Shown here: in pieces, positions 1 to 64,000 of the stretch
How the letters are laid out: every line of letters starts with the position of its first letter
How positions within the stretch are numbered: position 1 is the stretch's first letter
Origin: Escherichia phage vB_EcoM_LNA4
DNA: 64,000 nucleotides
Direction: 5' to 3' (one strand)
Sequence record: MZ311864.1
Notes under the pieces: generated by a model
The model's input: the letters and a program-made list of their open reading frames with translations, nothing else
Database searches by the model: none
What the model was told of the DNA's origin: nothing
Program-made: the position numbers and the translations under genes

Positions 1-629
1 TTTCCTGCGGATAGCCCCTCCAAGAACTTCTTACCGATTAAATACGCATCGGCGTAGTCAGCCTTTCCTGCTGCAAGAGTAACACCGTCTAACCACCCCG
101 GATAGTCGTAATCAACGGCCTTAACCATCATGGCTTTGTCCATCTTAACTTTGGAGCGTGATGATACCATTTTATTCTTCTTTTTGTCAAGCTTTTCCTT
201 AGTTACCCACTGCTCTTCCTCTGGAAGGAGGCTACGGGCAAAAGACTTAACAGAAGTCGGTGCAACAGTATGGATGTTAAAGTATTCAATAAAGTGATTA
301 CCACAACCATCCAAGCTAAGGGCAATGCAGTAGAACAGACCTGCAAGGTCCCTTGTGGCACTACCAATAGACCCAAGACTCAGTGCTTCCATCACATAAT
401 CATCTGGAGAATACTCAGTACACAGTTCATTTATCCTTTTACAGATATGCTCGATCTGCTCATAAACGGTGTCAAAGTAGTAAACTTCCGGGTTTTGCTT
501 TCCCTTGCTCTTGGTAGAACCAGTCCTGATCATCTCCCGATAAATAGGAGTCCCATCACTCCAGATAACAACGGCACAATGGGACAAAGACTGATCAACA
601 GACATCAAAACATAAGGGAACTCACTCAT
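1..629 (-). CDS. RNase H-fold nuclease, RuvC-like putative Holliday-junction resolvase (3' end beyond window start)
   Basis: Minus-strand ORF starting at ATG 629-627, checked codon by codon and open to position 1 (>208 codons). N-terminus MSEFPYVLMSVDQS. with Asp/Glu spacing reminiscent of RuvC. Absent from the supplied ORF track because it has no stop in the window. Confidence 0.3.
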   Translation of the reverse strand, partial: MSEFPYVLMSVDQSLSHCAVVIWSDGTPIYREMIRTGSTKSKGKQNPEVYYFDTVYEQIEHICKRINELCTEYSPDDYVMEALSLGSIGSATRDLAGLFYCIALSLDGCGNHFIEYFNIHTVAPTSVKSFARSLLPEEEQWVTKEKLDKKKNKMVSSRSKVKMDKAMMVKAVDYDYPGWLDGVTLAAGKADYADAYLIGKKFLEGLSAG

Positions 630-927
630 CTTTCCCGTCCACAGCATTCTCACGGAAAAGAACCAAGGAGCACTCAAGGTCACCGTAGGCAACACTTGTC
701 AACAGTAGCAACTTCTCTCCCTCAACAAGCTCACAGTCATTAAGAAGCAGGACTGTAAAGGCCTTATCTGGGTCAATGAAATCGTCTGTGAAGACAACAT
801 AGTCTCCGTGATCGGTTTCCAGCATTCTCCAAATACCTGTTCCGACCATGAACTTAGGTTTCAGAGAAGAAACAGCGAGGGCCTTAGAGTCCCTCATTAC
901 TGCTTCCATGATCATCCCGTCAATCAT
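622..927 (-). CDS. hypothetical protein
   Basis: Track ORF 622..1020 trimmed to the internal ATG at 927, which overlaps the TGA stop of the exonuclease gene (ATGA). Confidence 0.4.
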   Translation of the reverse strand: MIDGMIMEAVMRDSKALAVSSLKPKFMVGTGIWRMLETDHGDYVVFTDDFIDPDKAFTVLLLNDCELVEGEKLLLLTSVAYGDLECSLVLFRENAVDGKDE

Positions 928-2057
928 AAAACCCCCACACGGCGAAGCTCTGTACTCAAGGTGGTGTGATCGTTGGCAGTACGCTTCATATAGACCATCT
1001 GGAAGATGATTGAAGCCCACTGACCAGCACTCATTTTACGATGAGTCCCGTCCCACGAGGTAAACTCCACCCCGTTAGGGAACCAGGTTTTGTACTGGTC
1101 AACAATCGCAGTCCACATATCCTTTTCAGTCTGAAGGTGACCGATCAGGTTGAATGCAGCAGTATCCCCAAAACGCCCGGAGATATCGAATGACTGATAA
1201 GGTTTGATGTTGTCTGAGCTATCACCGCAGAGCATCTGGTAGCCAAAGAACTTACGTCCCCAGCCCTTGACCTTGTTACCTTCCATCCAAATCTCTCCCA
1301 TAGAATCATCAATGATCATTGGGATAGGGTGTTTCCATGTTTTCTCTTCGCTGTCACGCATAGTGTCAAAAAGAAGACCCGGCGTTCCCTTCTGGTCCTT
1401 ATCGAAGGATGCAACCATGTAGTTGAACTTGCCAGTGGCCTGGTAGAACTCCCACCCGGTGTTCATTAGCACAGACAGGTAATCGTCTGCCTCAACGCCG
1501 TCAATCACCTTGGCCTTGTACTTCTTCTTAACATATTCGCGTGTTTCCTGCAACAGCTTAGGACGCAGGGTGTCTTCACGGTTGCCCTTATAACGCTCAG
1601 GTGCCGGAAGTAACAGACGGAAGTTGTTTTCACCACCAAGAACACCCATCCCGTATTGGTTGTCCATTTCAAGGTGTTCAAAGATCGCATTGATCTTAGT
1701 TTTCAGGATGTGCAGGCAGTTTTCAACAGGCTCTGGAGTCTGAATGTCCTCAATCAGGAAGTCATCTCTTCCCCACGGAGTAAATTCACGTCCTTCTGCC
1801 TTTGCCTTGATTTCCATATTGGCGTTCTGGTCTTTCAACCAACCGCCTACCACCCTTTTGGTGGAACCCCAGAATTCTGTTCTGTTTTTGAAGATCTTTT
1901 CCCTGCCAGAAGCAATGTGCGTTGCCTTAATCGTGCGCTTCTCAGCGCCAGCAGCAGACACAAAGCAAGTTTGGTCAAGGTCTAAAGCGATCACACAGTC
2001 ATTCGTGACTTTATTTTTCCAATCTTTATCATACGGATATCCCACTAGCCCTCTCAA
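924..2057 (-). CDS. 5'-3' exonuclease / flap endonuclease (FEN-like)
   Basis: 377-aa ORF with IALDLDQT and GVEADDY acidic motifs typical of the 5'-3' exonuclease family. Confidence 0.55.
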   Translation of the reverse strand: MRGLVGYPYDKDWKNKVTNDCVIALDLDQTCFVSAAGAEKRTIKATHIASGREKIFKNRTEFWGSTKRVVGGWLKDQNANMEIKAKAEGREFTPWGRDDFLIEDIQTPEPVENCLHILKTKINAIFEHLEMDNQYGMGVLGGENNFRLLLPAPERYKGNREDTLRPKLLQETREYVKKKYKAKVIDGVEADDYLSVLMNTGWEFYQATGKFNYMVASFDKDQKGTPGLLFDTMRDSEEKTWKHPIPMIIDDSMGEIWMEGNKVKGWGRKFFGYQMLCGDSSDNIKPYQSFDISGRFGDTAAFNLIGHLQTEKDMWTAIVDQYKTWFPNGVEFTSWDGTHRKMSAGQWASIIFQMVYMKRTANDHTTLSTELRRVGVL

Positions 2058-2545
2058 TCGTTACTCAAATACTCGTCCAAATACCGGACATCCAGTTCCC
2101 ATTCCTCTCGCTTACTCCGTTCATGATACAAGGCAAATGCCTCGCTAACGTACTTCTCTGCGACCTGTCTGGAGACACCGTTCACCTTCATGAAGTGACG
2201 AAGGGCGATCTCTCCTCTTCCACGAATACCAGCAAGGCCGATATGTTTTACTTCGTGACATGACGGGCAGAGCGCGATAAGACCTTTCAGCGTTATCTTA
2301 CCATTACCAAAGTCCCAGATTTCGTGACACTCAACAGGGTGCTTATTCCCTTTACCACCACAAATCTCACATCTGTAATTGGCTTTGGCATAGCATTTCT
2401 TTCTTACGACATCCCATTGGGATTTAGTGAGGTGAGAGCGTAAGTTAGTAAACCAAGCTGTTTTCGGAACCAGTTCAATCTCTAATTTCAATTCACCTCC
2501 ACGAAGCTGCGATAACGACATCAATTGCTCTTTCCCAGCATTCAC
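2054..2545 (-). CDS. HNH-type endonuclease (Cys/His zinc-finger nuclease)
   Basis: CEICGG...HPVECHEIWDF...CPSCHEVKH arrangement; start may be a later Met because of the overlap with the downstream ORF. Confidence 0.45.
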   Translation of the reverse strand: MNAGKEQLMSLSQLRGGELKLEIELVPKTAWFTNLRSHLTKSQWDVVRKKCYAKANYRCEICGGKGNKHPVECHEIWDFGNGKITLKGLIALCPSCHEVKHIGLAGIRGRGEIALRHFMKVNGVSRQVAEKYVSEAFALYHERSKREEWELDVRYLDEYLSND

Positions 2546-3005
2546 CGAGAAGATTTAATCCTTGCCAGTTGGCAGGATCATCAATGCGTGTATCATATTC
2601 ATTCATTTTAACTCCCCAGATTGCGTCATATGGGGATGCCTCTACAAAGCGACGACCAGCATCTCTGTGGGTCAGTGCTGCCTCAAGGATGGATCGATTC
2701 GCCTTCATTTTCAGAACAAGACCGTTTGTTACAATGTCCATCCGGTTTTCTTCCCAGACACTATTGTCAAAGTCCCTGACTTTACGGCCCAGCGCTTTTG
2801 CCTCATTTGGATTATTAACCGTGGCAATACGTGCAGCAATCTCTTTATCATCAAAGAGCATTGCTTTCTGGAACATCATAAAGTGCTCAACCGTGAAGAA
2901 TTCATAGCCACCACAACGGATAGGGATTACCTGACGGAAGTGGTTGCTGAACATATCACGGTAAGTGAAGAAGAAAACATGCTTATCAGTTATTCTCATC
3001 ACCAA
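2493..3005 (-). CDS. NADAR (YbiA-like) domain protein
   Basis: MFSNHF, EHFMMFQKA, DAIWG and NLLGECWERA motifs resemble the YbiA/NADAR family. Confidence 0.6.
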   Translation of the reverse strand: MVMRITDKHVFFFTYRDMFSNHFRQVIPIRCGGYEFFTVEHFMMFQKAMLFDDKEIAARIATVNNPNEAKALGRKVRDFDNSVWEENRMDIVTNGLVLKMKANRSILEAALTHRDAGRRFVEASPYDAIWGVKMNEYDTRIDDPANWQGLNLLGECWERAIDVVIAASWR

Positions 3006-3010
3006 ACCTC

Positions 3011-3205
3011 TTAGTGGAATGTCTTTTTAGACGGACATGAACCAGCACCTTCTTTCACAACGCTCTCGGTACGATTACCGTCGCTGTAGATGCAGACTTT
3101 GGAGCTTCCATCAGTGTATTCATCCACCAAAGAAAGTGTGTTGACTGTGGCGAATGCCTGGGAAGAGAGCAGCGCTGCTGCTAAAAGAATTGTTGTGCGG
3201 ATCAT
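3011..3205 (-). CDS. small secreted protein
   Basis: 64-aa ORF with N-terminal signal-peptide-like segment MIRTTILLAAALLSSQAFA. Confidence 0.4.
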   Translation of the reverse strand: MIRTTILLAAALLSSQAFATVNTLSLVDEYTDGSSKVCIYSDGNRTESVVKEGAGSCPSKKTFH

Positions 3206-3268
3206 TTTGTATCTCCTTTATTAAGTTGAGACCCGATAATAATCTATCACCGGGCCTTTTGTCAACTC

Positions 3269-4159
3269 TTATTTACCTGCTGGCAGGGTAACGAATGGGG
3301 TCTGAGAGCCGCTGGTCATGTAGACTGGGGTCACACCGTTCCACTTGTTAATTGCTTCCAGTTGCATAATCTCTGGGTTTTTGCGGAGAGAATCACCACG
3401 AAGTTGGATGGATTCTGCTTCACCTTTTGCCAGCGCTACTTTAGCATCGGCTTCACCCTGAGCTTGCAGTCGCTTAGATTCAGCTTCACCGCGAGCGGCT
3501 TCGATCTGTTTCTGAGCTTCAGCTTTGGTCTGCTGGATTTCGTTTTCACGCAGCAGTGCTTTCTGAGTCGCTTCGATCTTCGCGTTGATGGACGCTGTTA
3601 CCTGTGGTGGGTAACGCAGGTCATCAGTGTAAGACAGTTTCACGATCACGATACCAATTGGGTCAAGTTTCGCTTTCAGCGTTTTCGTCACACGATCCAG
3701 AAGCTGAGATTTACCATCACCAGCCAGCGTACCGATATCCATCGTACCCGCTTCTTTGATCAGTGCATCAGAGATGTTCTGACGAATGTTTACATCAGTG
3801 ATTTCCTGAACACCTTTACGGTAAGTCTGGAAGATCTTGGTGACCTTAGAGCGGTCAACGTAGTATTCAACACCAACCTTCGCAGAGACTGTCATGGAGT
3901 CTTTGGTCTGGAAGTTAAACGGCTGGTCGTAGTTGTTCAACTGATTGAACGTTGGGAACTGATAGATCTCTTCGTTCCATGTCAGCCAATATTTACCAAC
4001 ACCGACTTCCTGTTGCTGAACGCCCTTCTCATCGCCGTACAGGTCAACCTTGACACCAACGTAACCTGCCGGGACGGTTGCACGTTCACAACCTGTCAGG
4101 CCAATTGCACCCAGAGCGATCAGGCCAGCGAAAACTACACGTTTGATATTCTTAAGCAT
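3269..4159 (-). CDS. SPFH/band-7 (prohibitin-like) lipoprotein
   Basis: Lipobox LTGC after a signal sequence, then an SPFH-like domain and an Ala/Glu/Gln-rich coiled coil. Confidence 0.5.
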   Translation of the reverse strand: MLKNIKRVVFAGLIALGAIGLTGCERATVPAGYVGVKVDLYGDEKGVQQQEVGVGKYWLTWNEEIYQFPTFNQLNNYDQPFNFQTKDSMTVSAKVGVEYYVDRSKVTKIFQTYRKGVQEITDVNIRQNISDALIKEAGTMDIGTLAGDGKSQLLDRVTKTLKAKLDPIGIVIVKLSYTDDLRYPPQVTASINAKIEATQKALLRENEIQQTKAEAQKQIEAARGEAESKRLQAQGEADAKVALAKGEAESIQLRGDSLRKNPEIMQLEAINKWNGVTPVYMTSGSQTPFVTLPAGK

Positions 4160-4299
4160 TGGTTTGGTTCTCCTCTTTGATTTTGTATTCAGTTTTTACA
4201 GTTTGGTCAACGTGATCGTCAACAATTTTCGCTACCAAGGCAGCGGCAGACTTATTTCTGGACCGGGCCAGATGCTGCAACTTTTCCCAGGTAGATGCT

Positions 4300-4503
4300 T
4301 TAAGATTTAGTAGCATCTAAGCCTCCACGTTTAAAGAACACTTTACGGACCCAATACCACACAACCGCCGGGGCTGAGAACACCAGGGCGAAACCGCCGA
4401 TAACGCCCAGTGTATCTTTAGCAGAAACTAAAGTTGGTACTGCGAACCCGAAGATGAAGCAAAGGAAAACAAATAAGCCAACACCATTCAGGTAATATTT
4501 CAT
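4300..4503 (-). CDS. small membrane protein
   Basis: 67-aa ORF with two hydrophobic helices. Confidence 0.4.
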   Translation of the reverse strand: MKYYLNGVGLFVFLCFIFGFAVPTLVSAKDTLGVIGGFALVFSAPAVVWYWVRKVFFKRGGLDATKS

Positions 4504-4838
4504 TATTGAGCACCTTCCGCAGCGGCTGGTTTGCCACGACCAAACAGAATATCTGCTTCGGTCATCTGCTCAACCTGCTCCTCAAGGTTTTTACGCTTTT
4601 TACCAGCCTGATACTGACGGTCAAACTCTGCTGCTACCAGCGTTTTGATGAATTTAGGATCGTAGTTGTGGCTGTCCTTTTCTACCGCAACGATGTCCTT
4701 GAACTGGCTCGCCGCATCTTTCTGGGCGATCTTCGCATCAACACCTTCCTGAATTACTTTCTTCAGGCGATCACGCTCTACTGGGTCAGAAGGCAGGGTG
4801 TTTTTCAGTTCTACTTTGATTTTAGGCATACGTGGCAT
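4503..4838 (-). CDS. hypothetical protein
   Basis: 111-aa ORF in the co-directional minus-strand gene string. Confidence 0.4.
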   Translation of the reverse strand: MPRMPKIKVELKNTLPSDPVERDRLKKVIQEGVDAKIAQKDAASQFKDIVAVEKDSHNYDPKFIKTLVAAEFDRQYQAGKKRKNLEEQVEQMTEADILFGRGKPAAAEGAQ

Positions 4839-4906
4839 AGTTTTGTTTCTCCTCTGTTTGTTTAGTCTGTTCAGTATAACTACTTAATTCTTTTTGTCAA
4901 ACACTT

Positions 4907-5152
4907 TTAATCAATGCCGACAATCTTTCCACCAGAACGCTCAATCTGAGCAATATACGCATCCAGTGTTCCGAGTGTACACTCATAGGCGTACTTCTTC
5001 TCACCACCCCAACGACGCTTCATTGTGAAGCGAATCACGTATTTTCTACGCGGCAATGGAGACACCGAGCTTTGGTCAATGCTGATTTTAACATTCAAAC
5101 GCTTTGCCAGTTCACGGAGGTCACTAAAGACCTTTTCAACATCTTCGTTCAC
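4907..5152 (-). CDS. hypothetical protein
   Basis: 81-aa ORF in the minus-strand gene string. Confidence 0.35.
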   Translation of the reverse strand: MNEDVEKVFSDLRELAKRLNVKISIDQSSVSPLPRRKYVIRFTMKRRWGGEKKYAYECTLGTLDAYIAQIERSGGKIVGID

Positions 5153-5206
5153 TTATTTCTCCTCTCTGTCTTGATAGGGGTCATTATACAGACCCCTTAT
5201 TCATTG

Positions 5207-5896
5207 TCAAGCAATAATTTTCGGACTTTCGAAAGTGCTTGGCTTCATGATCTTGCCATTGTTGTCGAAGAACACAAGGCGCGGATCTGTCGAGCTAGGG
5301 TCTTTGGCATTATACACCTTATGGCATCTAACACCAGAGTAACGACCATTAGACCTGTCCTCAATTGCTTTGCACTCCAGACGAAGAGCTTCATTATGCT
5401 CTTTATCAGGCCATAGGGCAAGAACATCCTGAAGATACGGATACTTCGTATCGTTAGAGTGTAAAACCTGCTGCATGTTGTAGTCAAGATTAATATCAAG
5501 ACGATAGCACAATGCAGTCACCAGCTTCAGTACATAAACAGGATCTTGCATGTTGCCATACAGGTTGTGTTCAAGATCACCAATGGTAAACGTCAATGTT
5601 GGTGAAGGAGTACAAGCCTCACGAAGATACTCAGGGCTTTTCAACTGACAAGCATATGAGGCCACAACAAAGAGATCACAGGCAGCATCAATAGTTTCAA
5701 TGCGATCTCCAACACGGAGTGCATCAACAAGTTCGTTGAATTCTTCGCGAATAAAGCCCCATTGCAGATCAAATGGTGTTGCTACATTGTTCCGAGCACG
5801 ATATGCAACATGGTTCCATTCAATCACATGCTCCGCGTATGCGTACAGATCTGATGGTTTTGTCATCGCTAAAAGTGTTTCGTAAACCTTACTCAT
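5207..5896 (-). CDS. hypothetical protein (possible all-alpha NTP pyrophosphohydrolase)
   Basis: 229-aa ORF; REEFNELVDAL...IDAACDL segment loosely resembles MazG-type EExxE/D motifs (weak). Confidence 0.3.
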   Translation of the reverse strand: MSKVYETLLAMTKPSDLYAYAEHVIEWNHVAYRARNNVATPFDLQWGFIREEFNELVDALRVGDRIETIDAACDLFVVASYACQLKSPEYLREACTPSPTLTFTIGDLEHNLYGNMQDPVYVLKLVTALCYRLDINLDYNMQQVLHSNDTKYPYLQDVLALWPDKEHNEALRLECKAIEDRSNGRYSGVRCHKVYNAKDPSSTDPRLVFFDNNGKIMKPSTFESPKIIA

Positions 5897-5905
5897 TGAT
5901 TCTCC

Positions 5906-6277
5906 TTAATTAATTACATCTGTTGCGTGATCACCTTCCGGTTGGTCACGAATAATTCTTAATGGCAAAAGAGCGCCGTTCTTAGCTACGAACAGGCATT
6001 TGTCGCCATATGTCCCATTCTTGTACCAAGAATAAGAAGTGTTAACCTTGTAGGCCATGCCGTCGAATTGACAGGTCATGGTGTTCCACAACGGTTTGGT
6101 AAGGGCCAGCGTTACCAGGCCCAACACAACAGCCCAAATCAACAGCATACGTTTCACCTTTCCCTGAATCCAGTCAATGAAATCGTCAAGCTTGTCTTTC
6201 CGGAAACGGTAGGCGATATAAATACCGCCCCCGGTTAACAGTGTTGCTCCAAAGAGCGCCAGCCAATACCAGATCAT
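5906..6277 (-). CDS. membrane protein
   Basis: 123-aa ORF with N-terminal hydrophobic helices. Confidence 0.4.
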   Translation of the reverse strand: MIWYWLALFGATLLTGGGIYIAYRFRKDKLDDFIDWIQGKVKRMLLIWAVVLGLVTLALTKPLWNTMTCQFDGMAYKVNTSYSWYKNGTYGDKCLFVAKNGALLPLRIIRDQPEGDHATDVIN

Positions 6278-6741
6278 TATGCACGTACCTCTGTTACCTT
6301 CACGGTTGCTTCACCGCGAAGCTGGATGTTAGAACCATCATCGAGAGTGAGAATGATATCGTCGCCACTGATTTTGTGACCCTTAACGACATAATCTTTA
6401 CCCCACATCTCTACCTTATCGCCCATCACGACATTTTTCGCCTTGTAATCACCAGGCAGGCGATCTTCATCGCTAACCGCTTCGTAAAGGTCGCTAAAAG
6501 CCTGTGGAGACATTGCTGTGAACTGATCGCCCACCTTTACAATGTAATCGCCTGGAAACGCCTGAACGCCGTTAACGTCCATATTTCGGATATCCCGTGT
6601 ATGGATCTCAGAATCTTTCCATACCCCGGTCTCGATCCACTTGGTCACTTGACCAACCCCGGTGCTAGACCCATTGAATACGTGTGCTTCAACCTCTTGA
6701 GGTTTACGACTATAGAATCCCATTAGTAGACTGGCTCCCAT
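6277..6741 (-). CDS. hypothetical protein
   Basis: 154-aa ORF, stop/start abutting its neighbours. Confidence 0.4.
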   Translation of the reverse strand: MGASLLMGFYSRKPQEVEAHVFNGSSTGVGQVTKWIETGVWKDSEIHTRDIRNMDVNGVQAFPGDYIVKVGDQFTAMSPQAFSDLYEAVSDEDRLPGDYKAKNVVMGDKVEMWGKDYVVKGHKISGDDIILTLDDGSNIQLRGEATVKVTEVRA

Positions 6742-8027
6742 GTTAATGTGTTAAGTTCACGTACACTCTGCCCCACTGGGAACTGAGGTACACCATCATC
6801 AGTACGCGACTGGAATGTAAAGTTGATGAAACCACCAACCAACAGCAACATCTTCGCCTGAGAACGTTCTGCGTGTGTGCCTTTCATTTTACAGTTGAAT
6901 CGTGTTCCGTCCTGTTCTTCGCAAAGCAGAACACCTTCACCATTTTTGTCCTCTACAGAATCAAGGACTTTGGCCTCACCGTCCTGGAACAGCTTCCATT
7001 TCTGGAGATCAGTGGATCGCTGCCCGAACTCATATTTACCTTTGAAGTTTCGGATGATAACACCCTCAAACCCGGCTTCCATGTAATAACCGATAAAGCG
7101 TTTCACAGATGCTTCGTCTTTCACGAACTCGCCATGAACGATAGCAATCTTAGGAACATCAATCTCACATTCTACAGCTTCAGCCACAGCATTAAGATCA
7201 GCCATACGGGTTTGATCATGATCCTGAGAGTGCCAAGGACTGTGTGCATTCACTGGAATATCAAAGATATGATACTCAAGGTCAAGACTCGAATAACCGC
7301 TATAACGATCAACATCCTTCACAGGTTTATACGTTGAAACAGCCCACACGTTACCGTCAAAGTCTTTCCAGAGGTGTTCCCCTGCTGCAACCGCCTTGTT
7401 GTAACGCTTGATATCTGCTTGATAATCTTTTTCGATCTCAGCTTCAATCTGCTCAGGTGTACGCCACTTCTTAGCGAGAGCAACAATCTTCTGTAGACTC
7501 AGGCCATGAATATACAGTTCCCCATCGAACTTGTCAAACCCGGAATGCTCTGCAAGTTCTTTAACCTGTTGCAAAAGAGCACCCTGCACTGGATACGTCT
7601 TATTACCACGGCTATTGAACACTGGAATGCCGTCCTTGTCAAGCGTGACAAGAGCACGAACGCCGTCGAGCTTTGGCTGCACATAGGCAGGATAAACGAT
7701 AGCTGAAAATCGTTTGATCGCATCATGCGCCAGCATAGGAGAGAAGTTCTCTTCCGTCTGCAACTCTTCCTTAGTCTCACGATAACCTAAACGGACTTGC
7801 TTTTCCCATTTGGATCTTGCTTCAAGAACCGCTTGGAATACGGCAGTAGTCTCATTGGAACGGCCAATGTTTTTCATTTCACACTTGGTACGCTTTTGTT
7901 GAATCTTTCCGTTTTCCTTACCGAAAGAAACGACAACCTCATCACCTTCTGTGGTTACATTCCAAACTTGGTACGATCCGTCTTTGTTGAGAGCGTACAG
8001 TGTTGGTGTGTCTAAACTAATTGACAT
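6723..8027 (-). CDS. ATP-dependent DNA ligase
   Basis: KLDGVR adenylation motif I, EGVIIRN motif IV and LQKWK motif V in a 434-aa protein. Confidence 0.7.
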   Translation of the reverse strand: MSISLDTPTLYALNKDGSYQVWNVTTEGDEVVVSFGKENGKIQQKRTKCEMKNIGRSNETTAVFQAVLEARSKWEKQVRLGYRETKEELQTEENFSPMLAHDAIKRFSAIVYPAYVQPKLDGVRALVTLDKDGIPVFNSRGNKTYPVQGALLQQVKELAEHSGFDKFDGELYIHGLSLQKIVALAKKWRTPEQIEAEIEKDYQADIKRYNKAVAAGEHLWKDFDGNVWAVSTYKPVKDVDRYSGYSSLDLEYHIFDIPVNAHSPWHSQDHDQTRMADLNAVAEAVECEIDVPKIAIVHGEFVKDEASVKRFIGYYMEAGFEGVIIRNFKGKYEFGQRSTDLQKWKLFQDGEAKVLDSVEDKNGEGVLLCEEQDGTRFNCKMKGTHAERSQAKMLLLVGGFINFTFQSRTDDGVPQFPVGQSVRELNTLTWEPVY

Positions 8028-8803
8028 TATTTCTCCTTCTTCTGTAAAGGCGTTTTTCCTTCAAGGTGGTCTTCAACCATCTTGATTAAACCGGGATTGC
8101 TGAAAGCATCAACAGCACCTGTACGATAAACGATAACACCCGCATCTTCATACATCAACTGCTCATCATAGCGAACACCGGGGTTAACAACCACCACCTT
8201 TGTTCCTCTCATGACAGCAGGGAAAAGTTCCCAGTTGAAGTTGATCACTGTGTTTGAACATCCAACCACAATCACCATATCCTCAGATGTCAAGCTGTCC
8301 AAGGTTGAGTATAGCTGCCCGTATGCAGGCGCAGTTTCACCAAAAAAGATAACGTTAGGCTTACACCAACCATAATCATCTGGGTCAATCTGCTCATAAC
8401 CAACATCAATGATCTTTTTAGGTGATCCAGCCTCAGTCTCAATCACCAACTCTTTCAGATAACCATGAATATAAAGCGTATCTTCTTTAGGAACACCTGC
8501 ACGTTCCAATAGATCATCAACGTTAGTTGTCAAGTTAATAACCTGGTTCGGATAGTTTTTATACCACTCTGCCACACGCATATGTGCAGCATTAGGATGC
8601 ACAGTTTGCAGTTCTGCACGACGCTTGTTATAAAAGGTGTGCGTCTTATGGTAAAAATTACCACGAAAGGCATGAATGTTGCAGACCTCTTCAAGGTCAT
8701 ACTCATCCCACAAGGCCTTACCGGAGTCGGTGTCAGTACGGAATGTACGAACACCGCTCTCAGCAGAGAAACCAGCACCACTAATTACATATAAACGCCT
8801 CAT
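8027..8803 (-). CDS. Sir2-family (sirtuin-like) NAD-dependent protein
   Basis: GAGFSAESGVRTFR, TTNVDDLLERAG and IHG motifs match Sir2 NAD-binding and catalytic signatures. Confidence 0.6.
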   Translation of the reverse strand: MRRLYVISGAGFSAESGVRTFRTDTDSGKALWDEYDLEEVCNIHAFRGNFYHKTHTFYNKRRAELQTVHPNAAHMRVAEWYKNYPNQVINLTTNVDDLLERAGVPKEDTLYIHGYLKELVIETEAGSPKKIIDVGYEQIDPDDYGWCKPNVIFFGETAPAYGQLYSTLDSLTSEDMVIVVGCSNTVINFNWELFPAVMRGTKVVVVNPGVRYDEQLMYEDAGVIVYRTGAVDAFSNPGLIKMVEDHLEGKTPLQKKEK

Positions 8804-9018
8804 GGATTAACCACCTCGCTAATAGCCCTCATTGCCCCATTATGGCCTTGGCAACGCTCATCAATACCTTTCATGTAGCAAATTTTACTTGCAACACGAT
8901 AGTTAGCGAACTGCCAAGCCTGCCATGCTGCTGTTTTCGCAGCGGGTTCTTCCCACGGGTGGGCGAGAGAGTTCCACCAATTTTCGAACTCAACCCACTG
9001 CATGTTTTCTTTGTTCAT
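8800..9018 (-). CDS. hypothetical protein
   Basis: 72-aa ORF overlapping the Sir2 start by 4 nt. Confidence 0.35.
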   Translation of the reverse strand: MNKENMQWVEFENWWNSLAHPWEEPAAKTAAWQAWQFANYRVASKICYMKGIDERCQGHNGAMRAISEVVNP

Positions 9019-9024
9019 TATTCC

Positions 9025-9909
9025 TCACTGTAATTTCAATGAGTTACGCAGACGACGCTCTTGAGCATCACGGGTTTCCTGCGGAACGCTGTGAATAGAA
9101 TCATTGCCATGACGGTTCTCTACCACCAAGCTAATGACGCGATACCCATTCTCGGCTGCGAGGTCGAGGTATGGTTTCAGTTCTTTTTCACTGGTAGAGG
9201 TGTTAGACACGATGATCCTACGGAAATTCCAACCCATCATGTCCTTAACTTCTGACTGGCACCATGTGTGTGCCGCCTGAATATTCTCAGGTTTCCAGTC
9301 ATAAACACCATCTTCCGTATAGTGGAATTTATCTGCTTCACAGACAGGCCACAAACCCTCTGACAGCATCTTTCCCGTTGTCATATTACGAGCACCAATC
9401 AGATACGCACCAGGTTGTTCGTGAACTATATGCGGGTCAGAATCATCACAAATTTCAAACATTAAAGTCAAACAAGATTGCCCTACATGTGTCCACATGG
9501 ATGGGTGGTTTGCCTTTTCAACACCACTCAAAATATGAGTTTTTGCAATATCTGCAAATTCGGAATCAAGAGTTCCGGTGGTGGATACTAAAACATCGCC
9601 TTTATAAATTGAGGCCGCTGCCATAAAGCCATTAACTTTACGAGGTACACACACCAACTGGTCTCGTGGAACATCGGTATTATTCTCGAAGCGGTTGAAA
9701 ATCTTCGTGAAAGGCCAGATAACAACGTTGTCTTCTGCATCAACAACCATGCCACGGCACTCCAGAAGACGTGCGTCTGTGTGCCACAGGTTATCCCAGA
9801 ACACATTGTTCTTATATTTCAGAACAGACAGACCCGCGAACGGGCCTTCGGTATAAGTCTTTTTGGTTACAAGCTTTTTAGCAACAAGGTCATCTACGTT
9901 AAATTTCAT
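9025..9909 (-). CDS. hypothetical protein (KxNG nucleotidyltransferase-like motif)
   Basis: 294-aa ORF; PRKVNGF resembles ligase motif I, but the other ligase motifs are not convincing. Confidence 0.35.
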   Translation of the reverse strand: MKFNVDDLVAKKLVTKKTYTEGPFAGLSVLKYKNNVFWDNLWHTDARLLECRGMVVDAEDNVVIWPFTKIFNRFENNTDVPRDQLVCVPRKVNGFMAAASIYKGDVLVSTTGTLDSEFADIAKTHILSGVEKANHPSMWTHVGQSCLTLMFEICDDSDPHIVHEQPGAYLIGARNMTTGKMLSEGLWPVCEADKFHYTEDGVYDWKPENIQAAHTWCQSEVKDMMGWNFRRIIVSNTSTSEKELKPYLDLAAENGYRVISLVVENRHGNDSIHSVPQETRDAQERRLRNSLKLQ

Positions 9910-9918
9910 TTGTGTCCC

Positions 9919-10095
9919 CTACTTTTTCTTGAAGAATGACTGGATTATACATGCCTCACGGCGGCTGTCAATACTTTGTTCTGGCATTGATGCCGCTGTT
10001 ACAAGTTTAGCAACATCGCGCTTGTCGATGGAGCCATACGCACCAGAATCCATCATGAAGAAAATCTTATCTTGGGTAATTTTATGAACTTTCAT
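9919..10095 (-). CDS. small hypothetical protein
   Basis: 58-aa minus-strand ORF (MKVHKITQDK...) found by hand, with an AGAGAGGA Shine-Dalgarno upstream; not in the supplied track. Confidence 0.35.
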   Translation of the reverse strand: MKVHKITQDKIFFMMDSGAYGSIDKRDVAKLVTAASMPEQSIDSRREACIIQSFFKKK

Positions 10096-10113
10096 AAGTC
10101 CTCTCTTAGGTAA

Positions 10114-10509
10114 TTAACTACGCTTTTCGTAACCTTCTGCCTGATAGTAGGTAGTATTGTGCGGCGTTTCAATGCTAAAACTGATCTGGCAGAGTTCTTG
10201 GGCTAAGAATGTACCAAGTTCTACAGCCATGTCAAGGATTTCATGCTCAGGTCGCTCAAAGCGAGGATATTGCATGATCCGGACAGTCATACCGTCCTCA
10301 ACACCCCCGGTATACACGTAGGTACACGGGGAGATCTGCACACAAGCGCCCTTCATTACCCACTGGCGGCACAGGTTTTCAGCCTGATTGTAGTTCCCAG
10401 CGATGTGAATTGTTGCATAGAACGACTTAGAAGTCTTCTTTGGTAAAAAGTTACGTTTCTTATTGTGCATATTATTATCCGTGATCAGCAGTGTAAATTG
10501 GTTTAGCAA
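10114..10509 (-). CDS. hypothetical protein
   Basis: 131-aa ORF. Confidence 0.4.
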   Translation of the reverse strand: MLNQFTLLITDNNMHNKKRNFLPKKTSKSFYATIHIAGNYNQAENLCRQWVMKGACVQISPCTYVYTGGVEDGMTVRIMQYPRFERPEHEILDMAVELGTFLAQELCQISFSIETPHNTTYYQAEGYEKRS

Positions 10510-11071
10510 GGCACATCAGAACAGCTTCACGCATCGTCAAAGGACGACCATGCACATCCCAACCCACATCAAGAATACGTCCACCAGGGGCCGTGTAGGA
10601 GCCGTGGCTGTGACCGTGCAGCATTACCGACCCGTGGTGAGCTTTATTCCATGATGCAAACGGATAGTGGGACATACACACCTTCACCTTTTCTTTCCCG
10701 GTGCTGAACTCAATTTCCTTATAGTCCACGACTTCATGACCAAACTCACGGAAGATACGTTTTGTCTGATGGTTGTCATGATTACCACCAACCAGAATGA
10801 TCTTCCCATTGATACGGCTCAGGATATCACGAACTTTTGGCTCAACTTGCTTACCATAGGCAATAACGAAATCACCAAGGTGTGCCACCACATCGTCAGG
10901 CTTGACGTTTTTGTTCCACGTCTTAACCATGTCATCGTTCATTTTGACAACGGAGGCTGAGTCTTCTTTCGGACCATACAGGTTCTTACGGAACTTATCA
11001 CACGATGGGAAACCAAGAATGTTGGTGTGCCACCAGTGAGTGTCTGACGTGACGTGATCAATTTGAATCAT
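10475..11071 (-). CDS. calcineurin-like metallophosphoesterase (Ser/Thr phosphatase-like)
   Basis: DTHW, GDFV, GNHD and GHSHG metal-binding motifs. Confidence 0.6.
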   Translation of the reverse strand: MIQIDHVTSDTHWWHTNILGFPSCDKFRKNLYGPKEDSASVVKMNDDMVKTWNKNVKPDDVVAHLGDFVIAYGKQVEPKVRDILSRINGKIILVGGNHDNHQTKRIFREFGHEVVDYKEIEFSTGKEKVKVCMSHYPFASWNKAHHGSVMLHGHSHGSYTAPGGRILDVGWDVHGRPLTMREAVLMCLAKPIYTADHG

Positions 11072-11352
11072 TTCTTTTTCCTTTTTGTTGTTTTCTTATA
11101 CAAACCTAAAGCCGCATTCTCTTTAGCGCAGGTGAGGACCTTTTCGATCTTGCGACGATCAACCTCCGGCATATTAAGCTCCCACCAACCCATCCAATAG
11201 ATCTGGTCTTTGGTCAGGGGTTCTGCCATAGGATCTTCTTCTTGTGCATTAAGCCTTGCGATGGCCTCTTTTATCACAGACACATCTGTTGTAAAAACAA
11301 ACGCTTCTGTATCGAACTTGTCTTTAACTGGCTTCTTAATATCTTTTTTCAT
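11068..11352 (-). CDS. hypothetical protein
   Basis: 94-aa ORF with 4-nt overlaps to both neighbours. Confidence 0.4.
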   Translation of the reverse strand: MKKDIKKPVKDKFDTEAFVFTTDVSVIKEAIARLNAQEEDPMAEPLTKDQIYWMGWWELNMPEVDRRKIEKVLTCAKENAALGLYKKTTKRKKK

Positions 11353-11639
11353 TTTATCTCCGTAGCCGGGTAAGCATAGAGGATTCCGTCACGAATGTTA
11401 CGGTTGTGCTGCCACACAATTAGCTTCATGCACACCAAATTAACTACATGACGATCACCATGAATGTAGACACTGGAGTCCATCCATGTCTTACCCCAGC
11501 CAACACGACTGTCTAGATACAGCTTAACACCATATCTCTTCTCCGCTGCACTCATAATCTCCAAGAGGGCTTCATAAGCCTCTTTGTAGATTGAGTTATC
11601 GCAGGTAATGCTCTTCATATCCAAATTAACCCTCCACAA
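11349..11639 (-). CDS. hypothetical protein
   Basis: 96-aa ORF. Confidence 0.4.
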   Translation of the reverse strand: MWRVNLDMKSITCDNSIYKEAYEALLEIMSAAEKRYGVKLYLDSRVGWGKTWMDSSVYIHGDRHVVNLVCMKLIVWQHNRNIRDGILYAYPATEIK

Positions 11640-11735
11640 TAGCCCTCAGAGCCTCTGAGCGGCCCTGTATTGAATTAAATGGGTGTAGGGAACCCAAGTG
11701 TACCACCACACCATTAAAACCTCTTAAAACGCCTC

Positions 11736-12080
11736 TCAGAGCGTTATACGAATCTCACTGAGATCCACCACACAATTATTACTCTCGATATGTTCCACTG
11801 TCAAGTCCTTATACCACACAACAGTGACATTTCTTCGTCTTAGACGACTACGTAATGACGTGAGGTAGTCTCCGAACACTTCCTGTTCAGACTTACCATC
11901 TGGTAAAACTACACACACATTTTGTTCTCTCATTGATTCATGAAACACATCACGAATCAACATGAGTCTTGACTTCTCCTCGTCAGTCTGTTCAGCTTTA
12001 CGACGAGGTTTACCACTCACAGTCTTCGACTGACCACACACCATATCACCAATATCTTTTGTTTGTTTACTTGACAACAT
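11736..12080 (-). CDS. hypothetical protein
   Basis: Track ORF 11736..12149 trimmed to ATG 12080, which is preceded by a strong AAGGAG Shine-Dalgarno; first gene of the leftward operon. Confidence 0.45.
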   Translation of the reverse strand: MLSSKQTKDIGDMVCGQSKTVSGKPRRKAEQTDEEKSRLMLIRDVFHESMREQNVCVVLPDGKSEQEVFGDYLTSLRSRLRRRNVTVVWYKDLTVEHIESNNCVVDLSEIRITL

Positions 12081-12304
12081 TACAATCTCCTTTAACAATA
12101 CGAGCATTCTACATGAACAAAATCTGAAGTCAACCCCTTGACAGCACATTCCTGTTCATTCATACTGCGGTTCATCAAGTGAACGACTCTTTGATAGTAG
12201 AACATATAGATCATGCTAAAAGATCTTGTTTTTAGATCTTATGTTTTATTGTTTTTATAAAAGAGTATTGTTTTATTTATTTTATATAGTATTTATTTCT
12301 GTTA

Positions 12305-12344
12305 TCAATTTGAGACTAGGCTTAGTGTCAATTTGAGACTAAGC
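12305..12344 (+). promoter_or_regulatory. direct repeat TCAATTTGAGACTA(G/A)GCT x2, candidate operator upstream of the HTH gene
   Basis: Two near-identical 17-bp copies at 12305-12321 and 12328-12344, 15 nt before the ATG of the HTH ORF, inside the AT-rich divergent region. Confidence 0.4.
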
Positions 12345-12358
12345 TATGGAGGAGAGAC

Positions 12359-12676
12359 ATGGGGTACATCGCGTCAGGTAAGCACATCTACGGTAACTTC
12401 GAACTGAAGTTGCTGTCGGTGACCTGCGCCTCGTCCAACGACAAGATTGTGTACCTCTACATGCGTCATCAGTATCACTACTTCAAGTCTCTCCGGAAAA
12501 CGTACCATGAGTCGCTTGACAGTATTGCTGATGCCACAGGATTATCGAGGGCAACTGTTGCCAGGTGTGTGAGCAACCTTGAAAAGATAAAGTGGTTGAC
12601 AAAGGACACAACACGCACCAATATGGGCCACAACAAAACGATTTACGAAATTCACAATTGGACAGAGGAGAAATAA
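12359..12676 (+). CDS. HTH DNA-binding protein (putative transcriptional regulator)
   Basis: SLDSIADATGLSRATVARCVSNLEK helix-turn-helix-like segment; GGAGGAG Shine-Dalgarno; first gene of the rightward arm. Confidence 0.45.
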   Translation: MGYIASGKHIYGNFELKLLSVTCASSNDKIVYLYMRHQYHYFKSLRKTYHESLDSIADATGLSRATVARCVSNLEKIKWLTKDTTRTNMGHNKTIYEIHNWTEEK

Positions 12677-12677
12677 A

Positions 12678-13490
12678 ATGAGTATTGAATTACGTTTGAA
12701 CAAACTGGTTGTTCCTGTAGACCACTTCACCTTTAAGGGTGGTGAGGAACAGGTCAAAATTGACCTAAAACACGCACCAAAAGGCGGTATTGGTTTCGTA
12801 GATATCACTGCCAAAATCAAAAATTCAACTGATGTCATGGCACTGGCTATGTTGGTGGATGCGTGTTCCCGTTTGGAAGGATTGCATAACCACGCAGAGT
12901 TCACCCTGCACCTTCCATACATCCCGTATGCACGTCAAGACCGTGTAATGAACCCAGGTGAAGCGTTATCTATTAAGGTTTTCGCAAACATTGTCAACTC
13001 GCTTGGTTTCGACACGGTTATCGTTGATGACCCGCACAGCGATGTCTCTGCTGCACTGCTCAATAACGTCCGTATCCGTGGTCAGGATGTTCTTATTTCC
13101 GAGATGAAAGATCTTGGCAACTCCACATTGCATAGCAACTCTTTGGTTGTGGTAGCACCTGATGCGGGTGCTCGCAAGAAAGCCCATAAGGTTGCTGACC
13201 GATTCAGTCTTCCTCTTGTTGAGGCTGGTAAAGTACGTGATTTGCAGACCAACGAAATCACTGGTACTGCGGTGTTCGGAGATGTTGAAGGTAAAGTGTG
13301 TATGATTGTTGATGATATCTGCGACGGTGGTCGTACATTCATCGCCCTTGCACAGGCCCTGAAAGAAAACGGTGCGAAACGTGTTATCCTGTACGTTACT
13401 CACGGTATCTTTTCTTTCGGTAAACAGGTCATCCTCGATGGTGGGGTTGATGAAATCTATGCGTATCATGACTGGACGGAGAATTTTTAA
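12678..13490 (+). CDS. ribose-phosphate pyrophosphokinase-family enzyme (Prs-like; candidate Adps)
   Basis: YARQDR and PRPP-binding loop MIVDDICDGGRT, VVAPDAGA; 270 aa. Confidence 0.7.
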   Translation: MSIELRLNKLVVPVDHFTFKGGEEQVKIDLKHAPKGGIGFVDITAKIKNSTDVMALAMLVDACSRLEGLHNHAEFTLHLPYIPYARQDRVMNPGEALSIKVFANIVNSLGFDTVIVDDPHSDVSAALLNNVRIRGQDVLISEMKDLGNSTLHSNSLVVVAPDAGARKKAHKVADRFSLPLVEAGKVRDLQTNEITGTAVFGDVEGKVCMIVDDICDGGRTFIALAQALKENGAKRVILYVTHGIFSFGKQVILDGGVDEIYAYHDWTENF

Positions 13491-14023
13491 TGACTGAATC
13501 AACAAGTTTTATTTTTGTTGTCGATACAGATTCCTATGCTGGTAATTTTGAGCGTGACATGTGCGCTCATATCACCGGGCAGATTGGTGAATGCGGTGTT
13601 GGTGCAGAGTACCGCCCCGATATTGAAGACCTAAAAGAAGACCATTACGATTTTGATCTCGAAAAAATCTGTGAGTGGTTAGAAAATAATGTTCTCCAGG
13701 TTCCAGATGAACACGCCTGCTATCGCCCATGTGCGATTTACCCAACACCGGGGCGTACAAACAACGGCGGTGGTGTGCATTCTGATGTGACCGCAAATAA
13801 TCCATTCAAGTGGCCTGCATACGAAAGTGTAGCTATCTACATCCGTGAAGAACCACCTGAAGATGTGGTACGTTTCATGGTCATCCGTGCTAACACTTTC
13901 TATATTCGTGCGACCAAGTGGTCACCAGCAAAAGAAATCAAGGTAAAAGGTTGCAGATTGGTTAAAGAAACGACAACTGTGAAAACAGAATCGAAATCTT
14001 TAGACTTTTCACTTGACATCTAA
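13490..14023 (+). CDS. hypothetical protein
   Basis: 177-aa ORF between the Prs-like and NadV-like genes, ATG overlapping the upstream stop. Confidence 0.45.
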   Translation: MTESTSFIFVVDTDSYAGNFERDMCAHITGQIGECGVGAEYRPDIEDLKEDHYDFDLEKICEWLENNVLQVPDEHACYRPCAIYPTPGRTNNGGGVHSDVTANNPFKWPAYESVAIYIREEPPEDVVRFMVIRANTFYIRATKWSPAKEIKVKGCRLVKETTTVKTESKSLDFSLDI

Positions 14024-14076
14024 ACCAAACGGGGTGTAGAATCACCCCATCAAAACACACAAAGGAGAAACAAAAC

Positions 14077-15762
14077 ATGCTTAATCAAGAAAGTCCTATC
14101 CTGTTTGCAGACTTTTACAAACCTTCACACATCTCCATGTATGATAAACGTTCTGAAATTGTTCAGGACAACATGACTCCGCGTAACGCGAAGCATTTCA
14201 TTCACTTTGCTGATAATGACAAGCGTGTCATGTTCGCAGGCATCCAAGGTTTTATTAAGTGGTTCCTGATCGATATGTTCAACAATAACTTCTTCAATCT
14301 TCCGAAAGAAGAGGCTGTTGCTGATTATCGTGAGGTTTGCGATTCAAGTATCGGCATCGGTATGGTTGAAACATGGGGCTTTGAGGCGCTTCATGATCTT
14401 GGCTATCTTCCTCTTGAAATTCGTGCTCTTCCAGAGGGAACACTGTCTCCTGTTCAGGTTCCAATGTTCACAATCCAGAACACGCACCCTGATTTTTACT
14501 GGTTACCGAACTTCTTGGAAAGCGTGATTTCAGCAGAAACCTGGAAAACTATCACAACTGCAACTACCTTCTGGCAGTATCGTAAACTGTCTGAAGCATG
14601 GGCTGCTGAAACCTGTGATAACAATCTGCACGTTCCATTCCAGAACCACTGCTTCGCATATCGCGGTGAATCTGGTACTCACGATGCAGCACAGAGCGAG
14701 TTTGGTCAACTGATCAACTCAATGGGTACAGACACTATTCCTGCGATTCTGTATGCTCGCCGTTATTACAACATGAAAGGTAAGTTTGTTGCCGGGTCTA
14801 TCCCAGCATCAGAACACAGTGTTGCTACAACCAACATCGGCTTCATCGTTGGTCGCCTGAAAACAGAACATCCTGATTTGTCTCTGGATGAACTGCGTTT
14901 CCTGGCTGAAGTTGAATTCCTGAAACGCTACATCACGGAAATTTTCCCGAAAGGTTTTGTTTCCTACGTAGCAGACAGCTATGACTTCTGGGCGATTATT
15001 ACTCGTGCAGCACTGATTCTGAAAGAAGAGATCATGGCGCGTGACGGTCGTGTTGTATTCCGTCCTGATTCAGGCATCCCAGAGCATATTATTGCTGGTT
15101 ATCGTTGTTATGGTGATTTCTTAAATGAAGATAATCTTCTTGAAGAACTGTCTTTAGATAAGGATTCGAAAGCGGAGGTTGTTATTTTAAAAGGGAAATA
15201 TTATTTCCTTGACCGTGATGAGAATAGCCATATCTGTGGCATTGGTAATGAGCTTACTCGCCACGAGGCTGTTGGTGCTGTTCAGTGCCTGTGGGATATC
15301 TTTGGTGGTGAAGTTAACTCCAAAGGCTATAAAGTTCTGGATACGCATGTAGGGTTAATCTATGGTGACTCGATTACCGTTGCCCGTGCAAAAGATATCT
15401 TTGAGCGTCTGAGAGATCGTGGTTTTGCATCCAGCAATATCGTATTTGGTGTTGGCTCTTTCACGACACAGTACACAACCCGTGATTCACTGGGTATGGC
15501 TGTGAAGGCAACTGGTGCGGTTATTGATGGTCAGCAGATCATGGTTGTCAAAGAACCGAAGACTGATCTCGGCAAGAAATCTGCAAAAGGTTTCCTGAAG
15601 GTTGTTCGTGATGATAATGGCGAACTGAGACTGGTTGACAATTGTCAGCTTGAAGATGTACAGTCTGACGATAACGAACTGCGTCGTGTGTTCTACAACG
15701 GCAAACTGATTGTCGATGAAGACCTGACAACGATTCGTGAACGAGCAGCCGCTCAACTGTAA
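14077..15762 (+). CDS. nicotinamide phosphoribosyltransferase-family enzyme (NadV-like; candidate Namat)
   Basis: 561-aa protein with RPDSG and GSIPASEHS Nampt-like motifs; AAGGAG Shine-Dalgarno. Confidence 0.7.
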   Translation: MLNQESPILFADFYKPSHISMYDKRSEIVQDNMTPRNAKHFIHFADNDKRVMFAGIQGFIKWFLIDMFNNNFFNLPKEEAVADYREVCDSSIGIGMVETWGFEALHDLGYLPLEIRALPEGTLSPVQVPMFTIQNTHPDFYWLPNFLESVISAETWKTITTATTFWQYRKLSEAWAAETCDNNLHVPFQNHCFAYRGESGTHDAAQSEFGQLINSMGTDTIPAILYARRYYNMKGKFVAGSIPASEHSVATTNIGFIVGRLKTEHPDLSLDELRFLAEVEFLKRYITEIFPKGFVSYVADSYDFWAIITRAALILKEEIMARDGRVVFRPDSGIPEHIIAGYRCYGDFLNEDNLLEELSLDKDSKAEVVILKGKYYFLDRDENSHICGIGNELTRHEAVGAVQCLWDIFGGEVNSKGYKVLDTHVGLIYGDSITVARAKDIFERLRDRGFASSNIVFGVGSFTTQYTTRDSLGMAVKATGAVIDGQQIMVVKEPKTDLGKKSAKGFLKVVRDDNGELRLVDNCQLEDVQSDDNELRRVFYNGKLIVDEDLTTIRERAAAQL

Positions 15763-15768
15763 TCAATA

Positions 15769-15788
15769 AGCCCCTTCGGGGGCTTTTC
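15769..15788 (+). terminator. rho-independent terminator (UUCG-loop GC hairpin + T-run)
   Basis: AGCCCC-TTCG-GGGGCT followed by TTTT, immediately after the NadV-like stop. Confidence 0.6.
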
Positions 15789-15801
15789 TGATAGGTACAC
15801 T

Positions 15802-16113
15802 ATGGAAAATCCATGCAAATGGCATGAAGTCCCAGTACGAGATTGCCTTACGTGTAATAACACACCAACAAACCCGTATTATATTAAGGAGCCTAAGATG
15901 TTTGGACCAGTAATGATGGAATGTAAAGTCTGCAAAGAAGAATTCGAGGCAGATCTCGAAGCCCACGGGCCAGGTGTTTGCATCATTTCCTTTGGTTGTG
16001 GACATACAATGCACGCAACAAAGACAGAAACCCGCTGGGTAAACACGAAAACGGGGAACGTTGACCTCGTTGAGACAGAAAAACAGATTAAGGGGTCCGA
16101 TTTCAGTGCGTAA
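15802..16113 (+). CDS. small Cys-rich protein
   Basis: 103-aa ORF with CxxC pairs. Confidence 0.35.
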   Translation: MENPCKWHEVPVRDCLTCNNTPTNPYYIKEPKMFGPVMMECKVCKEEFEADLEAHGPGVCIISFGCGHTMHATKTETRWVNTKTGNVDLVETEKQIKGSDFSA

Positions 16114-16315
16114 TTACGTTGCAAAACACGACCATAACCGCGCTTCTGTACACACAGACCAGAAGAAAGCGTGGGAACCAGACGTTCTTGACGGTCTTGA
16201 GGAGCATTTCCTTGAGATAGAGAATCCGAAAGAGGATGAAGAAGAGCTAACGCCAGAGCAAAAGCTGGCTATAGCAGAGTATTCACGGGGTGTCAAGGAC
16301 TCTGGAATTGTTTGA
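16106..16315 (+). CDS. small hypothetical protein
   Basis: Track ORF 16061..16315 trimmed to GTG 16106, which has an AAGGGG Shine-Dalgarno and overlaps the upstream stop. Confidence 0.3.
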   Translation: MRNYVAKHDHNRASVHTDQKKAWEPDVLDGLEEHFLEIENPKEDEEELTPEQKLAIAEYSRGVKDSGIV

Positions 16316-16344
16316 TTGACAAAAATAGTGACCGCTGATAAGAT
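16316..16344 (+). promoter_or_regulatory. sigma70-like promoter TTGACA-N17-TAAGAT
   Basis: Perfect -35 hexamer at 16316-16321, 17-nt spacer, -10 at 16339-16344; upstream of the ORF at 16395. Confidence 0.5.
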
Positions 16345-16394
16345 CTAAGTTATCGAAACAACTCGATTTCTTAATTAACTAACGGTAGGTCATT

Positions 16395-16640
16395 ATGTTT
16401 AAACTTAAACTTGTACACAAATCTGATAATGGAGAGTATCTTGAGCACGAATCACATCACCCAACCCTGGACGAAGCGACTGAAGAAGCTGATGATATCG
16501 CTTTTACTACGACTGGCTACGGCATTGAAACCTGGAAATATGTTGCATCCTTCGGAGAAGAAGGCGGCTTATACTATTTCTACCCCGTTGACGGTGATTC
16601 CACGATCAAGTACGCTCTCCGAATCTTCCGGACAGTCTAA
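16395..16640 (+). CDS. hypothetical protein
   Basis: 81-aa acidic ORF downstream of the promoter. Confidence 0.45.
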   Translation: MFKLKLVHKSDNGEYLEHESHHPTLDEATEEADDIAFTTTGYGIETWKYVASFGEEGGLYYFYPVDGDSTIKYALRIFRTV

Positions 16641-16703
16641 AAACCGCAAACAGCGCCGTGCTGAAGCGGCGATTACACGTTCAAAACGAAAAGGAGCAAA
16701 ACG

Positions 16704-16823
16704 ATGAAAGACGAATTTGACGGCTTTATTGGTTACGGTGAAGGAATTCGCCAAGCTGAAGACGTAGATTTTTTCGTTGGTTTCGGAGAGGGTATTTCCT
16801 CTGAAGAAAACTGGGGCGTTTAA
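16704..16823 (+). CDS. small hypothetical protein
   Basis: 39-aa ORF with AAGGAG Shine-Dalgarno; below the track length cut-off. Confidence 0.35.
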   Translation: MKDEFDGFIGYGEGIRQAEDVDFFVGFGEGISSEENWGV

Positions 16824-16825
16824 AT

Positions 16826-17005
16826 ATGGACCAGTGTATTGCTTTCTCAGAGAGGGATTGGCCCCATGAAAACCTTCGTGGAATGTATCACCACAGGGCT
16901 TGCAAGCAGTGCGGTAAAGAGTACATAGGTCCTAAAAGAGCGACGTTTTGTTTTATTTGCGAAAATAATGAAAAAGACGTTGACAAAGAAACCGACAGTG
17001 CGTAA
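16826..17005 (+). CDS. small Cys-rich hypothetical protein
   Basis: 59-aa ORF with two CxxC pairs; found by hand. Confidence 0.3.
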   Translation: MDQCIAFSERDWPHENLRGMYHHRACKQCGKEYIGPKRATFCFICENNEKDVDKETDSA

Positions 17006-17028
17006 TATTCACCTCACCAAGACGAGAT

Positions 17029-17105
17029 GGTTCTGTAGCTTAGCTGGTTAGAGCGCTTCCCTCATAAGGAAGAGGTCGCAGGTTCAATCCCTGCCAGAAC
17101 TACCA
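17029..17105 (+). tRNA. tRNA-Met/Ile2 (anticodon CAT)
   Basis: 7-bp acceptor stem, anticodon loop CTCATAA, T-loop GGTTCAATCC, encoded CCA. Confidence 0.6.
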
Positions 17106-17119
17106 AACGAGGAGAGACC

Positions 17120-17287
17120 ATGAATAAGATTTATGATTTTTTCGGAATTGGTAAACCCAAGAGCATGTCTTCAAACTGGGACTCCAGAATGGACTCATCT
17201 GTAGGGAATAGTAATTCTGTGTACGACCGTTATGATGTTTCACTCGGTCTTCATAAAGAAACGAAAAAAGATTCAAAAAACGATTGA
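17120..17287 (+). CDS. small hypothetical protein
   Basis: 55-aa ORF with GAGGAGAG Shine-Dalgarno, directly after the first tRNA. Confidence 0.4.
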   Translation: MNKIYDFFGIGKPKSMSSNWDSRMDSSVGNSNSVYDRYDVSLGLHKETKKDSKND

Positions 17288-17312
17288 CAAAGGAAGTACG
17301 AGATATTAGTAT
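17284..17312 (+). promoter_or_regulatory. sigma70-like promoter TTGACA-N17-TAGTAT
   Basis: -35 at 17284-17289, -10 at 17307-17312; upstream of the ORF at 17357. Confidence 0.5.
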
Positions 17313-17356
17313 TACCAACGTCAACAAGACATTAGCAAATAGAGGAGAAATACAAC

Positions 17357-17686
17357 ATGGCTAAGAAAAACGCAACTAAGAAAGTTTCTGCAATCGACGC
17401 AATCAAACAGCCTTTCCAGTTTGAGTCGAAGTCAACGCAGACTCACTCTGCACCACACGATGTTCGTCTGGGCGGTGTAACCAAGACCGTTTCCGTTCGT
17501 AAAAAGCGTCGTGATGAAGACGGCAACGTTGTATTCATCTGGGAATCCGTTTCCCGCGTTGAAGGTGGTCAGGTAATTTCTGCCTCACACCGTGTTCGCA
17601 CTGGCAAGACCAAGCGTGAACGCGCTGGTAAAGCCAAAGACGCTAAGGTTGTTGAAGCCGTAGCGCCGAAAGGTAAGAAGAAGTAA
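17357..17686 (+). CDS. basic Lys/Arg-rich hypothetical protein
   Basis: 109-aa ORF with AGAGGAG Shine-Dalgarno and highly basic termini. Confidence 0.5.
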   Translation: MAKKNATKKVSAIDAIKQPFQFESKSTQTHSAPHDVRLGGVTKTVSVRKKRRDEDGNVVFIWESVSRVEGGQVISASHRVRTGKTKRERAGKAKDAKVVEAVAPKGKKK

Positions 17687-17894
17687 TAAAGCTTTACTGA
17701 ACTGATGGTTTGTGTTGAAATGGCGCTGTCGAAAATTGTCGGCAGGGTCATAGTAAACAGTCGCCCCAGTTCGGTAATTAATTCCTCCGGCATGGGGATA
17801 GACGAAGCTGGCTGCGGCGATGCGTCTTAAAATAAAGGGCTGCGGCAACCGTGACGATTCCGTGCAACGTCTTGAAAAACACGGACCTGATTTC

Positions 17895-17970
17895 GGGGTA
17901 TTAACTCAGCGGTTAGAGTAGCGGCCACTTAAGCCGAAGGTCGAAGGTTCGAATCCTTCATGCCCCACCA
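17895..17970 (+). tRNA. tRNA (anticodon loop CACTTAA; candidate Lys-CTT with A33)
   Basis: Clean acceptor, D and T arms (GGTTCGAATCC) and CCA; position 33 is A rather than U. Confidence 0.45.
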
Positions 17971-18084
17971 TTTTTTGGAATGAGAGAGATACGGGTTCGA
18001 CTCCCGTTCTTGCTGGCCCGGCTCGCGTAATGGCGCAGGGCGATAGCTTAAATGGACGAAAGTGCTCTTGTTTCAAAAAACTTC

Positions 18085-18113
18085 TTGACAATGAAATTTT
18101 TAAAGTGTAGTAT
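18085..18113 (+). promoter_or_regulatory. sigma70-like promoter TTGACA-N17-TAGTAT
   Basis: -35 at 18085-18090, -10 at 18108-18113; upstream of the ORF at 18145. Confidence 0.5.
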
Positions 18114-18144
18114 CACAACTCAATTTTACGCAAAGGAGAACTTA

Positions 18145-18756
18145 ATGTCTGATTCTAAAACTGTAATTTCTGTAACTGAACGCGCTACCAAAGCTGTTGC
18201 AACTGCTGCAACTGGCCTGAGTAAGGTTGTTGCTGAACTGCAATCTCTGGCTGAAGGCTCTGAACGTATCAGTCAAGAAATTCAGTTCAAACAGCAAGAG
18301 CTTGGCAATATCGAAGTCCAGTTCAATGAAAAACTGGCTGAAGAAAAATCTAAGCTGAAGATCAAAGTTCTTGAAAATGAAGACGGTGTACTGAACACCC
18401 TTCTGAAGGCTCGTGGCCTTGTAGCTATCGAACCGGGTGTTGTAGATGGTCTGCGTCACGAACTGGCTGTCGCTCAGTCTGGCAATGAAGATGCGATCAA
18501 TACAGCAGTTGATGCTGCAAAACGTTCTGCTGCTATCGAACTGAACGCTGTTAAGTCCAATCTGGAATCAGCACACAAAGTTGCGATTGCTGAACTGAAC
18601 GCCAATACCAAGGCAGACAAAGATCGTATCGCAATGCTGACCGAACAGCTTGAAGCTGCCCGTGCAGACCTGAAAGCAGAACGCGAAACCCGTCTGGAAA
18701 TCGCTAAAGCTGATGCGAACCGCCAGGGTGTTGTAGTTAACACTGGTAAAAACTAA
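18145..18756 (+). CDS. coiled-coil hypothetical protein
   Basis: Track ORF trimmed to ATG 18145 with AAAGGAG Shine-Dalgarno; Ala/Glu/Lys-rich heptad-like sequence. Confidence 0.5.
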   Translation: MSDSKTVISVTERATKAVATAATGLSKVVAELQSLAEGSERISQEIQFKQQELGNIEVQFNEKLAEEKSKLKIKVLENEDGVLNTLLKARGLVAIEPGVVDGLRHELAVAQSGNEDAINTAVDAAKRSAAIELNAVKSNLESAHKVAIAELNANTKADKDRIAMLTEQLEAARADLKAERETRLEIAKADANRQGVVVNTGKN

Positions 18757-18765
18757 TACCGCCGT

Positions 18766-18783
18766 GCCGACACGGATGTCGGC
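18766..18783 (+). terminator. GC hairpin (terminator-like, no T-run)
   Basis: GCCGACA-CGGA-TGTCGGC immediately after the stop at 18756. Confidence 0.3.
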
Positions 18784-18833
18784 AAACATTTGAAGTACAT
18801 TTAAAATTTAAAGTTCATTGAGAGGAGAATTAT

Positions 18834-19481
18834 ATGTCTACTAAGATTTCTGTAACCCGCGCTCTGGCAACTCTGACCAAGATCGAGGGCAAGATCGAAA
18901 AGCGTATCGACCAGTTGAACACTGTTCAGATCGCAAAAGGGACGGAAGATCACCGTTCGATCCCAGGTTCTCTGGTTAGCATTGCTGACTTCGAGACTTC
19001 TGCTAAGGCAGACTTCCAAGGCCTGAAAGACCTGCTGGCAGTACGTGATGAACTGAAGGCGAAAGTTGTTCAGTCCAACGCAGTAACTCTGGTCACCGTT
19101 GGTGGTAAAGAGATGACAGTTGCTCAGGCAATTGAAGGCAAGCGCACAGTTGCTTACAAAGAACTGCTCCTGTCCAAGCTGAAAGCGCAGTACAACTTCG
19201 CTCAGAAGCGCCTTGATAAAGAAGTCGCTGACTTCGAAACCAAGCTGGAACAGGCCCGTGCTCCGTACATCAGTCGTGACAAAGCGCCTGATCCAGAGCA
19301 GATTAAGACGGTAGAAGGTCCGACCCGTCTGATGAGCACACCGTCTATCGTTGACCCGCTGGGTCTGGCAGACGTAATCCGAAATCTGGAGACAGAGATC
19401 GAAGACTTCAAATCCAACGTTGACTTTGTGTTGTCCGAGTCTAACGCACGGACTGAAGTGGAGATTGAGGGATCAATCTAA
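18834..19481 (+). CDS. hypothetical protein
   Basis: 215-aa ORF with GAGAGGAG Shine-Dalgarno. Confidence 0.5.
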   Translation: MSTKISVTRALATLTKIEGKIEKRIDQLNTVQIAKGTEDHRSIPGSLVSIADFETSAKADFQGLKDLLAVRDELKAKVVQSNAVTLVTVGGKEMTVAQAIEGKRTVAYKELLLSKLKAQYNFAQKRLDKEVADFETKLEQARAPYISRDKAPDPEQIKTVEGPTRLMSTPSIVDPLGLADVIRNLETEIEDFKSNVDFVLSESNARTEVEIEGSI

Positions 19482-19489
19482 AATAACTT

Positions 19490-19521
19490 GAGGAATTATG
19501 AAAAACATCTTGTAATTCCTC
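19490..19521 (+). terminator. hairpin GAGGAATTA/TAATTCCTC (terminator-like)
   Basis: 9-bp inverted repeat with a 14-nt loop, 9 nt after the stop at 19481. Confidence 0.3.
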
Positions 19522-19697
19522 TCGTTAACTGATAAAGTTTCAAAATGCTGTTTTTTGGTTAGCGAAGTTGGAAACATCTTGCCTCTACCGAGGCCGGAGG
19601 TTAAACTGCCTCGAACTTAATCATAAGGATGATACTTAACGTATGTTTCCGCAGACCACAACTCTGCCGAAAATATCGAATCGCGAATTCGAAAGAC

Positions 19698-19739
19698 TTC
19701 AAAGTTCAACATTCAAAGATTAAAGTTCAAAGCTTAATG
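19698..19739 (+). repeat. three tandem 14-bp units, each starting TTCAAAG
   Basis: TTCAAAG at 19698, 19712 and 19726 (14-bp period) within a 340-bp ORF-free region. Confidence 0.4.
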
Positions 19740-19868
19740 TTTAAACTTGAAACTTCTAAACCACAAAGCTAAAATTTCGTTGATTATTAAAATCCTGGGT
19801 CAAAGGTCCTTAGCTCACAAGATATGGCTAACCACACCTCCGGGCAGTTAATCGGAAACAGCATTCTT

Positions 19869-19943
19869 GCTCCTAAAGCATAAGTGGCGATGCAGCGGCC
19901 TTGTAAGCCGAGGAAGTGGGTTCGATTCCTACTGGGAGCACCA
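19869..19943 (+). tRNA. tRNA-Thr (TGT)
   Basis: Acceptor GCTCCTA/TGGGAGC, anticodon loop CTTGTAA, T-loop GGGTTCGATTCC, CCA encoded. Confidence 0.6.
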
Positions 19944-19949
19944 AACAAT

Positions 19950-20023
19950 TCGTTGATAGCCTTAGCGGTAAAGGCCCCCTCTGCGCAAGGGGTTCAGTGG
20001 TTCGAATCCACTTCAGCGAGCCA
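19950..20023 (+). tRNA. tRNA-like element, non-canonical (anticodon-position GCG, C37, 3-nt variable loop); possible pseudo-tRNA
   Basis: Good acceptor stem, T-arm AGTGGTTCGAATCCACT and CCA, but the anticodon loop CTGCGCA and D/variable regions are atypical. Confidence 0.3.
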
Positions 20024-20025
20024 AT

Positions 20026-20134
20026 GCAGGGTAGGCGGTTTGTCAACCGCGAGGTCCATCCAGACCTGAAAATAGCTCTCGGCTTGGAGTGGAGAGTGAA
20101 TACATAGGTGGTTAGATTCCACCACCCTGCTCCA
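20026..20134 (+). tRNA. tRNA-like element with a 38-nt insertion between anticodon arm and T-arm
   Basis: 7-bp acceptor GCAGGGT/ACCCTGC, D-stem GCGG/CCGC, anticodon arm AGGTC-CATCCAG-GACCT, T-arm GGTGG-TTAGATT-CCACC and CCA; far too long for a standard tRNA. Confidence 0.25.
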
Positions 20135-20325
20135 AAACATATTTTAAAGTGCATTAGCTCAGATTATTTGATTCACGGACTGATCATCTGTGAGGAGAAT
20201 GAGCCTAACTGAATGGAGTTTCAACGACAAAGGCCACGTTGTTGTAACAGAAGTTCTAAGGTCGTAGAGCGCTGTTCGCGGAGAACAGAGGTCGGTGGAG
20301 TCACCATGCAGCTTAAAATATGTTT

Positions 20326-20403
20326 GCGCTCTTGGTCCAATCTGGTAGAGGCATGGGTGTTAAGCTCCCAGGGTTCCCGGTTCGAGTCCGGGAGGGCGCA
20401 CCA
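20326..20403 (+). tRNA. tRNA with anticodon TAA (Leu-type) in a short-variable-arm scaffold
   Basis: Acceptor GCGCTCT/AGGGCGC, T-arm CCCGG-TTCGAGT-CCGGG, CCA; anticodon stem has a closing mismatch, loop GTTAAGC. Confidence 0.4.
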
Positions 20404-20406
20404 GAA

Positions 20407-20481
20407 CGGGGTATAGTCTAGAGGATAGGCAGGAGTCTTCTAAACTCCTTTACGTAGGTTCGAATCCTACTACCTCGACCA
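20407..20481 (+). tRNA. tRNA-Arg (TCT)
   Basis: Canonical cloverleaf; anticodon loop CTTCTAA; T-loop GGTTCGAATCC; CCA. Confidence 0.65.
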
Positions 20482-20486
20482 CTTAT

Positions 20487-20560
20487 GCGCGGTTGCTGGA
20501 GTGGCAACAGCTTCGGCTGCAAACCGAATGTCAGGTGTTCGATTCACCTACCGTGCTCCA
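20487..20560 (+). tRNA. tRNA-Cys (GCA)
   Basis: Anticodon arm TTCGG-CTGCAAA-CCGAA; T-arm AGGTG-TTCGATT-CACCT; CCA. Confidence 0.6.
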
Positions 20561-20599
20561 AGTTGTTGATATTTTTTGCTATAAATGATAAAATAACCC

Positions 20600-20628
20600 T
20601 TGACAGAGATATTGAACTCTGATAACAT
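20600..20628 (+). promoter_or_regulatory. sigma70-like promoter TTGACA-N17-TAACAT
   Basis: -35 at 20600-20605, -10 at 20623-20628; upstream of the ORF at 20647. Confidence 0.45.
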
Positions 20629-20646
20629 GAATAAGTGGGGTTAATT

Positions 20647-21012
20647 ATGGCAACAAAACAAGCACTTACCAAGCGTCGTAGAGGTAAGGGTCGTCCTTTA
20701 AAAGAGGAGTCTAACGCAATTCAGCTTGAGAAGAACATTCTTGATCTGAAAACAAAGATGATTGCTATGATCCCTGATGCACATATGGTCCTTCGTGATC
20801 TTATGATGAACAAGGATACTAAAGACAACATCCGTGAGAATATTGCTCGTTTCGTTATTGAGGAAGGTAAGCAAATGCTTTCTGATTACTTCGATGAAGA
20901 GAACGAAAATGAAGAAGAAACAAAGAACGTCGATGATGGTTCCGGAAAGGGCGCTGATAAACCAGTAGCAAAACCTTTCTCAACTGACATCGTACAGTTC
21001 AAACAAGGTTAA
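20647..21012 (+). CDS. hypothetical protein with basic N-terminus
   Basis: Track ORF trimmed to ATG 20647; TKRRRGKGRP basic segment, acidic C-terminal half. Confidence 0.45.
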   Translation: MATKQALTKRRRGKGRPLKEESNAIQLEKNILDLKTKMIAMIPDAHMVLRDLMMNKDTKDNIRENIARFVIEEGKQMLSDYFDEENENEEETKNVDDGSGKGADKPVAKPFSTDIVQFKQG

Positions 21013-21014
21013 TT

Positions 21015-21102
21015 GGGGCGGTTCCCGGAGCGGCAAACGGGCGGGATTGTAAATCCCTTGGCATCGCGTCCTTCGTAGGTTCGAGTCCTACTCGCCCCAC
21101 CA
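21015..21102 (+). tRNA. tRNA-Tyr (GTA), long variable arm
   Basis: Acceptor GGGGCGG/TCGCCCC, anticodon loop TTGTAAA, 17-nt variable arm, T-arm GTAGG-TTCGAGT-CCTAC, CCA. Confidence 0.55.
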
Positions 21103-21108
21103 ATTAAC

Positions 21109-21183
21109 GGGAGTATAGCTCAGTGGTAGAGCAAACGGTCGATAACCGTTAGGTCGCTGGTTCAAGCCCAGCTACTCCCACCA
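21109..21183 (+). tRNA. tRNA-Ile (GAT) with C33
   Basis: Canonical arms (GCTCAGTGGTAGAGC D-arm); anticodon loop TCGATAA has C at position 33. Confidence 0.5.
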
Positions 21184-21189
21184 ATTTAA

Positions 21190-21263
21190 GCGGTTAAGCA
21201 CAAGGTGTGTCGCAGGCCTTCCAAGCCTCGCAGAGTAGGGTTCGATTCCCTCTAACCGCTCCA
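21190..21263 (+). tRNA. tRNA-Gly (TCC)
   Basis: Acceptor GCGGTTA/TAACCGC; anticodon loop CTTCCAA; short D-arm; CCA. Confidence 0.55.
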
Positions 21264-21270
21264 AATAAAT

Positions 21271-21346
21271 GCTCCTATCGGCTAAACGGTCAGGCCGCCA
21301 GACTTTCAATCTGGAAATCCGAGTTCGATTCTCGGTGGGAGTGCCA
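21271..21346 (+). tRNA. tRNA-Glu (TTC)
   Basis: Anticodon arm CCAGA-CTTTCAA-TCTGG; T-arm CCGAG-TTCGATT-CTCGG; CCA. Confidence 0.6.
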
Positions 21347-21353
21347 AATTTGT

Positions 21354-21430
21354 AGGGACTTAGCACAATTGGCTAGTGCAGCGGATTCCAAATCCGCAGG
21401 TTCTGGGTTCGAATCCCAGGGTCCCTGCCA
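21354..21430 (+). tRNA. tRNA-Trp (CCA)
   Basis: Anticodon arm GCGGA-TTCCAAA-TCCGC; T-arm CTGGG-TTCGAAT-CCCAG; CCA. Confidence 0.6.
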
Positions 21431-21435
21431 GTTTT

Positions 21436-21511
21436 AGGAGGATGGTGTAATTGGTTAGCACACGGGGCTTTGATCTCCGGAGTTAGGGTTCGAGTCCTTA
21501 TCTTCCTGCCA
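21436..21511 (+). tRNA. tRNA-Gln (TTG)
   Basis: Anticodon loop CTTTGAT; T-arm TAGGG-TTCGAGT-CCTTA; CCA. Confidence 0.55.
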
Positions 21512-21625
21512 AGTTTGAGTGTTTTTATTTGAAAGCACTCATGCGTGGCCTAAGCATTTATCAGATGATGTTCAACCTGTGACGTTGAGGAAGTGGGAGC
21601 GATACCCACAGGTCACCCCAATTTT

Positions 21626-21718
21626 GGTGGAATGGTCGAGCGGTTTAAGACAGCACCTTGGAAAGGTGTCGGCCCCTTCAAACGGGGTCCGTAGGTTCGA
21701 ATCCTACTTCCACCGCCA
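21626..21718 (+). tRNA. tRNA-Ser (GGA), long variable arm
   Basis: Acceptor GGTGGAA/TTCCACC, anticodon loop TTGGAAA, ~21-nt variable arm, T-loop GGTTCGAATCC, CCA. Confidence 0.6.
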
Positions 21719-21732
21719 CTTTAGGAGATATT

Positions 21733-21888
21733 ATGCAGAAACTTTTGCGTTGTAAAAAGGTATTTGGACGCTGTAAGATTCACGGTAGTAACTGTGGTGT
21801 TGCAGATGAAATTCAATCAATCCCTATTACTCGTGCGAAAGAAAAAGCAGATCTTCGTAAAGAAATTAAAGAACAATTGGAAGATTAA
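21733..21888 (+). CDS. small Cys-rich hypothetical protein
   Basis: 51-aa ORF (track ORF trimmed to ATG 21733, AGGAG Shine-Dalgarno); its last codons overlap the 5' end of the next tRNA. Confidence 0.35.
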   Translation: MQKLLRCKKVFGRCKIHGSNCGVADEIQSIPITRAKEKADLRKEIKEQLED

Positions 21889-21969
21889 CCCTAACGGTAA
21901 GGGATCTCTTTGCTAAAGAGACAGTAGCCCCTGAAAAGGGGTGTGTCAGTTCAAGTCTGACATCTTCCT
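21879..21969 (+). tRNA. tRNA-Ser (GCT), long variable arm, CCA not fully encoded
   Basis: Acceptor GGAAGAT/ATCTTCC, anticodon arm TCTCT-TTGCTAA-AGAGA, variable arm with CCCC/GGGG stem, T-arm GTCAG-TTCAAGT-CTGAC. Confidence 0.5.
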
Positions 21970-21971
21970 CC

Positions 21972-22060
21972 GGAGAGCAGGCTGCATGGTGCAGACTCCG
22001 GTTTGAACCCGGTCCCATCGTAGCGATACGGTGACAGTTCGATTCTGTTGCTCTCCTCCA
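21972..22060 (+). tRNA. tRNA-Ser (TGA), long variable arm
   Basis: Acceptor GGAGAGC/GCTCTCC, anticodon loop TTTGAAC, long variable arm, T-loop AGTTCGATTCT, CCA. Confidence 0.5.
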
Positions 22061-22065
22061 AATAT

Positions 22066-22152
22066 GGGTTGGTAGCCAAGCGGCGACGTATGTCTAAGGC
22101 ACTCGACTTTTAATCGAGGGATCGTTGGGTTCGAATCCCACCCGACCCACCA
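22066..22152 (+). tRNA. tRNA-Lys (TTT) with expanded D region
   Basis: Acceptor GGGTTGG/CCGACCC, canonical anticodon arm CTCGA-CTTTTAA-TCGAG, T-loop GGGTTCGAATCCC, CCA; about 10 extra nt in the D region. Confidence 0.45.
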
Positions 22153-22157
22153 TACAA

Positions 22158-22260
22158 CGGGACGATAGTTTAATGAGGCTGGAAATGCGACGGCAACCAG
22201 CGGAGCAGAATGACGGGCATCCAGGACCGTAGGTGAGGTGCAAACCCTCAGATCCCGCCA
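22158..22260 (+). ncRNA. structured tRNA-like element (unclassified)
   Basis: 5' CGGGA pairs with 3' TCCCG followed by CCA; internal hairpins including TGAGG-TGCAAAC-CCTCA; not foldable into a standard cloverleaf by hand. Confidence 0.2.
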
Positions 22261-22321
22261 AATTGAAATAAGTTAAAATAATCCTTGCAAAAGATTGTTT
22301 TCACTGATAAAGTAATTACAT

Positions 22322-22410
22322 GGTTCTTTGACCGAGAGGCCGATGGTAGCAGGCTGTTAACCTGCCTGGAGTAATCCACGACGAAGGTTCGAATCCTTCA
22401 GGAACCGCCA
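22322..22410 (+). tRNA. type-II (Tyr-like scaffold) tRNA with anticodon GTT and discriminator G73 (candidate Asn decoder)
   Basis: Acceptor GGTTCTT/AGGAACC, Tyr-like D region CCGAGAGGCCGATGGTA, anticodon arm GCAGG-CTGTTAA-CCTGC, 17-nt variable arm, T-loop GGTTCGAATCC, G73-CCA. Confidence 0.45.
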
Positions 22411-22453
22411 AATTAGGTGATACGCTACCTTAAGTGCGAACTTGAAAATTAAT

Positions 22454-22530
22454 GGGGCCGTGGCTGACAAGGTAATGGTGCCGCACTGTCTATGCGGAAA
22501 ATGAGGGTTCGATCCCCTTCGGTCTCGCCA
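22454..22530 (+). tRNA. tRNA-Asp (GTC)
   Basis: Acceptor GGGGCCG/CGGTCTC (with G-U pairs), anticodon arm CCGCA-CTGTCTA-TGCGG, T-loop GGGTTCGATCCCC, CCA. Confidence 0.5.
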
Positions 22531-22713
22531 ATTTGATATGTTGATGTAAATTGCCGGAAGGCACTCAAAATGAGTTCGACATATCAAACCAAATACGCTC
22601 TTGCAGGAAAGGTTAGCCTCCCTGCAATGTCACACTAGGTGATCAGAGCGGATCAAATTAGCTAGCCAGCGATACCAGTTGCAGTGTCTGGGACAATTAA
22701 AATTCTGCACCTT

Positions 22714-22791
22714 CGGAGCGTAGCGCAGTCTGGTCAGCGTGGGAGCCTTGGATGCTCTGGGTCGCAGGTTCGAATCCTGCCGCTCCGACCA
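22714..22791 (+). tRNA. tRNA-Pro (TGG)
   Basis: Acceptor CGGAGCG/CGCTCCG, anticodon loop CTTGGAT, T-loop GGTTCGAATCC, CCA. Confidence 0.6.
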
Positions 22792-22796
22792 ATTTA

Positions 22797-22872
22797 GCAG
22801 GTATAGTTCAACTGGACAGAGCATCAGTTTACGAAGCTGAGAATCGGGGTTCGAATCCCTGTATCTGCACCA
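22797..22872 (+). tRNA. tRNA-Arg (ACG)
   Basis: Acceptor GCAGGTA/TATCTGC, anticodon arm TCAGT-TTACGAA-GCTGA, T-loop GGGGTTCGAATCCCT, CCA. Confidence 0.6.
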
Positions 22873-22907
22873 AATTAAGGCTTGGATTTCTTCGGACCCA
22901 AGCGCAC

Positions 22908-22984
22908 GGGCGATTGATGGAATTGGTATACGTGTCGGATTTAGATTCCGAATTTTGGGGGTTCGAGTCCCCTGTCGCCCACCA
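22908..22984 (+). tRNA. tRNA with anticodon TAG (Leu-type) in a short-variable-arm scaffold
   Basis: Acceptor GGGCGAT/GTCGCCC, anticodon arm TCGGA-TTTAGAT-TCCGA, 5-nt variable loop, T-loop GGGGGTTCGAGTCCCCT, A73-CCA. Confidence 0.5.
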
Positions 22985-22991
22985 ATCCTTC

Positions 22992-23067
22992 GGGACTGTA
23001 GCTCAGTTGGTAGAGCACCTGATTGAAGATCAGGGTGTCGGTGGTTCGAATCCACTCGGTCCCGCCA
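22992..23067 (+). tRNA. tRNA-Phe (GAA)
   Basis: Textbook cloverleaf: D-arm GCTCAGTTGGTAGAGC, anticodon arm CCTGA-TTGAAGA-TCAGG, T-loop GGTTCGAATCC, CCA. Confidence 0.7.
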
Positions 23068-23073
23068 AATAAT

Positions 23074-23146
23074 TGCGAGCTAGAATTCTGGTGAATTCAC
23101 GAGTCTCATAAGCTTGTTCAGAGGGGTTCGATTCCGCTGCTCGCAA
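23074..23146 (+). tRNA. tRNA-Met/Ile2 (CAT), CCA not encoded
   Basis: Acceptor TGCGAGC/GCTCGCA, D-arm GAAT/ATTC, anticodon loop CTCATAA, T-loop GGGGTTCGATTCC. Confidence 0.5.
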
Positions 23147-23163
23147 CTAACAGAGGACTTAAT

Positions 23164-23628
23164 GTGAAGATTTGTGGCAAGTGCAAAATAGAAAAAGACT
23201 TTGACCAGTTCCATAAGAAAGGAAAAGGTTATAATCATATTTGCAAAGTTTGCCGCAAAGAGTACATTAAGGATCACTACGAGAAGAACAAAGACGCTTA
23301 CAAGTCAAGATCTAAATCGTGGAAAGAAAACAATCCTCATCGTGTTATAGCTACACGATATGGTGTTGACGAAGATGTTGTTAAAGAAATAATGTCTGTC
23401 GGTAAATGCCAAATTTGCTCATCAACTGAAAACCTCGTGTTCGACCATGTTCACAAAACAAGCGAGCCTAGAGGTTGTTTGTGTCACTCATGCAATACAA
23501 TGCTTGGTCGTCTTGGTGATACTGAAGAACAAATCTTTAAGCGTATGGAAGCTATAAAATCTTATCTTACGCATCCAAAACAATGGGGTATCCAGGAACA
23601 GTCCTGCACCGTAAGTGTCCCTCAGTAG
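23164..23628 (+). CDS. HNH endonuclease (endonuclease VII-type motif), possible homing endonuclease
   Basis: GTG start; CGKCK...CKVC zinc-finger-like N-terminus and VFDHVHKTSEPRGCLCHSCNTMLG core. Confidence 0.5.
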   Translation: MKICGKCKIEKDFDQFHKKGKGYNHICKVCRKEYIKDHYEKNKDAYKSRSKSWKENNPHRVIATRYGVDEDVVKEIMSVGKCQICSSTENLVFDHVHKTSEPRGCLCHSCNTMLGRLGDTEEQIFKRMEAIKSYLTHPKQWGIQEQSCTVSVPQ

Positions 23629-23767
23629 GGAACACCCCACCAATTCAAAGTGGACACTAAGGAAGGTTTCGGCTGTGGAAACGGTTAGACACCCTCGACG
23701 AGTAAAATCCCTTCGCCACTTTTCATATTCTAATAATAATAAATATTCAATCTCCTCTCCTTTGCCT

Positions 23768-23797
23768 CGCCCCGCTCTTGCGGGGCTTTTCTTTTTC
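23768..23797 (+). terminator. rho-independent terminator
   Basis: CCCCGC-TCTT-GCGGGG hairpin followed by CTTTTCTTTTTC. Confidence 0.6.
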
Positions 23798-23837
23798 TGG
23801 TACACTCCAATGGTTAACTAAACCAAAGGAGAAAACC

Positions 23838-25262
23838 ATGCTTCATATCTACCCAAAAGAAGACTTCCAACGTGAATTCAACATCCTCAAAAGCCTGATC
23901 CCGAAAGGTGTGTATGAGATCCTTAAGCGCCTCGATGCTCGTGTTGCAGGTGGTACGCTGACATCACTTTTCTCTAACCGGGAAGTGAATGACCTTGATC
24001 TCTATTTCCCATCCTGGGAGAATCTTGAGGTTTTTCTGGCATACATGACTGATCGTGGACTCTTGGTTGGGGACAGCGATCTTACCCCAACTTCAAACAA
24101 CTGGGGCAACTCGAAGCGTTCATTCGTATACTTCCTTGAACTTGACAAGCCGGGTAGCCATAAAGACTACGTGAATGCCTTGGTATGCGAAAGAAAAGAA
24201 CGACCACCTACAGAGCTTTCAGCTAGCCAGCTTTCAAAGCTTTATTCTTTGCTTGAATCTCGTAATGGCAATGTTTTCAAGGCCATTCAAAAGGCCTCGG
24301 AAGATAACAACCCCGACACCATCTACAATCTGGGGATGACTGATAAGAGCGTCATGTTCACCAATCAATCCTCTCCCGTTATGCAGGTGATCGCATTTGA
24401 TGTTTTTGCTGATGCAGAGGCGATCTTTAACAAGTTCGATTTCACGATCAATATGGGCTGTTTTAGCTTTGCAAGCGAGAAATGGGAGTTTGATAGTCGC
24501 TTCCTGAAACACTTGGCTCAGAAAGTTCTGGTGATTAACCCAGGCACTGATTACCCCATTATCAGTATGCTACGCTCTGATAAGTATCGCGCCCGTGGCT
24601 ACACGATCTCTCGTCGAGAAACAATGAAGCTTGGTATTGCAGCGTCAGGACTTAAAATCGAGTCGTGGGAAGATGCCAAGGCACATTTGAGCGGGATGTA
24701 TGGTACAAACGTTGAAGACTTATTCAATGAAACAAGACCATTTTCATTTGATCTGTTATTTGATAAACTAGATTCAGCGGGGGATTATCTGATCGCCTCT
24801 ATCGCAACTGAATCCGAAAAAGGACAGTTCAGCAGATATCGTGGTCTGAAACCAGAGAACATCTTTACTATGTATCAACGGTTACGTATCAACACCGGGC
24901 GTCCACATTTCTCTAAGCTGTGGGGTGTCTGTCCGGCAGAGAACTTCTATTTGATGCAGGCCAACAATCCGCAACAGGCCGTTGGTCTTCTTGAGACAAA
25001 ACCTGCTGATAAACTCCTCAAGTACATGAACGTTTATATTGATGAGAAAGAGGCGTATGACGTTTACAAATCGTGGGGAGAGAAAGGAAAGACAGGGAGA
25101 TGGGGCGACAGATTATCAAAACCGGGGGCTGTGCTTCTGGAGGTCACTGTCCTTGACCCAACGAAAATCGCCTATGACGATGCACAGATTGACATTTTAG
25201 ATGATGAAGAAACGCTTCTGAAAATAGAGCGGCTTATTGAATCTAACGGGGATATTTCATGA
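23838..25262 (+). CDS. Pol-beta-superfamily nucleotidyltransferase (function unknown; candidate tRNA nucleotidyltransferase-like)
   Basis: Track ORF trimmed to ATG 23838 (AAGGAG Shine-Dalgarno); AGG-x12-DLDLY matches the hG[GS]...DhD nucleotidyltransferase signature; stop overlaps the i-spanin ATG. Confidence 0.35.
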   Translation: MLHIYPKEDFQREFNILKSLIPKGVYEILKRLDARVAGGTLTSLFSNREVNDLDLYFPSWENLEVFLAYMTDRGLLVGDSDLTPTSNNWGNSKRSFVYFLELDKPGSHKDYVNALVCERKERPPTELSASQLSKLYSLLESRNGNVFKAIQKASEDNNPDTIYNLGMTDKSVMFTNQSSPVMQVIAFDVFADAEAIFNKFDFTINMGCFSFASEKWEFDSRFLKHLAQKVLVINPGTDYPIISMLRSDKYRARGYTISRRETMKLGIAASGLKIESWEDAKAHLSGMYGTNVEDLFNETRPFSFDLLFDKLDSAGDYLIASIATESEKGQFSRYRGLKPENIFTMYQRLRINTGRPHFSKLWGVCPAENFYLMQANNPQQAVGLLETKPADKLLKYMNVYIDEKEAYDVYKSWGEKGKTGRWGDRLSKPGAVLLEVTVLDPTKIAYDDAQIDILDDEETLLKIERLIESNGDIS

Positions 25263-25663
25263 CAGACATATTGAACATGGTGATTTCCTTTATCAGGAAT
25301 AATACCAAACTGGTAGTTGCAGCATTCTTAGCCATTGCCCTGTTGTCCGGGGCAGTTTACACTAAACACTGGTACAACGACCAGATTACAGCATCTTATA
25401 ATCGTGGTGTGAAGGATACCGATGATAAGTGGGTCGCTAAACAACAAGAGAACAAGAATGCTAACCATGACTACAAAGACAATCAGCAGAAAGCTTCTGA
25501 TGAGTTGAGTAAACAACTTGAAGAAGAGAGGGCGAAGAATGCGAAGTTGCAGTCAGAGCTTGACAAGAAACAGGTCGCCTATCAGAACTCCGATAATGGG
25601 AAGAAGAAGGGTCTGGACAATGACTTTGTGGACATCTACAACGAGAGCCTGGGGTTGAAATGA
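25259..25663 (+). CDS. i-spanin (Rz-like)
   Basis: N-terminal transmembrane helix then a charged coiled-coil periplasmic domain; ATGA overlap with the next gene. Confidence 0.5.
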   Translation: MTDILNMVISFIRNNTKLVVAAFLAIALLSGAVYTKHWYNDQITASYNRGVKDTDDKWVAKQQENKNANHDYKDNQQKASDELSKQLEEERAKNAKLQSELDKKQVAYQNSDNGKKKGLDNDFVDIYNESLGLK

Positions 25664-25950
25664 GAAAGACAATCATAGCCGTATTGGTCGCTACAGCGCT
25701 TGTTAGCGGGTGCAGAAATCCTCCTGAAGTCGTACCTGTTGTGCAAAAGTTTAACCCGGCAGAGGTGCTAGCGAAGCCCCCTGCTGGGGCAATGGTTGAC
25801 CCTGTTGAACCAACACCACTCCCTTATGGTGCAGACAACTCGGTAAACAGTGCGATCATGAAGAAGAATAACATTGACGGAGCCAATGACCGTAGCAAAC
25901 TACGCATACTCCAGCAATATATCCGAAACATATTTGATCCTAAAAAGTAA
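25660..25950 (+). CDS. o-spanin lipoprotein (Rz1-like)
   Basis: Signal peptide with lipobox LVSGC and a proline-rich mature region; 96 aa. Confidence 0.5.
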   Translation: MRKTIIAVLVATALVSGCRNPPEVVPVVQKFNPAEVLAKPPAGAMVDPVEPTPLPYGADNSVNSAIMKKNNIDGANDRSKLRILQQYIRNIFDPKK

Positions 25951-25958
25951 TTGACAAG

Positions 25959-25990
25959 GCCCTTATTTTATGATAAGGGCTTTATTTTTA
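25959..25990 (+). terminator. rho-independent terminator
   Basis: GCCCTTAT/ATAAGGGC 8-bp stem then TTTATTTTTA, right after the o-spanin stop. Confidence 0.5.
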
Positions 25991-26049
25991 TCAGGTTTCA
26001 TGGTAAACTACCTCCTATAGGCCAATTTAAGGCACAAAATGGAGGTCTT

Positions 26050-27549
26050 TTGAGTAAAACATTCGGACCTGCCAGCCCCAAGCAGAAAATGATCCTGGAA
26101 AACAACGCACAAATCCTGATCATTGGGGGTGCGGCGGGGTCAGGTAAATCTTACCTGCTTCAATTGATGCCTCTCAACATTATCGACGACCCAAGAACGA
26201 ACTGCATTATGTTCCGTAGAAACACCCCTCAGTTGAAGGGTGGTGGTGGTCTGTATGATACTGCACGAGGCATCTACACACAGCTTGCTCCTGAATGGAA
26301 GCCACGCTTCAGGGAGAAAGACCTTGAGGCAATTTTCCCTTCCGGTGCGAAAGTTAAGTGGTCCCACATGGAATATGAGAAAGATAAGTATTCTCACCAG
26401 GGTCTGCAATATACCTTTGTAGGGTTTGACGAAGGAACACAGTTTGAATGGTCTCAGATCGAATACCTTATGTCTCGTCTTCGTTCTGAATCCAAATACC
26501 CAAGCCGCATGGTTATCTCCTGTAACCCCGACCCAGACCACAAGATCAAAGAGTTGATCGAATGGTATCTTGATGATGATGGGTTCCCGATCCCTGAGCG
26601 TGACGGTGTTATCCGTTGGTTCATTCGCCGTGATGGTGAATTCATTTGGGGGGAAACTGCGGAGGAGTTGATCGAGAAATATTGGGACGGTGTGGATGTT
26701 CGTAAGAAGCCAAAGCCCCTGTCCTTCTCATTCATCAGTGCGACTATCTTTGATAACCCACCGATGCTTGACAATAACCCGGATTACCTTGCCTTCCTTG
26801 AAGGTCTCCCAGAGATCGAAAAGGCACAGCTACTCCACGGTAACTGGAAGGTTCGCCCTGAAGGTGCAAACTATTTCCAGCGATCCTATTTGAAAGAAGT
26901 TCCTTGCCTTCCTTTGGGTGTGACATCAGTCCGTCCTTATGACAAGGCAGGCACAGAGAGAACCTCTGGCAACAGATATCCCGACTTTACCGCATCTGTT
27001 AAGGTGAGTAAAGATAGTGACGGGTTCTACTACCTGTCTGGTGACTATTGCCCTGAATTCGTTGATGACGGAATGTATTCAACGCAAACACAAGGTCGTT
27101 TCTGTAAAAAAGCTGGTGAACGAGATGTTATCATTAAGAAGCAAGCCCACTTTGATGGTGATGACGTTGTTATCATTTTCAACGTTGACCCAGGTCAGGC
27201 TGGCATTAGTGAGTTCACAACAAGTTCCCGTGAGCTTCTTGCTGAAGGATTTATCGTAGAACGAGATCCTACACCGGGTAACAAATCAAAACTTACACGC
27301 TTCACTCCATTTGCAAAACTGGCCCAGTCTGGCATGGTGCGTATCGTAAGAGATAGCTTTGATGCTAAAACTTACGAAGCCCTTATGACCGAACTTGAGA
27401 AGTTTAATGGAGAGCGAAGTACAACAACCCGTAAGGATGACTGGGCTGACTGCGTGGCTTCAGGTATTAACTACCTTGAGAAGAACGAAGTCATCAGACC
27501 TGTTGTAATCCCGAAAATTGTTGCTCCGACCTTGTATAAAAGACTTTAA
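26050..27549 (+). CDS. terminase large subunit
   Basis: Walker A GGAAGSGKS and Walker B FVGFDEGTQF; start set at in-frame TTG 26050 after GGAGG (ATG 26089 is the alternative); the track start 25951 lies inside the terminator. Confidence 0.7.
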   Translation: MSKTFGPASPKQKMILENNAQILIIGGAAGSGKSYLLQLMPLNIIDDPRTNCIMFRRNTPQLKGGGGLYDTARGIYTQLAPEWKPRFREKDLEAIFPSGAKVKWSHMEYEKDKYSHQGLQYTFVGFDEGTQFEWSQIEYLMSRLRSESKYPSRMVISCNPDPDHKIKELIEWYLDDDGFPIPERDGVIRWFIRRDGEFIWGETAEELIEKYWDGVDVRKKPKPLSFSFISATIFDNPPMLDNNPDYLAFLEGLPEIEKAQLLHGNWKVRPEGANYFQRSYLKEVPCLPLGVTSVRPYDKAGTERTSGNRYPDFTASVKVSKDSDGFYYLSGDYCPEFVDDGMYSTQTQGRFCKKAGERDVIIKKQAHFDGDDVVIIFNVDPGQAGISEFTTSSRELLAEGFIVERDPTPGNKSKLTRFTPFAKLAQSGMVRIVRDSFDAKTYEALMTELEKFNGERSTTTRKDDWADCVASGINYLEKNEVIRPVVIPKIVAPTLYKRL

Positions 27550-27564
27550 CAGAGGGGATAACTC

Positions 27565-29115
27565 GTGTCAACAAGATTTGCACAACCAGGGGCGGTTGTA
27601 AAGGCAGGGAATGAAAACCTTGCTGTTAGCCGCCTCCGTACCGGGGAATTAGGCTCTGGTGCTCTCTCCCAGCTTCGTGCAGAGTCCGAAGTGATGAAGG
27701 TAGAAGAGCTACGCTGGCCTTGCTTCCTAGCTACCGTAGAGGCGATGAAACAGGATCATACTGTCTCCACGGCGCTTGATACGAAATACGTATTCGTAAC
27801 CAAAGCATTCAACGATTTTAAAATCCTGTTTAATCGTGATAGTAAAGCTTCCAAAGATGCCGCAGAGTTTGTAGAGTACGCCCTGAAGAACCTTGCTAAC
27901 CAGCAAACTCTTCGTGACGTTGCTCGTAGTGCAGCAACTTTCAACGAATATGGTTTCTCCATCTTTGAGAAAGTATACCGTACTGAATCTGCTCCGTCAA
28001 AGTATGCAGGCTACATCACAATTGATAAGATTGCTTTCCGTCCTCAGTCAAGTCTTTCACGTTACAAACCTTGGGTTTTTGACGATGATGGTCGCACACT
28101 GAAAGGAATCTACCAAAGCAAACTGGCTTTTGCTAATTTCCAGAACGGACTGACTCAAGTATCATCTGCCATGACCTTGGTGACAAACTTAACATCCAAT
28201 GCTGATGAAGTGTTTATCCCAATCAACAAATTGATGGTTATGAGCCTTGGTGGTACAGAATCTAACCCGGCGGGTGTTTCTCCTCTGGTTGGGTGTTATC
28301 GTGCTTTCCGTGAGAAGATTCTGATTGAGAACCTTGAGACCATTGGTGCTTCTAAAGACCTCGGTGGTATCATCGAACTTAAAATCCCTTCTCAGATCCT
28401 GAACAAAGCGGCAATGGACCCTAAATCCCCAGAAGCTGATATGGTTCAAGGATTAATGGCTGACGCTGCAAACGCACACGCAGGTGAGCAGGCTTACTTC
28501 ATCCTCCCTTCAGATATGAACGCTCAGGGTGGGGAACAGTACAAGATGGCCCTCAAAGGCATTGACGGTGCTGGTAAGCAGTATAGCACACAAGAATTGG
28601 TGAACTCACGTAAGAAGGCGATCCTTGACCGCTTTGGTGCTGGCTTCATTAACCTTGGTAACGATGGTCAGGGTTCCTACAACCTGTCAGAATCCAAGCA
28701 ATCTATCCACGGTCACTTCGTTCAACGCGATATCGACATCATTGTTGAAGCGTTCAACAAGAACCTGATCCCACAGCTTCTGGCACTGAATGACATTCGT
28801 CTTTCTGATGAAGACATGCCAAAACTGAAGCCAGGTCTGATTCAAGAAGTGGATATGGAAGGCTTCTCTAAATTTGTTCAGCGTATCGGTGCTGTTGGAT
28901 ATCTTCCTAAGACTCCTACAGTTATCAACAAGATCCTTGAGGTCGGTGGCTTCGATGAAGAAATCCCGGAGGACATGTCCACTGAAGAACTTATGAAGCT
29001 GCTCGGAGAGGATACTAGCCGCTCCGGTGATGGTATGGGTGCAGGCACATCCGGAAATGGAACAGCGAAAATCTCTTCGAAAAGAGACAATTCTACTTCC
29101 AATATGGATAATTAA
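27565..29115 (+). CDS. portal protein
   Basis: 516-aa ORF immediately downstream of the large terminase; GTG start with AGAGGGG Shine-Dalgarno; assigned by position and size. Confidence 0.5.
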   Translation: MSTRFAQPGAVVKAGNENLAVSRLRTGELGSGALSQLRAESEVMKVEELRWPCFLATVEAMKQDHTVSTALDTKYVFVTKAFNDFKILFNRDSKASKDAAEFVEYALKNLANQQTLRDVARSAATFNEYGFSIFEKVYRTESAPSKYAGYITIDKIAFRPQSSLSRYKPWVFDDDGRTLKGIYQSKLAFANFQNGLTQVSSAMTLVTNLTSNADEVFIPINKLMVMSLGGTESNPAGVSPLVGCYRAFREKILIENLETIGASKDLGGIIELKIPSQILNKAAMDPKSPEADMVQGLMADAANAHAGEQAYFILPSDMNAQGGEQYKMALKGIDGAGKQYSTQELVNSRKKAILDRFGAGFINLGNDGQGSYNLSESKQSIHGHFVQRDIDIIVEAFNKNLIPQLLALNDIRLSDEDMPKLKPGLIQEVDMEGFSKFVQRIGAVGYLPKTPTVINKILEVGGFDEEIPEDMSTEELMKLLGEDTSRSGDGMGAGTSGNGTAKISSKRDNSTSNMDN

Positions 29116-29181
29116 TTTCAACTTACTGAAATAGCTTGCAAAAGAAAATGAACGGTGTTAAAATAACTATCAACGGGGAAA

Positions 29182-29811
29182 ATGATGAAATACACAAGTA
29201 TTGCTGACCTTCCTGCATCGGTATCTGATCTGTCTCTCGTTCAGAAGAGCAAGGTACTGAATATTGCAAATGGCCTGATTGCTTCAGGCCAATCTCCTGA
29301 AGCCGCTATCGAGAAGGCTTCCAAAGACGTTCTAAACGTGAACGTTAAAACTGAAATCAACAAGTCAACCTCTGTTGTAAGCGTTCAGAAAGACGCTGGA
29401 GAGCAGATGATTTCCTACGAAGTCATTTACGAACCAGACGCCAAAGACGCTCACGGCGAATGGATGTCTGCTGAGACAATCGCTAAAGCAAAGCAGTCTT
29501 TTGATAAGGCACACGAAGCTGGCATTGTTAAAGAGAACCTCTTCCACATGGTTGAGACTGACTCTTTCACAATCGAGAAGACTTGGATTCAGGAAGAATT
29601 TGATGTGGTGGTTATCGGGACCGAGCAGGTAATTAAGGCTGGCACCTGGGTAGCTAAAGTTAAATATAACGACCCTGTTCTCTGGGACCTGAAAAAGTCT
29701 AACGTTGTTGGTGGTCTAAGCATTCAGTGCTCCGGCTCTATCGACAAAGAAACAGGTGAGATCACCAATGTTGATTTCGGTGTCGAATATGTTGAGGAAG
29801 ATGGCGAATGA
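29182..29811 (+). CDS. head morphogenesis protein (possible prohead protease)
   Basis: Position between portal and scaffold genes; no diagnostic motif seen. Confidence 0.3.
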   Translation: MMKYTSIADLPASVSDLSLVQKSKVLNIANGLIASGQSPEAAIEKASKDVLNVNVKTEINKSTSVVSVQKDAGEQMISYEVIYEPDAKDAHGEWMSAETIAKAKQSFDKAHEAGIVKENLFHMVETDSFTIEKTWIQEEFDVVVIGTEQVIKAGTWVAKVKYNDPVLWDLKKSNVVGGLSIQCSGSIDKETGEITNVDFGVEYVEEDGE

Positions 29812-30809
29812 CAATTGCTAAAGCCAAAGCCATTAAAGAGAAAGGTATCGCACTCTGCCACGAGAGTCAAGGATTTTCTGCAAACCTGAGACCAGTGTCA
29901 CTTCTGATGAAGTCTGACCTGAAGCCAGAACAGATTACCGAAGACGTTATCAAGGCATTGCAGCAAGTTACTGTCTCTATGAGCTTTGAAGAGTTCCTGC
30001 GTAGATTCTTCTATATGTGGAGTGATGACGCTGAACTGCTTACCAAGCTGTTAGGCTTTGAAACTGAACTTGAAAATGAAGCTGCTGAAAATCCTGACGA
30101 TGAGTGGGTCCAAGCTTGGAATGCACAACATCAGGAATGGCTTGAAGAACGTATGGAGTCAATCTCCATTGCGAAAGCTGCAAACAGCGGTGAGAAAATC
30201 GACCTTGTTAAACAGTACGAACTGCTGAAGCTTCAGCAACTGTTTGAGAAAGGCGTAAGCGAATTAGGCCTGACCTTCACAGAAGGTGAGTCCAAAGATC
30301 TCCAGGTAACTGGGGTCGTCAAAGAAGCAGGTACTGACCCTGTAATTGATACATCCAAAGAAAATAAGGAGACCTCAGTGTCCGATAATGTTACTGATGT
30401 AACCAAGTCTCAAGAATACCTTGACCTGGTTAAGCAACTGGAAGATGCCAAAGCGAAAGCTGCTGCTGCTGATGAAATTATCAAGGCTGCGGAGCAAGTA
30501 GAAAAGAATGCTGCTCTGGCTAAAGCGAAAGGTTTCACCTTTGCTGCTGAAGCTGACCACGCATCACTGGCCGATTTCATCATCGAAAAAGCTAATGCCC
30601 CGGTAGTAGCTCTTCTGGAAAAAGCTCAGGCTCGTATTAGCGAACTGGAAACAGAAGTTGAAACCGTGAAGAAAGAATTCAGCACTGCTGAACACGGATC
30701 TGGTGCTGAAGCGCCTGTTGATGACATCAACAAGTCTGCTGAAGACATTCTGAAAGCAAACATCGAGAAAGCGAAAGCTCGCGCTCGTGAAGCTGCACAA
30801 AACGCCTAA
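29808..30809 (+). CDS. scaffolding protein
   Basis: Acidic, Ala/Glu/Lys-rich coiled-coil protein immediately upstream of the decoration and capsid genes. Confidence 0.4.
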   Translation: MTIAKAKAIKEKGIALCHESQGFSANLRPVSLLMKSDLKPEQITEDVIKALQQVTVSMSFEEFLRRFFYMWSDDAELLTKLLGFETELENEAAENPDDEWVQAWNAQHQEWLEERMESISIAKAANSGEKIDLVKQYELLKLQQLFEKGVSELGLTFTEGESKDLQVTGVVKEAGTDPVIDTSKENKETSVSDNVTDVTKSQEYLDLVKQLEDAKAKAAAADEIIKAAEQVEKNAALAKAKGFTFAAEADHASLADFIIEKANAPVVALLEKAQARISELETEVETVKKEFSTAEHGSGAEAPVDDINKSAEDILKANIEKAKARAREAAQNA

Positions 30810-30829
30810 TATCGAGGAGATTTAAATAA

Positions 30830-31249
30830 ATGGCTAATCCAATCCAAGGGTACTACTCTGACATCGTTCTGGGTAAAGTGGACTCTTCTGACCAGGGCTA
30901 CAGCTTCCTGGAAATGGAAATCACCTACAGCGCTGGCCTGAAGGCTGGTATGATCGTTAAGGCAGACGGTACTCTGGCTGCAACTGGCGATGCTGCAAGT
31001 GCATTTGGTGTGATCACCGACCGTGACCTTGTTCCTGCGTATGACGCTCCGCGTCCTTTCGTAGTGGGACAGAAGTACAACTTCGTCGTGGCTGTTCGTG
31101 GTCTGACCCTGAACAAATTCAAACTGTTTTTCGCTGACGGTACTACTGCAATCAACGCTGCCGCTATCGCTGCTCTTGAGGCCAAAGGTCTGAAGATCAC
31201 TGATAAATATTACGACGGTTCCGTTGAGATCCCAGTAACGTCTATCTAA
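30830..31249 (+). CDS. head decoration protein
   Basis: 139-aa Gly/Ala-rich ORF directly upstream of the major capsid gene (lambda D-like position). Confidence 0.4.
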   Translation: MANPIQGYYSDIVLGKVDSSDQGYSFLEMEITYSAGLKAGMIVKADGTLAATGDAASAFGVITDRDLVPAYDAPRPFVVGQKYNFVVAVRGLTLNKFKLFFADGTTAINAAAIAALEAKGLKITDKYYDGSVEIPVTSI

Positions 31250-31270
31250 TCTACACCAAGGAGAATAACA

Positions 31271-32284
31271 ATGGCAGTAGTACGCACTAATGACTTCCAG
31301 ATCGTCGATCTCGGCGCTACTCTGGAAATCGTACCACGTCAGTACCGTCTGATCACCAACATGGACCTGTTCACAGCGTACCACGGTGTAACGACTGTCG
31401 CTCAGGTCGAACGTGTTGATGAAGTTGTAACTGACTTCCCGGCTCGTCGTCGTCAGGGTGAACGTAACTACGTTGGTACTGAAAAGGCCCAACTGAAAAA
31501 CTTCAACATTCCGTTCTTCCCACTGGATCGCCAGATCACAGCGGCAGACGTGCAGAACTTCCGTAAGTATTTTACTGCTGACGCTCCGAAGTCTGTAGAG
31601 GATGTTGTTGCTCGTGTGGTTAAACGCATCCGTATCTCTCATGAACAACTGAAAGAAAAAGCAATGCTTCAGGCGATCATGGGTAAATCCTGGGCACCAC
31701 AGGACCCAACTGCTCAGTACAACTACTTCACCGAGTGGGGTGTTACTCAGCACACAGCCAACATCGACTTCACCGATGTAGCAACCGATCCAACCGACAT
31801 CATCGAAGCTGACGCTCGTGCGTACATCATCGACAATGCTGGTGACAACGGTAACAACTACGGCATCGTAGTTCTGGCTTCTCGTAAGTGGTTCTCAGCG
31901 CTGATCGCTCACCCGCTGGTAATGAACGCTTACCAATACTACGCTTCTACCCAAGAGCCGCTTCGTCGTCGTCTTGGCCAGGGCCAAGAAAACGCCAACA
32001 ACCGTATGTTTGTTCACAAGAACGTAACTTACATCGAGGATATCTCCAACTACATCCCTGATGGTGAAGCTTACATTCTGCCGCAAGGAATCGACGACAT
32101 GTTCCAGATTCACTATGCACCAGCAGATGACGTTCGTGAAGCGAACACTCCTGCACAGGAACTGTACCTGTGGTACAAATCTTCTGCATACCTGCGTGAA
32201 GAAAAGGTTGAGTCCGAAACTTCCTTCCTGACTGTTAACACCCGTCCGGAACTGGTTGTTCGCTCTACTGGTACTTTCGCATAA
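31271..32284 (+). CDS. major capsid protein (lambda E-like)
   Basis: 337-aa ORF with strong Shine-Dalgarno, followed by a very strong terminator; resembles the lambda gpE family by eye. Confidence 0.7.
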   Translation: MAVVRTNDFQIVDLGATLEIVPRQYRLITNMDLFTAYHGVTTVAQVERVDEVVTDFPARRRQGERNYVGTEKAQLKNFNIPFFPLDRQITAADVQNFRKYFTADAPKSVEDVVARVVKRIRISHEQLKEKAMLQAIMGKSWAPQDPTAQYNYFTEWGVTQHTANIDFTDVATDPTDIIEADARAYIIDNAGDNGNNYGIVVLASRKWFSALIAHPLVMNAYQYYASTQEPLRRRLGQGQENANNRMFVHKNVTYIEDISNYIPDGEAYILPQGIDDMFQIHYAPADDVREANTPAQELYLWYKSSAYLREEKVESETSFLTVNTRPELVVRSTGTFA

Positions 32285-32309
32285 GATAGCGTAACTGCTA
32301 CCTCTAAGA

Positions 32310-32346
32310 GGGGGAGGTGATTATTCACCTCTCCCTTTTTCTTTTT
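32310..32346 (+). terminator. strong rho-independent terminator
   Basis: 10-bp stem GGGGGAGGTG/CACCTCTCCC, loop ATTATT, then TTTTTCTTTTT. Confidence 0.7.
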
Positions 32347-32417
32347 CGTCACCTTAATAATAGCCACTTCATCAATGGTGTCAAGTGGTTTTTACTAAGG
32401 TAACCAATGGAGATTTT

Positions 32418-32942
32418 ATGGCTAATCAAAACTATCGTATTTTCCCGAACAAAGTAGAACTGTTCAAATTCTTCGGCACTTATGCTCCGGAACTGAATGT
32501 TGGTGTTTCCTCACGTCTTCCTCTGAATGGATTTTGTGTTGGAAAAGAGCATAAGGCTTTCCGCAACTCTGTTGAGTTCTTCAAGGCACTAGCAGAGATC
32601 TCTGGCCTAGATGTAGATGCTGAACATTCAACGCTGCGTATGGGTACATACATCGTATTTTTCAACAGTGCTCTTCCAAACCCTAACCGTCGCGGTAAGG
32701 CAGTTGAGGCGACTGTGGCTCCGAAGGTTGATGCTCCGGTGGTTGAGGTTAAGTCTGCGAGTTATGAAGCAATCCTAACAGAAGCAGAAGCCCTCAATGA
32801 TGAATCTGACAAAAAAGGAAGCAAGGATAAACTTGCTGACCTGGCAGCAACCAAAGGCATCACCCTTGCGAAAAACAAATCTTTCGAAAACATGATGGCT
32901 GACTTCAAGGCTGCTCTTGAAGAACTAGAGCCTGCAAAATAA
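32418..32942 (+). CDS. hypothetical structural protein
   Basis: Track ORF trimmed to ATG 32418 with GGAG Shine-Dalgarno. Confidence 0.4.
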   Translation: MANQNYRIFPNKVELFKFFGTYAPELNVGVSSRLPLNGFCVGKEHKAFRNSVEFFKALAEISGLDVDAEHSTLRMGTYIVFFNSALPNPNRRGKAVEATVAPKVDAPVVEVKSASYEAILTEAEALNDESDKKGSKDKLADLAATKGITLAKNKSFENMMADFKAALEELEPAK

Positions 32943-32951
32943 GGGGTAAAA

Positions 32952-35573
32952 ATGGCAGATTACAATGATAAGGTCGTTAACGCCGAACTGATCCTCCCAG
33001 AGGGCGGTGCGGGGGAGACCTTTGTTGATGATGGTCAATTCCACACGGAAGACACGACCACCGTCACACTTCTCGGTAATGGTACATCCACTACCCCACT
33101 GAAGGCAACTGTTATTGTAGATCCTGCTTCCGGAAACGCACTTGTAGCTGGCTCTGACGGTCTTTCCGTTGGTGTCAGTACAATCAGTGACAACCTGCTT
33201 GTATTGGCGGGTGGAAAGCTGTATGTTGCTCCTCCTCAGATCGTCATCCCAATTTCTACTAAGACTGGAAACACTCTAGTAGAAGTCACCGACCCAGGTG
33301 AAGAGGGGCTATATGTCCCGCCGGGTGAAAAGGGTGATAAAGGGGATCAGGGGCCGCAAGGTGAACCGGGTGTCGGTATTTACATCCAAGGTATTGTTGG
33401 AGATCCATCCCAACTACCGCCTGCATCAACAATGCAGGAAGGCGATACATACGTTATTGGAACACACTACTGGACTGTTGTAAACCAGCAATGGGTTGAC
33501 CTTGGTGACTTCGCTGGTCCACAGGGACAGGACGGTATCGGCTTGGTAATCAAAGGATCTTTCACCGACACTGCATTCCTTCCGCAAGATGGGAACACCG
33601 AAGGTGATACCTACATCATCCAGGAACAGATGTGGGTTTGGACAGGAAATGAAGACGGCTGGCAACCAGTTGGGCAAGTTGGACCAACAGGCCCACAGGG
33701 TGCTACTGGTGCTACAGGCCCACAGGGTCCTCAAGGTTTAAAAGGCGACAAGGGTGACAAGGGTGACCAAGGCCCTCAAGGTATTCAAGGCCTCACCGGA
33801 GAACAGGGTCCTCAAGGACCTAAAGGTGATAAAGGTGAAGATGCTGCCATTGTTAAACTGAAAGGTACTAAAGCCACTGAAGCTGATCTTCCGGCTTTCG
33901 GTAATGCTGTCGCTGATGCTTGGGTTGTACAGGAAAACAACCACGTATGGGTTTGGACATCAGATGGTGCCTGGGAAGATATTGGCCCTGTACAGGGTCC
34001 GAAGGGTGATCAAGGTGATGTTGGCCCTCAAGGACCACAGGGACAGAAAGGCGACCAAGGTCCAATCGGCCCTGATGGTGCCCCTGGCCCAGCAGGTGCT
34101 GAAGGCCCTCAAGGTATTCAGGGTCCAATCGGCCCTAAAGGTGACAAAGGCGATACAGGTCTAACTGGTCCAGTAGGCCCACAAGGTCCAGTTGGACCAA
34201 AGGGTGACCGTGGCGAAACAGGTTATGGTGCTCGCGTTCTTGGTACTAAAGGCTCAACCGTCGATCTTCCAGCTACAGGAACACCTGGTGACGCATGGAT
34301 CATTGTGCCTAACCTTTACGTCTGGAGTCAGTCTGATGCTCAATGGATCAACGTAGGTCCTTATGTAGGACCGAAGGGTGATAAAGGCGATACTGGGGAT
34401 GTTGGTGCAACAGGCCCTAAAGGTGATACTGGCGCTGATGGGCCGCAGGGTCCACAGGGTGATGTTGGCCCCCAAGGACCAGCAGGTGCTGATGGAGCAC
34501 AAGGACCAGAGGGACCTATGGGTGTTGCTCTTGTTCCGAAAGGTACTGTAGCTAGCCAAGCTGCATTGCCGACAGGTGCATCGCACGGGGATTATTACAC
34601 AACTGATGACACCGGGGAAGGCTTTGCTTTTGATGGTTCCGGTTGGATTAATCTTGGTGTTATGAGAGGTCCTCAAGGGGATCAAGGTCCACAAGGGCTA
34701 CAGGGCGACACGGGGCCACAAGGTCCGAAGGGCGACACAGGACTTACAGGACCAACAGGACCGCAAGGCCCTCAAGGTGAAATGGGTCCTGGTGTAGAGA
34801 TCATCGGCAAACTGGACAACAGTTCTGAACTACCTTCAACAGGTACATTAGGCCAGGGATACCTGATCAATGGTGACTTCTGGGGGTGGACAGGAACAAC
34901 CTACGAAAACCTTGGACCTATTCAAGGACCTCAAGGTGATGTTGGTCCAGCAGGACCAACTGGTCCACAGGGTAGCCAAGGGATTCAGGGTGTTAAGGGA
35001 GACCAAGGTACACTTTGGTTAAACTTTGCACGTAACCCAGGCCCTGCTGATGGTCGTGTTGGGGATTACTTCATTAACAAATCTACACTTGAATATTTCC
35101 AGAAAACCTCTGCTACGGTATGGGCTTCTCTCGGATATATGGGTGGTGGTAACGTTTATGATACCTCCTCTACCACACCACAAGCTCGTACAAGTTCAGG
35201 TTGGGTGGATGTTCCAGTTCTTGAAGCACCTACTGATAGCGGTTATTATGTTCGTGTAAACAGCGCATGGAAGAAGCTTGATCGTTACGATCTTCTTGTT
35301 ACCTCCACGACTGGTGCAATGGACGTTAACGTATCACAAGTGTTCAAAGTCGATGGTACTGCAAACAAGACCATGAGCTTTACAAACCTCCCTGCTGACC
35401 GAGCGATGACAATCGTGATCGTGTTTACTGGTTCCGGTGCGTCACTGACGTGGCCTGGAAACCTTGCATGGTCAAACGGTACGTCAGTAACTCTTGGAAC
35501 AACCCGTACAGTGGTGACTATCCTTTGGGATGGCACAAACCTGACAGGTACTACATCCTTAACGGTTAACTGA
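32952..35573 (+). CDS. collagen-like repeat fibre protein
   Basis: 873-aa protein with many Gly-X-Y tracts (GDKGDQGPQG, GPQGPQGLKGDKGDKGDQGPQG, etc.) interrupted by non-collagen segments. Confidence 0.6.
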   Translation: MADYNDKVVNAELILPEGGAGETFVDDGQFHTEDTTTVTLLGNGTSTTPLKATVIVDPASGNALVAGSDGLSVGVSTISDNLLVLAGGKLYVAPPQIVIPISTKTGNTLVEVTDPGEEGLYVPPGEKGDKGDQGPQGEPGVGIYIQGIVGDPSQLPPASTMQEGDTYVIGTHYWTVVNQQWVDLGDFAGPQGQDGIGLVIKGSFTDTAFLPQDGNTEGDTYIIQEQMWVWTGNEDGWQPVGQVGPTGPQGATGATGPQGPQGLKGDKGDKGDQGPQGIQGLTGEQGPQGPKGDKGEDAAIVKLKGTKATEADLPAFGNAVADAWVVQENNHVWVWTSDGAWEDIGPVQGPKGDQGDVGPQGPQGQKGDQGPIGPDGAPGPAGAEGPQGIQGPIGPKGDKGDTGLTGPVGPQGPVGPKGDRGETGYGARVLGTKGSTVDLPATGTPGDAWIIVPNLYVWSQSDAQWINVGPYVGPKGDKGDTGDVGATGPKGDTGADGPQGPQGDVGPQGPAGADGAQGPEGPMGVALVPKGTVASQAALPTGASHGDYYTTDDTGEGFAFDGSGWINLGVMRGPQGDQGPQGLQGDTGPQGPKGDTGLTGPTGPQGPQGEMGPGVEIIGKLDNSSELPSTGTLGQGYLINGDFWGWTGTTYENLGPIQGPQGDVGPAGPTGPQGSQGIQGVKGDQGTLWLNFARNPGPADGRVGDYFINKSTLEYFQKTSATVWASLGYMGGGNVYDTSSTTPQARTSSGWVDVPVLEAPTDSGYYVRVNSAWKKLDRYDLLVTSTTGAMDVNVSQVFKVDGTANKTMSFTNLPADRAMTIVIVFTGSGASLTWPGNLAWSNGTSVTLGTTRTVVTILWDGTNLTGTTSLTVN

Positions 35574-35578
35574 CAAAA

Positions 35579-35592
35579 GGGGCTTCGGCCCC
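35579..35592 (+). terminator. GGGGC-TTCG-GCCCC hairpin (weak T-run)
   Basis: Member of the repeated UUCG-loop hairpin family, after the collagen-like gene. Confidence 0.35.
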
Positions 35593-35608
35593 TTCTAAAG
35601 GAGAACAA

Positions 35609-36253
35609 ATGGTAGTATATTCCTACACACCGATGATCAGGTCTTCTGACGGTAAATACCCAGTATATCTTACTGATTTCAGGGCAGACAACCCTAACGT
35701 CAGCATTGGTACTTGGGTTTACTCAGAGAACATTGCAGAGTTCGGATATTTTCCGGTGATCCCTGTGACACCGCCAACTGGTGATGTTGTCATGGAAGGA
35801 CCTCCTGAATTTAACGACCAAACCCAGCAATGGGAACAGACATGGACATCTCGTGATTTCTTACCTGAAGAAATTGCTGCGAATCTCGAATCTGCAAAGC
35901 AGAGTAAGAAAGCAGAGGCACAGAACGTCCTCTCCCGCGATGTTGATTTAGGTATTCCATACCCGGTTGGTAACGTTGAGTATAAAGTCAGAGTGAAAAG
36001 CTTCGACCTCGCAACCCTTCTTACAATCAAATCGGTGCTGGATTCAGATGGTGACCAAAGCTCTGAAGTATATCCGTTCAGATTCCTTGATGGATATAAA
36101 TCAGACTTTACACACGCTGAAATGAAAGACCTTGTGATTCAGGTTTCTCGTGCTCAGTATGGTTTAATGAAGTCTTACTGGGCGTATCTTGATCAGGTCG
36201 AGCAGGCAACTACTCTACAAAATATCCCTGCACTCCCAGATTCATTCCTGTAA
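35609..36253 (+). CDS. hypothetical protein (fibre-associated)
   Basis: 214-aa ORF with GGAG Shine-Dalgarno. Confidence 0.4.
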   Translation: MVVYSYTPMIRSSDGKYPVYLTDFRADNPNVSIGTWVYSENIAEFGYFPVIPVTPPTGDVVMEGPPEFNDQTQQWEQTWTSRDFLPEEIAANLESAKQSKKAEAQNVLSRDVDLGIPYPVGNVEYKVRVKSFDLATLLTIKSVLDSDGDQSSEVYPFRFLDGYKSDFTHAEMKDLVIQVSRAQYGLMKSYWAYLDQVEQATTLQNIPALPDSFL

Positions 36254-36262
36254 GGAGTTGTC

Positions 36263-36814
36263 ATGGTAGCTGCAACAACGGGTGTTGGTGGTATAGTTTA
36301 TGGTAGGACTCTTGTTAGCCAAAAAACTGGCAAGAAAATAGATTTTGATGATATTGGTGTGATGACCAGCAGGGTTAAGTCAGAATGTTATTTCACTGGT
36401 CTTAACCTTGTTATTCAAACAACCCCTGTAAATCTGATAAGTCTTATAAAATCTTTACCGCATACAGGTTCGTTATCCCCATTCTTTAATACAACAACCA
36501 ATAAGTTGAATGTTTTTAATGAGGATGCGACCTGCGACTTCAAATTGAACGTTGCCGGATCTTGGGGAGGCTCTACAGGCAATAGAAGCATGACCGTAGA
36601 TTTCCCACAGACAAACGGCAACTCACTGACAAAGACAAGAGATGCTCAAGTAACCTCTGACATCCTTTCTTTCCCTACCTTCTTCAGTGTTGACAAAGGT
36701 GGTAACATTGCGACTAACGGTACAGACATAACAATAGTCTCTAACGGGTCCAATTTTACGATCACATCGCTGTTGATTATAGCTGAACAAATCATACCGA
36801 CCACAATGGTCTAA
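36263..36814 (+). CDS. hypothetical protein
   Basis: 183-aa Thr/Asn/Gly-rich ORF. Confidence 0.4.
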   Translation: MVAATTGVGGIVYGRTLVSQKTGKKIDFDDIGVMTSRVKSECYFTGLNLVIQTTPVNLISLIKSLPHTGSLSPFFNTTTNKLNVFNEDATCDFKLNVAGSWGGSTGNRSMTVDFPQTNGNSLTKTRDAQVTSDILSFPTFFSVDKGGNIATNGTDITIVSNGSNFTITSLLIIAEQIIPTTMV

Positions 36815-36834
36815 CCTCTAAAGGAGAAATAAAT

Positions 36835-37134
36835 ATGGCAACTTCTGGTGTAGCTGGTCTGCTTTACGCAACTAAACTCATCGACCTCGGTACTGGACAA
36901 TCCATCAGCGTTGCTGATATTATCTCAGGATCTGGTGGCGGTGGTTCAGTAGCTTGGGCCGACATCACAGGTAAACCAACCACTTTCGCACCTGTGGCAG
37001 CAACCACAAGCGTAGTTGGTGGTGTTAAGATGGCAGCAACCCAGGCAAACAGCACAGCAACTGATGCCGCTGGTCTGGTTACTGACTTCAACGCCTTGCT
37101 TGCAAAACTTAAAGCCGCTGGTATTATGGCGTAA
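36835..37134 (+). CDS. small Gly/Ala-rich fibre-like protein
   Basis: 99-aa ORF with a GSGGGGS linker. Confidence 0.4.
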   Translation: MATSGVAGLLYATKLIDLGTGQSISVADIISGSGGGGSVAWADITGKPTTFAPVAATTSVVGGVKMAATQANSTATDAAGLVTDFNALLAKLKAAGIMA

Positions 37135-37139
37135 TCAAG

Positions 37140-37160
37140 AGGCCCTTCGGGGCCTTTTAT
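37140..37160. terminator. bidirectional terminator hairpin AGGCCC-TTCG-GGGCCT
   Basis: Hairpin flanked by an A-run on one side and a T-run on the other, between convergent genes. Confidence 0.5.
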
Positions 37161-37561
37161 TTTAGGAGTGGCCTAACACCCGCTTCCATGTTCACGTTTA
37201 CCATTGGCTCTTTACCATCTTTGTAATATGTGCAGATGTATGCCCCCTTAAAACCTTGGGTCCCATACAGGATTGCAACATCATTCAAATATTGATACCC
37301 CTCTGTTTGTTCCGTGATTTCATTCATCTCTCCGGTCTGCACTACAGATACACCGGGTTTAAATGCCTTACGAAATGCTTGATCGCAAGAGAGCCGCACA
37401 AGACGATGAATGCTCGCTGTCTTTTCTTCTTTTGATAACCAGCTTGTCTCGATAGATCTTAGGTTGTCTTGGTCTGGGTGCTTCATGATATAGGTGGTAG
37501 TGACCAAAGCTGCAACAACAGCACCAACAACCAATGCAACAATTCCCTTAGTATTCTTCAT
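37157..37561 (-). CDS. membrane-anchored protein on the opposite strand (moron-like)
   Basis: Only minus-strand gene inside the plus-strand structural module; N-terminal transmembrane helix; its own upstream AT-rich region. Confidence 0.45.
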   Translation of the reverse strand: MKNTKGIVALVVGAVVAALVTTTYIMKHPDQDNLRSIETSWLSKEEKTASIHRLVRLSCDQAFRKAFKPGVSVVQTGEMNEITEQTEGYQYLNDVAILYGTQGFKGAYICTYYKDGKEPMVNVNMEAGVRPLLK

Positions 37562-37630
37562 AAAATGTTCTCCTGTATTCGTTAATTACCATTACGATAA
37601 CACGTTAGATCAGTCTGTCAAGCGTTTTTA

Positions 37631-37659
37631 ATGACAAATAGAATCTTTTATGATAAGAT
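37631..37659 (+). promoter_or_regulatory. promoter-like ATGACA-N17-TAAGAT
   Basis: -35-like at 37631-37636 and -10 at 37654-37659, upstream of the ORF at 37696; overlaps a TATGATAA motif. Confidence 0.4.
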
Positions 37660-37695
37660 ATTGATTAATAGAAGAGCAATCCAACAGGAGCGAAA

Positions 37696-38214
37696 ATGAC
37701 AGACCAAGAAATTATTGATTACATTCGACTGCTCCTTGGGTCAATTCCTCCAGAGGTCTTGCCTGATGAAACCATTTTGGCATTCCTTGCAATCGAAAAG
37801 GTAAAGGCTAATTGGCCTAACCCTGATGCAACCCCTTGCGACATGTGGCGTGTTATTTATAACACAATGGTCGATGTCGTTCGTTGGTTAATTCTGCAAG
37901 AAGTTAACTCTGGTGAAGCATCTATCACAGAACGTCTGGAAAAGATCGGTGACGAAACAATCCAGGTTAAGGGTGGTTCCACATACCAGAACTGGAAAGA
38001 CTTCCTGGACTGGCTGCAAGCTAACCCTGATTATGTGAATGATTGCCTCAGCGCGGTATCAAGTTTAGTCATTGTTGGCGGTGTCCGTCAAGATGAATAT
38101 CTTCGCGTTAAAAGGAATCCAAACTCAAGAGGTCCTTTCGATGTTGCAGGCATTGTACCCCAGACTGGTGTACCGGGAATCCCTCGTAGATACCCTCACC
38201 GCTGGCCTCGTTAA
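37696..38214 (+). CDS. hypothetical protein (head-tail region)
   Basis: 172-aa ORF with AGGAG Shine-Dalgarno. Confidence 0.4.
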   Translation: MTDQEIIDYIRLLLGSIPPEVLPDETILAFLAIEKVKANWPNPDATPCDMWRVIYNTMVDVVRWLILQEVNSGEASITERLEKIGDETIQVKGGSTYQNWKDFLDWLQANPDYVNDCLSAVSSLVIVGGVRQDEYLRVKRNPNSRGPFDVAGIVPQTGVPGIPRRYPHRWPR

Positions 38215-38232
38215 TTATCCTTCGCTTGATCG

Positions 38233-38261
38233 TTGATTTTGCTAAGATAATGTGGTAAAAT
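38233..38261 (+). promoter_or_regulatory. promoter-like TTGATT-N17-TAAAAT
   Basis: -35-like at 38233-38238, -10 at 38256-38261, 12 nt upstream of the GTG start at 38274. Confidence 0.4.
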
Positions 38262-38273
38262 ACCTAAACGGAT

Positions 38274-38756
38274 GTGGCTATGAGACCAAAATTCACAAGT
38301 AAGCAAGATCTGAGCCAGTTAGAGAACTTCTTCAAAGCTACCAAAGTGCTTGATTATCGTCAAGTATCATATGGTTACTACGACGACCCTCACTACTCAG
38401 GTCTTAATACTGCGACTCTCGCAGCGATTCACCAAGAGGGCTGGAACGGGCTACCTGCTCGCACATTTATGACCAGCGCCGCAGTTGCTTTCAATAAGGA
38501 ACTGAACAAACTACAACAAGATCTGTTTGCATATCTCGCAATGGGCGGTCAGAACCTGACCCCGATTCTCAACAGGATCGGTAAAGCCGGGGCGAGAAAA
38601 ATCCAATTCGTGATCGATACCGGACTATTCCCTCACAACACAGTATCTGATGCCTGGGCTGATGTCAAGGGATTCAAAGAGGCTATGTTCCACTATGGAG
38701 ACCTCAAAGAGTCCACAACATTCAGAATTTCAAAAGGTAAGGATTCGGGGGTATAA
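38274..38756 (+). CDS. hypothetical protein
   Basis: 160-aa ORF with GTG start. Confidence 0.4.
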   Translation: MAMRPKFTSKQDLSQLENFFKATKVLDYRQVSYGYYDDPHYSGLNTATLAAIHQEGWNGLPARTFMTSAAVAFNKELNKLQQDLFAYLAMGGQNLTPILNRIGKAGARKIQFVIDTGLFPHNTVSDAWADVKGFKEAMFHYGDLKESTTFRISKGKDSGV

Positions 38757-39190
38757 TGGCAGGTTACAAACTTATTGGTAAGAACAAACTGATCCCACGC
38801 CCAACATTTGTTGGACGACACAGAGAATACGCCAAAGTGGATATGGACAACCCGTTTGAAAACCAAGGCATCCAAATCAACTATGAAGAGTTCGATGTCC
38901 TTGAATGCGTTGTTCAGCCGCTTACTGGTAAGGCCGCACGAGACTATACTTCTCAACTGATGCAGGAAGGTGGGAGACAATATGACTCCTTCACCGTGTA
39001 TTCCTCAGTGATGTTACGTGGCCCGGTAGAGGGTTCTAATGAACTTGCTGACCAAATTAAGCTGATGAATTCCCGTGGGGAAATGGTGTGGTTCACCGTG
39101 ATAAAGTCTGATCCCTATCAGACCACAGGTGTTGCACGTTTCCGCGCTTACGTGGTGTCTGTTCCTGAAGGGACAAACGGAGGAATTTAA
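38756..39190 (+). CDS. hypothetical protein
   Basis: 144-aa ORF, start overlapping the upstream stop. Confidence 0.4.
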   Translation: MAGYKLIGKNKLIPRPTFVGRHREYAKVDMDNPFENQGIQINYEEFDVLECVVQPLTGKAARDYTSQLMQEGGRQYDSFTVYSSVMLRGPVEGSNELADQIKLMNSRGEMVWFTVIKSDPYQTTGVARFRAYVVSVPEGTNGGI

Positions 39191-39720
39191 TGGCAGGATT
39201 CACCAATTCCGATGAGATCTTTGATGCCCTGACAAAAACTGTAGGTTCTTTCTGCAAAGAAACAACAGGCCGAAAAGTTGTACTGGCAGGTGAAGATGAG
39301 ATCCCAAAAATTGATGGTGAATTCATTCTTGTAGACCTTACAGCAGTTGACCAGATTGACTGGCAGGCTGATGAAGGTTTGGATGCTAACGGCAATGCAA
39401 CGACGATTCACAACTATGAGGTTGTGTATACGCTCACAGCATATCGTGGAAAAGCTCCAAGCGCTCTTAGTAGGGTTTTACAGGCGATGAACTTACCATT
39501 CATTTACGATAAATATTTTCCGACCAATTCTCCTTTTGCATACTCATCCTCTTCGACGATTTCTCGTCTGAGAGTGCCTCTGAATGTGCAGAAGTTCGAA
39601 AACCGTGCTGTGGTGCTGATTACGTTCAACGTATGCTTCATCGAAACAGACACCGGAGCTTTCGAGGACCTGGAGAAGATCAACGCTCAACTCGTTTATC
39701 ACTTTCCGGATCAAGACTAA
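39190..39720 (+). CDS. hypothetical protein
   Basis: 176-aa ORF, start overlapping the upstream stop. Confidence 0.4.
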   Translation: MAGFTNSDEIFDALTKTVGSFCKETTGRKVVLAGEDEIPKIDGEFILVDLTAVDQIDWQADEGLDANGNATTIHNYEVVYTLTAYRGKAPSALSRVLQAMNLPFIYDKYFPTNSPFAYSSSSTISRLRVPLNVQKFENRAVVLITFNVCFIETDTGAFEDLEKINAQLVYHFPDQD

Positions 39721-39770
39721 AGAAAACCACTCGGTTATTGATAAGCATTCGCTTATTAGTGATCGTATAA

Positions 39771-39786
39771 GAGGGCTTCGGCCCTC
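39771..39786 (+). terminator. GAGGGC-TTCG-GCCCTC hairpin
   Basis: UUCG-loop hairpin family member between 39720 and the sheath gene. Confidence 0.3.
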
Positions 39787-39850
39787 ATAATACAGCACAA
39801 AGAGGTGCTGGTCAATAACTGTATGTACAGAAATAAAGAAGAGGAAACCG

Positions 39851-41263
39851 ATGGCTTATAATGATAAGGTGGTTGACGTTACGGTCACGCTTGGTACTCA
39901 ACCAATCGACACCAAAGGGTTTGAAACCCCGCTGTTCCTGGCTATCCACAACGTCTTCCCTGAACGTTTTCGCGCCTATACCGAACTCGATCAGCTAGTA
40001 GATGATGGATTCGCTCCAGGTTCCCCAGCTTATGTCTTCGCAACAAAAGCATTCGCTGGTACATTCCGTCCTCAGTACCTGATGGTTGGTCGTCAAGGCT
40101 TCACTAATACCATCGTGGACTTCACTGGACAGGTAAATACCGACCCTGAAGCGCCTGTAGCCCTGAACGTAGTTTCCGGTGCTTATCAGACCAGCGTTAT
40201 CGTGGCGGTAACTGGTGCATCCACCCCAACCAGTATTGCTACCGCTCTGGCAGCATCTCTGAATGGTGATGCAACACTGACCACTGTTTTAACTGCAACC
40301 GCCAGCGCAGGTGTGGTAACAATCGCTCCTAAGAATGGTGGTGCATTCAGCGTCGGTCGCGATAGCGGAAACATGACTATCAGCAACACCTCTGGTGAAA
40401 CTGTGTCCTCTGTTCTTCCTCAGATCCTGACTGCAACTGAGAACTGGTACTTCCTGAGCACCGAGTCTCACACCAACGCATCCATCCTGGCTGCTGCTGC
40501 ATTTGCTTCTGCTAACTACAAGCTGCATGTGTATGCAACCGCCGATGAACTGGTTAAAACTGCTGGTAGCAACTCCATTGCTAACCAACTGAAAGCCCTC
40601 CAGTACGATACTTCTATCGGTATGTATGATCCGCTTGCGGATAGCGCATTCTCTGAAGGTGGTATCATCGGTGCAATGGCTTCCAACGATCCTTCTTACG
40701 GTGACTCTATTCACCTGAAGACAATGGAAGGTGTGATTGCTCCTACCCTGAGCGCTACCGACCGTATGACCATTTGGGGACAAAACTTGAACTTCTACCG
40801 TATGATTAACGGTGTTGGTTCCTTCTACGAAGGTAAGTGTGCTTCTGGCAACTACGTAGACGTTGTTCGTTTCGGTCACTGGCTGAAGTTCCGCACAGAA
40901 GAGAGCGTGTTTGGTTACATGTCTCGTCGTTCTAACATGGGTCTCTCCATGAAGATGAGTGATGACGATCTGCCAAACCTGAAGTCCGTGATGATGAACA
41001 ACCCAATCAACGTTGGCATCACCAACGGCTCTATCCTGACGGGATATGATGACGTAAACAAAGTGTTCTACGATCCGGTGATCACAATCCCGCTTCGTGC
41101 AAACATCCCGACTAACGATCTGGCTGCTCGTACTCTGAACAATGTGAAAGTGGAACTTGTGTACAACACACCACTGCACTTCGTTAAGATCCGCATGACC
41201 GTTCTGTTAGATAAAACAGGGTCTAGTTCCGGAAACGGTCAGACTGTAACAGCAGGAGTGTAA
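39851..41263 (+). CDS. tail sheath protein
   Basis: 470-aa ORF directly upstream of tube, chaperone and tape-measure genes (P2-like order); assigned by position and size. Confidence 0.5.
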   Translation: MAYNDKVVDVTVTLGTQPIDTKGFETPLFLAIHNVFPERFRAYTELDQLVDDGFAPGSPAYVFATKAFAGTFRPQYLMVGRQGFTNTIVDFTGQVNTDPEAPVALNVVSGAYQTSVIVAVTGASTPTSIATALAASLNGDATLTTVLTATASAGVVTIAPKNGGAFSVGRDSGNMTISNTSGETVSSVLPQILTATENWYFLSTESHTNASILAAAAFASANYKLHVYATADELVKTAGSNSIANQLKALQYDTSIGMYDPLADSAFSEGGIIGAMASNDPSYGDSIHLKTMEGVIAPTLSATDRMTIWGQNLNFYRMINGVGSFYEGKCASGNYVDVVRFGHWLKFRTEESVFGYMSRRSNMGLSMKMSDDDLPNLKSVMMNNPINVGITNGSILTGYDDVNKVFYDPVITIPLRANIPTNDLAARTLNNVKVELVYNTPLHFVKIRMTVLLDKTGSSSGNGQTVTAGV

Positions 41264-41266
41264 TAA

Positions 41267-41740
41267 ATGAATACAGCTATCCTAACACCGTATGCTTACG
41301 ACCCTAAAAAAGTCAAGCTATACCTGATGACTCAGCGTGTTACTGGATTTGCCGCAGATACCAAGATCGTCGTTGCTCGTAACGAAGATAACATCATCCC
41401 CCACATGGGGGTTGATGGTGAGCTATCCGCTGCACTGTCCCGTAACCAATCTGGTGTTATGACAGTTTCCCTCCAGAACACCGCTTCTTGGAACGGAAAC
41501 TTCGCAAACTGGCAGAAACAAGCCTCCATCACCGGGCTGATCTTCTTCCCTGTCCTTCTTGAAGGTTCTCAGGGTATGGGTCTCAGCACTATCGGTTGGA
41601 TTCAGAAACAACCAGACCTGACCTACGGTACAGAAGTGGGCCAGATGGACTGGGAAATCGGTATCCTCGACGCTTGGTTAAGCCCAGATACTCTGTCTTC
41701 CGCAGGCTTCGGTCTTGCTGGTCTTGCAGGTATCGTATAA
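41267..41740 (+). CDS. tail tube protein
   Basis: 157-aa ORF between the sheath and chaperone genes. Confidence 0.5.
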   Translation: MNTAILTPYAYDPKKVKLYLMTQRVTGFAADTKIVVARNEDNIIPHMGVDGELSAALSRNQSGVMTVSLQNTASWNGNFANWQKQASITGLIFFPVLLEGSQGMGLSTIGWIQKQPDLTYGTEVGQMDWEIGILDAWLSPDTLSSAGFGLAGLAGIV

Positions 41741-41815
41741 GTGTTTCGTGTGCCACATGGACGTGGCCTTTCACACACGTAAGGATCTCTCAATCTCAAA
41801 GACGCAGGAGCGTAC

Positions 41816-42289
41816 ATGAATATCAGACCAACAACTGAAATCGACCTCGCAGGTCACAACTTTGTTATCACGCACTGGTCTCCTTCCAAGGTTATGAAAA
41901 ACCTTCCGAAGATCGGTCGTTATGTAGCAGTCCCTATGGCAACCATCTCTGGTTCCATGATGACTGGAGGCCAGAACCTATCTGACGCCCTCCCAACTGC
42001 TATTCTATACCTCTTTGAACAGATGGAGCAAGATGATATCGAAAAACTTTTCGCATTGATTCTTGAGGATGTATCCGTTGATGGTATGGCGGGTAAAGTA
42101 GATATTGACGCTCTGTTCCAAGATAAAATGTTAGACCTCATTAAGCTTGTTGCTAAAGTTCTGGAGATTAACTACGGCTGTTTTTTCACGAAAGACGGTT
42201 TCGCAGACCTTCAGGGACTTCTGGGACGCCTGGGACAGACCCATCAAGTGAATACGGTGGATCAGGCGACGGAAGTGGCAGCGGAGTAA
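41816..42289 (+). CDS. tail assembly chaperone (G/E-like)
   Basis: 157-aa acidic ORF upstream of the tape measure gene; contains a slippery heptamer near its 3' end. Confidence 0.5.
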   Translation: MNIRPTTEIDLAGHNFVITHWSPSKVMKNLPKIGRYVAVPMATISGSMMTGGQNLSDALPTAILYLFEQMEQDDIEKLFALILEDVSVDGMAGKVDIDALFQDKMLDLIKLVAKVLEINYGCFFTKDGFADLQGLLGRLGQTHQVNTVDQATEVAAE

Positions 42290-42567
42290 CACCGTCCAAA
42301 ATTTCGAAAGTCGTCCTGAGAGCTATGGAGTATGCAAAGAAAAATAGCTCACTGACTTGGTTCGATTACTTGTGGTGTCGTGCTCTGAAAAATTTCAAAG
42401 GGGAATCTTATATGTCCCTTGAACATGCGGATATGGCCTATCTGCTCAGGCTGAATGAATTTCTTGATGTGGAAGAGTTTGTCAACGATGTCCACGAGAG
42501 AGAGGAAGATAGTAAAGCAAAAGCTGCTCAAGCCGCTAACAAGCCGCGCCGTGGTAGAAGAGGTTAA
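41816..42567 (+). CDS. tail assembly chaperone frameshift product (GT/E'-like) via -1 frameshift
   Basis: The -1 frame is open from 42172 to 42567 and overlaps the chaperone ORF by 118 nt; the shift is predicted at T_TTT_TTC. Confidence 0.4.
42181..42187 (+). other. -1 programmed ribosomal frameshift slippery heptamer T_TTT_TTC
   Basis: In the zero frame the codons are tgt-TTT-TTC (C-F-F); X_XXY_YYZ pattern. Confidence 0.45.
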
Positions 42568-42620
42568 TCTCAAGCCGGGTTCCTTTTCGGGAACCTGGCT
42601 TTTTTATTGAGAGGAAATCA

Positions 42621-45014
42621 ATGGCGAACATTATTGTTACCCAGACAGTCAACAAGGTTGTTTGGGATGTTGATAAGACATCCTACGGACGCGCTCTGAA
42701 AGCCGTCAAGTCTTTGAAGACAGAATGGGAAAAAGCTGGTAAGGCGTTCTCTGCCAGCAAGTCCGACCCCGCAGCAGCACTAAAGCGTTCAGCAATGCAA
42801 GCTCGCCTTGTCAACAAAAGACTGCAACAGACTGAACGTGCTGAACAAGCAAAGACCACAGCCCACAATATCGCGATGGCGAAGAAAGAGGCTCGTGCTC
42901 GTGAAGCAATTGATAAGATCCAAAGAGCACGTAGGAAACAAGCTGTAGCCCAGCTTACAGCAAAACGCTCACCAGAGTCTCAGGCTGATTATAATGGACT
43001 AAAAGCTCGTCTGCGTCAAATGGAAAAAACAGGGGGTGGTTACGGTACTAATCCTGCAATTTCCGCTGCACGTCAAGCTGCACTGCAAGAAGAACTGGCT
43101 CGCCGTTCTAAATCAGGAAACGCTTCAGGTATGGTTGGTAGTGGTACTGCCTCTGATCCGGCACTGATTGCTCGTCAAAACCGTGCAATGCAACAGCAGG
43201 TCCAGCGTCAACAGCAGAAAGCATCCAGAGAGCAACTTCGTGCTCGTGAACAAGCTCGTAAGAAACAAGAGGCAGAAGACCTTCGTTACTCTCGTTATCT
43301 TGCAGGTAAAGAATCTACCGTAGCCAACGCTGCTGTACGTCTTCGTGCAAAATATGGTGATAACTACGCAACGAAACTCAAGGGTTTCGACTCCTTGAAA
43401 GAAAGATTCCTTGACAGCAACACAATGAAGTCTTCTAACTTCCGTGCTGAACTTGCTGCTATGGAGACCGGGCTTCGTAAAGCAAATCAGAACACCCTCT
43501 CCCTGACAGATGGGCTGAAGAACCTGCGTAGCACACTAGTCAGTGTCACTGCTGCTTACGGAGCATTCAACGCTGCTGCAAGTGTTGTAAGAACAGGTCA
43601 GTTCTTCCAGGGTATGGAGGCCACTATGTTGATGGTTTCTGATAACTCAGAGGAGGCTGGTAAGCGCATGAAGTTTGTCCGTGACCAGTCCTACCGTTTA
43701 GGTCTTGATCTTAAGGTAGCGGCACAGGGTTACACGCAGATGGCTATCGCTGCTGACGGTGTTCTGAGTAAATCACAGAACGATGAGTTGTTCAAGTCTT
43801 TCTCTGAGTATGCAACAGCCCTACAGGTTGACCCGGTTAAATACCAACGTGGTATTACCGCGATTCAACAGATGATGGGTAAGGGTCAGATCATGGCTGA
43901 AGAACTTAAGCAACAACTTGCGGAAGGTATTCCGGGTTCTTTACAGGTGTTCATTAAGGCTTCTCAAGAAGCATTCAATGACTCCACCATCGACGTAACC
44001 AAGATGCTCGACATGATGCAGAAGGGTGAGTTGAAGGCTGCTAAAGTTCTACCGTTCGTTGCCAAGTATTACTCTCAAGCTGCAAATAAGGGTGGCGCTC
44101 TACAGACCGCTCTGAAAGGTAACCGTGTTGCAATGCAGCGCCTGACGCTGACATGGATGGACTTCCAGAACAAGGTGTTTGCAAGTGGTTTTGGTGACTC
44201 ATTAACTGAAGCTTTCAACGAACTCTCAAAAATTCTTGACTCCAACGGGCCTTTGGCTCAGAATCTGGGTCAATTCTTCAAGGGGTTCACTGATGGGTTC
44301 ATGTTTATGGTCTACACTGTCTACAACACCTTTGTCCTCATCCAGGGGATCATGGAGCGCTACATCCCGATCTTCCGTAAAAACGGTGAAGAACTTTCCT
44401 CTGCATGGAAATGGGTTGGATGGGGTCTTGGTGCTCTGTTCTTTGCTTCTGCACTTTTCCGTGTGTTCAACATTCTATCCAAAATTGCTGGCCTTTCCGG
44501 AGCACTCGGCTTCCTGAAGACCATCTTTGGTGGCCCTGATGATGAGGAAGGCGGTGGCGGCGATGGTAAGAACAAGAATCGTAAAGGCCCTCGTTTCGGT
44601 AAGTTTGGTAAGGCTGCTCGCTGGTTTGGTCTTTACGGACTAATTGCCGGGGAGAGTATGCTTGCTGGTGATTGGGTGTTCGACCAAGCCCAGGACTACA
44701 GCGACAAGACCTACGGAACTGAGACCACCGCAGGTGGTAACCTTAAGAAAAACTCTTGGATGGGTCAGACGTGGGACTTCATCACAGGACAGAGATCAAT
44801 GACTGACCAGCGCAGACTTGATTATCTGAACCAGAATGGTATGGTTCCTGGACCAGCAGGGGCAGCAACACCTCCGATGGTCATTCCGACAGAACCTGTT
44901 AACGGTGAGATTACGATCAAAATCGACGCAGGCGAAATGAAGAACATGATTGACCAGCAGATTGAAGCTGCGAACATGGGTAACATCAACCTAATCCTTG
45001 GTGTTCCTCAATAA
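42621..45014 (+). CDS. tape measure protein
   Basis: 797-aa, Ala/Gln/Arg-rich coiled-coil N-terminal half, hydrophobic segments (WVGWGLGALFFASALF) and a Gly-rich region near the C-terminus; follows the frameshifted chaperone. Confidence 0.7.
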   Translation: MANIIVTQTVNKVVWDVDKTSYGRALKAVKSLKTEWEKAGKAFSASKSDPAAALKRSAMQARLVNKRLQQTERAEQAKTTAHNIAMAKKEARAREAIDKIQRARRKQAVAQLTAKRSPESQADYNGLKARLRQMEKTGGGYGTNPAISAARQAALQEELARRSKSGNASGMVGSGTASDPALIARQNRAMQQQVQRQQQKASREQLRAREQARKKQEAEDLRYSRYLAGKESTVANAAVRLRAKYGDNYATKLKGFDSLKERFLDSNTMKSSNFRAELAAMETGLRKANQNTLSLTDGLKNLRSTLVSVTAAYGAFNAAASVVRTGQFFQGMEATMLMVSDNSEEAGKRMKFVRDQSYRLGLDLKVAAQGYTQMAIAADGVLSKSQNDELFKSFSEYATALQVDPVKYQRGITAIQQMMGKGQIMAEELKQQLAEGIPGSLQVFIKASQEAFNDSTIDVTKMLDMMQKGELKAAKVLPFVAKYYSQAANKGGALQTALKGNRVAMQRLTLTWMDFQNKVFASGFGDSLTEAFNELSKILDSNGPLAQNLGQFFKGFTDGFMFMVYTVYNTFVLIQGIMERYIPIFRKNGEELSSAWKWVGWGLGALFFASALFRVFNILSKIAGLSGALGFLKTIFGGPDDEEGGGGDGKNKNRKGPRFGKFGKAARWFGLYGLIAGESMLAGDWVFDQAQDYSDKTYGTETTAGGNLKKNSWMGQTWDFITGQRSMTDQRRLDYLNQNGMVPGPAGAATPPMVIPTEPVNGEITIKIDAGEMKNMIDQQIEAANMGNINLILGVPQ

Positions 45015-45019
45015 TTTAA

Positions 45020-45041
45020 AGGGGCTTCGGCCCCTTTTTTA
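45020..45041 (+). terminator. rho-independent terminator AGGGGC-TTCG-GCCCCT + T6
   Basis: Immediately after the tape measure stop. Confidence 0.65.
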
Positions 45042-45095
45042 TTGTTTTATCTCAAGATTTATGATAAAATCGTAACATGTATAATGGGAGGACTT

Positions 45096-45968
45096 ATGGC
45101 ATTTGTATCCAACAACCAGTCCAAACCGCAACAGGGCAAGGCCACGGCTAACGTCGAGAAAAAGGTCAGTACAGCCCAGGAAGCCAGCGGTGAGGTGCAA
45201 TATACGCTCTTCGCCAGTGGTCTTAACTACGGCGGTAGAAACGTAGAGCTAAAGGACAAAAACTACACCAACGACCTCGCGATCATTTTCGACGTTGTTG
45301 AACAACACTCTTACACACGCACAGTTGATAAGACATCGTATGCTGTTGAAGAAAAGGTAAAATTCAGTGACCACGGTGTTATTGAGGATGGTAAATTCTC
45401 TTTCAGTGCCAGAGTTAACTCATCTCCTGTTTACCTGATCGAAAACAACTACCTTGACAAAGATACTGACGATCAAAACCCGGTTGCATCTCGTCGTCCA
45501 GAGAAGGCTCTGGAGATCCTTGAGAGACTGATTACTGACCGTCAGATTGTTACCCTTGTCACTGAAGACAAAATCATTGAGAACTATATCCTTACCTCGA
45601 TGGAGGCCGCTCGCAGCAACTCTGATGGTGCTGCTCTGGTATTCCAGCTTGAATTTACAGAGTTCCGTACATTCACCCTCGGTAAGACAGCCCTCGCAAC
45701 GGTGTACTCAGACCCTAAAAAGTCTGGTGGTAAGACCAAGCAGAAGGGTTCTCAACAATCTTCAGCAACAGACAACGAGGTTGAAGTAACAGCCCGACGC
45801 ACTAACTTTGCAGGCCCAAACAAAGATGGCTGGCAGAAGATTGCAGAGGGAATGGACTCAGGCAACTTCACCAAACAAGACCAGGTTATCGGCACACTTA
45901 CCCCGGATGGTAAAATCCGTGGTGCTGACGGGTCTATCATGGACTACAACAAAGCAGTGGGGAACTAA
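45096..45968 (+). CDS. tail protein
   Basis: Track ORF trimmed to ATG 45096 (GGGAGG Shine-Dalgarno); TATAAT at 45080-45085 upstream. Confidence 0.4.
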   Translation: MAFVSNNQSKPQQGKATANVEKKVSTAQEASGEVQYTLFASGLNYGGRNVELKDKNYTNDLAIIFDVVEQHSYTRTVDKTSYAVEEKVKFSDHGVIEDGKFSFSARVNSSPVYLIENNYLDKDTDDQNPVASRRPEKALEILERLITDRQIVTLVTEDKIIENYILTSMEAARSNSDGAALVFQLEFTEFRTFTLGKTALATVYSDPKKSGGKTKQKGSQQSSATDNEVEVTARRTNFAGPNKDGWQKIAEGMDSGNFTKQDQVIGTLTPDGKIRGADGSIMDYNKAVGN

Positions 45969-46318
45969 TGTCAGCTATTACTTTCTCATGGGACATTGAC
46001 GGGTTCGCTGACCAGACCATGCGTGTGGTTCTGGACAGTCAGACCTATGAAATGCGCTTCCAATGGAACGAGCGAGATGAGTCTTGGCTCGTTTCCTTTG
46101 GTGATGTTGGTCAAACGCCAACAATCTCTTTTAAACTCACAACAATTTTCGACATCTTTGCCCCTTTTAAATATCTGGAGAACATCCCCTCCGGGCAACT
46201 GCGTGTCTTTTCTTTTACACAGTCAACCAAACGCGTTGGTAGATACAATATCGGATTCCTGTCTGACTTGCAACTCCTTTATTCATCTCCTGACGAAGAG
46301 TTAACTGGCGAGGAGTAA
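45968..46318 (+). CDS. hypothetical tail protein
   Basis: 116-aa ORF, ATGA overlap with the upstream gene. Confidence 0.4.
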   Translation: MSAITFSWDIDGFADQTMRVVLDSQTYEMRFQWNERDESWLVSFGDVGQTPTISFKLTTIFDIFAPFKYLENIPSGQLRVFSFTQSTKRVGRYNIGFLSDLQLLYSSPDEELTGEE

Positions 46319-46320
46319 TC

Positions 46321-47310
46321 ATGCCTTCTTACAGAACACGAACATTCAAACTCACAATCGGCAAGCCCGTGTACATCGGGCAAAAGCCGACTAACATCTC
46401 TGACTACACCAACCAAAACACGAAAGATGCGTATGTCGTTAGTAATGAAACTGGCGCTGCAAACATCGAGTTTGAGGTGAAGAAAGATAACTCAAAAGAC
46501 CCTAACAAGGGGTATGTTACCCTTTACAACCTGTCTGATGAAACAGTAAGTTATCTCGATGCTAACCAGCGTGAGTCAATTGCCATTGTTCTGGAGGCAG
46601 GTTTTGATGGGGAAAACCAGACAATCTTTTCCGGGACAGTTGAATTTGTTCAGGATAAGTGGGATGGTCATACTCGCCAGACGAAGATGATCCTTGGTGA
46701 TGCAACGACCAACATTATGACGGCTAAGACTGCGAGATCTTACAAGAAGGGTACACCTATGGACACGGTGCTTAATGACCTTATTTCCGACTTGAAACTC
46801 CCTATTGGTAAGGTGGTTAAGTTCGGTAATCAAACTCTCCAGCAGTCAATGGCTTTTACCGGGAACGCTGCAAACAACCTTGAACGCTTGGCAAAGAACA
46901 CAGGTTCTACTTTCAGCGTTCAGGACGGTGCTGTGTATTGGACCACACAGGGGAAGCGTTTCCGTAATGCTGTTTTTGAAATCAGCGCGGAATCTGGGAT
47001 GCACGACTCACCAACCCCACAAAACCCGGAACCAGCAAAGCGCCGTCTTGAGAAAAAGAAGAAGTCTAAGAGCAAGCCAAAGACTAATAAGGGTCCTAGC
47101 CGTGCTGAGATCAAGGAAGACGCAGGTCTTGTTGTGGTAACAGAACTGAACGGTGCGATCATTCCTGAAAGCACGATCTATTTAAAAAGCCAGAAGTACA
47201 CAGGCTTCTACAAGGTAGTTTATCTTACCCATAAAGGCCAACTTGAAGGTGGTGATTGGGTGTCTGAAATCGGCCTTGCTGAAACCCGTGGCGGCATTGT
47301 GGAGGAATAA
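46321..47310 (+). CDS. tail/baseplate protein
   Basis: 329-aa ORF with a basic KRRLEKKKKSKSKPK segment. Confidence 0.4.
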   Translation: MPSYRTRTFKLTIGKPVYIGQKPTNISDYTNQNTKDAYVVSNETGAANIEFEVKKDNSKDPNKGYVTLYNLSDETVSYLDANQRESIAIVLEAGFDGENQTIFSGTVEFVQDKWDGHTRQTKMILGDATTNIMTAKTARSYKKGTPMDTVLNDLISDLKLPIGKVVKFGNQTLQQSMAFTGNAANNLERLAKNTGSTFSVQDGAVYWTTQGKRFRNAVFEISAESGMHDSPTPQNPEPAKRRLEKKKKSKSKPKTNKGPSRAEIKEDAGLVVVTELNGAIIPESTIYLKSQKYTGFYKVVYLTHKGQLEGGDWVSEIGLAETRGGIVEE

Positions 47311-48011
47311 TGGCATCAATTCAACGTATGGATGCTGCACTAAACCAATGGTTTGCTCGTCAGGCTCGTGATATCCACACAGGCCTGAGAGCCAGGGTTG
47401 TGGATGTGGATTATAATGTACCATCAGCAACCGTACAACCACTGGCTTCAACTAACTTCGATGATGGCACCGTAGACGCTTATCCTGCTGTTTTTGACGT
47501 CCCCCTGTCCATGCCTTCGGCTAACGGGGGAAAGGCTCGCCTGACGCTTCCTGTGAAGCCTGGTGATGTTGTAGGACTATCATTCTCTGAACGTAATGAG
47601 GGTGATGCAAATGACACGACAACCCACGGACTTTTTCCTGGTTGGTCAATCATTGGTGTACACAGTGATGGAAACGCGATGACCATTCACCCGGACAACG
47701 TGGAGTTATGGAACGACACTGTTCATTTCTCAATGACTCCGGAGGGGGACTTTACTTTAACAGGTCCACAAGGGACTTTCAAGGTAGATAAATCTGGTCA
47801 AATGCAATTCACAAACGGTGCTGCAACCTTGACAGCAAAGAGTGATGGGAATATCGAAATGAATGGTGCAAAGATCACCCCTGACGGGAACTTAATCACC
47901 GCCCGTGGTGTTAACATGAACGATTTCTATGATTACTTCATGCGACACACCCACCACTACACCTGGACGGACGGCTCTGGTCAGAGCGATACTGCCCGAC
48001 CTAACGCATAA
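47310..48011 (+). CDS. baseplate central spike protein (gpV-like)
   Basis: 233 aa; C-terminal His cluster HTHHY compatible with metal-binding spike tips; position upstream of baseplate genes. Confidence 0.4.
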   Translation: MASIQRMDAALNQWFARQARDIHTGLRARVVDVDYNVPSATVQPLASTNFDDGTVDAYPAVFDVPLSMPSANGGKARLTLPVKPGDVVGLSFSERNEGDANDTTTHGLFPGWSIIGVHSDGNAMTIHPDNVELWNDTVHFSMTPEGDFTLTGPQGTFKVDKSGQMQFTNGAATLTAKSDGNIEMNGAKITPDGNLITARGVNMNDFYDYFMRHTHHYTWTDGSGQSDTARPNA

Positions 48012-48020
48012 GGGGAATAA

Positions 48021-48638
48021 ATGGCAACTCTTTATTCTGACCTTCTAATGGACCCGGTTACTGGAGACCTTGATGTCTCCACGGGTCTTCAGATCATTGA
48101 GTCCAACCAGACAAGCCTCCGTCAAAGACTATGGCTTCGCTTCAACATCTGGGCTGGAAACTGGTATTTCGATGAGACTTTTGGTTTCCCATACCGAACA
48201 TATCTGAGCAAGAAGGTAATGAAAACTGTCCTTGACAACAAGATCAAGGAAGTGACCCGTCTTGAGCCTGACGTGCTTGAGATCACCTCATTCCACTCTT
48301 CAATGGATCGTACAACACGTAGTTACCAGGCCTTCTTCGAAGTAACAACTAAAGAGCAAGAGGTTGTAAGACTTGCTTTCGTAGGGCAGGATGAGTATTA
48401 TTACCCAATCCCTGATGAAGGTGCAACGGTTCTTTGTGACGACGATGGTTGGATTACGTGGGCTAACAAGCTTTACTACCTGATCAACTTCCGTCTGCCT
48501 CGCACTGGCGATGCTACATGGTGGAACACTTGGGCTGGTACGGATATTGATAACCCAATTCCGGTCGGTAGCCTGATGGATGACAAGAACAACGTCATCA
48601 CCACTGAAGATGGCAAGTCCATTAACCGTAACCACTAA
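48021..48638 (+). CDS. baseplate protein
   Basis: 205-aa ORF in the baseplate module. Confidence 0.35.
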   Translation: MATLYSDLLMDPVTGDLDVSTGLQIIESNQTSLRQRLWLRFNIWAGNWYFDETFGFPYRTYLSKKVMKTVLDNKIKEVTRLEPDVLEITSFHSSMDRTTRSYQAFFEVTTKEQEVVRLAFVGQDEYYYPIPDEGATVLCDDDGWITWANKLYYLINFRLPRTGDATWWNTWAGTDIDNPIPVGSLMDDKNNVITTEDGKSINRNH

Positions 48639-48648
48639 GGGGTAAATA

Positions 48649-49323
48649 ATGGCAGATGTTGCATTTCCAACAGTGAAGGTCTCTGACCTTCCTACTGCCG
48701 TCACCGTTTCCGGTGGCGATTTTGTTGTTACCGATCAGTCAGACACAACCAGAAAAGCTTCGCTGGACACAATTGTTTCCAAAATGAGCTTGACAAGAGT
48801 TGTGTTTTTTGCTGAGGGGGGTTATCTTGAGTCCAAAAAAGACCTCGCCTTCTTCGCAACTGATGGAAAATATTACACATGGAATGGGACTTACCCGAAG
48901 ACAATTCCAATGTCTTCATCCCCTGCGACAACCGGGGGAATTAGTTCTAATGCTTGGCAAGAGTTTGGTGCAAGTGGTGGAGGTAGCTCTACAGGTAAGG
49001 TTGTTAATTTAGGGAGCGTCCAGGGGACTGCAACCTGTAACCTTTCTCTTGGAGATACTTTCGTTGCTAATCTTACCTCCGGGCAGTGTGTGGTTGGTAT
49101 CACCAACCCATCTACCGCCCAAGGTATTTCCCAGACTTTCCAGTTATCTTTGACCCAAGGGACAGGTGCAAATCTCGTTTCATGGCCTAGTAACATTAAG
49201 TGGAACTATGGGCGAGAGCCAGTTCTTTCATACAAAACCGGAGTACGAGACATCTTCCAGTTCGTCACCTATGACGGGGGGAATACGTGGTTCGGCTCCC
49301 TCATTATGGCAGGAGTTGAGTAA
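48649..49323 (+). CDS. tail protein with conserved N-terminal anchor domain (short paralogue)
   Basis: N-terminal ~110 aa closely parallel those of the ORF at 52122 (PTVKVSDLPTA, GDFVVTDQSD.TRK, YTWNGTYPK). Confidence 0.4.
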   Translation: MADVAFPTVKVSDLPTAVTVSGGDFVVTDQSDTTRKASLDTIVSKMSLTRVVFFAEGGYLESKKDLAFFATDGKYYTWNGTYPKTIPMSSSPATTGGISSNAWQEFGASGGGSSTGKVVNLGSVQGTATCNLSLGDTFVANLTSGQCVVGITNPSTAQGISQTFQLSLTQGTGANLVSWPSNIKWNYGREPVLSYKTGVRDIFQFVTYDGGNTWFGSLIMAGVE

Positions 49324-52112
49324 TGGCAAAGTTAAGCCACAACATTGATAATGTGTTTCAGTTGATCGACGGACACATTCAGTTTCTTCAGAGAAACACC
49401 GGAGAGACAATCGATCCTACGGTTCAGCACTATATCCTGAACTTACAAAATGTTCTGGCTAACAACCGCCACTTCATCAACTGGACGGCGCAGGAAGCCC
49501 AACCAAATGGTGACGCAACAACCGAGGGTCAGTCAGTGCTGATCCTCGGCTGTGCTTATGCGTATCTCGCGTCTAATGACCCGAAATACCTTGAACTCGC
49601 AGAGGCCTATTGGCAGGCATATATCGACTGGTTCTTTGCGGGTCAGCCAATTCCTGATCCCCCTGCGGTATATCGCCCTAACTGGATCATTAATGGAAAA
49701 GAACCCCGCCTTGCTCACTACCCTCTTACCGATGATGGGTATCCAACCCACGGTGGTTTTAAGGGAAGTGTAATGTCATGGACAAACGGAAGAACCCTGA
49801 TCCCGCATGGCGCTCCTAATTGGGGTGAGTACCTTGACAAAGCTTGGTTTGCTTTTGACGGCAACCTTGGGTGGAACTCTGTCAACGCCACGGTGTATAA
49901 AGAAAACCCAGATGGAAGCACCAACTGGAATGAGTACGGTTCACAGTGGGATGTAGACTGGATCATTGATCGTCTGGGACGCAAGGTTGACTGGGATGGT
50001 AACATTCTCGAAGAGGGTCTTCCTGAATCCCAGTGGGGAACTGTTCAACTGAAGGATACCACAATCACGGGCAATTACAAGTTCAACTATGCGACATGTA
50101 ACCCTGTTGAGCATGGTGGATATCTGATGGGTAGAAATACCATGTGGCACAACCGCCCGGTTAACGTACCTATTGAAATGGGCTTCCAGGATAATGCCTC
50201 TGACGCAGAAACTTGGTGGTGCGATGCAAACTACGTGATGTATCAGATCACCGGGGAAAGAAAATACTGGCTTTGCTGGCAGTCTTCACTAATCGTCTGT
50301 GATAACTATTCAGATATCGACCGTTTTGACAAGTTCTTCCGTAAGTCAACATTCGCGACAATCCCATTCACCGACGGGATCAGTTATGACTACTCATATC
50401 CGTCAACGGCAATTCCTCAGTATTCTCGTGATTCTGATGGGTATATCGGTATTCGCCAAACTGTAGCAGCGCAAACTACCCTTGAGCAACAGGCAATCTG
50501 GTTCCGTGTTGACGGCACTTCAAAGCTCCGTGTTCAGTTCTCAGGGAAAGATGATGCTGGCAATGGGCTGCTATTCAGGCCAGAGCTTGATCTTAATAAA
50601 ACAAAATCTGAAACCGGAAGAGTAACCTATCGTTGTGGTCTTCCACGCGGTACAGACTCTATCGTTTCTATGGATATCCCCCTCTCAAACTTCGTGAGAC
50701 TAACCCCTCCGGGGGGCGGCAGTTACATTGTAGCAGACCCGCGTATTGTTGTTGATTGGGGATCTAACACGGTTATTGACTTCCAGTACCAGACAGGTAT
50801 CCTTGGAAGAATCAATGACCAAGCTTGTACGCTTGTGACCGATGCAGATGGTGGATGCACTATTGGTTTCTGGTTAACAGATACCGAGACCGCCGATCTT
50901 TCAGCGTTCACATACCGTTCTTATGCAGACAATTTTAACATTACCATCACCGACGACAACCTGTGGAGATGGTGGGCTATGGTTCCTGCGACCAACGGGG
51001 ATTGGACAACGCTCCAGTTGTCTCCGTCAAACTTTGTACTCAGCAGTTACCAACCCGACCACCCGGAAACAGATCCTAAACCAAACCAGATCAGTCTTCA
51101 CAATCTGAAGCAGATCAACTTGGCACCGGACACAGATCCGGTTGATGGTGTTAGCGCGAAGATCGACTGGTACTGTATCAACGCAGTTCCTGAGTTATAC
51201 ACCTCCACAGGTGGTGATGACTACACGATGTATTTCCGTATCACCGTGTCCGGGGACAACGCGTACAATGCTAAACTGGGCGACTGCACGATCATCGACT
51301 ACAAGACTAACAGCCTGTATTACACCCCAGGGTTGATTCCATTCTCTAACATTAGTGACCCTAACACGGCACTTTATGATGGGTGGCGAGGTCTTCCATA
51401 CCCAGGATATCAGTACCCAACCCTGTACTGCTTCAAAGGCCAGAATATCGACTGGACAAGGTTGAATAGTACGATTGATTTCCTGTACGACTCACAGATG
51501 TGGTTTTATAACACATTCCACCCTGTTATGCCGGGGCCTATGGCACAGGCATTTGTATGGGATCGATGGGATGCCCGTAAATATGGTCAACCAAACACCT
51601 TCACCATGAAACACTGGAACGAGAAGGCTTGGGACGGCTATGAGGCTCGTGCTTTCTTCTGTGTGTGTCGTTGCATCTATGAACTCTCTCAGCGTGGTGA
51701 GTCCATTCCTAGCAAGCTATTTACTGTTGCGAAGAACTGGGTTGATTATCTGAAGTGGTTCCAAGACAACAACGAGGGCCGTACCCCAACAATCTTTAAC
51801 CCTGACGGTACTGTTCTGGCACCAGAGGATGACTTTACAAGCCACATGTCAGCGTTGTTCATGGGTGGTTGCTCCATCCTCGGAATGGCGGGGATGCGTA
51901 ACCGTATTCCTAATATTGACATTGTGGCGGAGCGTTGTTTCAGTCTGATCCAAGAGAACTACATCATTCTTACTGCCAATCACCCTATGAATGGTAGCTG
52001 GTCTGTTGCCCCTCGTGCAGATACTGACAATGGGATGTTCTTTGGCTTCCATGCTGGGGAACTGTTACGAGGATTTGGACTGTATGCTATGTACAGAAAC
52101 CTTACAAGATAA
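49323..52112 (+). CDS. large tail protein (929 aa), function unknown
   Basis: Trp/aromatic-rich ORF between two anchor-domain genes. Confidence 0.4.
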   Translation: MAKLSHNIDNVFQLIDGHIQFLQRNTGETIDPTVQHYILNLQNVLANNRHFINWTAQEAQPNGDATTEGQSVLILGCAYAYLASNDPKYLELAEAYWQAYIDWFFAGQPIPDPPAVYRPNWIINGKEPRLAHYPLTDDGYPTHGGFKGSVMSWTNGRTLIPHGAPNWGEYLDKAWFAFDGNLGWNSVNATVYKENPDGSTNWNEYGSQWDVDWIIDRLGRKVDWDGNILEEGLPESQWGTVQLKDTTITGNYKFNYATCNPVEHGGYLMGRNTMWHNRPVNVPIEMGFQDNASDAETWWCDANYVMYQITGERKYWLCWQSSLIVCDNYSDIDRFDKFFRKSTFATIPFTDGISYDYSYPSTAIPQYSRDSDGYIGIRQTVAAQTTLEQQAIWFRVDGTSKLRVQFSGKDDAGNGLLFRPELDLNKTKSETGRVTYRCGLPRGTDSIVSMDIPLSNFVRLTPPGGGSYIVADPRIVVDWGSNTVIDFQYQTGILGRINDQACTLVTDADGGCTIGFWLTDTETADLSAFTYRSYADNFNITITDDNLWRWWAMVPATNGDWTTLQLSPSNFVLSSYQPDHPETDPKPNQISLHNLKQINLAPDTDPVDGVSAKIDWYCINAVPELYTSTGGDDYTMYFRITVSGDNAYNAKLGDCTIIDYKTNSLYYTPGLIPFSNISDPNTALYDGWRGLPYPGYQYPTLYCFKGQNIDWTRLNSTIDFLYDSQMWFYNTFHPVMPGPMAQAFVWDRWDARKYGQPNTFTMKHWNEKAWDGYEARAFFCVCRCIYELSQRGESIPSKLFTVAKNWVDYLKWFQDNNEGRTPTIFNPDGTVLAPEDDFTSHMSALFMGGCSILGMAGMRNRIPNIDIVAERCFSLIQENYIILTANHPMNGSWSVAPRADTDNGMFFGFHAGELLRGFGLYAMYRNLTR

Positions 52113-52121
52113 GAGGAATTA

Positions 52122-54260
52122 ATGGCAGAACTATTACCTACCGTCAAGATTTCGGACCTGCCGACTGCGACGGATTCTTTCGAGGGAGATTTTCTGGTTG
52201 TTGACCAATCGGATGCTACACGTAAATCCACATGGTCAAGCCTGTTTTCCCGCTTCGGTGTTATGCGTATGTTCTCATTCCAGGATGGTGGTACGCTGAC
52301 CTCCGCTAAGGACCAGGTAATTGACCGAACAACCAACAAGGTATACCAGTGGACGGGGACTTACCCTAAGCTGGTCCCTGCTAACTCAACCCCGGAAAGC
52401 ACCGGGGGTGTTGGCACCGGAGGGTGGTCAGTTAACGATCCTTCTCTCCGTGGAGACCTTGCCGGGATCAACGGATCAACCTACGTTGGTGGCCCTGCGG
52501 GTACGGTGGCACAATCCCTTGATGGGTTTGTAACACCCTCTCAGTTTGTTGGGAAATACCCATCAACAAGTGAAGCAGTAACTGCAATGGTTGCTTATGC
52601 GAAAACCAACAAGAAAGCTATTCTGGCTTGGGGCTGGGAACTGACACTAGAGACAAGTGTTTACATCGACGGTGTAGAGTGGTATGGTGGTGCATTCAAC
52701 CAGTCCGGCGGTAACCGCTATATGTACTTGTCAAACAGTACATTCCGTTGGACTACCTTTACTGGGGTTTGTACCCGCCACTACGGTGGGCGACTGATCA
52801 TCACTGATTCTGCTTGGTTAAACAACACAAACACAGCAGCAATGCTGATTCAGGCACTCCCTGTTGATGGTACAATTGACATTCTTGACAGTGATTTCCG
52901 TGGGTGTAAATACGGTATCCTGCAACAAGGTACTGGCGCTCTGATCACCCGTGCTCGTTTTGCTCGACTGAACTTCAATGATTTGACAGGCGATGCGATT
53001 GAGTGTAACGTTGTTAACCGTCACTACAAAGCGGGTGGTTTGACAATCGAAGATATCAACATTGACAATATCAACAACACAGACAACTCTCCTAACTGGG
53101 GTATCGGTATCGGTGTTGCTGGTCAGGGTCCATACGGTGCCAACGCTTCCGATGACCAGTACGTCAGTGGGATCATCATTCGTAACGTCAAGATGCGCCG
53201 TGTACGTCAGTGTATCCACTTCGAACTTTGCCGAGATTTCAAGGTAGAGAACGTAGAGGTTTACCCGGACGCTTCCGTTTCTAACGGTACACTTCTGGCA
53301 TCGGGCGGTGTTGTTTGCTACGGCTCTAAAGACTTCATCATTGATGGTGTTCGTGGAGAGATGGTTAATGGTGCAACACGCTTCATTTACTTTGGTTGGG
53401 GTGTTAACGCCGGAACATATGCTGCTCCGTGTCGTGACTTTACGTTGAGAAACGTTAGAACCCACACTGGGCTGGTAGACATCCCTGTGAGTGCCAGAGA
53501 TGACTGGACTAACACTGTGACGGTTGAGGATGTCGAGTGCGACACCTTCAAATACCGTGGTCTTGTTTCACGTCTTCGTCTTGCAGACATCCGTTGCAAT
53601 CTCTTTGATGGTATCGGTGACTACGAGGCAGGCCAAGGTGAGGCAGGTGGGGCTATGAAACGCTGGGCTTGGTGTTCTGCCGAGATCCTGAATATCAACA
53701 GCCTTGATGCTAACGGTGTTGCGAACGGTAGTTTTGGACAGGTTGGCTTCGACCATGTTACGACATACGGTTGTAACTTTGACGTAGTTCAACACTCCAA
53801 GACAAATGGTAACCGTGGTGTTACACTGTTGAACGCTGGGAACATTTACATCGCTGATAACGACCTTTTCCCACAAGGTAAAGAGTTCGTGAAAGGTGAC
53901 ATCATTCTTAAAAAGACTGGTGGTTTATTCGTTGTTGAAACTGGAGGTTCCTACATTGAAGCAAATGACTTTATCCGTGCTACAACAGTCGGATCTAAGA
54001 CCATTCAATGTGCTGCCGATTCCGGAGTAAGTCAGCCTTGGGCGACTCGTGCGTTTAAATCCGCAGGTCTCCAGTTGACCATCCCAGGAGCAGGCGCTGG
54101 AGGTACAGACCTGAAGACAACCGTCATTCGCGCTCCATATCAAAACGGGGCCTGGACAACACCGTTCTATCTGGATATTGCTGATCCTATTCAGACAGCC
54201 ACTCCTGATAATACGGCTCTTGTTTCAACAAACCCGGTAGTATACAGCGAAAGGACTTAA
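52122..54260 (+). CDS. tailspike-like protein (N-terminal anchor + beta-helix-like body)
   Basis: 712 aa; N-terminus paralogous to the ORF at 48649; the body has many Gly/Asn/Val-rich repeats typical of beta-helix tailspikes. Confidence 0.45.
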   Translation: MAELLPTVKISDLPTATDSFEGDFLVVDQSDATRKSTWSSLFSRFGVMRMFSFQDGGTLTSAKDQVIDRTTNKVYQWTGTYPKLVPANSTPESTGGVGTGGWSVNDPSLRGDLAGINGSTYVGGPAGTVAQSLDGFVTPSQFVGKYPSTSEAVTAMVAYAKTNKKAILAWGWELTLETSVYIDGVEWYGGAFNQSGGNRYMYLSNSTFRWTTFTGVCTRHYGGRLIITDSAWLNNTNTAAMLIQALPVDGTIDILDSDFRGCKYGILQQGTGALITRARFARLNFNDLTGDAIECNVVNRHYKAGGLTIEDINIDNINNTDNSPNWGIGIGVAGQGPYGANASDDQYVSGIIIRNVKMRRVRQCIHFELCRDFKVENVEVYPDASVSNGTLLASGGVVCYGSKDFIIDGVRGEMVNGATRFIYFGWGVNAGTYAAPCRDFTLRNVRTHTGLVDIPVSARDDWTNTVTVEDVECDTFKYRGLVSRLRLADIRCNLFDGIGDYEAGQGEAGGAMKRWAWCSAEILNINSLDANGVANGSFGQVGFDHVTTYGCNFDVVQHSKTNGNRGVTLLNAGNIYIADNDLFPQGKEFVKGDIILKKTGGLFVVETGGSYIEANDFIRATTVGSKTIQCAADSGVSQPWATRAFKSAGLQLTIPGAGAGGTDLKTTVIRAPYQNGAWTTPFYLDIADPIQTATPDNTALVSTNPVVYSERT

Positions 54261-54267
54261 ATAACAA

Positions 54268-54288
54268 GGGGCTTCGGCCCCTTTTCTC
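54268..54288 (+). terminator. rho-independent terminator GGGGC-TTCG-GCCCC + T-run
   Basis: Immediately after the tailspike stop. Confidence 0.6.
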
Positions 54289-54368
54289 ATTATAAGCCTT
54301 TATAATTAAATCACAATATGATAAAATAGCAACATCTTAGAGCAAAAATCTAGCAAGAGGAGGCGTTC

Positions 54369-55862
54369 GTGGCTGCTCAATATGGATTAAACGACTACGG
54401 CTTTGCGATCCCATCCCTTGATGATCTAATCGCAGATACAAAGCAGTCACTAATCCGAACTTTCGGTGAGAACTTCAACACACAGTCAAACACTATTGTT
54501 GATAAGCTTACCACAATTTTGAATGAAAGGGAGTACCAGTTAATCCTTCTGGCTGCGGCTGTGTATTCTGCACAGACCCTTGCAGGTGCTGAAGGTATTT
54601 ACCTGGATGAACTGCTTGGTCGTCGTGGTATTTATCGTCGTGGGAAAACAAGAGGCTCCGGTACGGTACAGATGGTTGTAAACAACACTGTGCCATACAA
54701 CATGATCTACAGTGCTGCAACATATAGCATCGACAGTGGCAACTTCGTACTTAACCAAGACACCCCGGTAGCTGGTAATATCCTTGCACAGCAAATCCTG
54801 AACCCGGACTGGGTGCTTGGTAACTACACCTTCCAGATGATGAACCAGAATGATGGTACAACTAAGACAATGGCCCTGACCCTGAGCAACAAAACGCCTA
54901 ACAGCGCTCAGATGAATGCCTTTATGTCTTCCATCAAAGACTTTATCATCCAGAACACCACGCAGTTAAACGAAGACAGAATCTTCATTGATTCTGCCAA
55001 CGGTGCTCTGTATATTGGTTATGATGCCAACAAAAAAATGATCGGTCTTAACAGCCGTGTTGATTTTCGTTCCTCCCCAGTTATCGGGCAGAGAACGATC
55101 ACGATGGATGTTATTGCCGCTGAAGCTGGTGAGATCTCTCGTGAAGCAAACACCGTAACAAACATCAGCCCAACCCCAAGTGGCTTTATCAGTATGACGA
55201 ACATGGCTGCATTTAACGATGGGTCAGACGTTGAAACCGATACAGACTACAAGGTCCGTGCTGCTAACAGTACAGCCGCTGGCGCTGCTGCTACCCGTCC
55301 TGCTGTCATCTCTGCTGTTCTTAACGTAGAGGGTGTCAGCAAGGTCCGTGTGTTCTCTAACAACACCGGATCAACGGATCAGTATGGTGTGCCTGCATAT
55401 AAGTTCGAAACTGTTGTGTATGGTGGTTCAACTGAGGATATCAGTCAAGCGCTTTATAACACAATTGCATTATCCAACGCAACCTATGGTAATGTCTTCT
55501 ATGATATCACCACAGAGGATGATCAGACAGAACGAATTTTCCACAGTAAGGCTCAGGCCCGTGAACTCGCACTTCGCGTTCGTTACAAAGGGAAACTTCT
55601 CTCAGTCACAGAGCAAAACACAATCAAAGATGCTTTGAAGGCAGTTGTTGATCCTTTAAACATCGCAGACACCCTGTACAACATTCAGTTGGTATCTGCG
55701 GTAGGTTCTTCAATCTCTCCTGGTCGATTCACTCAACTGTTTGTTGATGTAAAGAATGTTGGTCAACCAGACAGTTCCTACACAAACAGCGATGTGGTGG
55801 CCGGGATGACACAAGTCTTCGCACTGGATACAGACGACATCACCTTCCAGCAAATCATCTAA
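54369..55862 (+). CDS. baseplate protein (J-like)
   Basis: 497-aa ORF with GTG start after AGGAGG; position upstream of the fibre genes. Confidence 0.35.
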   Translation: MAAQYGLNDYGFAIPSLDDLIADTKQSLIRTFGENFNTQSNTIVDKLTTILNEREYQLILLAAAVYSAQTLAGAEGIYLDELLGRRGIYRRGKTRGSGTVQMVVNNTVPYNMIYSAATYSIDSGNFVLNQDTPVAGNILAQQILNPDWVLGNYTFQMMNQNDGTTKTMALTLSNKTPNSAQMNAFMSSIKDFIIQNTTQLNEDRIFIDSANGALYIGYDANKKMIGLNSRVDFRSSPVIGQRTITMDVIAAEAGEISREANTVTNISPTPSGFISMTNMAAFNDGSDVETDTDYKVRAANSTAAGAAATRPAVISAVLNVEGVSKVRVFSNNTGSTDQYGVPAYKFETVVYGGSTEDISQALYNTIALSNATYGNVFYDITTEDDQTERIFHSKAQARELALRVRYKGKLLSVTEQNTIKDALKAVVDPLNIADTLYNIQLVSAVGSSISPGRFTQLFVDVKNVGQPDSSYTNSDVVAGMTQVFALDTDDITFQQII

Positions 55863-55872
55863 CGAGGTAAGC

Positions 55873-56505
55873 ATGGCAGATTATCTAAAGGATGTCAACC
55901 ACATCCATACTCTGCCAGATTTCGTACAGGGTGGTATTGATTACCTCCCTGGCGATTTTCTGAAAGAGAAAGAAAACCTTGTCAAGTTCATGACGGTATA
56001 TCTCGAAAGACTTAAAGCAATTGACGAAATGTGGGTCAATCTGTCTGAAGGTAGATTACTGAAGAATGCAACTGGTGTCAACCTCGATGAGATTGGCAAG
56101 CAGGTGGGGATTGAGCGTAACGGTCTTAGCGATATGAACTATCGTGCGATCATCATCATCCTCCTTGCGAGTGCTGCGAAGCACGGTACAAGACCAGAGG
56201 TTATTGACACACTTGACCAACTGTTCGGGACAGGAAATTTCACCACGTATAAGGGTGACAACTACCGTTTCGACATTAACATTTCAAAGACGTGTTTTGA
56301 ATTGGAGACAGCCCTCCAGGAAATCCAAGACATGTTGCCTATGCCTACCCACCTGAGACTCACAGAGTCCAGCGGTACGGCTTTTGGTTTCTCAGGCGAT
56401 AAGTATGCACTTGGGTTTGGTTCAGTCCACTCAGGTGGTCGTACAGGTGAAGGTGGCCTTGCACACCTGACATATACGTCTGATGAAGAGAATACCTTGA
56501 TTTAA
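55873..56505 (+). CDS. baseplate/tail protein
   Basis: 210-aa ORF between the J-like and fibre genes. Confidence 0.35.
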   Translation: MADYLKDVNHIHTLPDFVQGGIDYLPGDFLKEKENLVKFMTVYLERLKAIDEMWVNLSEGRLLKNATGVNLDEIGKQVGIERNGLSDMNYRAIIIILLASAAKHGTRPEVIDTLDQLFGTGNFTTYKGDNYRFDINISKTCFELETALQEIQDMLPMPTHLRLTESSGTAFGFSGDKYALGFGSVHSGGRTGEGGLAHLTYTSDEENTLI

Positions 56506-56516
56506 GGGAGATAGCA

Positions 56517-57629
56517 ATGGCAGCGCCAACAGTACCTATTGAAATTTGGGCCTATGGGAACATTGTCCTCCCTAATACCCACGAGTTAAACAAATCCCGT
56601 CCTATTGATGACCTTTGGAACAAAGGTTGGGACATGGGTGAAAAACCTTCTTGCGAAGAGTTCAACTATGTGCTAAACATGGTTACGGCATGGGCCAAGT
56701 ACATCACTGGTGAACAGATCCCCGCTCTTGATAGCCGATTCCTACGTGTTACTCAGAACTTGGCTGATGTACCCAACAAGGCCACTGCTCGTACAAACCT
56801 CGATGTGTGGAGCAAGGGAGAGTCCGACACGCGTTATGTGAATGTGTCTGGTGACACCATGACCGGGAACCTTTCTGTTCCTCGTTTAGATTTGCAGGCA
56901 TCTTCTTCTGACTTTGCCTACATCACCACAACTAACCCAGCATCTGACTGGACATACTTTGATTTTGTTCTTGGTGATAATCCAGGGACGGCAGGGTCTT
57001 CCGGTGTTGATACAATGCGTTTCCGCTTCACACCTTCTGGTGGCAGCATCTTTAACATGATGGAGCTGAACGCTATCAGCGCCACTGCTGCCCTGTGTCG
57101 TGTAACAGGTAACATCATCGCGAGCGGAAGTATTCAGGGTTCTTCAATGACAGCAACCTCTGCAACTTTCACGAACGGTACAGTAAGCAACACCTGGACG
57201 GTAAACACCCTCCAGTCAACAACAACCCGTGCGACCAACGTTGTGGCTACAAACAACGTATCCACCGGGACACTGAACGTAAGCTCAACAACCACAACTG
57301 CTAACCTTGTTGTCCAGAACAACAGTGCAACGGTTGGTGGTCGTCACGTTGTCCGTGCTGTGAACGGTAACACTGCTGATGGTAACGGTAACGTAACAAT
57401 CTCCCTGCCTCCGCAAGGTGTTCAGGATGTTCGTCTGGGTTCAGAGATCTCTACGAACCGTTATTCTCTTGGTGGTGAATCCTTTGTGTATCGTGCGCCT
57501 GGGGGATGTGTTGTGACAGGTTTCAACATCTGGTCAAAATCTGGTAACAACGATGAATTCCGCGATATGTATTCTCGCCCAATCCAGAAGTATATCAACG
57601 GCGGTTGGTACACAATCGGACAGCTCTAA
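56517..57629 (+). CDS. tail fibre protein
   Basis: 370-aa Thr/Asn/Val/Gly-rich protein followed by a chaperone-sized ORF. Confidence 0.45.
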   Translation: MAAPTVPIEIWAYGNIVLPNTHELNKSRPIDDLWNKGWDMGEKPSCEEFNYVLNMVTAWAKYITGEQIPALDSRFLRVTQNLADVPNKATARTNLDVWSKGESDTRYVNVSGDTMTGNLSVPRLDLQASSSDFAYITTTNPASDWTYFDFVLGDNPGTAGSSGVDTMRFRFTPSGGSIFNMMELNAISATAALCRVTGNIIASGSIQGSSMTATSATFTNGTVSNTWTVNTLQSTTTRATNVVATNNVSTGTLNVSSTTTTANLVVQNNSATVGGRHVVRAVNGNTADGNGNVTISLPPQGVQDVRLGSEISTNRYSLGGESFVYRAPGGCVVTGFNIWSKSGNNDEFRDMYSRPIQKYINGGWYTIGQL

Positions 57630-57640
57630 CAGGAGGCTAA

Positions 57641-58156
57641 ATGGTACACCTTAAGAATGTGGAGATCTATACTCCTGAGAAAGTACCTGAAGAACTCGCA
57701 ACCTACGGGGTGATGTTCTTTAGATCTGAGGATGGTCAGGATTTCTACGAGGCCATCAAAGACATGAAAGAAGACACAATGAAGGTCTTATACGCAGATG
57801 GTATTGTAACAGGGTTTTCCCTTGATGCAAGCTCTCTGTATCCACCGGGTGCCTCTCTCGTTGAGGTCCCTCTGGATAAAGTCCCTGCGGATCTTGAACT
57901 TGGTCGGAAATATCTCTTTGATGCAAAGACTCTCAAATTCAAAGTCAACCCTGACTTCTTGACAAGAGATCTTGACATCCAGAAGCAAAACCTACTGGCG
58001 CTGGCGAACGATAAGATCGCCCAGTATCAGGATAAGGTGGATCTGGAGACCGCTACCAAGGGAGAGGTAACCGCCCTTAAGAACTGGAAAGCCTATAGAA
58101 TCAAAGTTCGTGAAGCGACTGACGTGGGTTCTCTACCAAAACAACCACGCGTGTAA
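57641..58156 (+). CDS. tail fibre assembly protein (chaperone)
   Basis: 171-aa ORF directly downstream of a fibre gene. Confidence 0.35.
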   Translation: MVHLKNVEIYTPEKVPEELATYGVMFFRSEDGQDFYEAIKDMKEDTMKVLYADGIVTGFSLDASSLYPPGASLVEVPLDKVPADLELGRKYLFDAKTLKFKVNPDFLTRDLDIQKQNLLALANDKIAQYQDKVDLETATKGEVTALKNWKAYRIKVREATDVGSLPKQPRV

Positions 58157-58165
58157 GGAGCTACC

Positions 58166-58480
58166 ATGTCCATTGATCTATTTGCTATCCTGAAAGCTGT
58201 CTGGGGCGTTGTCACGTTTGTCCTGATTGGTGTCCTTAGAATCACATACTCCGATTACAAAAAAACGCAAGAACGCCTTGATGAACTTGATAAAGATATC
58301 ATAAGGATTAAGGCAGAGATGGTCACAAAAGAGAAACTGGATGAGATTCTGGATAAGAAACTCAAGACTGTTCGTGATGACGTTTCAGAATTGCGTAAGG
58401 ACATCAAAGAAGACGTGGGTGATCTGAGAGCAGACCTGAGCAATCAGTTTAAAATGCTCATGGAGCGTCAACTTAGATGA
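58166..58480 (+). CDS. membrane protein (one transmembrane helix + coiled coil)
   Basis: Hydrophobic segment LFAILKAVWGVVTFVLIGVL then a charged coiled coil. Confidence 0.4.
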   Translation: MSIDLFAILKAVWGVVTFVLIGVLRITYSDYKKTQERLDELDKDIIRIKAEMVTKEKLDEILDKKLKTVRDDVSELRKDIKEDVGDLRADLSNQFKMLMERQLR

Positions 58481-58950
58481 TAAGTTCAGCACTGTATTTT
58501 ATTTGCTTTGCAGTGCTGCTGCTTAACGCTGACAAGGGAATACGGATCATGTCGATTTTTGGTATGATCCATATTCTTTTAGAGAATGCACTGTACTGGT
58601 GGTTCTCTGCTCACGGCGTTTATTTTGATTTGTCGTTGTATATGACCCTGTGTTGGTTGCTCGACATCGCCCTTTTATTCGGTACAGCGTGTGTATTGTC
58701 GGGATGGAAGAAGAAGTTGACACTTTCAGTGTCAGTTCCGATACTCTTCTGCCAGATAATAGTCATGCAATTTCCATTCCTCTTACCCTTTGCATTGAAC
58801 TTTGTCATCAACTCGTCATATCAGTCCTTAATGGAAGTGCTGATCCTTTGCGCCTCTTTCAAGGATAACACAATCAAAGAGTGGATAAAAACTGCAACAG
58901 TGGTAAGCCTCGTGGTTCTTGCAAGGTTCCTACCCATGTTAGTTCATTGA
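58477..58950 (+). CDS. polytopic membrane protein
   Basis: 157 aa with at least four hydrophobic helices. Confidence 0.4.
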   Translation: MISSALYFICFAVLLLNADKGIRIMSIFGMIHILLENALYWWFSAHGVYFDLSLYMTLCWLLDIALLFGTACVLSGWKKKLTLSVSVPILFCQIIVMQFPFLLPFALNFVINSSYQSLMEVLILCASFKDNTIKEWIKTATVVSLVVLARFLPMLVH

Positions 58951-58965
58951 GAATCTTGAGGAAAT

Positions 58966-59235
58966 ATGTTAAAATCAATAATGAAATTTTTGAAGGATCT
59001 CGTTAGGTCACCAGTTGATCCGGCGAAGGCCTCACACACAAAGTTCTGGAGCAATATCGGCCTGGCATCTATGACCGCAGTATTCCTCTATTGGGGATTC
59101 AAAGGCACGTTGACAGAGTGGTACATGTGGGTTTATGCACCCACTGTTGCTGCACCGCAACTTATCAGCAAACTCATCTCTCTCCGCTGGGGCGTAACAG
59201 AAGCCCAGCGCGAAGATCAAAAGTCAGACCAATAA
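58966..59235 (+). CDS. small membrane protein
   Basis: 89 aa with one central hydrophobic helix. Confidence 0.4.
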   Translation: MLKSIMKFLKDLVRSPVDPAKASHTKFWSNIGLASMTAVFLYWGFKGTLTEWYMWVYAPTVAAPQLISKLISLRWGVTEAQREDQKSDQ

Positions 59236-59245
59236 GGAGACTCTT

Positions 59246-61054
59246 GTGGCAGATATGACTCAATTTGAACAGGCTGTTGATCAGGTCATCGAAGACTCTG
59301 AACGCCTGCACAAAGTTGTCAACGGAACGGCTTCTGAAACTGTTGTTACTGAAGATGGTAGCACCATCCCAACAGTTCGTAAAGCACTTCTCGACAACTT
59401 ATTTTTCAAGACACCGCCTATTCCTTGGGTAGCCGGGTCTCAGGCAACGGTCTTTAACCAGCTTTACGCATTCAACGGTACAAATGGTATCCAGTGGTGG
59501 TATGCACCTGGTGCAACAGCAACCACCCCTGTAACCCTGCCTGCAAACCCATCTACCAGTGTAAGCTGGAGACTGTATAATGATGCGGCTGCGATGGCTT
59601 CCATCTATGCCCCTATCAACAGCCCGATCCTGACTGGTAACCCGCAGGCACCTACCCCTGCTGCTAACAGCAACAGCACCACGATTGCAACAACAGCCTT
59701 TGTGACAACAGCAATTGCAAGCGCACTGTCCAGCATCTCTGGTGGTAGCGTTACTTTTGCAAACGTAACTGTCTCTGGGGCAACAACACTGAATACCCTT
59801 ACCGTCAACGGCACAACTACGTTAAACGGTCCGGTGAACGCAGACAACTCTACGGGTCGTTTCCAGAACCTGATCTTGACTAAGCAGGCCTCCAGCCTGA
59901 CATTTGTCTACACAGATGCTGCTAACCCGACATTCTTCAAGACACGTCTTGATCCTTACGCGATCCAGACCCATAACCTGCAAACAGACATTATTGTCAA
60001 CGGTACAGTTTCCGCTGATGACACCACAATGTCAATGACGGGTGTTGGTAACAACGTCTTCGATTATGTTTATATTCGCGGTAATAACGCGAAAGATATC
60101 TCTGCTCCACGACTGAAAGTTTCAGGGATGACTGAGGTAGAGAACCTTCACATCACAGGCTCTGTAACTGGTTTAAGCTTCAGTGTAAATGGCTTAGATA
60201 TCAGCCCTAACTCTGTAACAACCACAGCAGGTATCACCGTAGGTTCCGATCTGCAAGTGAACGGGTCTGCAACGCTGGGGAACACCACGGTTTCAAGTCT
60301 TGAAGTGATCAATACCCTGAAGGTAGATGGTTCTACAACGCTTGTTGACTTCACAGCTTCAAGTGGTACAATCACAGGGCCTTTCACTGTCGGGGGACTA
60401 AGCAACCTGAATGGTGGTTTCACTACAGGATCAGCCAACGGTACAATCGGCGGCAACCTTTCTGTAACCGGATCAACAGAGCTTCTTTCTGGTCTGAATG
60501 TAACTGGCGATGTTGCGATCACTGGTAACCTATCAGCGACTGGCGATGTCAACCTGAATAACGGTTCCGGAACAACAACTGTCAACAACCTTGTGATCCA
60601 AGGTACTGTGACAGGGCTTACTGTTGACCTGACCGGACAATCCATCAGTGTGGCATCCTTGACCGCAACAGGATCTGTGACGACAGCAACACTGACTGTT
60701 CAGGATAGTGCAGACCTTCCTAATGCCCGTGTTGGATTCTTGACGCTGGTTGCGGAAGATGTTGAGAGTTCCACTGCGAACTGGACCCCAAGCGGGACAT
60801 CCAACATCTATACGGTTCTGGTTGACGCAGACCTGACAATCGGTGCATGGCCTTCTCCACCTAACGCATTCTCTGCAATGATTTACCTGACGCAGGATGC
60901 AACCGGAGGACACACGGTAACACTCGACCCTAACTATCTGGTGCTTAACAGCGAAACAATTAACCAGACAGCAGGGTCTGTGACTATTCTTCAACTTACC
61001 TACAACGGGGTTGAAGATGGGGTTATCGACACAGTGATTGTTCGTCGTCCATAA
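59246..61054 (+). CDS. tail fibre protein
   Basis: 602-aa Thr/Asn/Gly/Val-rich repetitive protein; GTG start after AAGGAG. Confidence 0.5.
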   Translation: MADMTQFEQAVDQVIEDSERLHKVVNGTASETVVTEDGSTIPTVRKALLDNLFFKTPPIPWVAGSQATVFNQLYAFNGTNGIQWWYAPGATATTPVTLPANPSTSVSWRLYNDAAAMASIYAPINSPILTGNPQAPTPAANSNSTTIATTAFVTTAIASALSSISGGSVTFANVTVSGATTLNTLTVNGTTTLNGPVNADNSTGRFQNLILTKQASSLTFVYTDAANPTFFKTRLDPYAIQTHNLQTDIIVNGTVSADDTTMSMTGVGNNVFDYVYIRGNNAKDISAPRLKVSGMTEVENLHITGSVTGLSFSVNGLDISPNSVTTTAGITVGSDLQVNGSATLGNTTVSSLEVINTLKVDGSTTLVDFTASSGTITGPFTVGGLSNLNGGFTTGSANGTIGGNLSVTGSTELLSGLNVTGDVAITGNLSATGDVNLNNGSGTTTVNNLVIQGTVTGLTVDLTGQSISVASLTATGSVTTATLTVQDSADLPNARVGFLTLVAEDVESSTANWTPSGTSNIYTVLVDADLTIGAWPSPPNAFSAMIYLTQDATGGHTVTLDPNYLVLNSETINQTAGSVTILQLTYNGVEDGVIDTVIVRRP

Positions 61055-61061
61055 TATCAGG

Positions 61062-61086
61062 GGCTGTCTTCGGACAGCCTTTTCTT
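61062..61086 (+). terminator. rho-independent terminator GGCTGTC-TTCG-GACAGCC + T-run
   Basis: Immediately after the fibre stop. Confidence 0.6.
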
Positions 61087-61098
61087 TAGGAGGTTTTA

Positions 61099-62802
61099 AT
61101 GTTTCCTATTCCAAGCCTGTTCCTGCTAATGGCGGGTGGTGGTACAACACCCCTACCTCCTGGCGGGGTGAAAAAGATCGCTTTCTCCAGAGAACAAACA
61201 ACTGGTGTAAAAAGGTCTATGGCTATTCTTCTAACAGACGGAAGACTATACACCCAAGGTGATAACGCGTGGGGTGAATGTGCAGACGGAACAACAAGCC
61301 CGTTCTACGACCACTGGAAACTCGCTGCAAGTAATGTAGCAGATGTTTTCGGTGTTGGGAAGGCTTTTGTAGTAAAATATAATAATGGTGGCTGGCAGTA
61401 TGCGGGGGACCAAGGACAATTTACAGGTGTCACCTCTAACATGATGGCGTGGACAAGTTTCCCATCCTCAATCACAGGGACTGTGAACCTTGCAAACCTC
61501 TCCAGTGTTATTGGTGGGGGTGGTAACACGTTGTGGTTGATGAACAATGGAACGCTGTATGGTAGCGGGTCCAATGCGAATGGGTGCCTTGGGTCAGGAA
61601 ACAGTAACTCAATCTCTATCCCAAGAACCATCAGCACCTCTTGTGTCAGGGCATACGGTCTACAGGCCTGTACTACATACCTCAACAACGTCGGTGTTCC
61701 TCGTGTCTGCGGTTCTCCATACGGGATCAATGGCTCGTTTGTTGCTATTATGAGTTATGCAAACGTAACGTTCCCAGGTGCCACAGGAACAATCTACGCA
61801 AAAGAGTGGATGTGTAACGAATCAAACACCATCGCCATTGCCTCCACCGGGGCATCAGACACAGATCACTATCTGTATACTCGTGGTATCACAACCAGTA
61901 ATGGTGCATACGAGAAAGTTGCCGGGTTTGGGCCTTTCACAACCTTCCGTGTGATCGAGGGCGGTCAGTCAAGATTCTTTATCGCTGATGATGTTTTATA
62001 TGCTCTTGGTGATTCACAGCGTACCCTTGGGCTTGGAGACACCACAACAGCGGTAACTGTGCCGACTGTTATCCCTGTGCCTACCGGGGCAGATTGGGAC
62101 CTTAGCAAGCTGACTTACGTGGCTGACATGAAAGGCGATAACCTGTCACAAGGTGGGACTATCGGGCACTGGATAGTTTATGATGGGAACCTATTCTACA
62201 CTGGGAGCGCAAAAGGATTCTTCGGGACCACAACCTCTGTCGGTAAGTTCACCAACGTTCCAGAGAACTCTTTCGAGGGTATCCGTGCCGACTCTATCAC
62301 AACAGGATCAATTGGCGTGGCGATTGTTGGTACTACGAAACAGCTTACGTGGTCTATTGATCCACCGGGGGCTGAAATCTATGACCTACAGTTTAGCTCA
62401 AGTCATCCAGAGTTTGCAACAATTGATGCGAATGGGCTTATGACCTTCGTTGCTGAGGGGGGTTTTGACATCACCATGACGGCGAAGACAGGGACAAGCG
62501 CAACAACCTTGACAGATACTTCAGGGGGTTATGCTTCAACACTTGGAATGGCTACTGATAGCCTTTCTGCGATGACTGTCGGTGAGACAAAACAGCTTGT
62601 TTATACGGTAACACCAGCGGGTGTTGAGAACCTTGACGGGTACTCTATCTCCTTCTCCAGTGAAGACCCAACGGTTGCGACAGTAAGCTCTACCGGGCTG
62701 ATCACAGCAGTTGCTGATGGTGGGACTCGTATCCATGCGACGGCAGCGGTCCAGACCGTAACAGCAGACGATAGCTCTTATCTGTCAGTGAACGCACCAT
62801 AA
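61099..62802 (+). CDS. receptor-binding/tail fibre protein with two C-terminal Big_2-like Ig domains
   Basis: 567 aa; C-terminal segments TKQLTWSIDPPGAEIYDLQFSSSHPEFATIDANGLMTFVAEGG and GETKQLVYTVTPAGV...TVATVSSTGLITAVADGG look like bacterial Ig-like group 2 domains. Confidence 0.5.
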   Translation: MFPIPSLFLLMAGGGTTPLPPGGVKKIAFSREQTTGVKRSMAILLTDGRLYTQGDNAWGECADGTTSPFYDHWKLAASNVADVFGVGKAFVVKYNNGGWQYAGDQGQFTGVTSNMMAWTSFPSSITGTVNLANLSSVIGGGGNTLWLMNNGTLYGSGSNANGCLGSGNSNSISIPRTISTSCVRAYGLQACTTYLNNVGVPRVCGSPYGINGSFVAIMSYANVTFPGATGTIYAKEWMCNESNTIAIASTGASDTDHYLYTRGITTSNGAYEKVAGFGPFTTFRVIEGGQSRFFIADDVLYALGDSQRTLGLGDTTTAVTVPTVIPVPTGADWDLSKLTYVADMKGDNLSQGGTIGHWIVYDGNLFYTGSAKGFFGTTTSVGKFTNVPENSFEGIRADSITTGSIGVAIVGTTKQLTWSIDPPGAEIYDLQFSSSHPEFATIDANGLMTFVAEGGFDITMTAKTGTSATTLTDTSGGYASTLGMATDSLSAMTVGETKQLVYTVTPAGVENLDGYSISFSSEDPTVATVSSTGLITAVADGGTRIHATAAVQTVTADDSSYLSVNAP

Positions 62803-62808
62803 CAAAAA

Positions 62809-62835
62809 GGCTCCCAATCGGGAGCCTTTCTTTTT
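62809..62835. terminator. bidirectional terminator GGCTCCC-AATC-GGGAGCC
   Basis: Hairpin flanked by an A-run and a T-run, between the convergent receptor-binding and HNH genes. Confidence 0.6.
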
Positions 62836-63265
62836 ATACAGCGTTCTTTGCTTCGCCGTGTTGCCTGTGCCACTCTTCATGATGAATAGGGCATAGCCAC
62901 ATAACCTCTAAAGGTTTATCATAATCACAATGATGAGCCTGTACATCTTCACTTCCGCAAACCCCACAGGGCTGTTTTAATAGCTTGCCGTCACGGATTG
63001 CGTTACCTGTTTTTATATGCACAGATCTCTTCTTCGGATTCTTCTCAATATACTTCCGTTTTGCACGAGTCGCAGCCTCTTTCCCGATACCTTTAACGTA
63101 TCGCTCTTTCATTGCTTTACGCTCAGGATTTTGGTCCCTTACCCGATCACGCTCTCTGAGACAAACCCTACACGAAGCGGTTAAGCCATCTCTCGATGCT
63201 GCCCTTTTTCCAAACTCTTGCGGGGATTTAAGCTCCCCGCAATTGCTACAATGCTTATAAGTCAT
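62834..63265 (-). CDS. HNH endonuclease, possible homing endonuclease
   Basis: CSNCG...SCRVC zinc-finger-like N-terminus and CGVCGSEDVQAHHCDYDKPLEVMWLCPIHH core. Confidence 0.5.
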   Translation of the reverse strand: MTYKHCSNCGELKSPQEFGKRAASRDGLTASCRVCLRERDRVRDQNPERKAMKERYVKGIGKEAATRAKRKYIEKNPKKRSVHIKTGNAIRDGKLLKQPCGVCGSEDVQAHHCDYDKPLEVMWLCPIHHEEWHRQHGEAKNAV

Positions 63266-63270
63266 TGATT

Positions 63271-64000
63271 CTAAAAGGGAATATCGTCATCGAAGTCCAT
63301 TGGGGGAGTGTCGTCGAAGTCAACAGGCGGTGCCTGAACTGTACCGCTCAGAGGCTCCTGTACGGGCTGTGACGGCTTCTGACCTTCTTCCTGTGCAGTT
63401 GCACTAGCATAGGCATAGAACGTCGCTGCAAGGGCATACGCTTCGCGTGTTGCCTTCTCAAGTTCATCTGCGTCGATAGTCTTGCCTTTAACAGCAATTG
63501 TCGTTACAGCAAACTTAACCGCATTGCCAACTGTCTGGCCTACATCCTTACCTTCAACCTCTGACAGTTCTTTAATCAGCTTGGTTGTGACATCATGTAC
63601 CACCTTACCAGCAGCCTCTACATCACCTTTAAAGCCGGAAAGCTTCAGGTTAACGAGGGCATTCATGGCATGACCAGCAGACACACCGACAGGATCATAA
63701 GGTGTACGCTTACCTTTTCCCCCTGCTCCACCACCCTGACCAGCAGGGCCATAGGCCTTGAAGCTGTTGATGATGTTACCAGTTCCCAGATCAACGAATG
63801 CCGCCAGACGACCACCTACAGATACCTCTGCCAGTTGCTCATCAGAGAGAACTACACGACCCTCACCTTGTTTCTCATCGTTCACAACTGCAACGTTGCC
63901 TTCGATAGACAGGATTTCGCCGTAGATCTTAGCACCCTTTCCACCACCAACCTGTGCAGGAGCACTTGACTGCGGAGGTGCGGCATCTGCCGGGGCATCA
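63271..64000 (-). CDS. SSB-like protein with acidic DFDDDIPF C-terminal tip (5' end beyond window)
   Basis: C-terminus ...VDFDDTPPMDFDDDIPF resembles the bacterial SSB tail; Gly-rich linker GQGGGAGGKGK; the reading frame stays open upstream of the track's GTG to the window end. Confidence 0.4.
   Translation of the reverse strand, partial: DAPADAAPPQSSAPAQVGGGKGAKIYGEILSIEGNVAVVNDEKQGEGRVVLSDEQLAEVSVGGRLAAFVDLGTGNIINSFKAYGPAGQGGGAGGKGKRTPYDPVGVSAGHAMNALVNLKLSGFKGDVEAAGKVVHDVTTKLIKELSEVEGKDVGQTVGNAVKFAVTTIAVKGKTIDADELEKATREAYALAATFYAYASATAQEEGQKPSQPVQEPLSGTVQAPPVDFDDTPPMDFDDDIPF

Follow-up and report, generated by a model that had tools for sequence, protein, structure and literature searches.

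The window, the whole 64-kb stretch of phage DNA that was analyzed, contains a tRNA array on its plus strand. At exactly 22322-22410(+), ARAGORN called a tRNA-Asn(gtt) of 89 nt with the anticodon at position 35; its parts are listed in Table 1. The gene scored 51 bits against the Rfam tRNA family (RF00005; gathering score, 29) and 102.6 bits with a covariance model of long-arm Asn genes (see below). In its MFE structure, a cloverleaf is joined by an additional hairpin, and CUGUUAA forms a loop. The MFE z-score of -0.81 is uninformative, which is common for single tRNAs. The conserved tertiary positions U8, A14, G15-C48, G18G19, U33, T54-Psi55-C56, and A58 are present, and the acceptor and T stems have 7 bp and 5 bp, respectively. 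An earlier sequence-only reading had described an 89-nt long-arm tRNA with a GUU anticodon and G73. ARAGORN, Rfam, and the sequence bear this description out, as do the bracket string and the MFE fold for the 17-nt variable arm and the CTGTTAA loop. The anticodon returned by the software (ARAGORN) was GTT and not GUA, a fold with which had been set beforehand as a refutation.

The tRNA has a class II architecture: its variable region exceeds 10 nt and folds into a hairpin, and its D loop is enlarged to 9 nt. Its isotype (GUU), however, lies outside the class II set of Leu, Ser, Tyr, and Sec. A typical tRNA-Asn is of class I, with a variable loop of 4-5 nt and U1-A72; here, the variable region is 17 nt long and the first pair is G1-C72. 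The assignment to a type-II scaffold made in the sequence-only reading was right, given the variable hairpin and the Ser/Tyr-type D arm. To our knowledge, textbooks limit long variable arms in bacteria to the Leu, Ser, Tyr, and Sec tRNAs, for which they treat the arm as an identity or discrimination element.

Table 1. Positions of the tRNA array and of the parts of the tRNA gene at 22322-22410 in the window
Feature	Position	Strand	Details and source
tRNA array housing the Asn gene	17029..23147	+	ARAGORN, Rfam
Whole tRNA gene	22322..22410	+	89 nt, GUU, G73, encoded CCA; ARAGORN, Rfam, long-arm Asn covariance model
Acceptor stem, 5' strand GGTTCTT	22322..22328	+	pairs with AGGAACC, 22400-22406; U6-G67 wobble
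D arm ACCG-AGAGGCCGA-TGGT	22331..22347	+	Ser/Tyr type, enlarged D loop
Anticodon arm GCAGG-CTGTTAA-CCTGC	22349..22365	+	anticodon GTT at 22356-22358
Long variable arm, 17 nt	22366..22382	+	C, then TGGA/TCCA stem, GTAA loop, CGAC tail
Variable stem TGGA/TCCA, 4 bp	22367-22370/22375-22378	+	ARAGORN bracket string, MFE fold
GNRA loop GTAA of variable arm	22371-22374	+	
Unpaired 3' tail CGAC of variable arm	22379-22382	+	
T arm GAAGG-TTCGAAT-CCTTC	22383..22399	+	bracket string
Discriminator G73, then encoded CCA	22407..22410	+	G73 at 22407, CCA at 22408-22410; sequence

The tRNA array and its Asn slot

The source phage is a Seunavirus-like member of the Vequintavirinae, with 95% identity to Enterobacter phage EC152 and 94.8% identity to Cronobacter phage GAP31, each over 24 kb. 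The array covers most amino acids and includes several degenerate tRNA-like pieces. Around the gene, the order is Ser(GGA)-Ser(GCU)-Ser(UGA)-Lys(UUU)-Asn-Asp-Pro, which is common to the subfamily and identical in phages 4MG, KpS8, AV124, Mydo, Av-05, and TH18. Neither ARAGORN nor Rfam, at either threshold, detected a second GTT tRNA in the 64-kb window, in agreement with the earlier remark that the array holds no canonical tRNA-Asn.

The same slot is occupied by other GUU tRNAs in related phages. In Mydovirus KpS8 and AV124, it holds a tRNA of 85 nt that nearly matches E. coli tRNA-Asn in its D arm (GTTC...GAAC) and its anticodon arm (GCGGA-CTGTTAA-TCCGC) and has a variable hairpin of 15 nt (GAGC-ATTA-GCTC-TAT). 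The E. coli tRNA-Asn used as the reference matched 5425 of 5426 E. coli genomes with 100% identity. In Proteus phage Mydo, the slot holds an ordinary tRNA-Asn of 75 nt. No second Asn tRNA was found in the examined arrays of KpS8, AV124, Mydo, and the relatives of the window. The presence of three structurally different GUU tRNAs in one slot argues that they do the same job. Long-arm Asn tRNAs of the KpS8 type also occur in Phapecoctavirus and other cultured phages, with 125 records in all. Judged by its sequence, the KpS8 form resembles a tRNA-Asn of the host type to which an arm with the geometry of the one at 22322-22410 was added. Based on these two forms only, such a gain suggests convergence and hence selection for the arm.

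Scaffold and conservation of the tRNA

The sequence-only reading held that the tRNA closely parallels the tRNA-Tyr of the window (21015-21102). The two are identical at 56 of 89 positions overall, 12 of 20 in the D region, and 9 of 17 in the variable region; for the three Ser tRNAs of the window, the corresponding values are 48-57 of 89-93 overall and 11 of 20 in the D region. The parallel holds for architecture, since both the Tyr tRNA and the tRNA at 22322-22410 have a short variable stem followed by four unpaired 3' nucleotides, but not for sequence, in which Tyr is no closer than the Ser tRNAs. Other than tRNA-Asn, the best BLAST matches among phages were Pseudomonas phage tRNA-Ser(GCU), and nt 8-26 are identical to those of phage PPSC2 tRNA-Ser(GCU) (19/19), compared with 13/19 for E. 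coli tRNA-Tyr. Among the 5426 E. coli genomes, the best match was the host tRNA-Tyr (78% over nt 10-78). Compared with E. coli tRNA-Tyr, the anticodon arm shows only two differences, A36U and a compensatory pair at 31-39, and the T arms are identical.

The tRNA was also scored against profile HMMs built from phage tRNAs without the target's own clade. With the full sequence, the scores were 43.1 bits for long-arm Asn, 38.6 for long-arm Lys, 24.5 for Ser, 19.2 for long-arm Thr, 17.5 for short Asn, and 15.8 for Tyr. When the anticodon was masked, they were 30.0 for long-arm Lys, 22.9 for long-arm Asn, 20.5 for Ser, and 10.6 for Tyr. The 100 nearest of ~2600 phage tRNAs, again with the anticodon masked, included 43 long-arm Asn, 22 long-arm Lys(UUU), 6 Ser(GCU), and 6 Tyr tRNAs. 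A path from Ser(GCU) to Asn needs one change, C35U, because G73 is already there, and a path from Tyr needs two, A36U and A73G. On these comparisons, the scaffold is a mix, with a D arm like that of phage Ser(GCU) and an anticodon arm, a T arm, and an arm geometry like those of Tyr. The earlier term "Tyr scaffold" fits the latter three parts; it fits neither the D arm nor the profile scores, in which long-arm Asn, Lys, and Thr and also Ser exceed Tyr.

These Tyr-like parts are also what could be adduced for a tRNA-Tyr derivative that is charged by TyrRS and misreads AAY codons as tyrosine, which the sequence-only reading had offered as an alternative: the anticodon arm with its two differences, the identical T arm, the best E. 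coli match, and the variable-arm geometry. A73 is a critical determinant for Tyr, however, and G73 is an antideterminant for TyrRS as well as LeuRS (PMC9976931), so charging of a G73 tRNA by TyrRS is very unlikely. The tRNA at 22322-22410 carries G73 and GUU in place of the A73 and GUA of a Tyr tRNA, and 76 of the 77 phage Tyr tRNAs surveyed have A73. Moreover, the phage has a Tyr(GUA) tRNA of its own, which bears A73, at 21015-21102, and the Tyr profile score is far below that of long-arm Asn. Misreading by a Tyr tRNA is thus not supported, and we regard it as extremely improbable.

Homologues annotated as tRNA-Asn, with 97-99% identity, are present in the Seunavirus phages VIK251, 4MG, GAP31, and EC152. 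Avunavirus Av-05 and TH18 carry copies with 79-81% identity, as do the jumbo phage 7t3 and SE_PL, unrelated Salmonella phages of 349 kb. Four phage lineages keep the gene, with compensatory changes in the D, anticodon, variable, and T stems. The D stem ACC/GGT of the window is ATC/GAT in 7t3; the anticodon stem GCAGG/CCTGC is replaced by ACGGC/GCCGT or CCAGC/GCTGT in homologues; the variable stem TGGA/TCCA becomes GGGAG/CTCCC in Av-05 and GAGA/TCTC in 7t3; and the T stem GAAGG/CCTTC becomes GCTGG/CCAGC in 7t3. By contrast, the anticodon loop with GUU, G73, and the entire acceptor stem are unchanged across the aligned homologues, the acceptor stem being invariant in 4MG, Av-05, TH18, 7t3, and L041 while the other stems vary. 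Compensatory changes around a fixed GUU, G73, and acceptor stem form the pattern of a working tRNA and not of a relic, and they indicate that the structure is under selection.

A decaying or neutral relic, that is, a class II tRNA gene that acquired an anticodon mutation and is carried in the array without function, would find company in the degenerate tRNA-like pieces nearby. It would also be in keeping with the scan for sigma-70-type promoters and terminators beside the gene, which called none; the upstream element TTGCAA-17-TAAAGT agrees with the consensus at only 8 of 12 positions. We nevertheless consider a relic very improbable, in view of the covarying stems in lineages that have diverged by ~20%, the invariant elements named above, and more than 100 independent long-arm examples with a covarying arm (see below). 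The gene at 22322-22410 is real and conserved; it most likely encodes a functional tRNA-Asn with a class-II-like body and would be expressed.

Recurrence among phages and amino acid identity

Long-arm tRNAs were searched for in IMG/VR with a motif of CTGTTAA followed by a T-loop motif 21-30 nt on, a spacing that requires a long variable region. At least 104 long-arm Asn(GTT) tRNAs of 81-94 nt were confirmed by ARAGORN (104/124 among the matches listed), and these were very diverse. With the same design, at least 61 long-arm Lys(UUU) tRNAs were confirmed (61/117 among the matches listed), and a complete scan for Asp(GUC), covering 93 stretches, gave 20 confirmed long-arm tRNAs in 90 matches. 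The Phe control yielded 0/121 among the matches listed. In cellular genomes (185,579 species), long-arm Asn tRNAs made up 12 of 120 among the matches listed, the rest being mostly chance matches; some of the 12 lie in tRNA arrays and are probably of phage origin, and others are archaeal intron-like cases.

In loci that had not been selected for it, the long-arm form accounted for 2/15 and 0/18 Asn tRNAs and is thus a minority form, concentrated in certain phage lineages. In these, the tRNAs for Cys, Met, Thr(UGU), Glu, and Val are also sometimes long-armed, and long-arm His tRNAs also occur among the phage tRNAs surveyed. Long-armed Phe, Ala, and Gly(GCC) tRNAs were never seen in those surveyed phage loci. 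A short Asn tRNA accompanies the long-arm one in 36 of 117 loci, so the two forms may not be fully redundant.

A covariance model built from 13 long-arm Asn genes was applied to 135 distinct long-arm tRNAs. In the alignment, which is fitted to the model so that pairing is somewhat inflated, 95% of the cells of the whole structure were paired, compared with 56% after shuffling and ~40% with partners slid, and the first three pairs of the variable helix showed ~93% pairing, each of them having 39-63 double-sided changes. Among the Asn members, of which 79 were distinct, the arm consists of 1 nt, a stem of 3-4 bp, and usually a GNRA loop (GAAA, GTAA, or GCAA), and it ends in a 4-nt tail in 69 of them. 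These results indicate that the long-arm tRNA-Asn is a recurrent phage design and not a one-off.

The discriminators of the surveyed long-arm phage tRNAs were G in 107/115 Asn, A in 57/70 Lys(UUU), U in 16/16 Cys, C in 8/8 His, A in 11/12 Glu, and G in 21/23 Asp tRNAs. Of 115 long-arm phage Asn tRNAs, 65 had the U1-A72 pair, a share similar to that of the short ones (44 of 75). The retention of the cognate discriminator, together with this similar rate of U1-A72, shows the arm to be an addition to tRNAs that are otherwise cognate. Like Tyr tRNAs, the long-arm tRNAs for Asn, Lys, and Thr combine an arm stem of 3-4 bp with a 3' tail of 3-4 unpaired nucleotides, whereas the arms of phage Ser tRNAs mostly have 4-7 bp, with a 3' tail of 1 nt in 73 of 95.

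In E. coli, Asn identity consists of the anticodon and G73 and can be transplanted into tRNA-Lys (PMC9976931). The tRNA at 22322-22410 contains this set (G34, U35, and U36 with G73), and the naming of GUU and G73 as the main AsnRS identity elements in the sequence-only reading agrees with that source. By reading these nucleotides, the host AsnRS would attach asparagine, and the charged tRNA would decode AAC and AAU codons. The body that presents them would be class-II-like, with its Ser/Tyr-type D arm and short variable hairpin (4 bp, GNRA loop, 4-nt tail). We consider it probable that the gene encodes a functional phage tRNA-Asn charged by host AsnRS on such a body, and charging with asparagine is, taken by itself, likely. 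The suggestion of an Asn decoder on a type-II scaffold thus gains support from the synteny of the Asn slot, from conservation with covariation, and from the isotype-fitting discriminators.

An AsnRS-only reading has to reckon with the fact that the subfamily also has G1-C72, G2-C71, G73, C11-G24, and a long arm, which together make up much of the Ser identity set, so that some serylation is possible. Ser identity rests on the long arm, on G73, and on the acceptor stem, whatever the anticodon (PMC9976931). Descent from tRNA-Ser(GCU) through C35U could have left a SerRS substrate or a tRNA of dual Asn/Ser identity, with serine placed at AAY codons through deliberate mistranslation or as noise that is tolerated. 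The identity of nt 8-26 to PPSC2 tRNA-Ser(GCU), the Ser(GCU) tRNAs at the top of the non-Asn phage BLAST matches, and the rank of Ser as the top canonical profile are consistent with such an origin. The arm is not that of a Ser tRNA, however: a stem of about 5-7 bp in the Ser-type orientation, with ~1 unpaired 3' nucleotide, is absent, and the 4 bp and 4-nt tail found here differ from the 4-7 bp and 1 nt of phage Ser tRNAs and from the 5-6 bp of the Ser tRNAs in the window.

Further observations count against serylation. C11-G24 is lost in 7t3; the gene lies in an Asn slot that is filled by an ordinary tRNA-Asn in relatives; and other long-arm phage tRNAs carry A73, U73, or C73, which are unfit for SerRS. 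In 47 long ORFs of the window, which include the structural-gene region, AAC and AAT occur at 39.6 and 15.2 per 1000 codons, jointly 5.5%, and serine at so many positions would damage the phage's own proteins. Himeno et al. (1990) reportedly found that serine acceptance by tRNA-Tyr called for a longer variable stem in addition to G73. Taken together, charging by SerRS is unlikely. With regard to asparagine charging, the yeast AspRS-tRNA complex is said to show that class IIb synthetases approach the tRNA from the variable-loop side, so an extra arm might hinder AsnRS. The presence of long arms on Lys, Thr, Asp, and Cys beside Asn tRNAs suggests that class IIb and other synthetases tolerate the extra arm.

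Possible roles of the arm and relation to known systems

[quoted passage not shown] At the positions concerned, the tRNA at 22322-22410 has A16, C39, and U41, compared with U16, U39, and C41 in E. coli tRNA-Asn. Its positions 36-41 read U36-A-A-C39-C40-U41 in place of UAAUCC, so that C39 breaks the motif. The equivalent positions (16, 39, and 41) affect cleavage of tRNA-Lys by AriB (PMC12409363). In addition, the variable arm emerges only a few nucleotides from the equivalent of the AriB cut site. The window also encodes an RNA ligase of the T4 Rnl1 family. This family is known for the repair of nuclease-cut tRNA. The differences at the AriB site, together with the ligase, make it plausible that the lineage faces tRNA-targeting defenses.

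Against this background, the arm may protect the tRNA from host tRNA-cleaving defenses such as PARIS AriB, a role that we propose only tentatively. The arm would make the tRNA a poorer substrate for host tRNA nucleases, and the armed tRNA would stay usable by AsnRS, EF-Tu, and the ribosome. In phage Asn tRNAs, U39 was retained in 49% of the long-arm and 45% of the short forms (p=0.66), and the idea that the arm takes the place of mutations in the AriB motif is therefore not supported. For phage Lys(UUU), the corresponding values were 69% and 49%, a weak trend (p=0.02, uncorrected). If the arm does protect against tRNA-targeting immunity, this would be a new counter-defense principle.

A broader proposal, which is doubtful but worth stating, is that the GNRA-capped hairpin acts as portable armor that has been added repeatedly to many class I isotypes (Asn, Lys, Thr, Asp, Cys, Met, and Glu) by at least two routes. 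One route would be an anticodon switch of a Ser/Tyr-like class II tRNA, and in the other, as in KpS8, a host-like tRNA-Asn would receive an inserted arm. The armor would block tRNA-cleaving or tRNA-modifying defenses that grip the anticodon stem as well as the D-loop region, such as AriB at 40|41, and would leave recognition by the cognate synthetase undisturbed. If this were true, the division into class I and class II would be an arms-race target and not a fixed property of each amino acid. Among isotypes on which long arms were seen, Cys, Met, and Glu tRNAs are not PARIS targets, which runs against the idea of a shield.

The arm may instead give a more stable tertiary core to under-modified phage tRNAs, may serve as a handle for a phage or host factor, or may simply have been inherited from a class II ancestor. 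A related view is that the tRNA, charged or not, is not chiefly an adaptor for translation but would act as a decoy or as a competitive inhibitor, titrating a host tRNA nuclease or a tRNA-binding defense protein. Overexpressed viral tRNAs have been raised as possible competitive inhibitors of AriB in the PARIS report (PMC12409363), long and short Asn tRNAs occur together in about a third of the loci with the long form, and the acceptor stem that stays invariant in diverged homologues suggests a sequence-specific partner. The tRNA is, however, the sole Asn tRNA of the window in an array that covers most amino acids, it keeps everything that charging and decoding require, namely, CCA, G73, U33, A37, and a T loop, and the analysis indicated no particular binding partner. 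We consider a decoy quite improbable and retain the reading as a decoding tRNA-Asn.

A conserved class-II-bodied tRNA-Asn with more than 100 phage relatives challenges the textbook picture of the two classes, and the recurrence of the long arm suggests that phages gain something from adding it. A full-text literature search found no account of long-arm tRNA-Asn, or of long arms on other class I isotypes, in phages, and phages do not figure in a 2020 review of non-canonical tRNAs (PMC7609411). The Sf14 paper (2025) reports that phage tRNAs commonly disagree with isotype models and leaves this unexplained. Although homologues are already labeled tRNA-Asn in GenBank records, the class II architecture and its wide recurrence across phage isotypes appear to be undescribed. 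The finding bears on why phage tRNAs confuse isotype-specific annotation models and on the design of orthogonal or nuclease-resistant tRNAs. Because cultured phages of E. coli, Klebsiella, and Cronobacter (4MG, GAP31, KpS8, and Phapecoctavirus) carry these genes, the proposals are directly testable.

Compared with canonical tRNA-Asn (E. coli asnT/U/V/W), the tRNA at 22322-22410 shares the loop CUGUUAA, G73, an A37 suited to t6A, and a U33-G34-U35 suited to queuosine, and its array position is that of the ordinary tRNA-Asn of phage Mydo. It differs from the E. coli tRNA in having a 17-nt hairpin in place of a 5-nt loop, G1-C72 in place of U1-A72, a Ser/Tyr-type D arm in place of the 4-bp GTTC/GAAC, and C39 and U41 in place of U39 and C41. 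With bacterial tRNA-Tyr(GUA), it shares a short variable stem with 3-4 unpaired 3' nucleotides; it has U36 and G73 instead of A36 and A73, an unrelated acceptor stem, and a variable stem of 4 bp with a GNRA loop instead of 3 bp. With tRNA-Ser(GCU), it has G73, G1-C72, G2-C71, and C11-G24 in common, its D arm is identical to that of the phage Ser(GCU), and the two are one anticodon mutation apart. Its variable stem is shorter and its 3' tail longer than those of tRNA-Ser, and its anticodon is GUU.

The T5 tRNAs that neutralize AriB are likewise phage copies of a nuclease-targeted tRNA with substitutions at or near positions 39-41 and 16; they are described as differing by point substitutions (PMC12409363), whereas the tRNA at 22322-22410 has an extra variable arm. 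Long variable arms combined with unexpected anticodons are known from two other groups. The nev-tRNAs of nematodes have a long variable arm and an anticodon outside Leu, Ser, and Tyr and are charged according to the body, so that they recode. In nev-tRNAs and allo-tRNAs alike, the body determines charging with Leu, Ser, or Ala. Bacterial allo-tRNAs are class II tRNAs with non-Leu/Ser/Tyr anticodons that are charged by the body and have an 8/4 or 9/3 geometry (PMC7609411). The tRNA at 22322-22410 has the normal 7/5 geometry and not 8/4 or 9/3. Unlike nev- and allo-tRNAs, it would be expected to take part in ordinary decoding, since this geometry is combined with a discriminator that fits its own amino acid.

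Long variable arms and the two forms of tRNA-Asn(GUU)

The long variable arm was not confined to tRNA-Asn(GUU). Among the phage contig loci from IMG/VR (L010-L335), arms with a stem of 3-4 bp and a tail of 3-4 nt were also found on tRNAs for Lys (UUU/CUU), Asp, Thr(UGU), Cys, and Met, and likewise for Glu, His, Ile, Val, and Trp; each long-arm type retained the discriminator of its own isotype. No long arm was seen on Phe, Ala, Gly(GCC), or Thr(GGU) tRNAs in the same loci. At the loci examined, long arms were present in 19 of 87 Thr(UGU) and in 0 of 31 Thr(GGU) genes. Furthermore, long-arm and short tRNA-Asn(GUU) were present on one phage contig in 36 of 117 loci, suggesting that the two forms may not be redundant. 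Some contigs carried two long-arm copies.

Features of the window and example loci on other phage contigs
Feature	Position or locus	Strand	Remark
ATP-dependent DNA ligase	6723-8027	-	upstream of tRNA array
Sir2-family protein	8027-8803	-	upstream of tRNA array
T4 Rnl1-family RNA ligase (PF09511)	9025-9909	-	upstream of tRNA array
Metallophosphoesterase	10475-11071	-	upstream of tRNA array
tRNA-like fragments in array spacers	17975-18040, 20025-20131, 22155-22268, 22536-22590	+	
tRNA-Leu genes (UAA and UAG)	20326-20403 and 22908-22984	+	77-78 nt
Gly(UCC)-like tRNA	21189-21263	+	aberrant D arm; cloverleaf fold
tRNA-Lys(UUU)	22066-22149	+	Rfam 50.5 bits; loop CTTTTAA
tRNA-Asp(GUC)	22454-22530	+	anticodon loop CTGTCTA
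Long arms on non-Asn isotypes	L026 1655-1739; L313; L225; L106 1828-1915		IMG/VR
Both Asn forms	L015, L029, L050, L081, L114		

The Asn-Asp block and the tRNA-Leu genes

In Vequintavirinae and in the Salmonella jumbo phage 7t3, tRNA-Asp directly follows the long-arm Asn gene (L003 4001-4170 versus window 22322-22530), and the acceptor stem of the long-arm tRNA-Asn is identical between 7t3 and the window. This shared arrangement and sequence identity suggest that the tRNA block was passed by horizontal transfer between unrelated phage groups. A purine is nearly universal at tRNA position 37; in the window tRNA-Asp this position is a pyrimidine (U). By contrast, the tRNA-Asp at the same place in 4MG is quite different in sequence and has a normal loop (CTGTCAC).

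A long variable arm is expected in tRNA-Leu. Both window genes are too short to contain one, whereas Leu(UAG) of KpS8, AV124, and Mydo is 85-86 nt. The same phage therefore combines a long-arm tRNA-Asn with short-arm tRNA-Leu.

Surroundings of the array and tRNA-Lys(UUU)

The two ligase genes and the metallophosphoesterase and Sir2 genes upstream of the array, together with the NAMPT and PRPP synthetase genes nearby in GAP31, resemble a counter-defence neighbourhood for RNA repair and NAD salvage. Within the array, the Gly(UCC)-like tRNA was called by neither ARAGORN nor the Rfam tRNA model and scored only 29 bits with the tRNA-Sec model. The spacer fragments could be processing elements or the remains of decayed tRNAs. 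They include a 110-nt piece with the 3' end ...GATCCCGCCA and a mini-hairpin (fold z = -2.8), TGATATG...CATATCA-A-CCA, which contains a T-loop-like GAGTTCGAC.

The window tRNA-Lys(UUU), missed by ARAGORN though detected by Rfam, has an unusually large D loop of ~20 nt. tRNA-Lys(UUU) is the main target of the host defence system PARIS, whose nuclease AriB reportedly reads U16 in the D loop (PMC12409363). The counterpart tRNA-Lys is annotated as 84 nt in 4MG, whereas those of Av-05 and KpS8 are of normal size (76-77 nt).

Follow-up and report, generated by a model that had tools for sequence, protein, structure and literature searches.

The closest described counterpart of the gene considered here is Gad2, a phage protein directed against the Gabija defense system. 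Knockout of gad2 renders Bacillus phage SPbetaL7 sensitive to Gabija, and co-expression of a Brevibacillus prophage homologue with Gabija blocks the defense (bioRxiv 10.1101/2023.05.01.538930). Expression of SPbetaL7 Gad2 is toxic while the Brevibacillus homologue is non-toxic yet fully anti-Gabija, and AlphaFold predicts a nucleotidyltransferase domain in Gad2 (bioRxiv 10.1101/2023.05.01.538930). Tests of Gad2 against Gabija cover only these two proteins, and the mechanism was still described in 2026 as "yet to be elucidated" (PMC12904381). Cytotoxicity in Pseudomonas putida is also on record for a phage nucleotidyltransferase whose homologues are, in some phages, annotated as Gad2 family.

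The window analyzed here is a stretch of 64,000 nucleotides from Escherichia phage vB_EcoM_LNA4 (MZ311864.1), which belongs to Seunavirus (Vequintavirinae), and the region of interest is ~99% identical to Cronobacter phage GAP31. The features discussed below are as follows.

19869-23147, plus strand: tRNA gene array upstream of the cassette (ARAGORN)
23164-23628, plus strand: endonuclease VII/HNH-type ORF, probably a homing endonuclease (Pfam PF02945, E 2.6e-13; PHROG 2633)
23769-23796, plus strand: terminator-like hairpin, GCCCCGC-TCTT-GCGGGGC followed by a T run (7 G-C pairs; tail TTTTCTTTTT)
23826-23831, plus strand: Shine-Dalgarno-like AGGAGA (direct reading)
23838-25262, plus strand: Gad2-family (Pfam PF26128) class II nucleotidyltransferase, 474 aa (homology and predicted fold)
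23940-24011, plus strand: motif A of the nucleotidyltransferase head, residues 35-58, RVAGGTLTSLFSNREVNDLDLYFP (conservation and PcnB alignment)
24051-24317, plus strand: lineage-specific insertion of ~90 aa, residues ~72-160 (model confidence and alignment gaps)
24372-24458, plus strand: core strand with invariant Q183, then motif-B-like KFDFTINM (alignment)
24534-24605, plus strand: neck helix region, INPGTDYPIISMLRSDKYRARGYT, with invariant N234, T237, R246, K249 and Y250
24840-25259, plus strand: C-terminal alpha/beta domain, residues 335-474, with an ADP-ribosyltransferase (ART)-like fold
25259-25663, plus strand: i-spanin (Rz-like), 134 aa (PHROG 4297, E 9.5e-51)
25660-25950, plus strand: o-spanin (Rz1-like lipoprotein), 96 aa, lipobox LVSGC (PHROG 1267, E 2.5e-23)
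25956-25993, plus strand: terminator-like hairpin after the o-spanin gene and before terL (12-pair stem; tail ATTTTTATCA)

Although the ORF listing extends the frame upstream to a TTG (23778-25262), the ATG at 23838 is the preferred start, since GGAG lies seven bases before it, the TTG-extended ORF crosses the terminator-like hairpin (23769-23786) and the methionine at this position is the first residue in all 46 homologues. The resulting 474-aa protein is 100% identical to its counterparts in EC152 and in GAP31, where it is labeled "hypothetical protein" (GAP31_193).

Several comparisons identify this protein, by homology, as a member of the Gad2 family (PF26128). All 47 database homologues, which are at most 92% identical to the query, carry the PF26128 ("Gad2") label in precomputed Pfam annotation. 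A tblastn search with the 474-aa protein reaches the CDS annotated as Gad2 in Bacillus phage SPbetaL6, and BLASTP against SPbetaL6 Gad2 gives an E value of 6e-33 over the core and a further 2e-11 over motif A. In hhalign, the family profile aligns to Gad2 with 100% probability (E 4e-54) over 331 columns that include the C-terminal domain, and identity to validated Gad2 is ~33-36% over the core. Scans of the query with Pfam (a model set without PF26128), NCBIfam and PADLOC returned no match, the latter two being collections that are not built to detect anti-defense proteins. The protein is of phage origin, and the family is likewise found in 138 phage records by tblastn and on 102 IMG/VR viral contig stretches; it comprises 4,099 cluster representatives at 50% identity, compared with 170 homologues in the original search. 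A structure search of BFVD returned mostly uncharacterized viral proteins, together with a few generic labels (nucleotidyltransferase, one giant-virus CCA-adding enzyme, and ankyrin-repeat, BTB and VWFA proteins). The validated examples of Gad2 come from Bacillus and Brevibacillus phages, and activity against enterobacterial Gabija is a prediction.

The product of the 474-aa gene is indeed a nucleotidyltransferase, of the type found in CCA-adding enzymes and poly(A) polymerases. The initial annotation had called a nucleotidyltransferase from an hG[GS]-x12-DLDLY signature in the ORF at 23838-25262; the signature is present, reading AGG-x12-DLDLY, and structure prediction upheld the call and sharpened it to class II. 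The AF2 model (pLDDT 81.2, pTM 0.78) has the class II tRNA nucleotidyltransferase fold, with poly(A) polymerase I as its nearest structural match, and combines the head-domain fold and motif A (GG-x(9-13)-DxD) of the PF01743 class with intact metal-binding carboxylates in the predicted nucleotidyltransferase domain. Read directly, motif A consists of G38-G39, 12 residues and then D52-L-D54-L-Y56, and it aligns to GGGVRDLLLGKKPKDFDV of E. coli PcnB. It is not a chance pattern match, since A37, G38, G39, D52, D54 and Y56 are each conserved in at least 90% of the 47 aligned family members, and its predicted elements are the GG turn and two metal-binding aspartates, D52 and D54.

The class II enzymes used for comparison were PcnB (PDB 3aql) and the CCA-adding enzymes 3h37, 1miv and 1ou5, to which the sequence similarity of the family is insignificant (hhalign probability at most 5.6%). 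The Pfam scan gave no match of the query to PF01743 (PolyA_pol head) at E <= 1, two distant family members match that model at E 0.0034 and 0.12, under the gathering score, and PDB sequence searches (phmmer and hmmsearch) yielded nothing meaningful for either the protein or the family profile. In class II enzymes, the RRD of motif B and the EDxxR of motif D serve ribose and base selection. Both are absent from the aligned 474-aa protein. In place of RRD it has KFD, within a KFDFTINM segment that pairs with RRDFTINS of PcnB and RRDLTINA of Cca and in which D201, N205 and M206 are invariant across the family. The neck helix region is the counterpart of the class II motif D region, but without EDxxR, and its pairing with PcnB includes NPGTDYP--IISMLRSDKY. 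Q183 is invariant in the family alignment, as are D201, N205 and the five neck residues, and it aligns by eye with the strand that bears a glutamate in poly(A) polymerases and CCA enzymes. Since an invariant glutamine occupies this position, the catalytic geometry may differ from that of the canonical class II enzymes.

The protein also departs from the class II enzymes outside the core, in that their alpha-helical body and tail domains are absent and an ART-like domain stands in their place. This C-terminal domain consistently resembles many ART structures, the comparison set being the SCOP d.166.1 group with BC2332-like proteins, Tpt1/KptA, PARP and diphtheria toxin. The catalytic motifs of ART proteins are H-Y-E, R-S-E or, in Tpt1, R-H-R-R. 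Conserved catalytic residues were sought in the ART-like domain of the family alignment and none were found, and we infer that the domain is non-catalytic. The insertion after motif A is variable and is modeled mainly as low-confidence helices (AF2 pLDDT 44-60 at residues 110-160); it is gapped in distant homologues and missing from SPbetaL6 Gad2.

Downstream of the Gad2-like gene lies a two-component spanin of separated architecture, in which an i-spanin with a single N-terminal hydrophobic segment (transmembrane at ~residues 18-36, maximum at residue 18) is followed by a lipobox-bearing o-spanin that weakly matches Pfam LPAM_1. The orthologues in Proteus phage Mydo are labeled I-spanin and O-spanin by CPT annotators. 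An ATGA at 25259-25262 holds both the stop codon of the Gad2-like gene (TGA, 25260-25262) and the i-spanin start codon (ATG, 25259-25261), and the i-spanin stop and the o-spanin start overlap likewise in another ATGA at 25660-25663. The first overlap, with the spanin pair downstream, had been pointed out in the initial annotation along with the lack of an adjacent holin or endolysin, and both observations stand: none is annotated within 9 kb on either side in the RefSeq record of the near-identical GAP31. The upstream hairpin closes the tRNA/endonuclease unit just before the Gad2-like gene, and the terminase large-subunit gene beyond the second hairpin likely starts at TTG 26050 (sequence and GAP31 annotation). 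Because of the 4-base overlap with the i-spanin gene, the Gad2-like, i-spanin and o-spanin genes are predicted to form one small transcription and translation unit between the hairpins. Four-nucleotide overlaps occur in 7 of the 64 same-strand neighboring ORF pairs of the window, and overlaps of any length in 17. The ATGA was considered as a sign of functional coupling to lysis and rejected as non-specific; we read it instead as probable genome packing where the tRNA region meets the late genes and not as a function shared with lysis. The Gad2-like gene opens the late structural region together with the spanin genes and behind a terminator, which is an unexpected place for an early anti-defense gene. 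No strong sigma-70-like promoter was found ahead of it.

The order of tRNA array, Gad2-like gene, i-spanin (with the 4-nt overlap), o-spanin and TerL is kept in 8-9 of 10 Vequintavirinae loci, and Proteus phage Mydo has it too, with 46% identity at the protein level. The Gad2-like gene is nevertheless accessory, since a frameshift splits it in Raoultella phage Ro1 and in phages of the PVP-SE1 type, and PHROGs assigns the two halves of the split gene to separate families. A survey of 71 other family loci, outside Vequintavirinae, found no single conserved partner gene; the annotated clusters that recur there are replication, nucleotide-metabolism or nucleic-acid-end enzymes, and one cell-wall hydrolase family recurs ~2.5 kb from Gad2 homologues.

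ARAGORN finds 22 tRNA genes in the array upstream, and CCA is encoded in 20 of them. As stated in the initial annotation, two lack it: a Ser-GCU gene (21879-21971), which has TCC at its end and directly adjoins the following tRNA, and the final gene of the array, which is Met-CAU-like (23074-23147) and scores under the Rfam tRNA gathering threshold. Between this last tRNA-like gene and the cassette sits the endonuclease ORF, which is absent there in GAP31 and is 92.5% identical in DNA to Klebsiella Mydovirus phages; the GAP31 match begins at window position ~23724. The idea that the CCA-less genes need a phage CCA enzyme was considered and rejected, as both positions carry an encoded CCA in relatives and one of the genes is a doubtful tRNA.

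The reading that we favor, with a probability of roughly 0.6, is that the protein is a cytoplasmic, accessory counter-defense enzyme of the Gad2 family acting against Gabija-type immunity, with a template-independent N-terminal class II core (head and neck) and a C-terminal ART-like domain. Anti-defense, CCA-adding and lysis-associated roles had been put forward as equally possible; homology to validated Gad2 now makes anti-defense the best supported of the three, and the other two fare poorly. The target would be Gabija, which combines the GajB helicase with GajA, an ATPase-Toprim nuclease of the OLD family, and the counter-defense would be catalytic and would not involve caging of the Gabija complex. 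The likeliest chemistry would be the addition of nucleotides to an RNA or DNA 3' end that the defense needs, senses or damages, a chemistry that we infer from the fold alone. Enzymatic action on cellular substrates is plausible given the toxicity of SPbetaL7 Gad2 and of the nucleotidyltransferase expressed in P. putida.

The same toxicity could point to host takeover, in which the enzyme would tail or modify host RNAs, much as overexpressed poly(A) polymerase or the MenT toxins do, host translation or RNA metabolism would be shut down, and the anti-Gabija effect would be a by-product. Poly(A) polymerase I as best structural match fits this idea, as does a CCA-enzyme-like small nucleotidyltransferase of Klebsiella phage fHe-Kpn01, not necessarily of the Gad2 family, that is toxic in E. 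coli, and MenT-type nucleotidyltransferases block tRNA through 3' extension (PMC11541572). However, the non-toxic Brevibacillus homologue indicates that toxicity is separable from anti-defense, the gene is dispensable in several relatives, and its position in the late region argues against a role in early host shut-off, so that we consider host takeover unlikely. Far less probable still is a role in lysis alongside the spanins, such as control over the regulation or timing of outer-membrane disruption, which would account for the conserved translational coupling. The i-spanin overlap is kept as ATGA in 8 of 10 Vequintavirinae loci and as GTGA in one more, the three genes are flanked as a unit by terminator-like hairpins, and the spanins stand apart from any holin or endolysin. 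Yet the protein is soluble, with no hydrophobic segment or signal peptide, its fold is that of a nucleic-acid nucleotidyltransferase, 4-nt overlaps are routine in this genome, no spanin-like neighbor recurs among the 71 loci outside Vequintavirinae, and PVP-SE1-type phages keep the spanins with a frameshifted Gad2-like gene.

We also regard as quite improbable a function in tRNA 3'-end maturation or repair, in which a divergent CCA- or A-adding enzyme would serve the phage tRNA array or, together with the phage RNA ligase, might repair tRNAs damaged by nucleases of host defense. The class II tRNA nucleotidyltransferase fold, the position immediately behind the tRNA array throughout the Vequintavirinae loci and the two CCA-less genes are in keeping with such a function, and the window encodes a T4 Rnl1-like RNA ligase (9025-9909). 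In one other phage contig the Gad2 homologue begins where an RNA ligase gene ends, at its stop codon, RNA ligase recurs in three loci, and 8 of the 13 other family loci with a flanking tRNA gene have one within 1.7 kb, compared with ~22% expected (P ~0.002 by locus, ~0.01 by lineage). Moreover, the P2 OLD nuclease, a relative of GajA, destroys tRNA, but tRNA cut by it cannot be repaired by T4 Rnl1 or Rnl2 (PMC12445682). The protein itself lacks the EDxxR templating motif for CCA/A specificity and has an unrelated ART-like domain in place of the tRNA-holding body and tail, and outside Vequintavirinae 58 of 71 family loci lack a tRNA gene in the flanks covered (up to 10 kb per side). Nor are the CCA-less genes conserved, as TCCA stands at the corresponding positions in relatives and one of the pair borders the homing-endonuclease insertion and fails the Rfam threshold; the enterobacterial host has its own Cca (E. 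coli cca), and PVP-SE1 keeps a full tRNA array with a frameshifted Gad2-like gene. A broader and equally doubtful idea is that Gad2 proteins are enzymes of nucleic-acid 3' ends, in which a class II core and an ART/Tpt1-like end-recognition module tail or heal tRNAs or broken or linear DNA ends. If that is the case, the tRNA-array, RNA/DNA ligase and phosphoesterase neighbors would belong to a phage end-repair toolkit against OLD-family nucleases such as GajA, and Gabija immunity, like that of P2 OLD, would rest on RNA or DNA end damage that phages mask or mend.

In GAP31, EC152, 4MG, PVP-SE1 and Mydo the gene carries the label "hypothetical protein", as it does in dozens of phages of Klebsiella, Salmonella, Cronobacter and Erwinia, and several of these phages are candidates for use in therapy or biocontrol. 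Recognition of the Gad2 family predicts that carrier phages evade Gabija, a highly prevalent defense system, and that frameshift variants such as PVP-SE1 are unable to do so. It also supplies hypotheses for the biochemistry of Gad2, namely a CCA/poly(A)-polymerase fold without the nucleotide-selection motif, an ART-like C-terminal domain, and ligase and tRNA neighbors.

Compared with known systems, the protein is phage-encoded like SPbetaL6 and SPbetaL7 Gad2 and shares with them the GG...DxD, FDFT(I/V) and N.xT..PI(I/V)SLLR..KY motifs. Unlike the Bacillus proteins, it carries an insertion of ~90 aa after motif A and has a Gram-negative host, and whereas gad2 of the SPbeta phages lies in a dedicated anti-Gabija locus, the gene described here lies between a tRNA array and spanin genes. 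Gad1 has the same reported target, Gabija, but has no sequence relationship to Gad2 and forms a "cage" around GajAB that blocks DNA cleavage in vitro, in contrast to the predicted enzymatic nature of Gad2. Phage T4 tRNA repair (Pnkp and Rnl1) and the MenT/AbiEii toxins are likewise RNA-end enzymes of phage-host conflict, a setting that the Gad2-like protein, encoded in a window that also carries an Rnl1-like ligase, may share.

The 474-aa product of the gene at 23838-25262 (plus strand) is a member of the Gad2 family of Gabija anti-defence proteins. Scans with NCBIfam, PADLOC and a copy of Pfam without the PF26128 model returned no match; in PHROGs the protein fell among function-unknown families and had a single marginal 'nucleotidyltransferase' match at residues 28-70. 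A search of 5.8 billion proteins recovered 47 homologues, all 47 of which carry a precomputed assignment to Pfam PF26128, named 'Gad2'. A tblastn search of phage genomes led to a CDS of Bacillus phage SPbetaL6 annotated as Gad2, to which the protein aligned by BLASTP at 6e-33 and by profile comparison with a probability of 100% (E 4e-54) over 331 columns, C-terminal domain included. Among 1.84 billion cluster representatives, a profile search recovered 4,099 family members at E <= 1e-3; the original Gad2 paper (bioRxiv 10.1101/2023.05.01.538930) reported 170 homologues. In that paper, Yirmiya et al. described Gad2 as the second Gabija anti-defence protein, found that an SPbetaL7 gad2 knockout was Gabija-sensitive and that co-expression of a Brevibacillus prophage homologue abolished Gabija defence, noted that expression of SPbetaL7 Gad2 was toxic, and reported that AlphaFold suggested a nucleotidyltransferase domain.

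The initial annotation had called a nucleotidyltransferase fold, and correctly so: the fold is that of class II enzymes, with the metal-binding residues conserved. An AlphaFold2 model computed from the alignment of 47 sequences (mean pLDDT 81, pTM 0.78) drops to low confidence only across residues ~72-160, a variable insertion, and in one linker. Its structural matches cover ~190-200 residues each, equivalent to the head plus neck of a class II nucleotidyltransferase. Conservation across the family is highest at A37-G38-G39, D52, D54, Y56, Q183, D201, N205, M206, N234, T237, R246, K249, Y250, Y288 and G289. In hhalign alignments with E. coli poly(A) polymerase I (PcnB) and the CCA-adding enzyme Cca, which were of low probability and served motif correspondence only, GGTLTSLFSNREVNDLDL of motif A pairs with GGGVRDLLLGKKPKDFDV, KFDFTINM of motif B pairs with RRDFTINS or RRDLTINA, and NPGTDYP--IISMLRSDKYRARGY pairs with a segment of 24 letters; the invariant Q183 was aligned by eye to the glutamate-bearing strand of the poly(A) polymerase (IEVATF vs MQVIAF). 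The protein thus keeps the metal site and the overall architecture. The same core was found by Foldseek against BFVD in many uncharacterised giant-virus proteins (Klosneuvirus, Pithovirus, Pandoravirus, Catovirus), frequently fused to ankyrin, BTB or VWFA domains.

The C-terminal ADP-ribosyltransferase-like (ART-like) domain, residues 335-474, is shared with SPbetaL6 Gad2 in the profile comparison, and no description of it was found in the Gad2 literature consulted. The SCOP ADP-ribosylation superfamily takes in the BC2332-like, Tpt1/KptA and CC0527-like families (quoted in PMC3000352). No candidate catalytic residue is conserved across the family alignment of this domain, which we read as a module that binds a ligand or a nucleic-acid end.

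The phage, a myovirus, belongs to the genus Seunavirus of the Vequintavirinae. Its DNA at 23100-26000 is 98.7-98.8% identical to that of Enterobacter phage EC152 and Cronobacter phage vB_CsaM_GAP31, and the counterparts of the 474-aa protein in both match it at 100% identity. The locus was accurately described at the outset, as the ORF, the ATGA overlap, the spanin pair and two tRNA genes without CCA were all found. Features flanking the Gad2-like gene are as follows.

23164-23628 (flanks 23126-23806), plus strand: endonuclease VII/HNH ORF, adjoining the last tRNA-like gene and preceding the Gad2-like gene
ATGA 25259-25262, start overlapping the Gad2-like stop: Rz-like i-spanin, 134 aa, one transmembrane segment (PHROG 4297, E 9.5e-51)
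ATGA 25660-25663, start overlapping the i-spanin stop: o-spanin lipoprotein, 96 aa, lipobox LVSGC (PHROG 1267, E 2.5e-23)
25956-25983: terminator-like hairpin, 3' of the o-spanin gene and before the terminase large-subunit gene

The ORF lister gave the Gad2-like gene as 23778-25262 with a TTG start, which we corrected to ATG 23838 because GGAG lies seven bases upstream, because the TTG extension runs over a strong terminator-like hairpin (23769-23786) and because all homologues begin at that methionine. For the terminase large subunit, the mechanical ORF begins at TTG 25951, within the terminator-like hairpin that follows the o-spanin gene; the actual start is probably TTG 26050, which has GGAGG ahead and approximately agrees with the GAP31 annotation.

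Proteus phage Mydo keeps the order tRNA array, Gad2-like gene (46% protein identity), i-spanin, o-spanin, TerL, with the same 4-nt overlap, and eight of ten Vequintavirinae loci join the Gad2-like and i-spanin genes by ATGA and one more by GTGA. The initial annotation had held a lysis-associated role possible, but the gene is no lysis component, and its coupling to the i-spanin was rejected as a distinctive feature since, across the window, 4-nt overlaps join 7 of 64 pairs of adjacent ORFs on the same strand (17/64 with any overlap). A frameshift near residues ~180-190 splits the gene in PVP-SE1-type Salmonella phages (three independent records: PVP-SE1, SSE121, SEW_6S; ~10480-10690 in PVP-SE1 contig L008), and in Raoultella phage Ro1 it is broken near residue 39. 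These may be natural loss-of-function alleles; the PVP-SE1 break could alternatively reflect slippage at AAAAAA-type Lys-Lys codons. The two halves of the protein form separate PHROGs families. Together with the frameshifted copies, this marks the gene as dispensable and accessory, here within an operon.

ARAGORN lists 22 tRNA genes upstream of the Gad2-like gene, 20 with encoded CCA. The exceptions are Ser-GCU and the last, Met-CAU-like gene (23074-23147, 74 nt), which scores below the Rfam tRNA gathering threshold; neither is a conserved feature, as relatives have TCCA or ACCA at the end of the Ser-GCU gene and TCCA at that of the last tRNA-like gene. In relatives L008-L012 (~9722-9891) ARAGORN calls this last tRNA an 82-nt Ala-GGC, in which the D-arm carries a long insertion and the anticodon loop contains CAU. 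The endonuclease VII/HNH ORF that adjoins it in the window is probably a mobile homing endonuclease, by its looks recently transferred, because GAP31, otherwise ~99% identical, lacks it at this site, yet the ORF's DNA shares 92.5% identity with Klebsiella Mydovirus phages, in which the adjacent Gad2-like protein has only ~46% identity. Rfam adds a tRNA at 22066-22149 (plus strand) missing from the ARAGORN list, and ARAGORN's Arg-GCG (19950-20023) and Ser-UGA (21972-22060) fall below the Rfam gathering score. The array also encodes tRNA-Thr(UGU) at 19869-19943 (plus strand); phage genes for this tRNA were shown elsewhere to protect cells against the P2 OLD nuclease (PMC12445682).

A tRNA nucleotidyltransferase-like enzyme had been suggested as one possibility. 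Class II enzymes choose ribose and the C/A bases through RRD arginines and EDxxR residues, whereas the 474-aa protein has neither. Canonical CCA addition is unlikely, because EDxxR and the body and tail domains are absent and the CCA-less genes are not conserved; an RNA 3' end may nonetheless be the substrate.

Outside the Vequintavirinae, 71 viral loci were surveyed with flanks of up to 10 kb a side. Neighbours mostly serve replication and nucleotide metabolism: DNA polymerase III alpha (assigned via precomputed Pfam labels of phage contig L002), primase-helicase, ribonucleotide reductase, dCMP deaminase, ThyX and DNA methylase. Nucleic-acid-end enzymes recur, with an ATP-dependent DNA ligase immediately 3' of the homologue in four loci, an RNA ligase nearby in three (one with a stop-start overlap) and a Metallophos_2 phosphoesterase in six. 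The fetched flanks held no tRNA gene in 58 of the 71 loci; a tRNA lay within 1.7 kb in 8 of the 13 tRNA-flanked loci vs ~22% expected (P ~0.002 by locus, ~0.01 by lineage, small numbers), which is at most a hint, given that phage tRNA genes generally group with accessory genes. Other genes in the window are listed here.

3269-4159, minus strand: SPFH/Band 7 family protein (Pfam PF01145, E 1.9e-21)
6723-8027, minus strand: ATP-dependent DNA ligase
8027-8803, minus strand: Sir2-family protein
9025-9909, minus strand: T4 Rnl1-like RNA ligase
10475-11071, minus strand: calcineurin-like phosphoesterase
12678-13490, plus strand: PRPP-synthetase-like protein
14077-15762, plus strand: nicotinamide/nicotinate phosphoribosyltransferase (Nampt in GAP31)

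At 12-17 kb upstream of the Gad2-like gene are the two ligases and the phosphoesterase, end-processing enzymes of kinds that also adjoin Gad2 homologues in other phages. The genes for the PRPP-synthetase-like protein, the Nampt and the Sir2-family protein are NAD-related, and the Nampt gene probably belongs to a NARP2-type NAD+ reconstitution pathway; a pangenome paper on Erwinia phages reported perfect co-occurrence of gad2 and NARP2.

We propose that the 474-aa protein acts as an enzyme against Gabija-type immunity; most likely it would extend a nucleic-acid 3' end by adding nucleotides without a template. The substrate could be a DNA end, as DNA ends figure in current Gabija models and Gabija stops circularisation of linear phage DNA lacking RecBCD activity (PMC12407980; also a review), or an RNA end, as the P2 OLD nuclease, a relative of the Gabija nuclease, cleaves tRNA anticodon stems (PMC12445682). 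The main contextual argument against an anti-Gabija function is placement in the late region: a place beside the spanins, behind a terminator and lacking a strong sigma-70-like promoter, is unexpected for an anti-defence gene.

A February 2026 review counts Gad2 among inhibitors with mechanisms 'yet to be elucidated' (PMC12904381). The gene described here is a new, hitherto unannotated member of a known anti-defence family and not a new system; what goes beyond family membership is the specific class II/ART-like architecture, the ligase and tRNA genes near homologues as possible clues to the Gad2 mechanism, and the conserved placement in the Vequintavirinae.

Follow-up and report, generated by a model that had tools for sequence, protein, structure and literature searches.

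A conserved slippery heptamer in the gene for the tail assembly chaperone of a Seunavirus-like Escherichia phage suggests a programmed −1 ribosomal frameshift

The DNA analysed here, referred to as the window, is a stretch of 64,000 nucleotides from Escherichia phage vB_EcoM_LNA4 (MZ311864.1), a Seunavirus-like (Vequintavirinae), contractile-tailed myophage with a genome of ~145 kb. Genes for the tail sheath, the tail tube, the tail assembly chaperone and the tape measure protein follow one another in the window, with an ORF in the −1 frame lying between the last two (Table 1). The same order is found in the annotations of the relatives. The chaperone ORF is preceded by the Shine-Dalgarno sequence AGGAG at 41806-41810, and its translation, a protein of 157 aa with 17.2 kDa and a pI of 4.7, has the C-terminal end ...EINYGCFFTKDG...AAE before the stop codon. 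It matched the Pfam family PF21822 (Phage_TAC_15) over residues 13-129 with an E-value of 3.3e-27 and a score of 96 bits, the cutoff being 22, as well as phrog_3840, annotated as 'tail assembly chaperone' (E 1.2e-71); phrog_1613, which carries the same label, was matched too. Judging by these family assignments, the ORF is a tail assembly chaperone gene.

Table 1. Features of the chaperone locus and its neighbours (positions in the window).
Feature	Position	Strand	Basis
Tail sheath gene	39851-41263	+	phrog_205 'tail sheath', E 1.4e-111; RefSeq/GenBank annotation of relatives
Tail tube gene	41267-41740	+	phrog_280 and Pfam KPP10_Orf10; RefSeq/GenBank annotation of relatives
Tail assembly chaperone, zero-frame short form ('G'-like)	41816-42289	+	ORF list, Pfam, PHROG
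Slippery heptamer T_TTT_TTC	42181-42187	+	read from the sequence; X_XXY_YYZ phase
Predicted −1-frame extension ('T'-like), 126 codons and stop	42187-42567	+	translation; alignment of −1 peptides of relatives
Putative dual-coding overlap: C-terminal 33 aa of the short form (frame 0) and start of the extension (frame −1)	42188-42289	+	substitution pattern
Putative −1-frame coding stretch from the zero-frame stop to the first ATG (42325)	42290-42324	+	substitution pattern
GC-rich 13-bp hairpin followed by a T-run, intrinsic-terminator-like	42572-42607	+	terminator scan
Tape measure protein gene, 797 aa	42621-45014	+	Pfam TMP_3, E 3.5e-14; full-length match to phrog_5255

The hairpin listed in Table 1 follows the stop codon of the extension and precedes the tape measure gene. 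Every Vequintavirinae relative, and Aeromonas phage 2L372X as well, keeps the hairpin and T-run, though with a stem that differs in sequence; the phi92-like phages lack this combination.

From 42172, directly behind a −1 stop at 42169-71, the −1 frame runs open to the stop codon at 42565-67, overlapping the chaperone ORF by 115 nt. Near the start of this overlap, 9 nt past the opening of the −1 frame, begins a canonical slippery heptamer, whose zero-frame codons TGT (42179-81), TTT (42182-84) and TTC (42185-87) encode Cys122-Phe123-Phe124. When −1 motifs were measured in E. coli, U_UU.U_UU.C came out among the efficient ones (PMC4066793). Two other routes into a second frame were considered and rejected. 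The heptamer is the only in-phase one in the overlap, which leaves no other slip site, and the +1 frame stays open for merely 5-23 aa past the stop in all 28 loci compared below. The positions and slip-competent phase of the chaperone ORF and its heptamer, together with the extent of the open −1 frame, had been given in a preliminary description of the window and were confirmed. The phage also carries a gene for tRNA-Phe(GAA), at 22992-23067; this is the tRNA that must slip on U_UUU_UUC.

Slippage at the heptamer would append the 126 codons of the extension, 91-92 of which fall past the zero-frame stop, to the first 124 residues of the chaperone. The predicted 'GT'-like product has 250 aa and 27.9 kDa, compared to 157 aa and 17.2 kDa for the short form. 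The extension is made up of an ERRFRRP motif, a Gly/Ser/Thr/Pro-rich linker, a domain reading KISKVV..SSLTWFDYLWCR..LNEFLDVEEF and, at its end, the basic tail KPRRGRRG. The preliminary description had correctly noted this tail; its extension of 80 aa corresponds to the ATG-delimited ORF 42325-42567 and falls short of the 126 aa counted from the slip site. An alignment of the −1 peptides from 24 distinct relatives revealed that both the ERRFRRP motif and the domain are conserved, the motif, directly after the slip site, as far as the phi92-like and Barba phages. The extension matched phrog_10409 (E 3.8e-48), a PHROG family labelled as of unknown function. The two forms are predicted to differ in their tryptic peptides, with the junction peptide VLEINYGCFFHER for the long form and VLEINYGCFFTK for the short one.

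In the AF2 model of the short form, the core of residues 1-125 was predicted with confidence and residues 126-157 with low confidence. The confident core thus stops at approximately residue 125, which coincides with the slip site and which we count in favour of a frameshift. The AF2 model of the 250-aa fusion, run without an alignment, had a pLDDT of 45 and was unusable, and a PDB sequence search with both halves of the fusion gave no match.

The comparative set comprised 28 related loci with chaperone identities from 100% to 27%, and spans Seunavirus, Vequintavirus, Certrevirus, Stephanstirmvirinae, Barbavirus, Plateaulakevirus and one Vibrio phage. These loci share ancestry and hence do not represent 28 independent trials. 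In every one of them, the −1 frame was open across the chaperone stop, with an overlap of 82-154 nt and 73-97 aa past the stop, and an in-phase X_XXY_YYZ heptamer was located inside the overlap. The heptamer was TTTTTTC in 26 loci, and the two most distant relatives carried GGGAAAG (Rheinheimera phage Barba28A) and AAATTTT (Vibrio phage 249E41-1). At one locus a −1-frame TAG abuts the heptamer, and the entry point into the −1 frame is thereby fixed. The conserved G/GT-type arrangement ahead of the tape measure gene, likewise part of the preliminary description, was borne out by the Pfam and PHROG identity of the chaperone, by all 28 loci and by the position of the tape measure gene from 42621.

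The substitution pattern around the heptamer was analysed as well. The TTT-TTC nucleotides were invariant in all 26 sequences having TTTTTTC, with the preceding residue varying between Cys, Ser and Pro, whereas codon choice varied in all remaining degenerate columns where the amino acid, Pro, Asp or Tyr, is invariant. Since Phe-Phe is also conserved as amino acids, part of the nucleotide conservation of the heptamer is conservation at the protein level. For frame 0, the fraction of synonymous differences was 0.49 for codons 1-118, 0.13 for codons 119-125 and 0.25 for codons 126-157. Within the overlap, at 42188-42289, the three −1-frame codon positions were constrained about equally. Past the zero-frame stop, at 42290-42324, we observed 0.19, 0.12 and 0.44 differences per site for −1 codon positions 1, 2 and 3, respectively, among 19 relatives, whose −1 peptides showed 83% amino-acid identity over this stretch. 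The stretch lies ahead of any conserved start codon and, according to this pattern, evolves as −1-frame coding sequence.

A downstream stem-loop or pseudoknot, which the preliminary description had proposed to look for as a stimulator, was not supported by any of three approaches. The folding z-scores were −1.23 for the 113 nt and −0.25 for the 63 nt after the heptamer, that is, nothing beyond shuffles; the consensus fold of 14 relatives after the heptamer amounted to −2.36 kcal/mol with 0 compensatory pairs; and an Rfam scan of 41700-42700 gave noise only. The conserved stem-loop or pseudoknot that stimulated −1 signals of the dnaX, IS911 or IS3 type have 5-9 nt 3' of the slip site was not found here. 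The upstream, Shine-Dalgarno-like stimulators of such signals lie ~10-14 nt 5' of the slip site, and in the window a GGAG at 42163-42166 precedes the heptamer by 14 nt. The Leu-Glu that it encodes is conserved; the GGAG itself is not, being absent from the Klebsiella-phage, Certrevirus and Aeromonas-phage relatives. Like that of lambda, the slip site seems to function in the absence of a conserved RNA stimulator.

The downstream ORF might instead be a separate small gene of ~80-88 aa, translated from its own start at ATG 42325 or by reinitiation past the chaperone stop at a non-canonical codon, for example ATT 42301, and never fused to the chaperone; the heptamer and the long overlap would then be incidental. 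It is treated as a separate gene by every inspected public record that annotates the region. Joined CDSs were absent from all 15 annotated public records inspected, RefSeq entries included, which contained either a separate downstream CDS ('hypothetical protein') or no downstream ORF. In one record, iGC_PHA_EC001, the label 'tail assembly chaperone' seemed at first to apply to the downstream region; the record was discarded as an example, the downstream ORF being simply unannotated there. A separate gene is also in line with the weak GAGAG element 2 nt upstream of ATG 42325 in the window and with the ORF having a PHROG family of its own, phrog_10409. ATG 42325 is, however, not conserved: the Klebsiella and Erwinia phages have an Ile codon instead, and the rV5-type phages a Ser codon. 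Within 83 codons after the heptamer, ATG, GTG and TTG are all missing from the Klebsiella-phage relatives, and the peptide ahead of that point is nonetheless conserved. Moreover, the annotated starts in the public records (ATT, ATG, GTG or TTG) differ in position, yielding ORFs of 53-88 aa, and some of them cut into the conserved WFDYLW motif. In annotations, the stretch 42290-42324 is either left as non-coding or entered from an ATT codon. A separate gene is equally hard to reconcile with the coding-type selection in the −1 frame over 42290-42324, with the −1 frame being kept open far upstream of the chaperone stop and always with an in-phase heptamer, and with the synonymous suppression in chaperone codons 119-157. 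We therefore regard a separate gene as very unlikely.

By transcriptional slippage, a fraction of the transcripts would gain one extra U as RNA polymerase copies the T6 run at 42181-42186. Their ordinary translation would give rise to the identical 250-aa fusion (...CFFHER...), and protein data are for this reason unable to separate the two mechanisms. The site is indeed a homopolymer run, and E. coli genes avoid UUUUUUU, for which slippage is a possible reason (PMC4066793). Well-characterised bacterial transcriptional slippage, however, requires runs of ~9 A or T (PMC5009743), whereas the run found here is only T6 and stops at an invariant C. In the two most distant relatives the corresponding heptamers are GGGAAAG and AAATTTT; both are classic slip sites for ribosomes, and their runs are just 3-4 long. 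In addition, the X_XXY_YYZ phase is kept at every locus, and phase matters to ribosomes, not to RNA polymerase. Slippage of the polymerase is, in our view, most unlikely.

We also asked how often such a configuration arises by chance. Across the 65 putative genes of the window, in-phase X_XXY_YYZ heptamers occurred at 0.0025 per codon, which corresponds to ~0.1 expected heptamers in the 38-codon overlap. For a single genome alone, the heptamer is a roughly 1-in-10 coincidence. The pattern is nevertheless far beyond chance because it is conserved in all 28 related loci. Of the 65 genes, the chaperone gene alone has both a −1 extension and, within the overlap, a heptamer. TTTTTTC itself was rarer in the window than expected, with 7 sites compared to 18.8 ± 4.0 in shuffles, and the site at 42181 was the only in-phase TTTTTTC inside an ORF of at least 60 aa. 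That the heptamer merely encodes the conserved Phe-Phe, with no functional recoding and with a −1 ORF that is a relic or else an unrelated gene that overlaps, is compatible with the single-genome expectation and with the conservation of Phe-Phe at the protein level, but is scarcely credible given its recurrence at every locus, its replacement by other heptamers in distant lineages, the invariant codon choice where other conserved residues vary synonymously, and the avoidance of TTTTTTC elsewhere in the genome.

Taken together, the data support the frameshift reading of the preliminary description. Very probably, some ribosomes slip within the chaperone gene and make a longer second protein, and we are highly confident that this 250-aa form would arise by a programmed −1 ribosomal frameshift of the G/GT type at T_TTT_TTC. 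The frameshift itself is something we infer, as its basis lies at the level of the sequence and not of the protein. According to the model, the majority of ribosomes would translate the chaperone ORF to its stop codon and release the 157-aa chaperone. A minority would slip when the P site is occupied by UUU (42182-84) and the A site by UUC (42185-87). The two tRNA-Phe would then move back by one base and re-pair on UUU-UUU (42181-86), so that CAC at 42187 would become the next codon, and translation would continue in the −1 frame down to the stop at 42565-67. In the long form, the chaperone core (residues 1-124) would thereby be joined by a flexible Gly/Ser-rich linker to the conserved helical C-terminal domain, with the basic tail at the end. 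By analogy with lambda gpG/gpGT, whose mechanism is described in a review (PMC5009743), the N-terminal part shared by both forms would coat the tape measure protein, and recruitment of the tail tube protein would fall to the −1-encoded domain, allowing the tube to polymerise around the tape measure. Following the same analogy, the short and the long form would both be required for tail assembly, at a fixed ratio, and neither would remain in the finished virion.

It is conceivable, if improbable, that the tRNA-Phe supply, the stimulator-free site with its invariant seventh base and the hairpin together form one unit of stoichiometry control. If so, the tRNA supply of the phage could set the ratio of short to long chaperone, and the hairpin at 42572-42607 could set the dosage of the tape measure protein.

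Our literature searches revealed no report of a frameshift for Vequintavirinae, rV5 or Seunavirus, nor any protein, ribosome-profiling, reporter or genetic data on one in a Vequintavirinae phage, and the chaperone is not mentioned in the cryo-EM papers on phiTE and phi92. With the 250-aa fusion as the query, a search of 5.8 billion database proteins yielded only short forms, 149-162 aa long, and no homologue that was fused or full-length. The chaperone locus is present in ~500 deposited phage genomes, among them Vequintavirinae, Stephanstirmvirinae, Barbavirus, Plateaulakevirus and others, several of which are candidates for therapy or biocontrol. Recognising the frameshift would correct their annotations and define the real 250-aa long form of the chaperone. 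It would also offer a clean, stimulator-free and deeply conserved T_TTT_TTC site for studies of frameshift ratios in contractile-tailed phages. The knowledge of the mechanism would be unchanged, this being a known phage trick, yet one that is unannotated in the databases for this phage group.

Contractile-tailed phages of the T4-like type need both short and long chaperone forms (Vladimirov, Gautam and Davidson 2022, as cited in PMC10274946). Some of them encode the short form and the fused long form as separate genes, with no frameshifting (summarised in PMC10274946). The phage analysed here differs in that no fused homologue was found, and its long form can arise only by a change of frame.

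A −1 chaperone frameshift has also been proposed for Vandenendeviridae and Andersonviridae, where its site would be a conserved GTTTTT motif, with Pakpunavirus Adele and Moogle as the respective examples (PMC12846349; PMC4319497). The site is not reported for Vequintavirinae or Stephanstirmvirinae in these papers. The families are related and share the synteny of the structural module, and there, too, the downstream ORF is routinely a 'hypothetical protein'. GTTTTT is found where their short-form gene has its 3' end, and most of our loci carry (T/A)GTTTTTTC, a candidate counterpart. The argument likewise uses a −1 frame that is uninterrupted across divergent genomes.

A chaperone frameshift such as that of lambda gpG/gpGT is reportedly conserved among the dsDNA tailed phages (Levin et al. 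1993; Xu, Hendrix and Duda 2004; reviewed in PMC5009743). Phage P2, with gpE and gpE+E', is said to be a myovirus case of the same frameshift, its chaperone pair reportedly lying between the tube and tape measure genes with the T-rich slip site T_TTT_TTG. This heptamer differs from the one described here in its last base. Compared to lambda, the slip site is T_TTT_TTC instead of G_GGA_AAG, and our phage is contractile-tailed with ~145 kb and a chaperone of the Pfam family Phage_TAC_15. Nevertheless, the two systems have in common two ORFs that overlap, with the major tail (tube) gene on one side and the tape measure gene on the other, the lack of an evident RNA stimulator, and a −1 downstream ORF without a start of its own, from which a short and a C-terminally extended product, predicted in our case, would result.

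The putative frameshift site lies in the tail module of a phage with a contractile tail, a member of the subfamily Vequintavirinae. Nucleotides 41267-45014 share 91% DNA identity with Cronobacter phage GAP31, Enterobacter phage EC152, and Escherichia phage 4MG, and 82-86% with Salmonella phage PVP-SE1 and its relatives of the genus Seunavirus. The chaperone ORF was matched by its Pfam family with an E-value of 3.3e-27 (96 bits, cutoff 22) and by its PHROG, "tail assembly chaperone", with an E-value of 1e-71, and it has a good Shine-Dalgarno sequence (AGGAG, 41806-10). The tube gene, the chaperone ORF, the -1 ORF, and the tape measure gene follow each other in this order, which bears out the G/GT-type placement just 5' of the tape measure gene claimed in the preliminary description. 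In the Barba phages (Rheinheimera phage Barba28A), a reverse-strand gene for a "putative DNA binding protein" separates the chaperone pair from the tape measure gene. The pair thus does not always adjoin the tape measure gene.

Features of the tail module, related loci, and tRNA genes (window coordinates unless a locus is named)
Feature	Coordinates	Strand	Remarks
Tail sheath gene	39851-41263	+	phrog_205
Tail tube gene	41267-41740	+	phrog_280, Pfam KPP10_Orf10
Tail assembly chaperone ORF, 157 aa	41816-42289	+	Pfam PF21822 Phage_TAC_15, phrog_3840
Shine-Dalgarno-like GGAG	42163-42166	+	
Small ORF	stop at 42567	+	-1 frame
Terminator-like element	42572-42607	+	
Tape measure gene	42621-45014	+	Pfam TMP_3, full-length phrog_5255
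Double heptamer	L024 1872-1881, L026 1872-1881, L027 1854-1863		phi92- and phAPEC8-like phages
Inserted gene of Barba28A	L023 2120-2758	-	"putative DNA binding protein"
tRNA gene cluster	17029-23147	+	22 tRNA genes
tRNA-Phe(GAA)	22992-23067		within cluster

The slippery heptamer and the open -1 frame that had been proposed for the chaperone ORF were both recovered. TTTTTTC is read at 42181-42187, and the -1 frame is open from 42172 to 42567, with -1 stops at 42169-71 and 42565-67 and none between. The zero-frame codons at the site are TGT TTT TTC (Cys122-Phe123-Phe124), so that TTTTTTC sits in the X_XXY_YYZ phase that tandem -1 slippage needs. After the slip, decoding restarts at CAC (42187) and continues for 126 codons. 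The extension does end in the predicted basic tail (KPRRGRRG), but its supposed length of 80 aa is that of the ATG-delimited ORF 42325-42567. The long form comprises 124 + 126 = 250 aa (27.9 kDa) and the short form 157 aa (17.2 kDa).

Very probably, tandem -1 slippage on U_UUU_UUC, on which two tRNA-Phe molecules would slip together, yields the 250-aa protein as a minor product beside the major 157-aa chaperone. The site was compared across 28 related loci from IMG/VR and GenBank/RefSeq phage records, whose chaperones are 100% to 27% identical to that of the window. The loci span Seunavirus, Vequintavirus (rV5 type), Certrevirus, Serratia phage Kashira, and Stephanstirmvirinae (phi92 and phAPEC8 types), and include Aeromonas phage 2L372X, Rheinheimera phage Barba28A, and a Vibrio phage. 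In all 28, the -1 frame runs on uninterrupted past the chaperone stop (overlap 82-154 nt, 73-97 aa past the stop), the +1 frame is shut within 1-23 codons, and an in-phase X_XXY_YYZ heptamer marks the start of the overlap. The heptamer is TTTTTTC in 26 loci, G_GGA_AAG in the Rheinheimera phage, and A_AAT_TTT in the Vibrio phage; such a swap of one canonical slip site for another at the equivalent place is hard to explain otherwise than by selection for slippage. In one related locus (L016), a -1-frame TAG directly abuts the heptamer, and hence the -1 frame can be entered there only at the heptamer itself. Three phi92-/phAPEC8-like loci carry overlapping in-phase heptamers, C_CCT_TTT then T_TTT_TTC, within CCCTTTTTTC, which may serve Stephanstirmvirinae as a tandem slip site.

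An invariant amino acid occurs in only six columns of the chaperone alignment of the 26 sequences with TTTTTTC. Of these columns, the degenerate ones that lie beyond the heptamer (Pro, Asp, Tyr) all show synonymous variation; the Phe pair is encoded by TTT TTC in 26/26, and the codon before it always ends in T while encoding different amino acids (Cys, Ser or Pro). The fraction with a different codon among pairs sharing the amino acid was 0.50 for codons 1-60 and 0.48 for codons 61-118, and lower from the site onwards, at 0.13 over codons 119-125 and 0.25 over codons 126-157; its minimum of 0.11 fell in the 10-codon window 121-130. Such a drop marks a functional element with a dual-coding stretch behind it.

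Translation of the downstream ORF by independent initiation or reinitiation is very unlikely, being contradicted by the universal overlap and heptamer, the synonymous suppression, an unconserved start, and a -1 coding signal before the ATG. At the position of ATG 42325, Klebsiella and Erwinia phages encode Ile, and rV5-type phages encode Ser. Over 83 codons 3' of the heptamer, the Klebsiella-phage relatives lack any ATG, GTG or TTG, yet the peptide KISKVVQRAIDYARKNSSLTWFDYLWCR... from this interval is kept. The 36 nt that separate the chaperone stop from the ATG (42289-42324) evolve like coding sequence of the -1 frame: differences per site were 0.19, 0.12, and 0.44 at codon positions 1, 2, and 3, and the -1 frame retained 83% amino-acid identity, a constraint at least equal to that of the ORF core. 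Straight after the heptamer, the -1 peptide reads H-ERRFRRP, with the counterparts TRFRKT in phi92-like phages and FRIPSG in the Barba phage. Public records start the ORF at ATT, ATG, GTG or TTG (53-88 aa), mostly without a Shine-Dalgarno sequence and in some cases inside the conserved WFDYLW motif. The RefSeq records of GAP31 (L001 2535-2801) and PVP-SE1 (L002 2534-2800) give a "hypothetical protein" with an ATT start lacking a Shine-Dalgarno sequence, corresponding to about 42301-42567 of the window. These inconsistent starts are artefacts of annotation in which the frameshift went unrecognised. A joined CDS is absent from all 15 annotated records that were inspected, one of which leaves the downstream region unannotated. 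Another, that of Escherichia phage NHEP1 (L030 1322-1560), breaks the region into two small fragments and labels the sheath gene only as a misc_feature, which suggests indel errors in that assembly. The evidence says that the downstream ORF is not a gene of its own.

Transcriptional slippage with one added U would result in an identical protein. We consider it very unlikely, as T6 is short compared with the ~9-nt runs known to slip in bacteria (PMC5009743), the heptamers of distant relatives hold runs of only 3-4 nt, and the codon phase is conserved. That the whole pattern is coincidental is extremely improbable, given its retention in every locus. Within the window, 65 putative genes (18,103 codons) contain 0.0025 in-phase X_XXY_YYZ heptamers per codon, so that ~0.1 would be expected in the 38-codon overlap; the chaperone gene alone among the 65 has a -1 extension with a heptamer in the -1 overlap. 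TTTTTTC is rarer in the window than expected (7 sites versus 18.8 ± 4.0 in dinucleotide shuffles), and the one at 42181 is the sole copy in phase within any ORF of at least 60 aa. Such single-genome statistics are suggestive, not decisive alone.

A stimulatory stem-loop or pseudoknot downstream, as envisaged in the preliminary description, was not supported (folding z-scores -1.23 and -0.25). The consensus fold 3' of the heptamer had five pairs, none of them covarying, at -2.4 kcal/mol, and Rfam gave no match. The GGAG, a possible stimulator, lies 14 nt 5' of the heptamer, a spacing in the range for a dnaX-type upstream element; its bases code for a conserved Leu-Glu, and the Klebsiella-phage, Certrevirus, and Aeromonas-phage relatives lack the GGAG. 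The lambda slip site is not known to need a stimulator. U_UU.U_UU.C falls into the H_HH.U_UU.Y class, which is efficient in E. coli, and shifts at >0.1% without stimulators (PMC4066793). The 53-nt gap from the -1 ORF stop to the tape measure start holds a strong intrinsic-terminator-like element, a 13-bp GC-rich hairpin followed by TTTTTTATT. Hairpin and T-run are kept in all Vequintavirinae relatives and Aeromonas phage 2L372X, with very unlike stems (compensatory changes), and are absent from phi92-like phages, whose gap is only 12-20 nt. The hairpin may be a transcription attenuator that keeps expression of the tape measure and baseplate genes below that of sheath, tube, and chaperone. One gene of the tRNA cluster of the phage encodes tRNA-Phe(GAA), which would be the tRNA to slip on U_UUU_UUC.

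In the fusion, the chaperone core is followed by a basic motif that is conserved, a linker, a conserved domain, and a Lys/Arg-rich tail. The linker (~30 aa) has many Gly, Ser, Thr, and Pro residues and is encoded by the dual-coding stretch, and the domain of ~65 aa (SSLTWFDYLWCR...LNEFLDVEEF) is phrog_10409, "function unknown". An AlphaFold2 model of the short form, with 26 sequences as input, was confident for residues 1-125 and poor for residues 126-157, indicating that the folded core ends at the slip site. The zero-frame tail (residues 126-157) looks disordered in the model, which would ease dual coding. The PDB contained no sequence matches. By analogy with lambda (reviewed in PMC5009743), the shared N-terminal part would bind the tape measure protein, the -1 domain would bring in the tube protein, and virions would end up without either form.

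No frameshift report for Vequintavirinae or Stephanstirmvirinae was found in the literature searched, and the structure papers on phiTE and phi92 make no mention of the chaperone. In 2025, the same kind of frameshift was argued for two related families, Vandenendeviridae and Andersonviridae, with a conserved GTTTTT motif as its site and likewise with mis-annotated "hypothetical" ORFs (PMC12846349). The present site offers an annotation fix for roughly 500 deposited genomes and a deeply conserved slip site without a detectable stimulator. It is the conserved tail-assembly-chaperone frameshift, reportedly described by Xu, Hendrix and Duda in 2004, here in a large myophage, and a chaperone frameshift at this place is what a specialist would expect.
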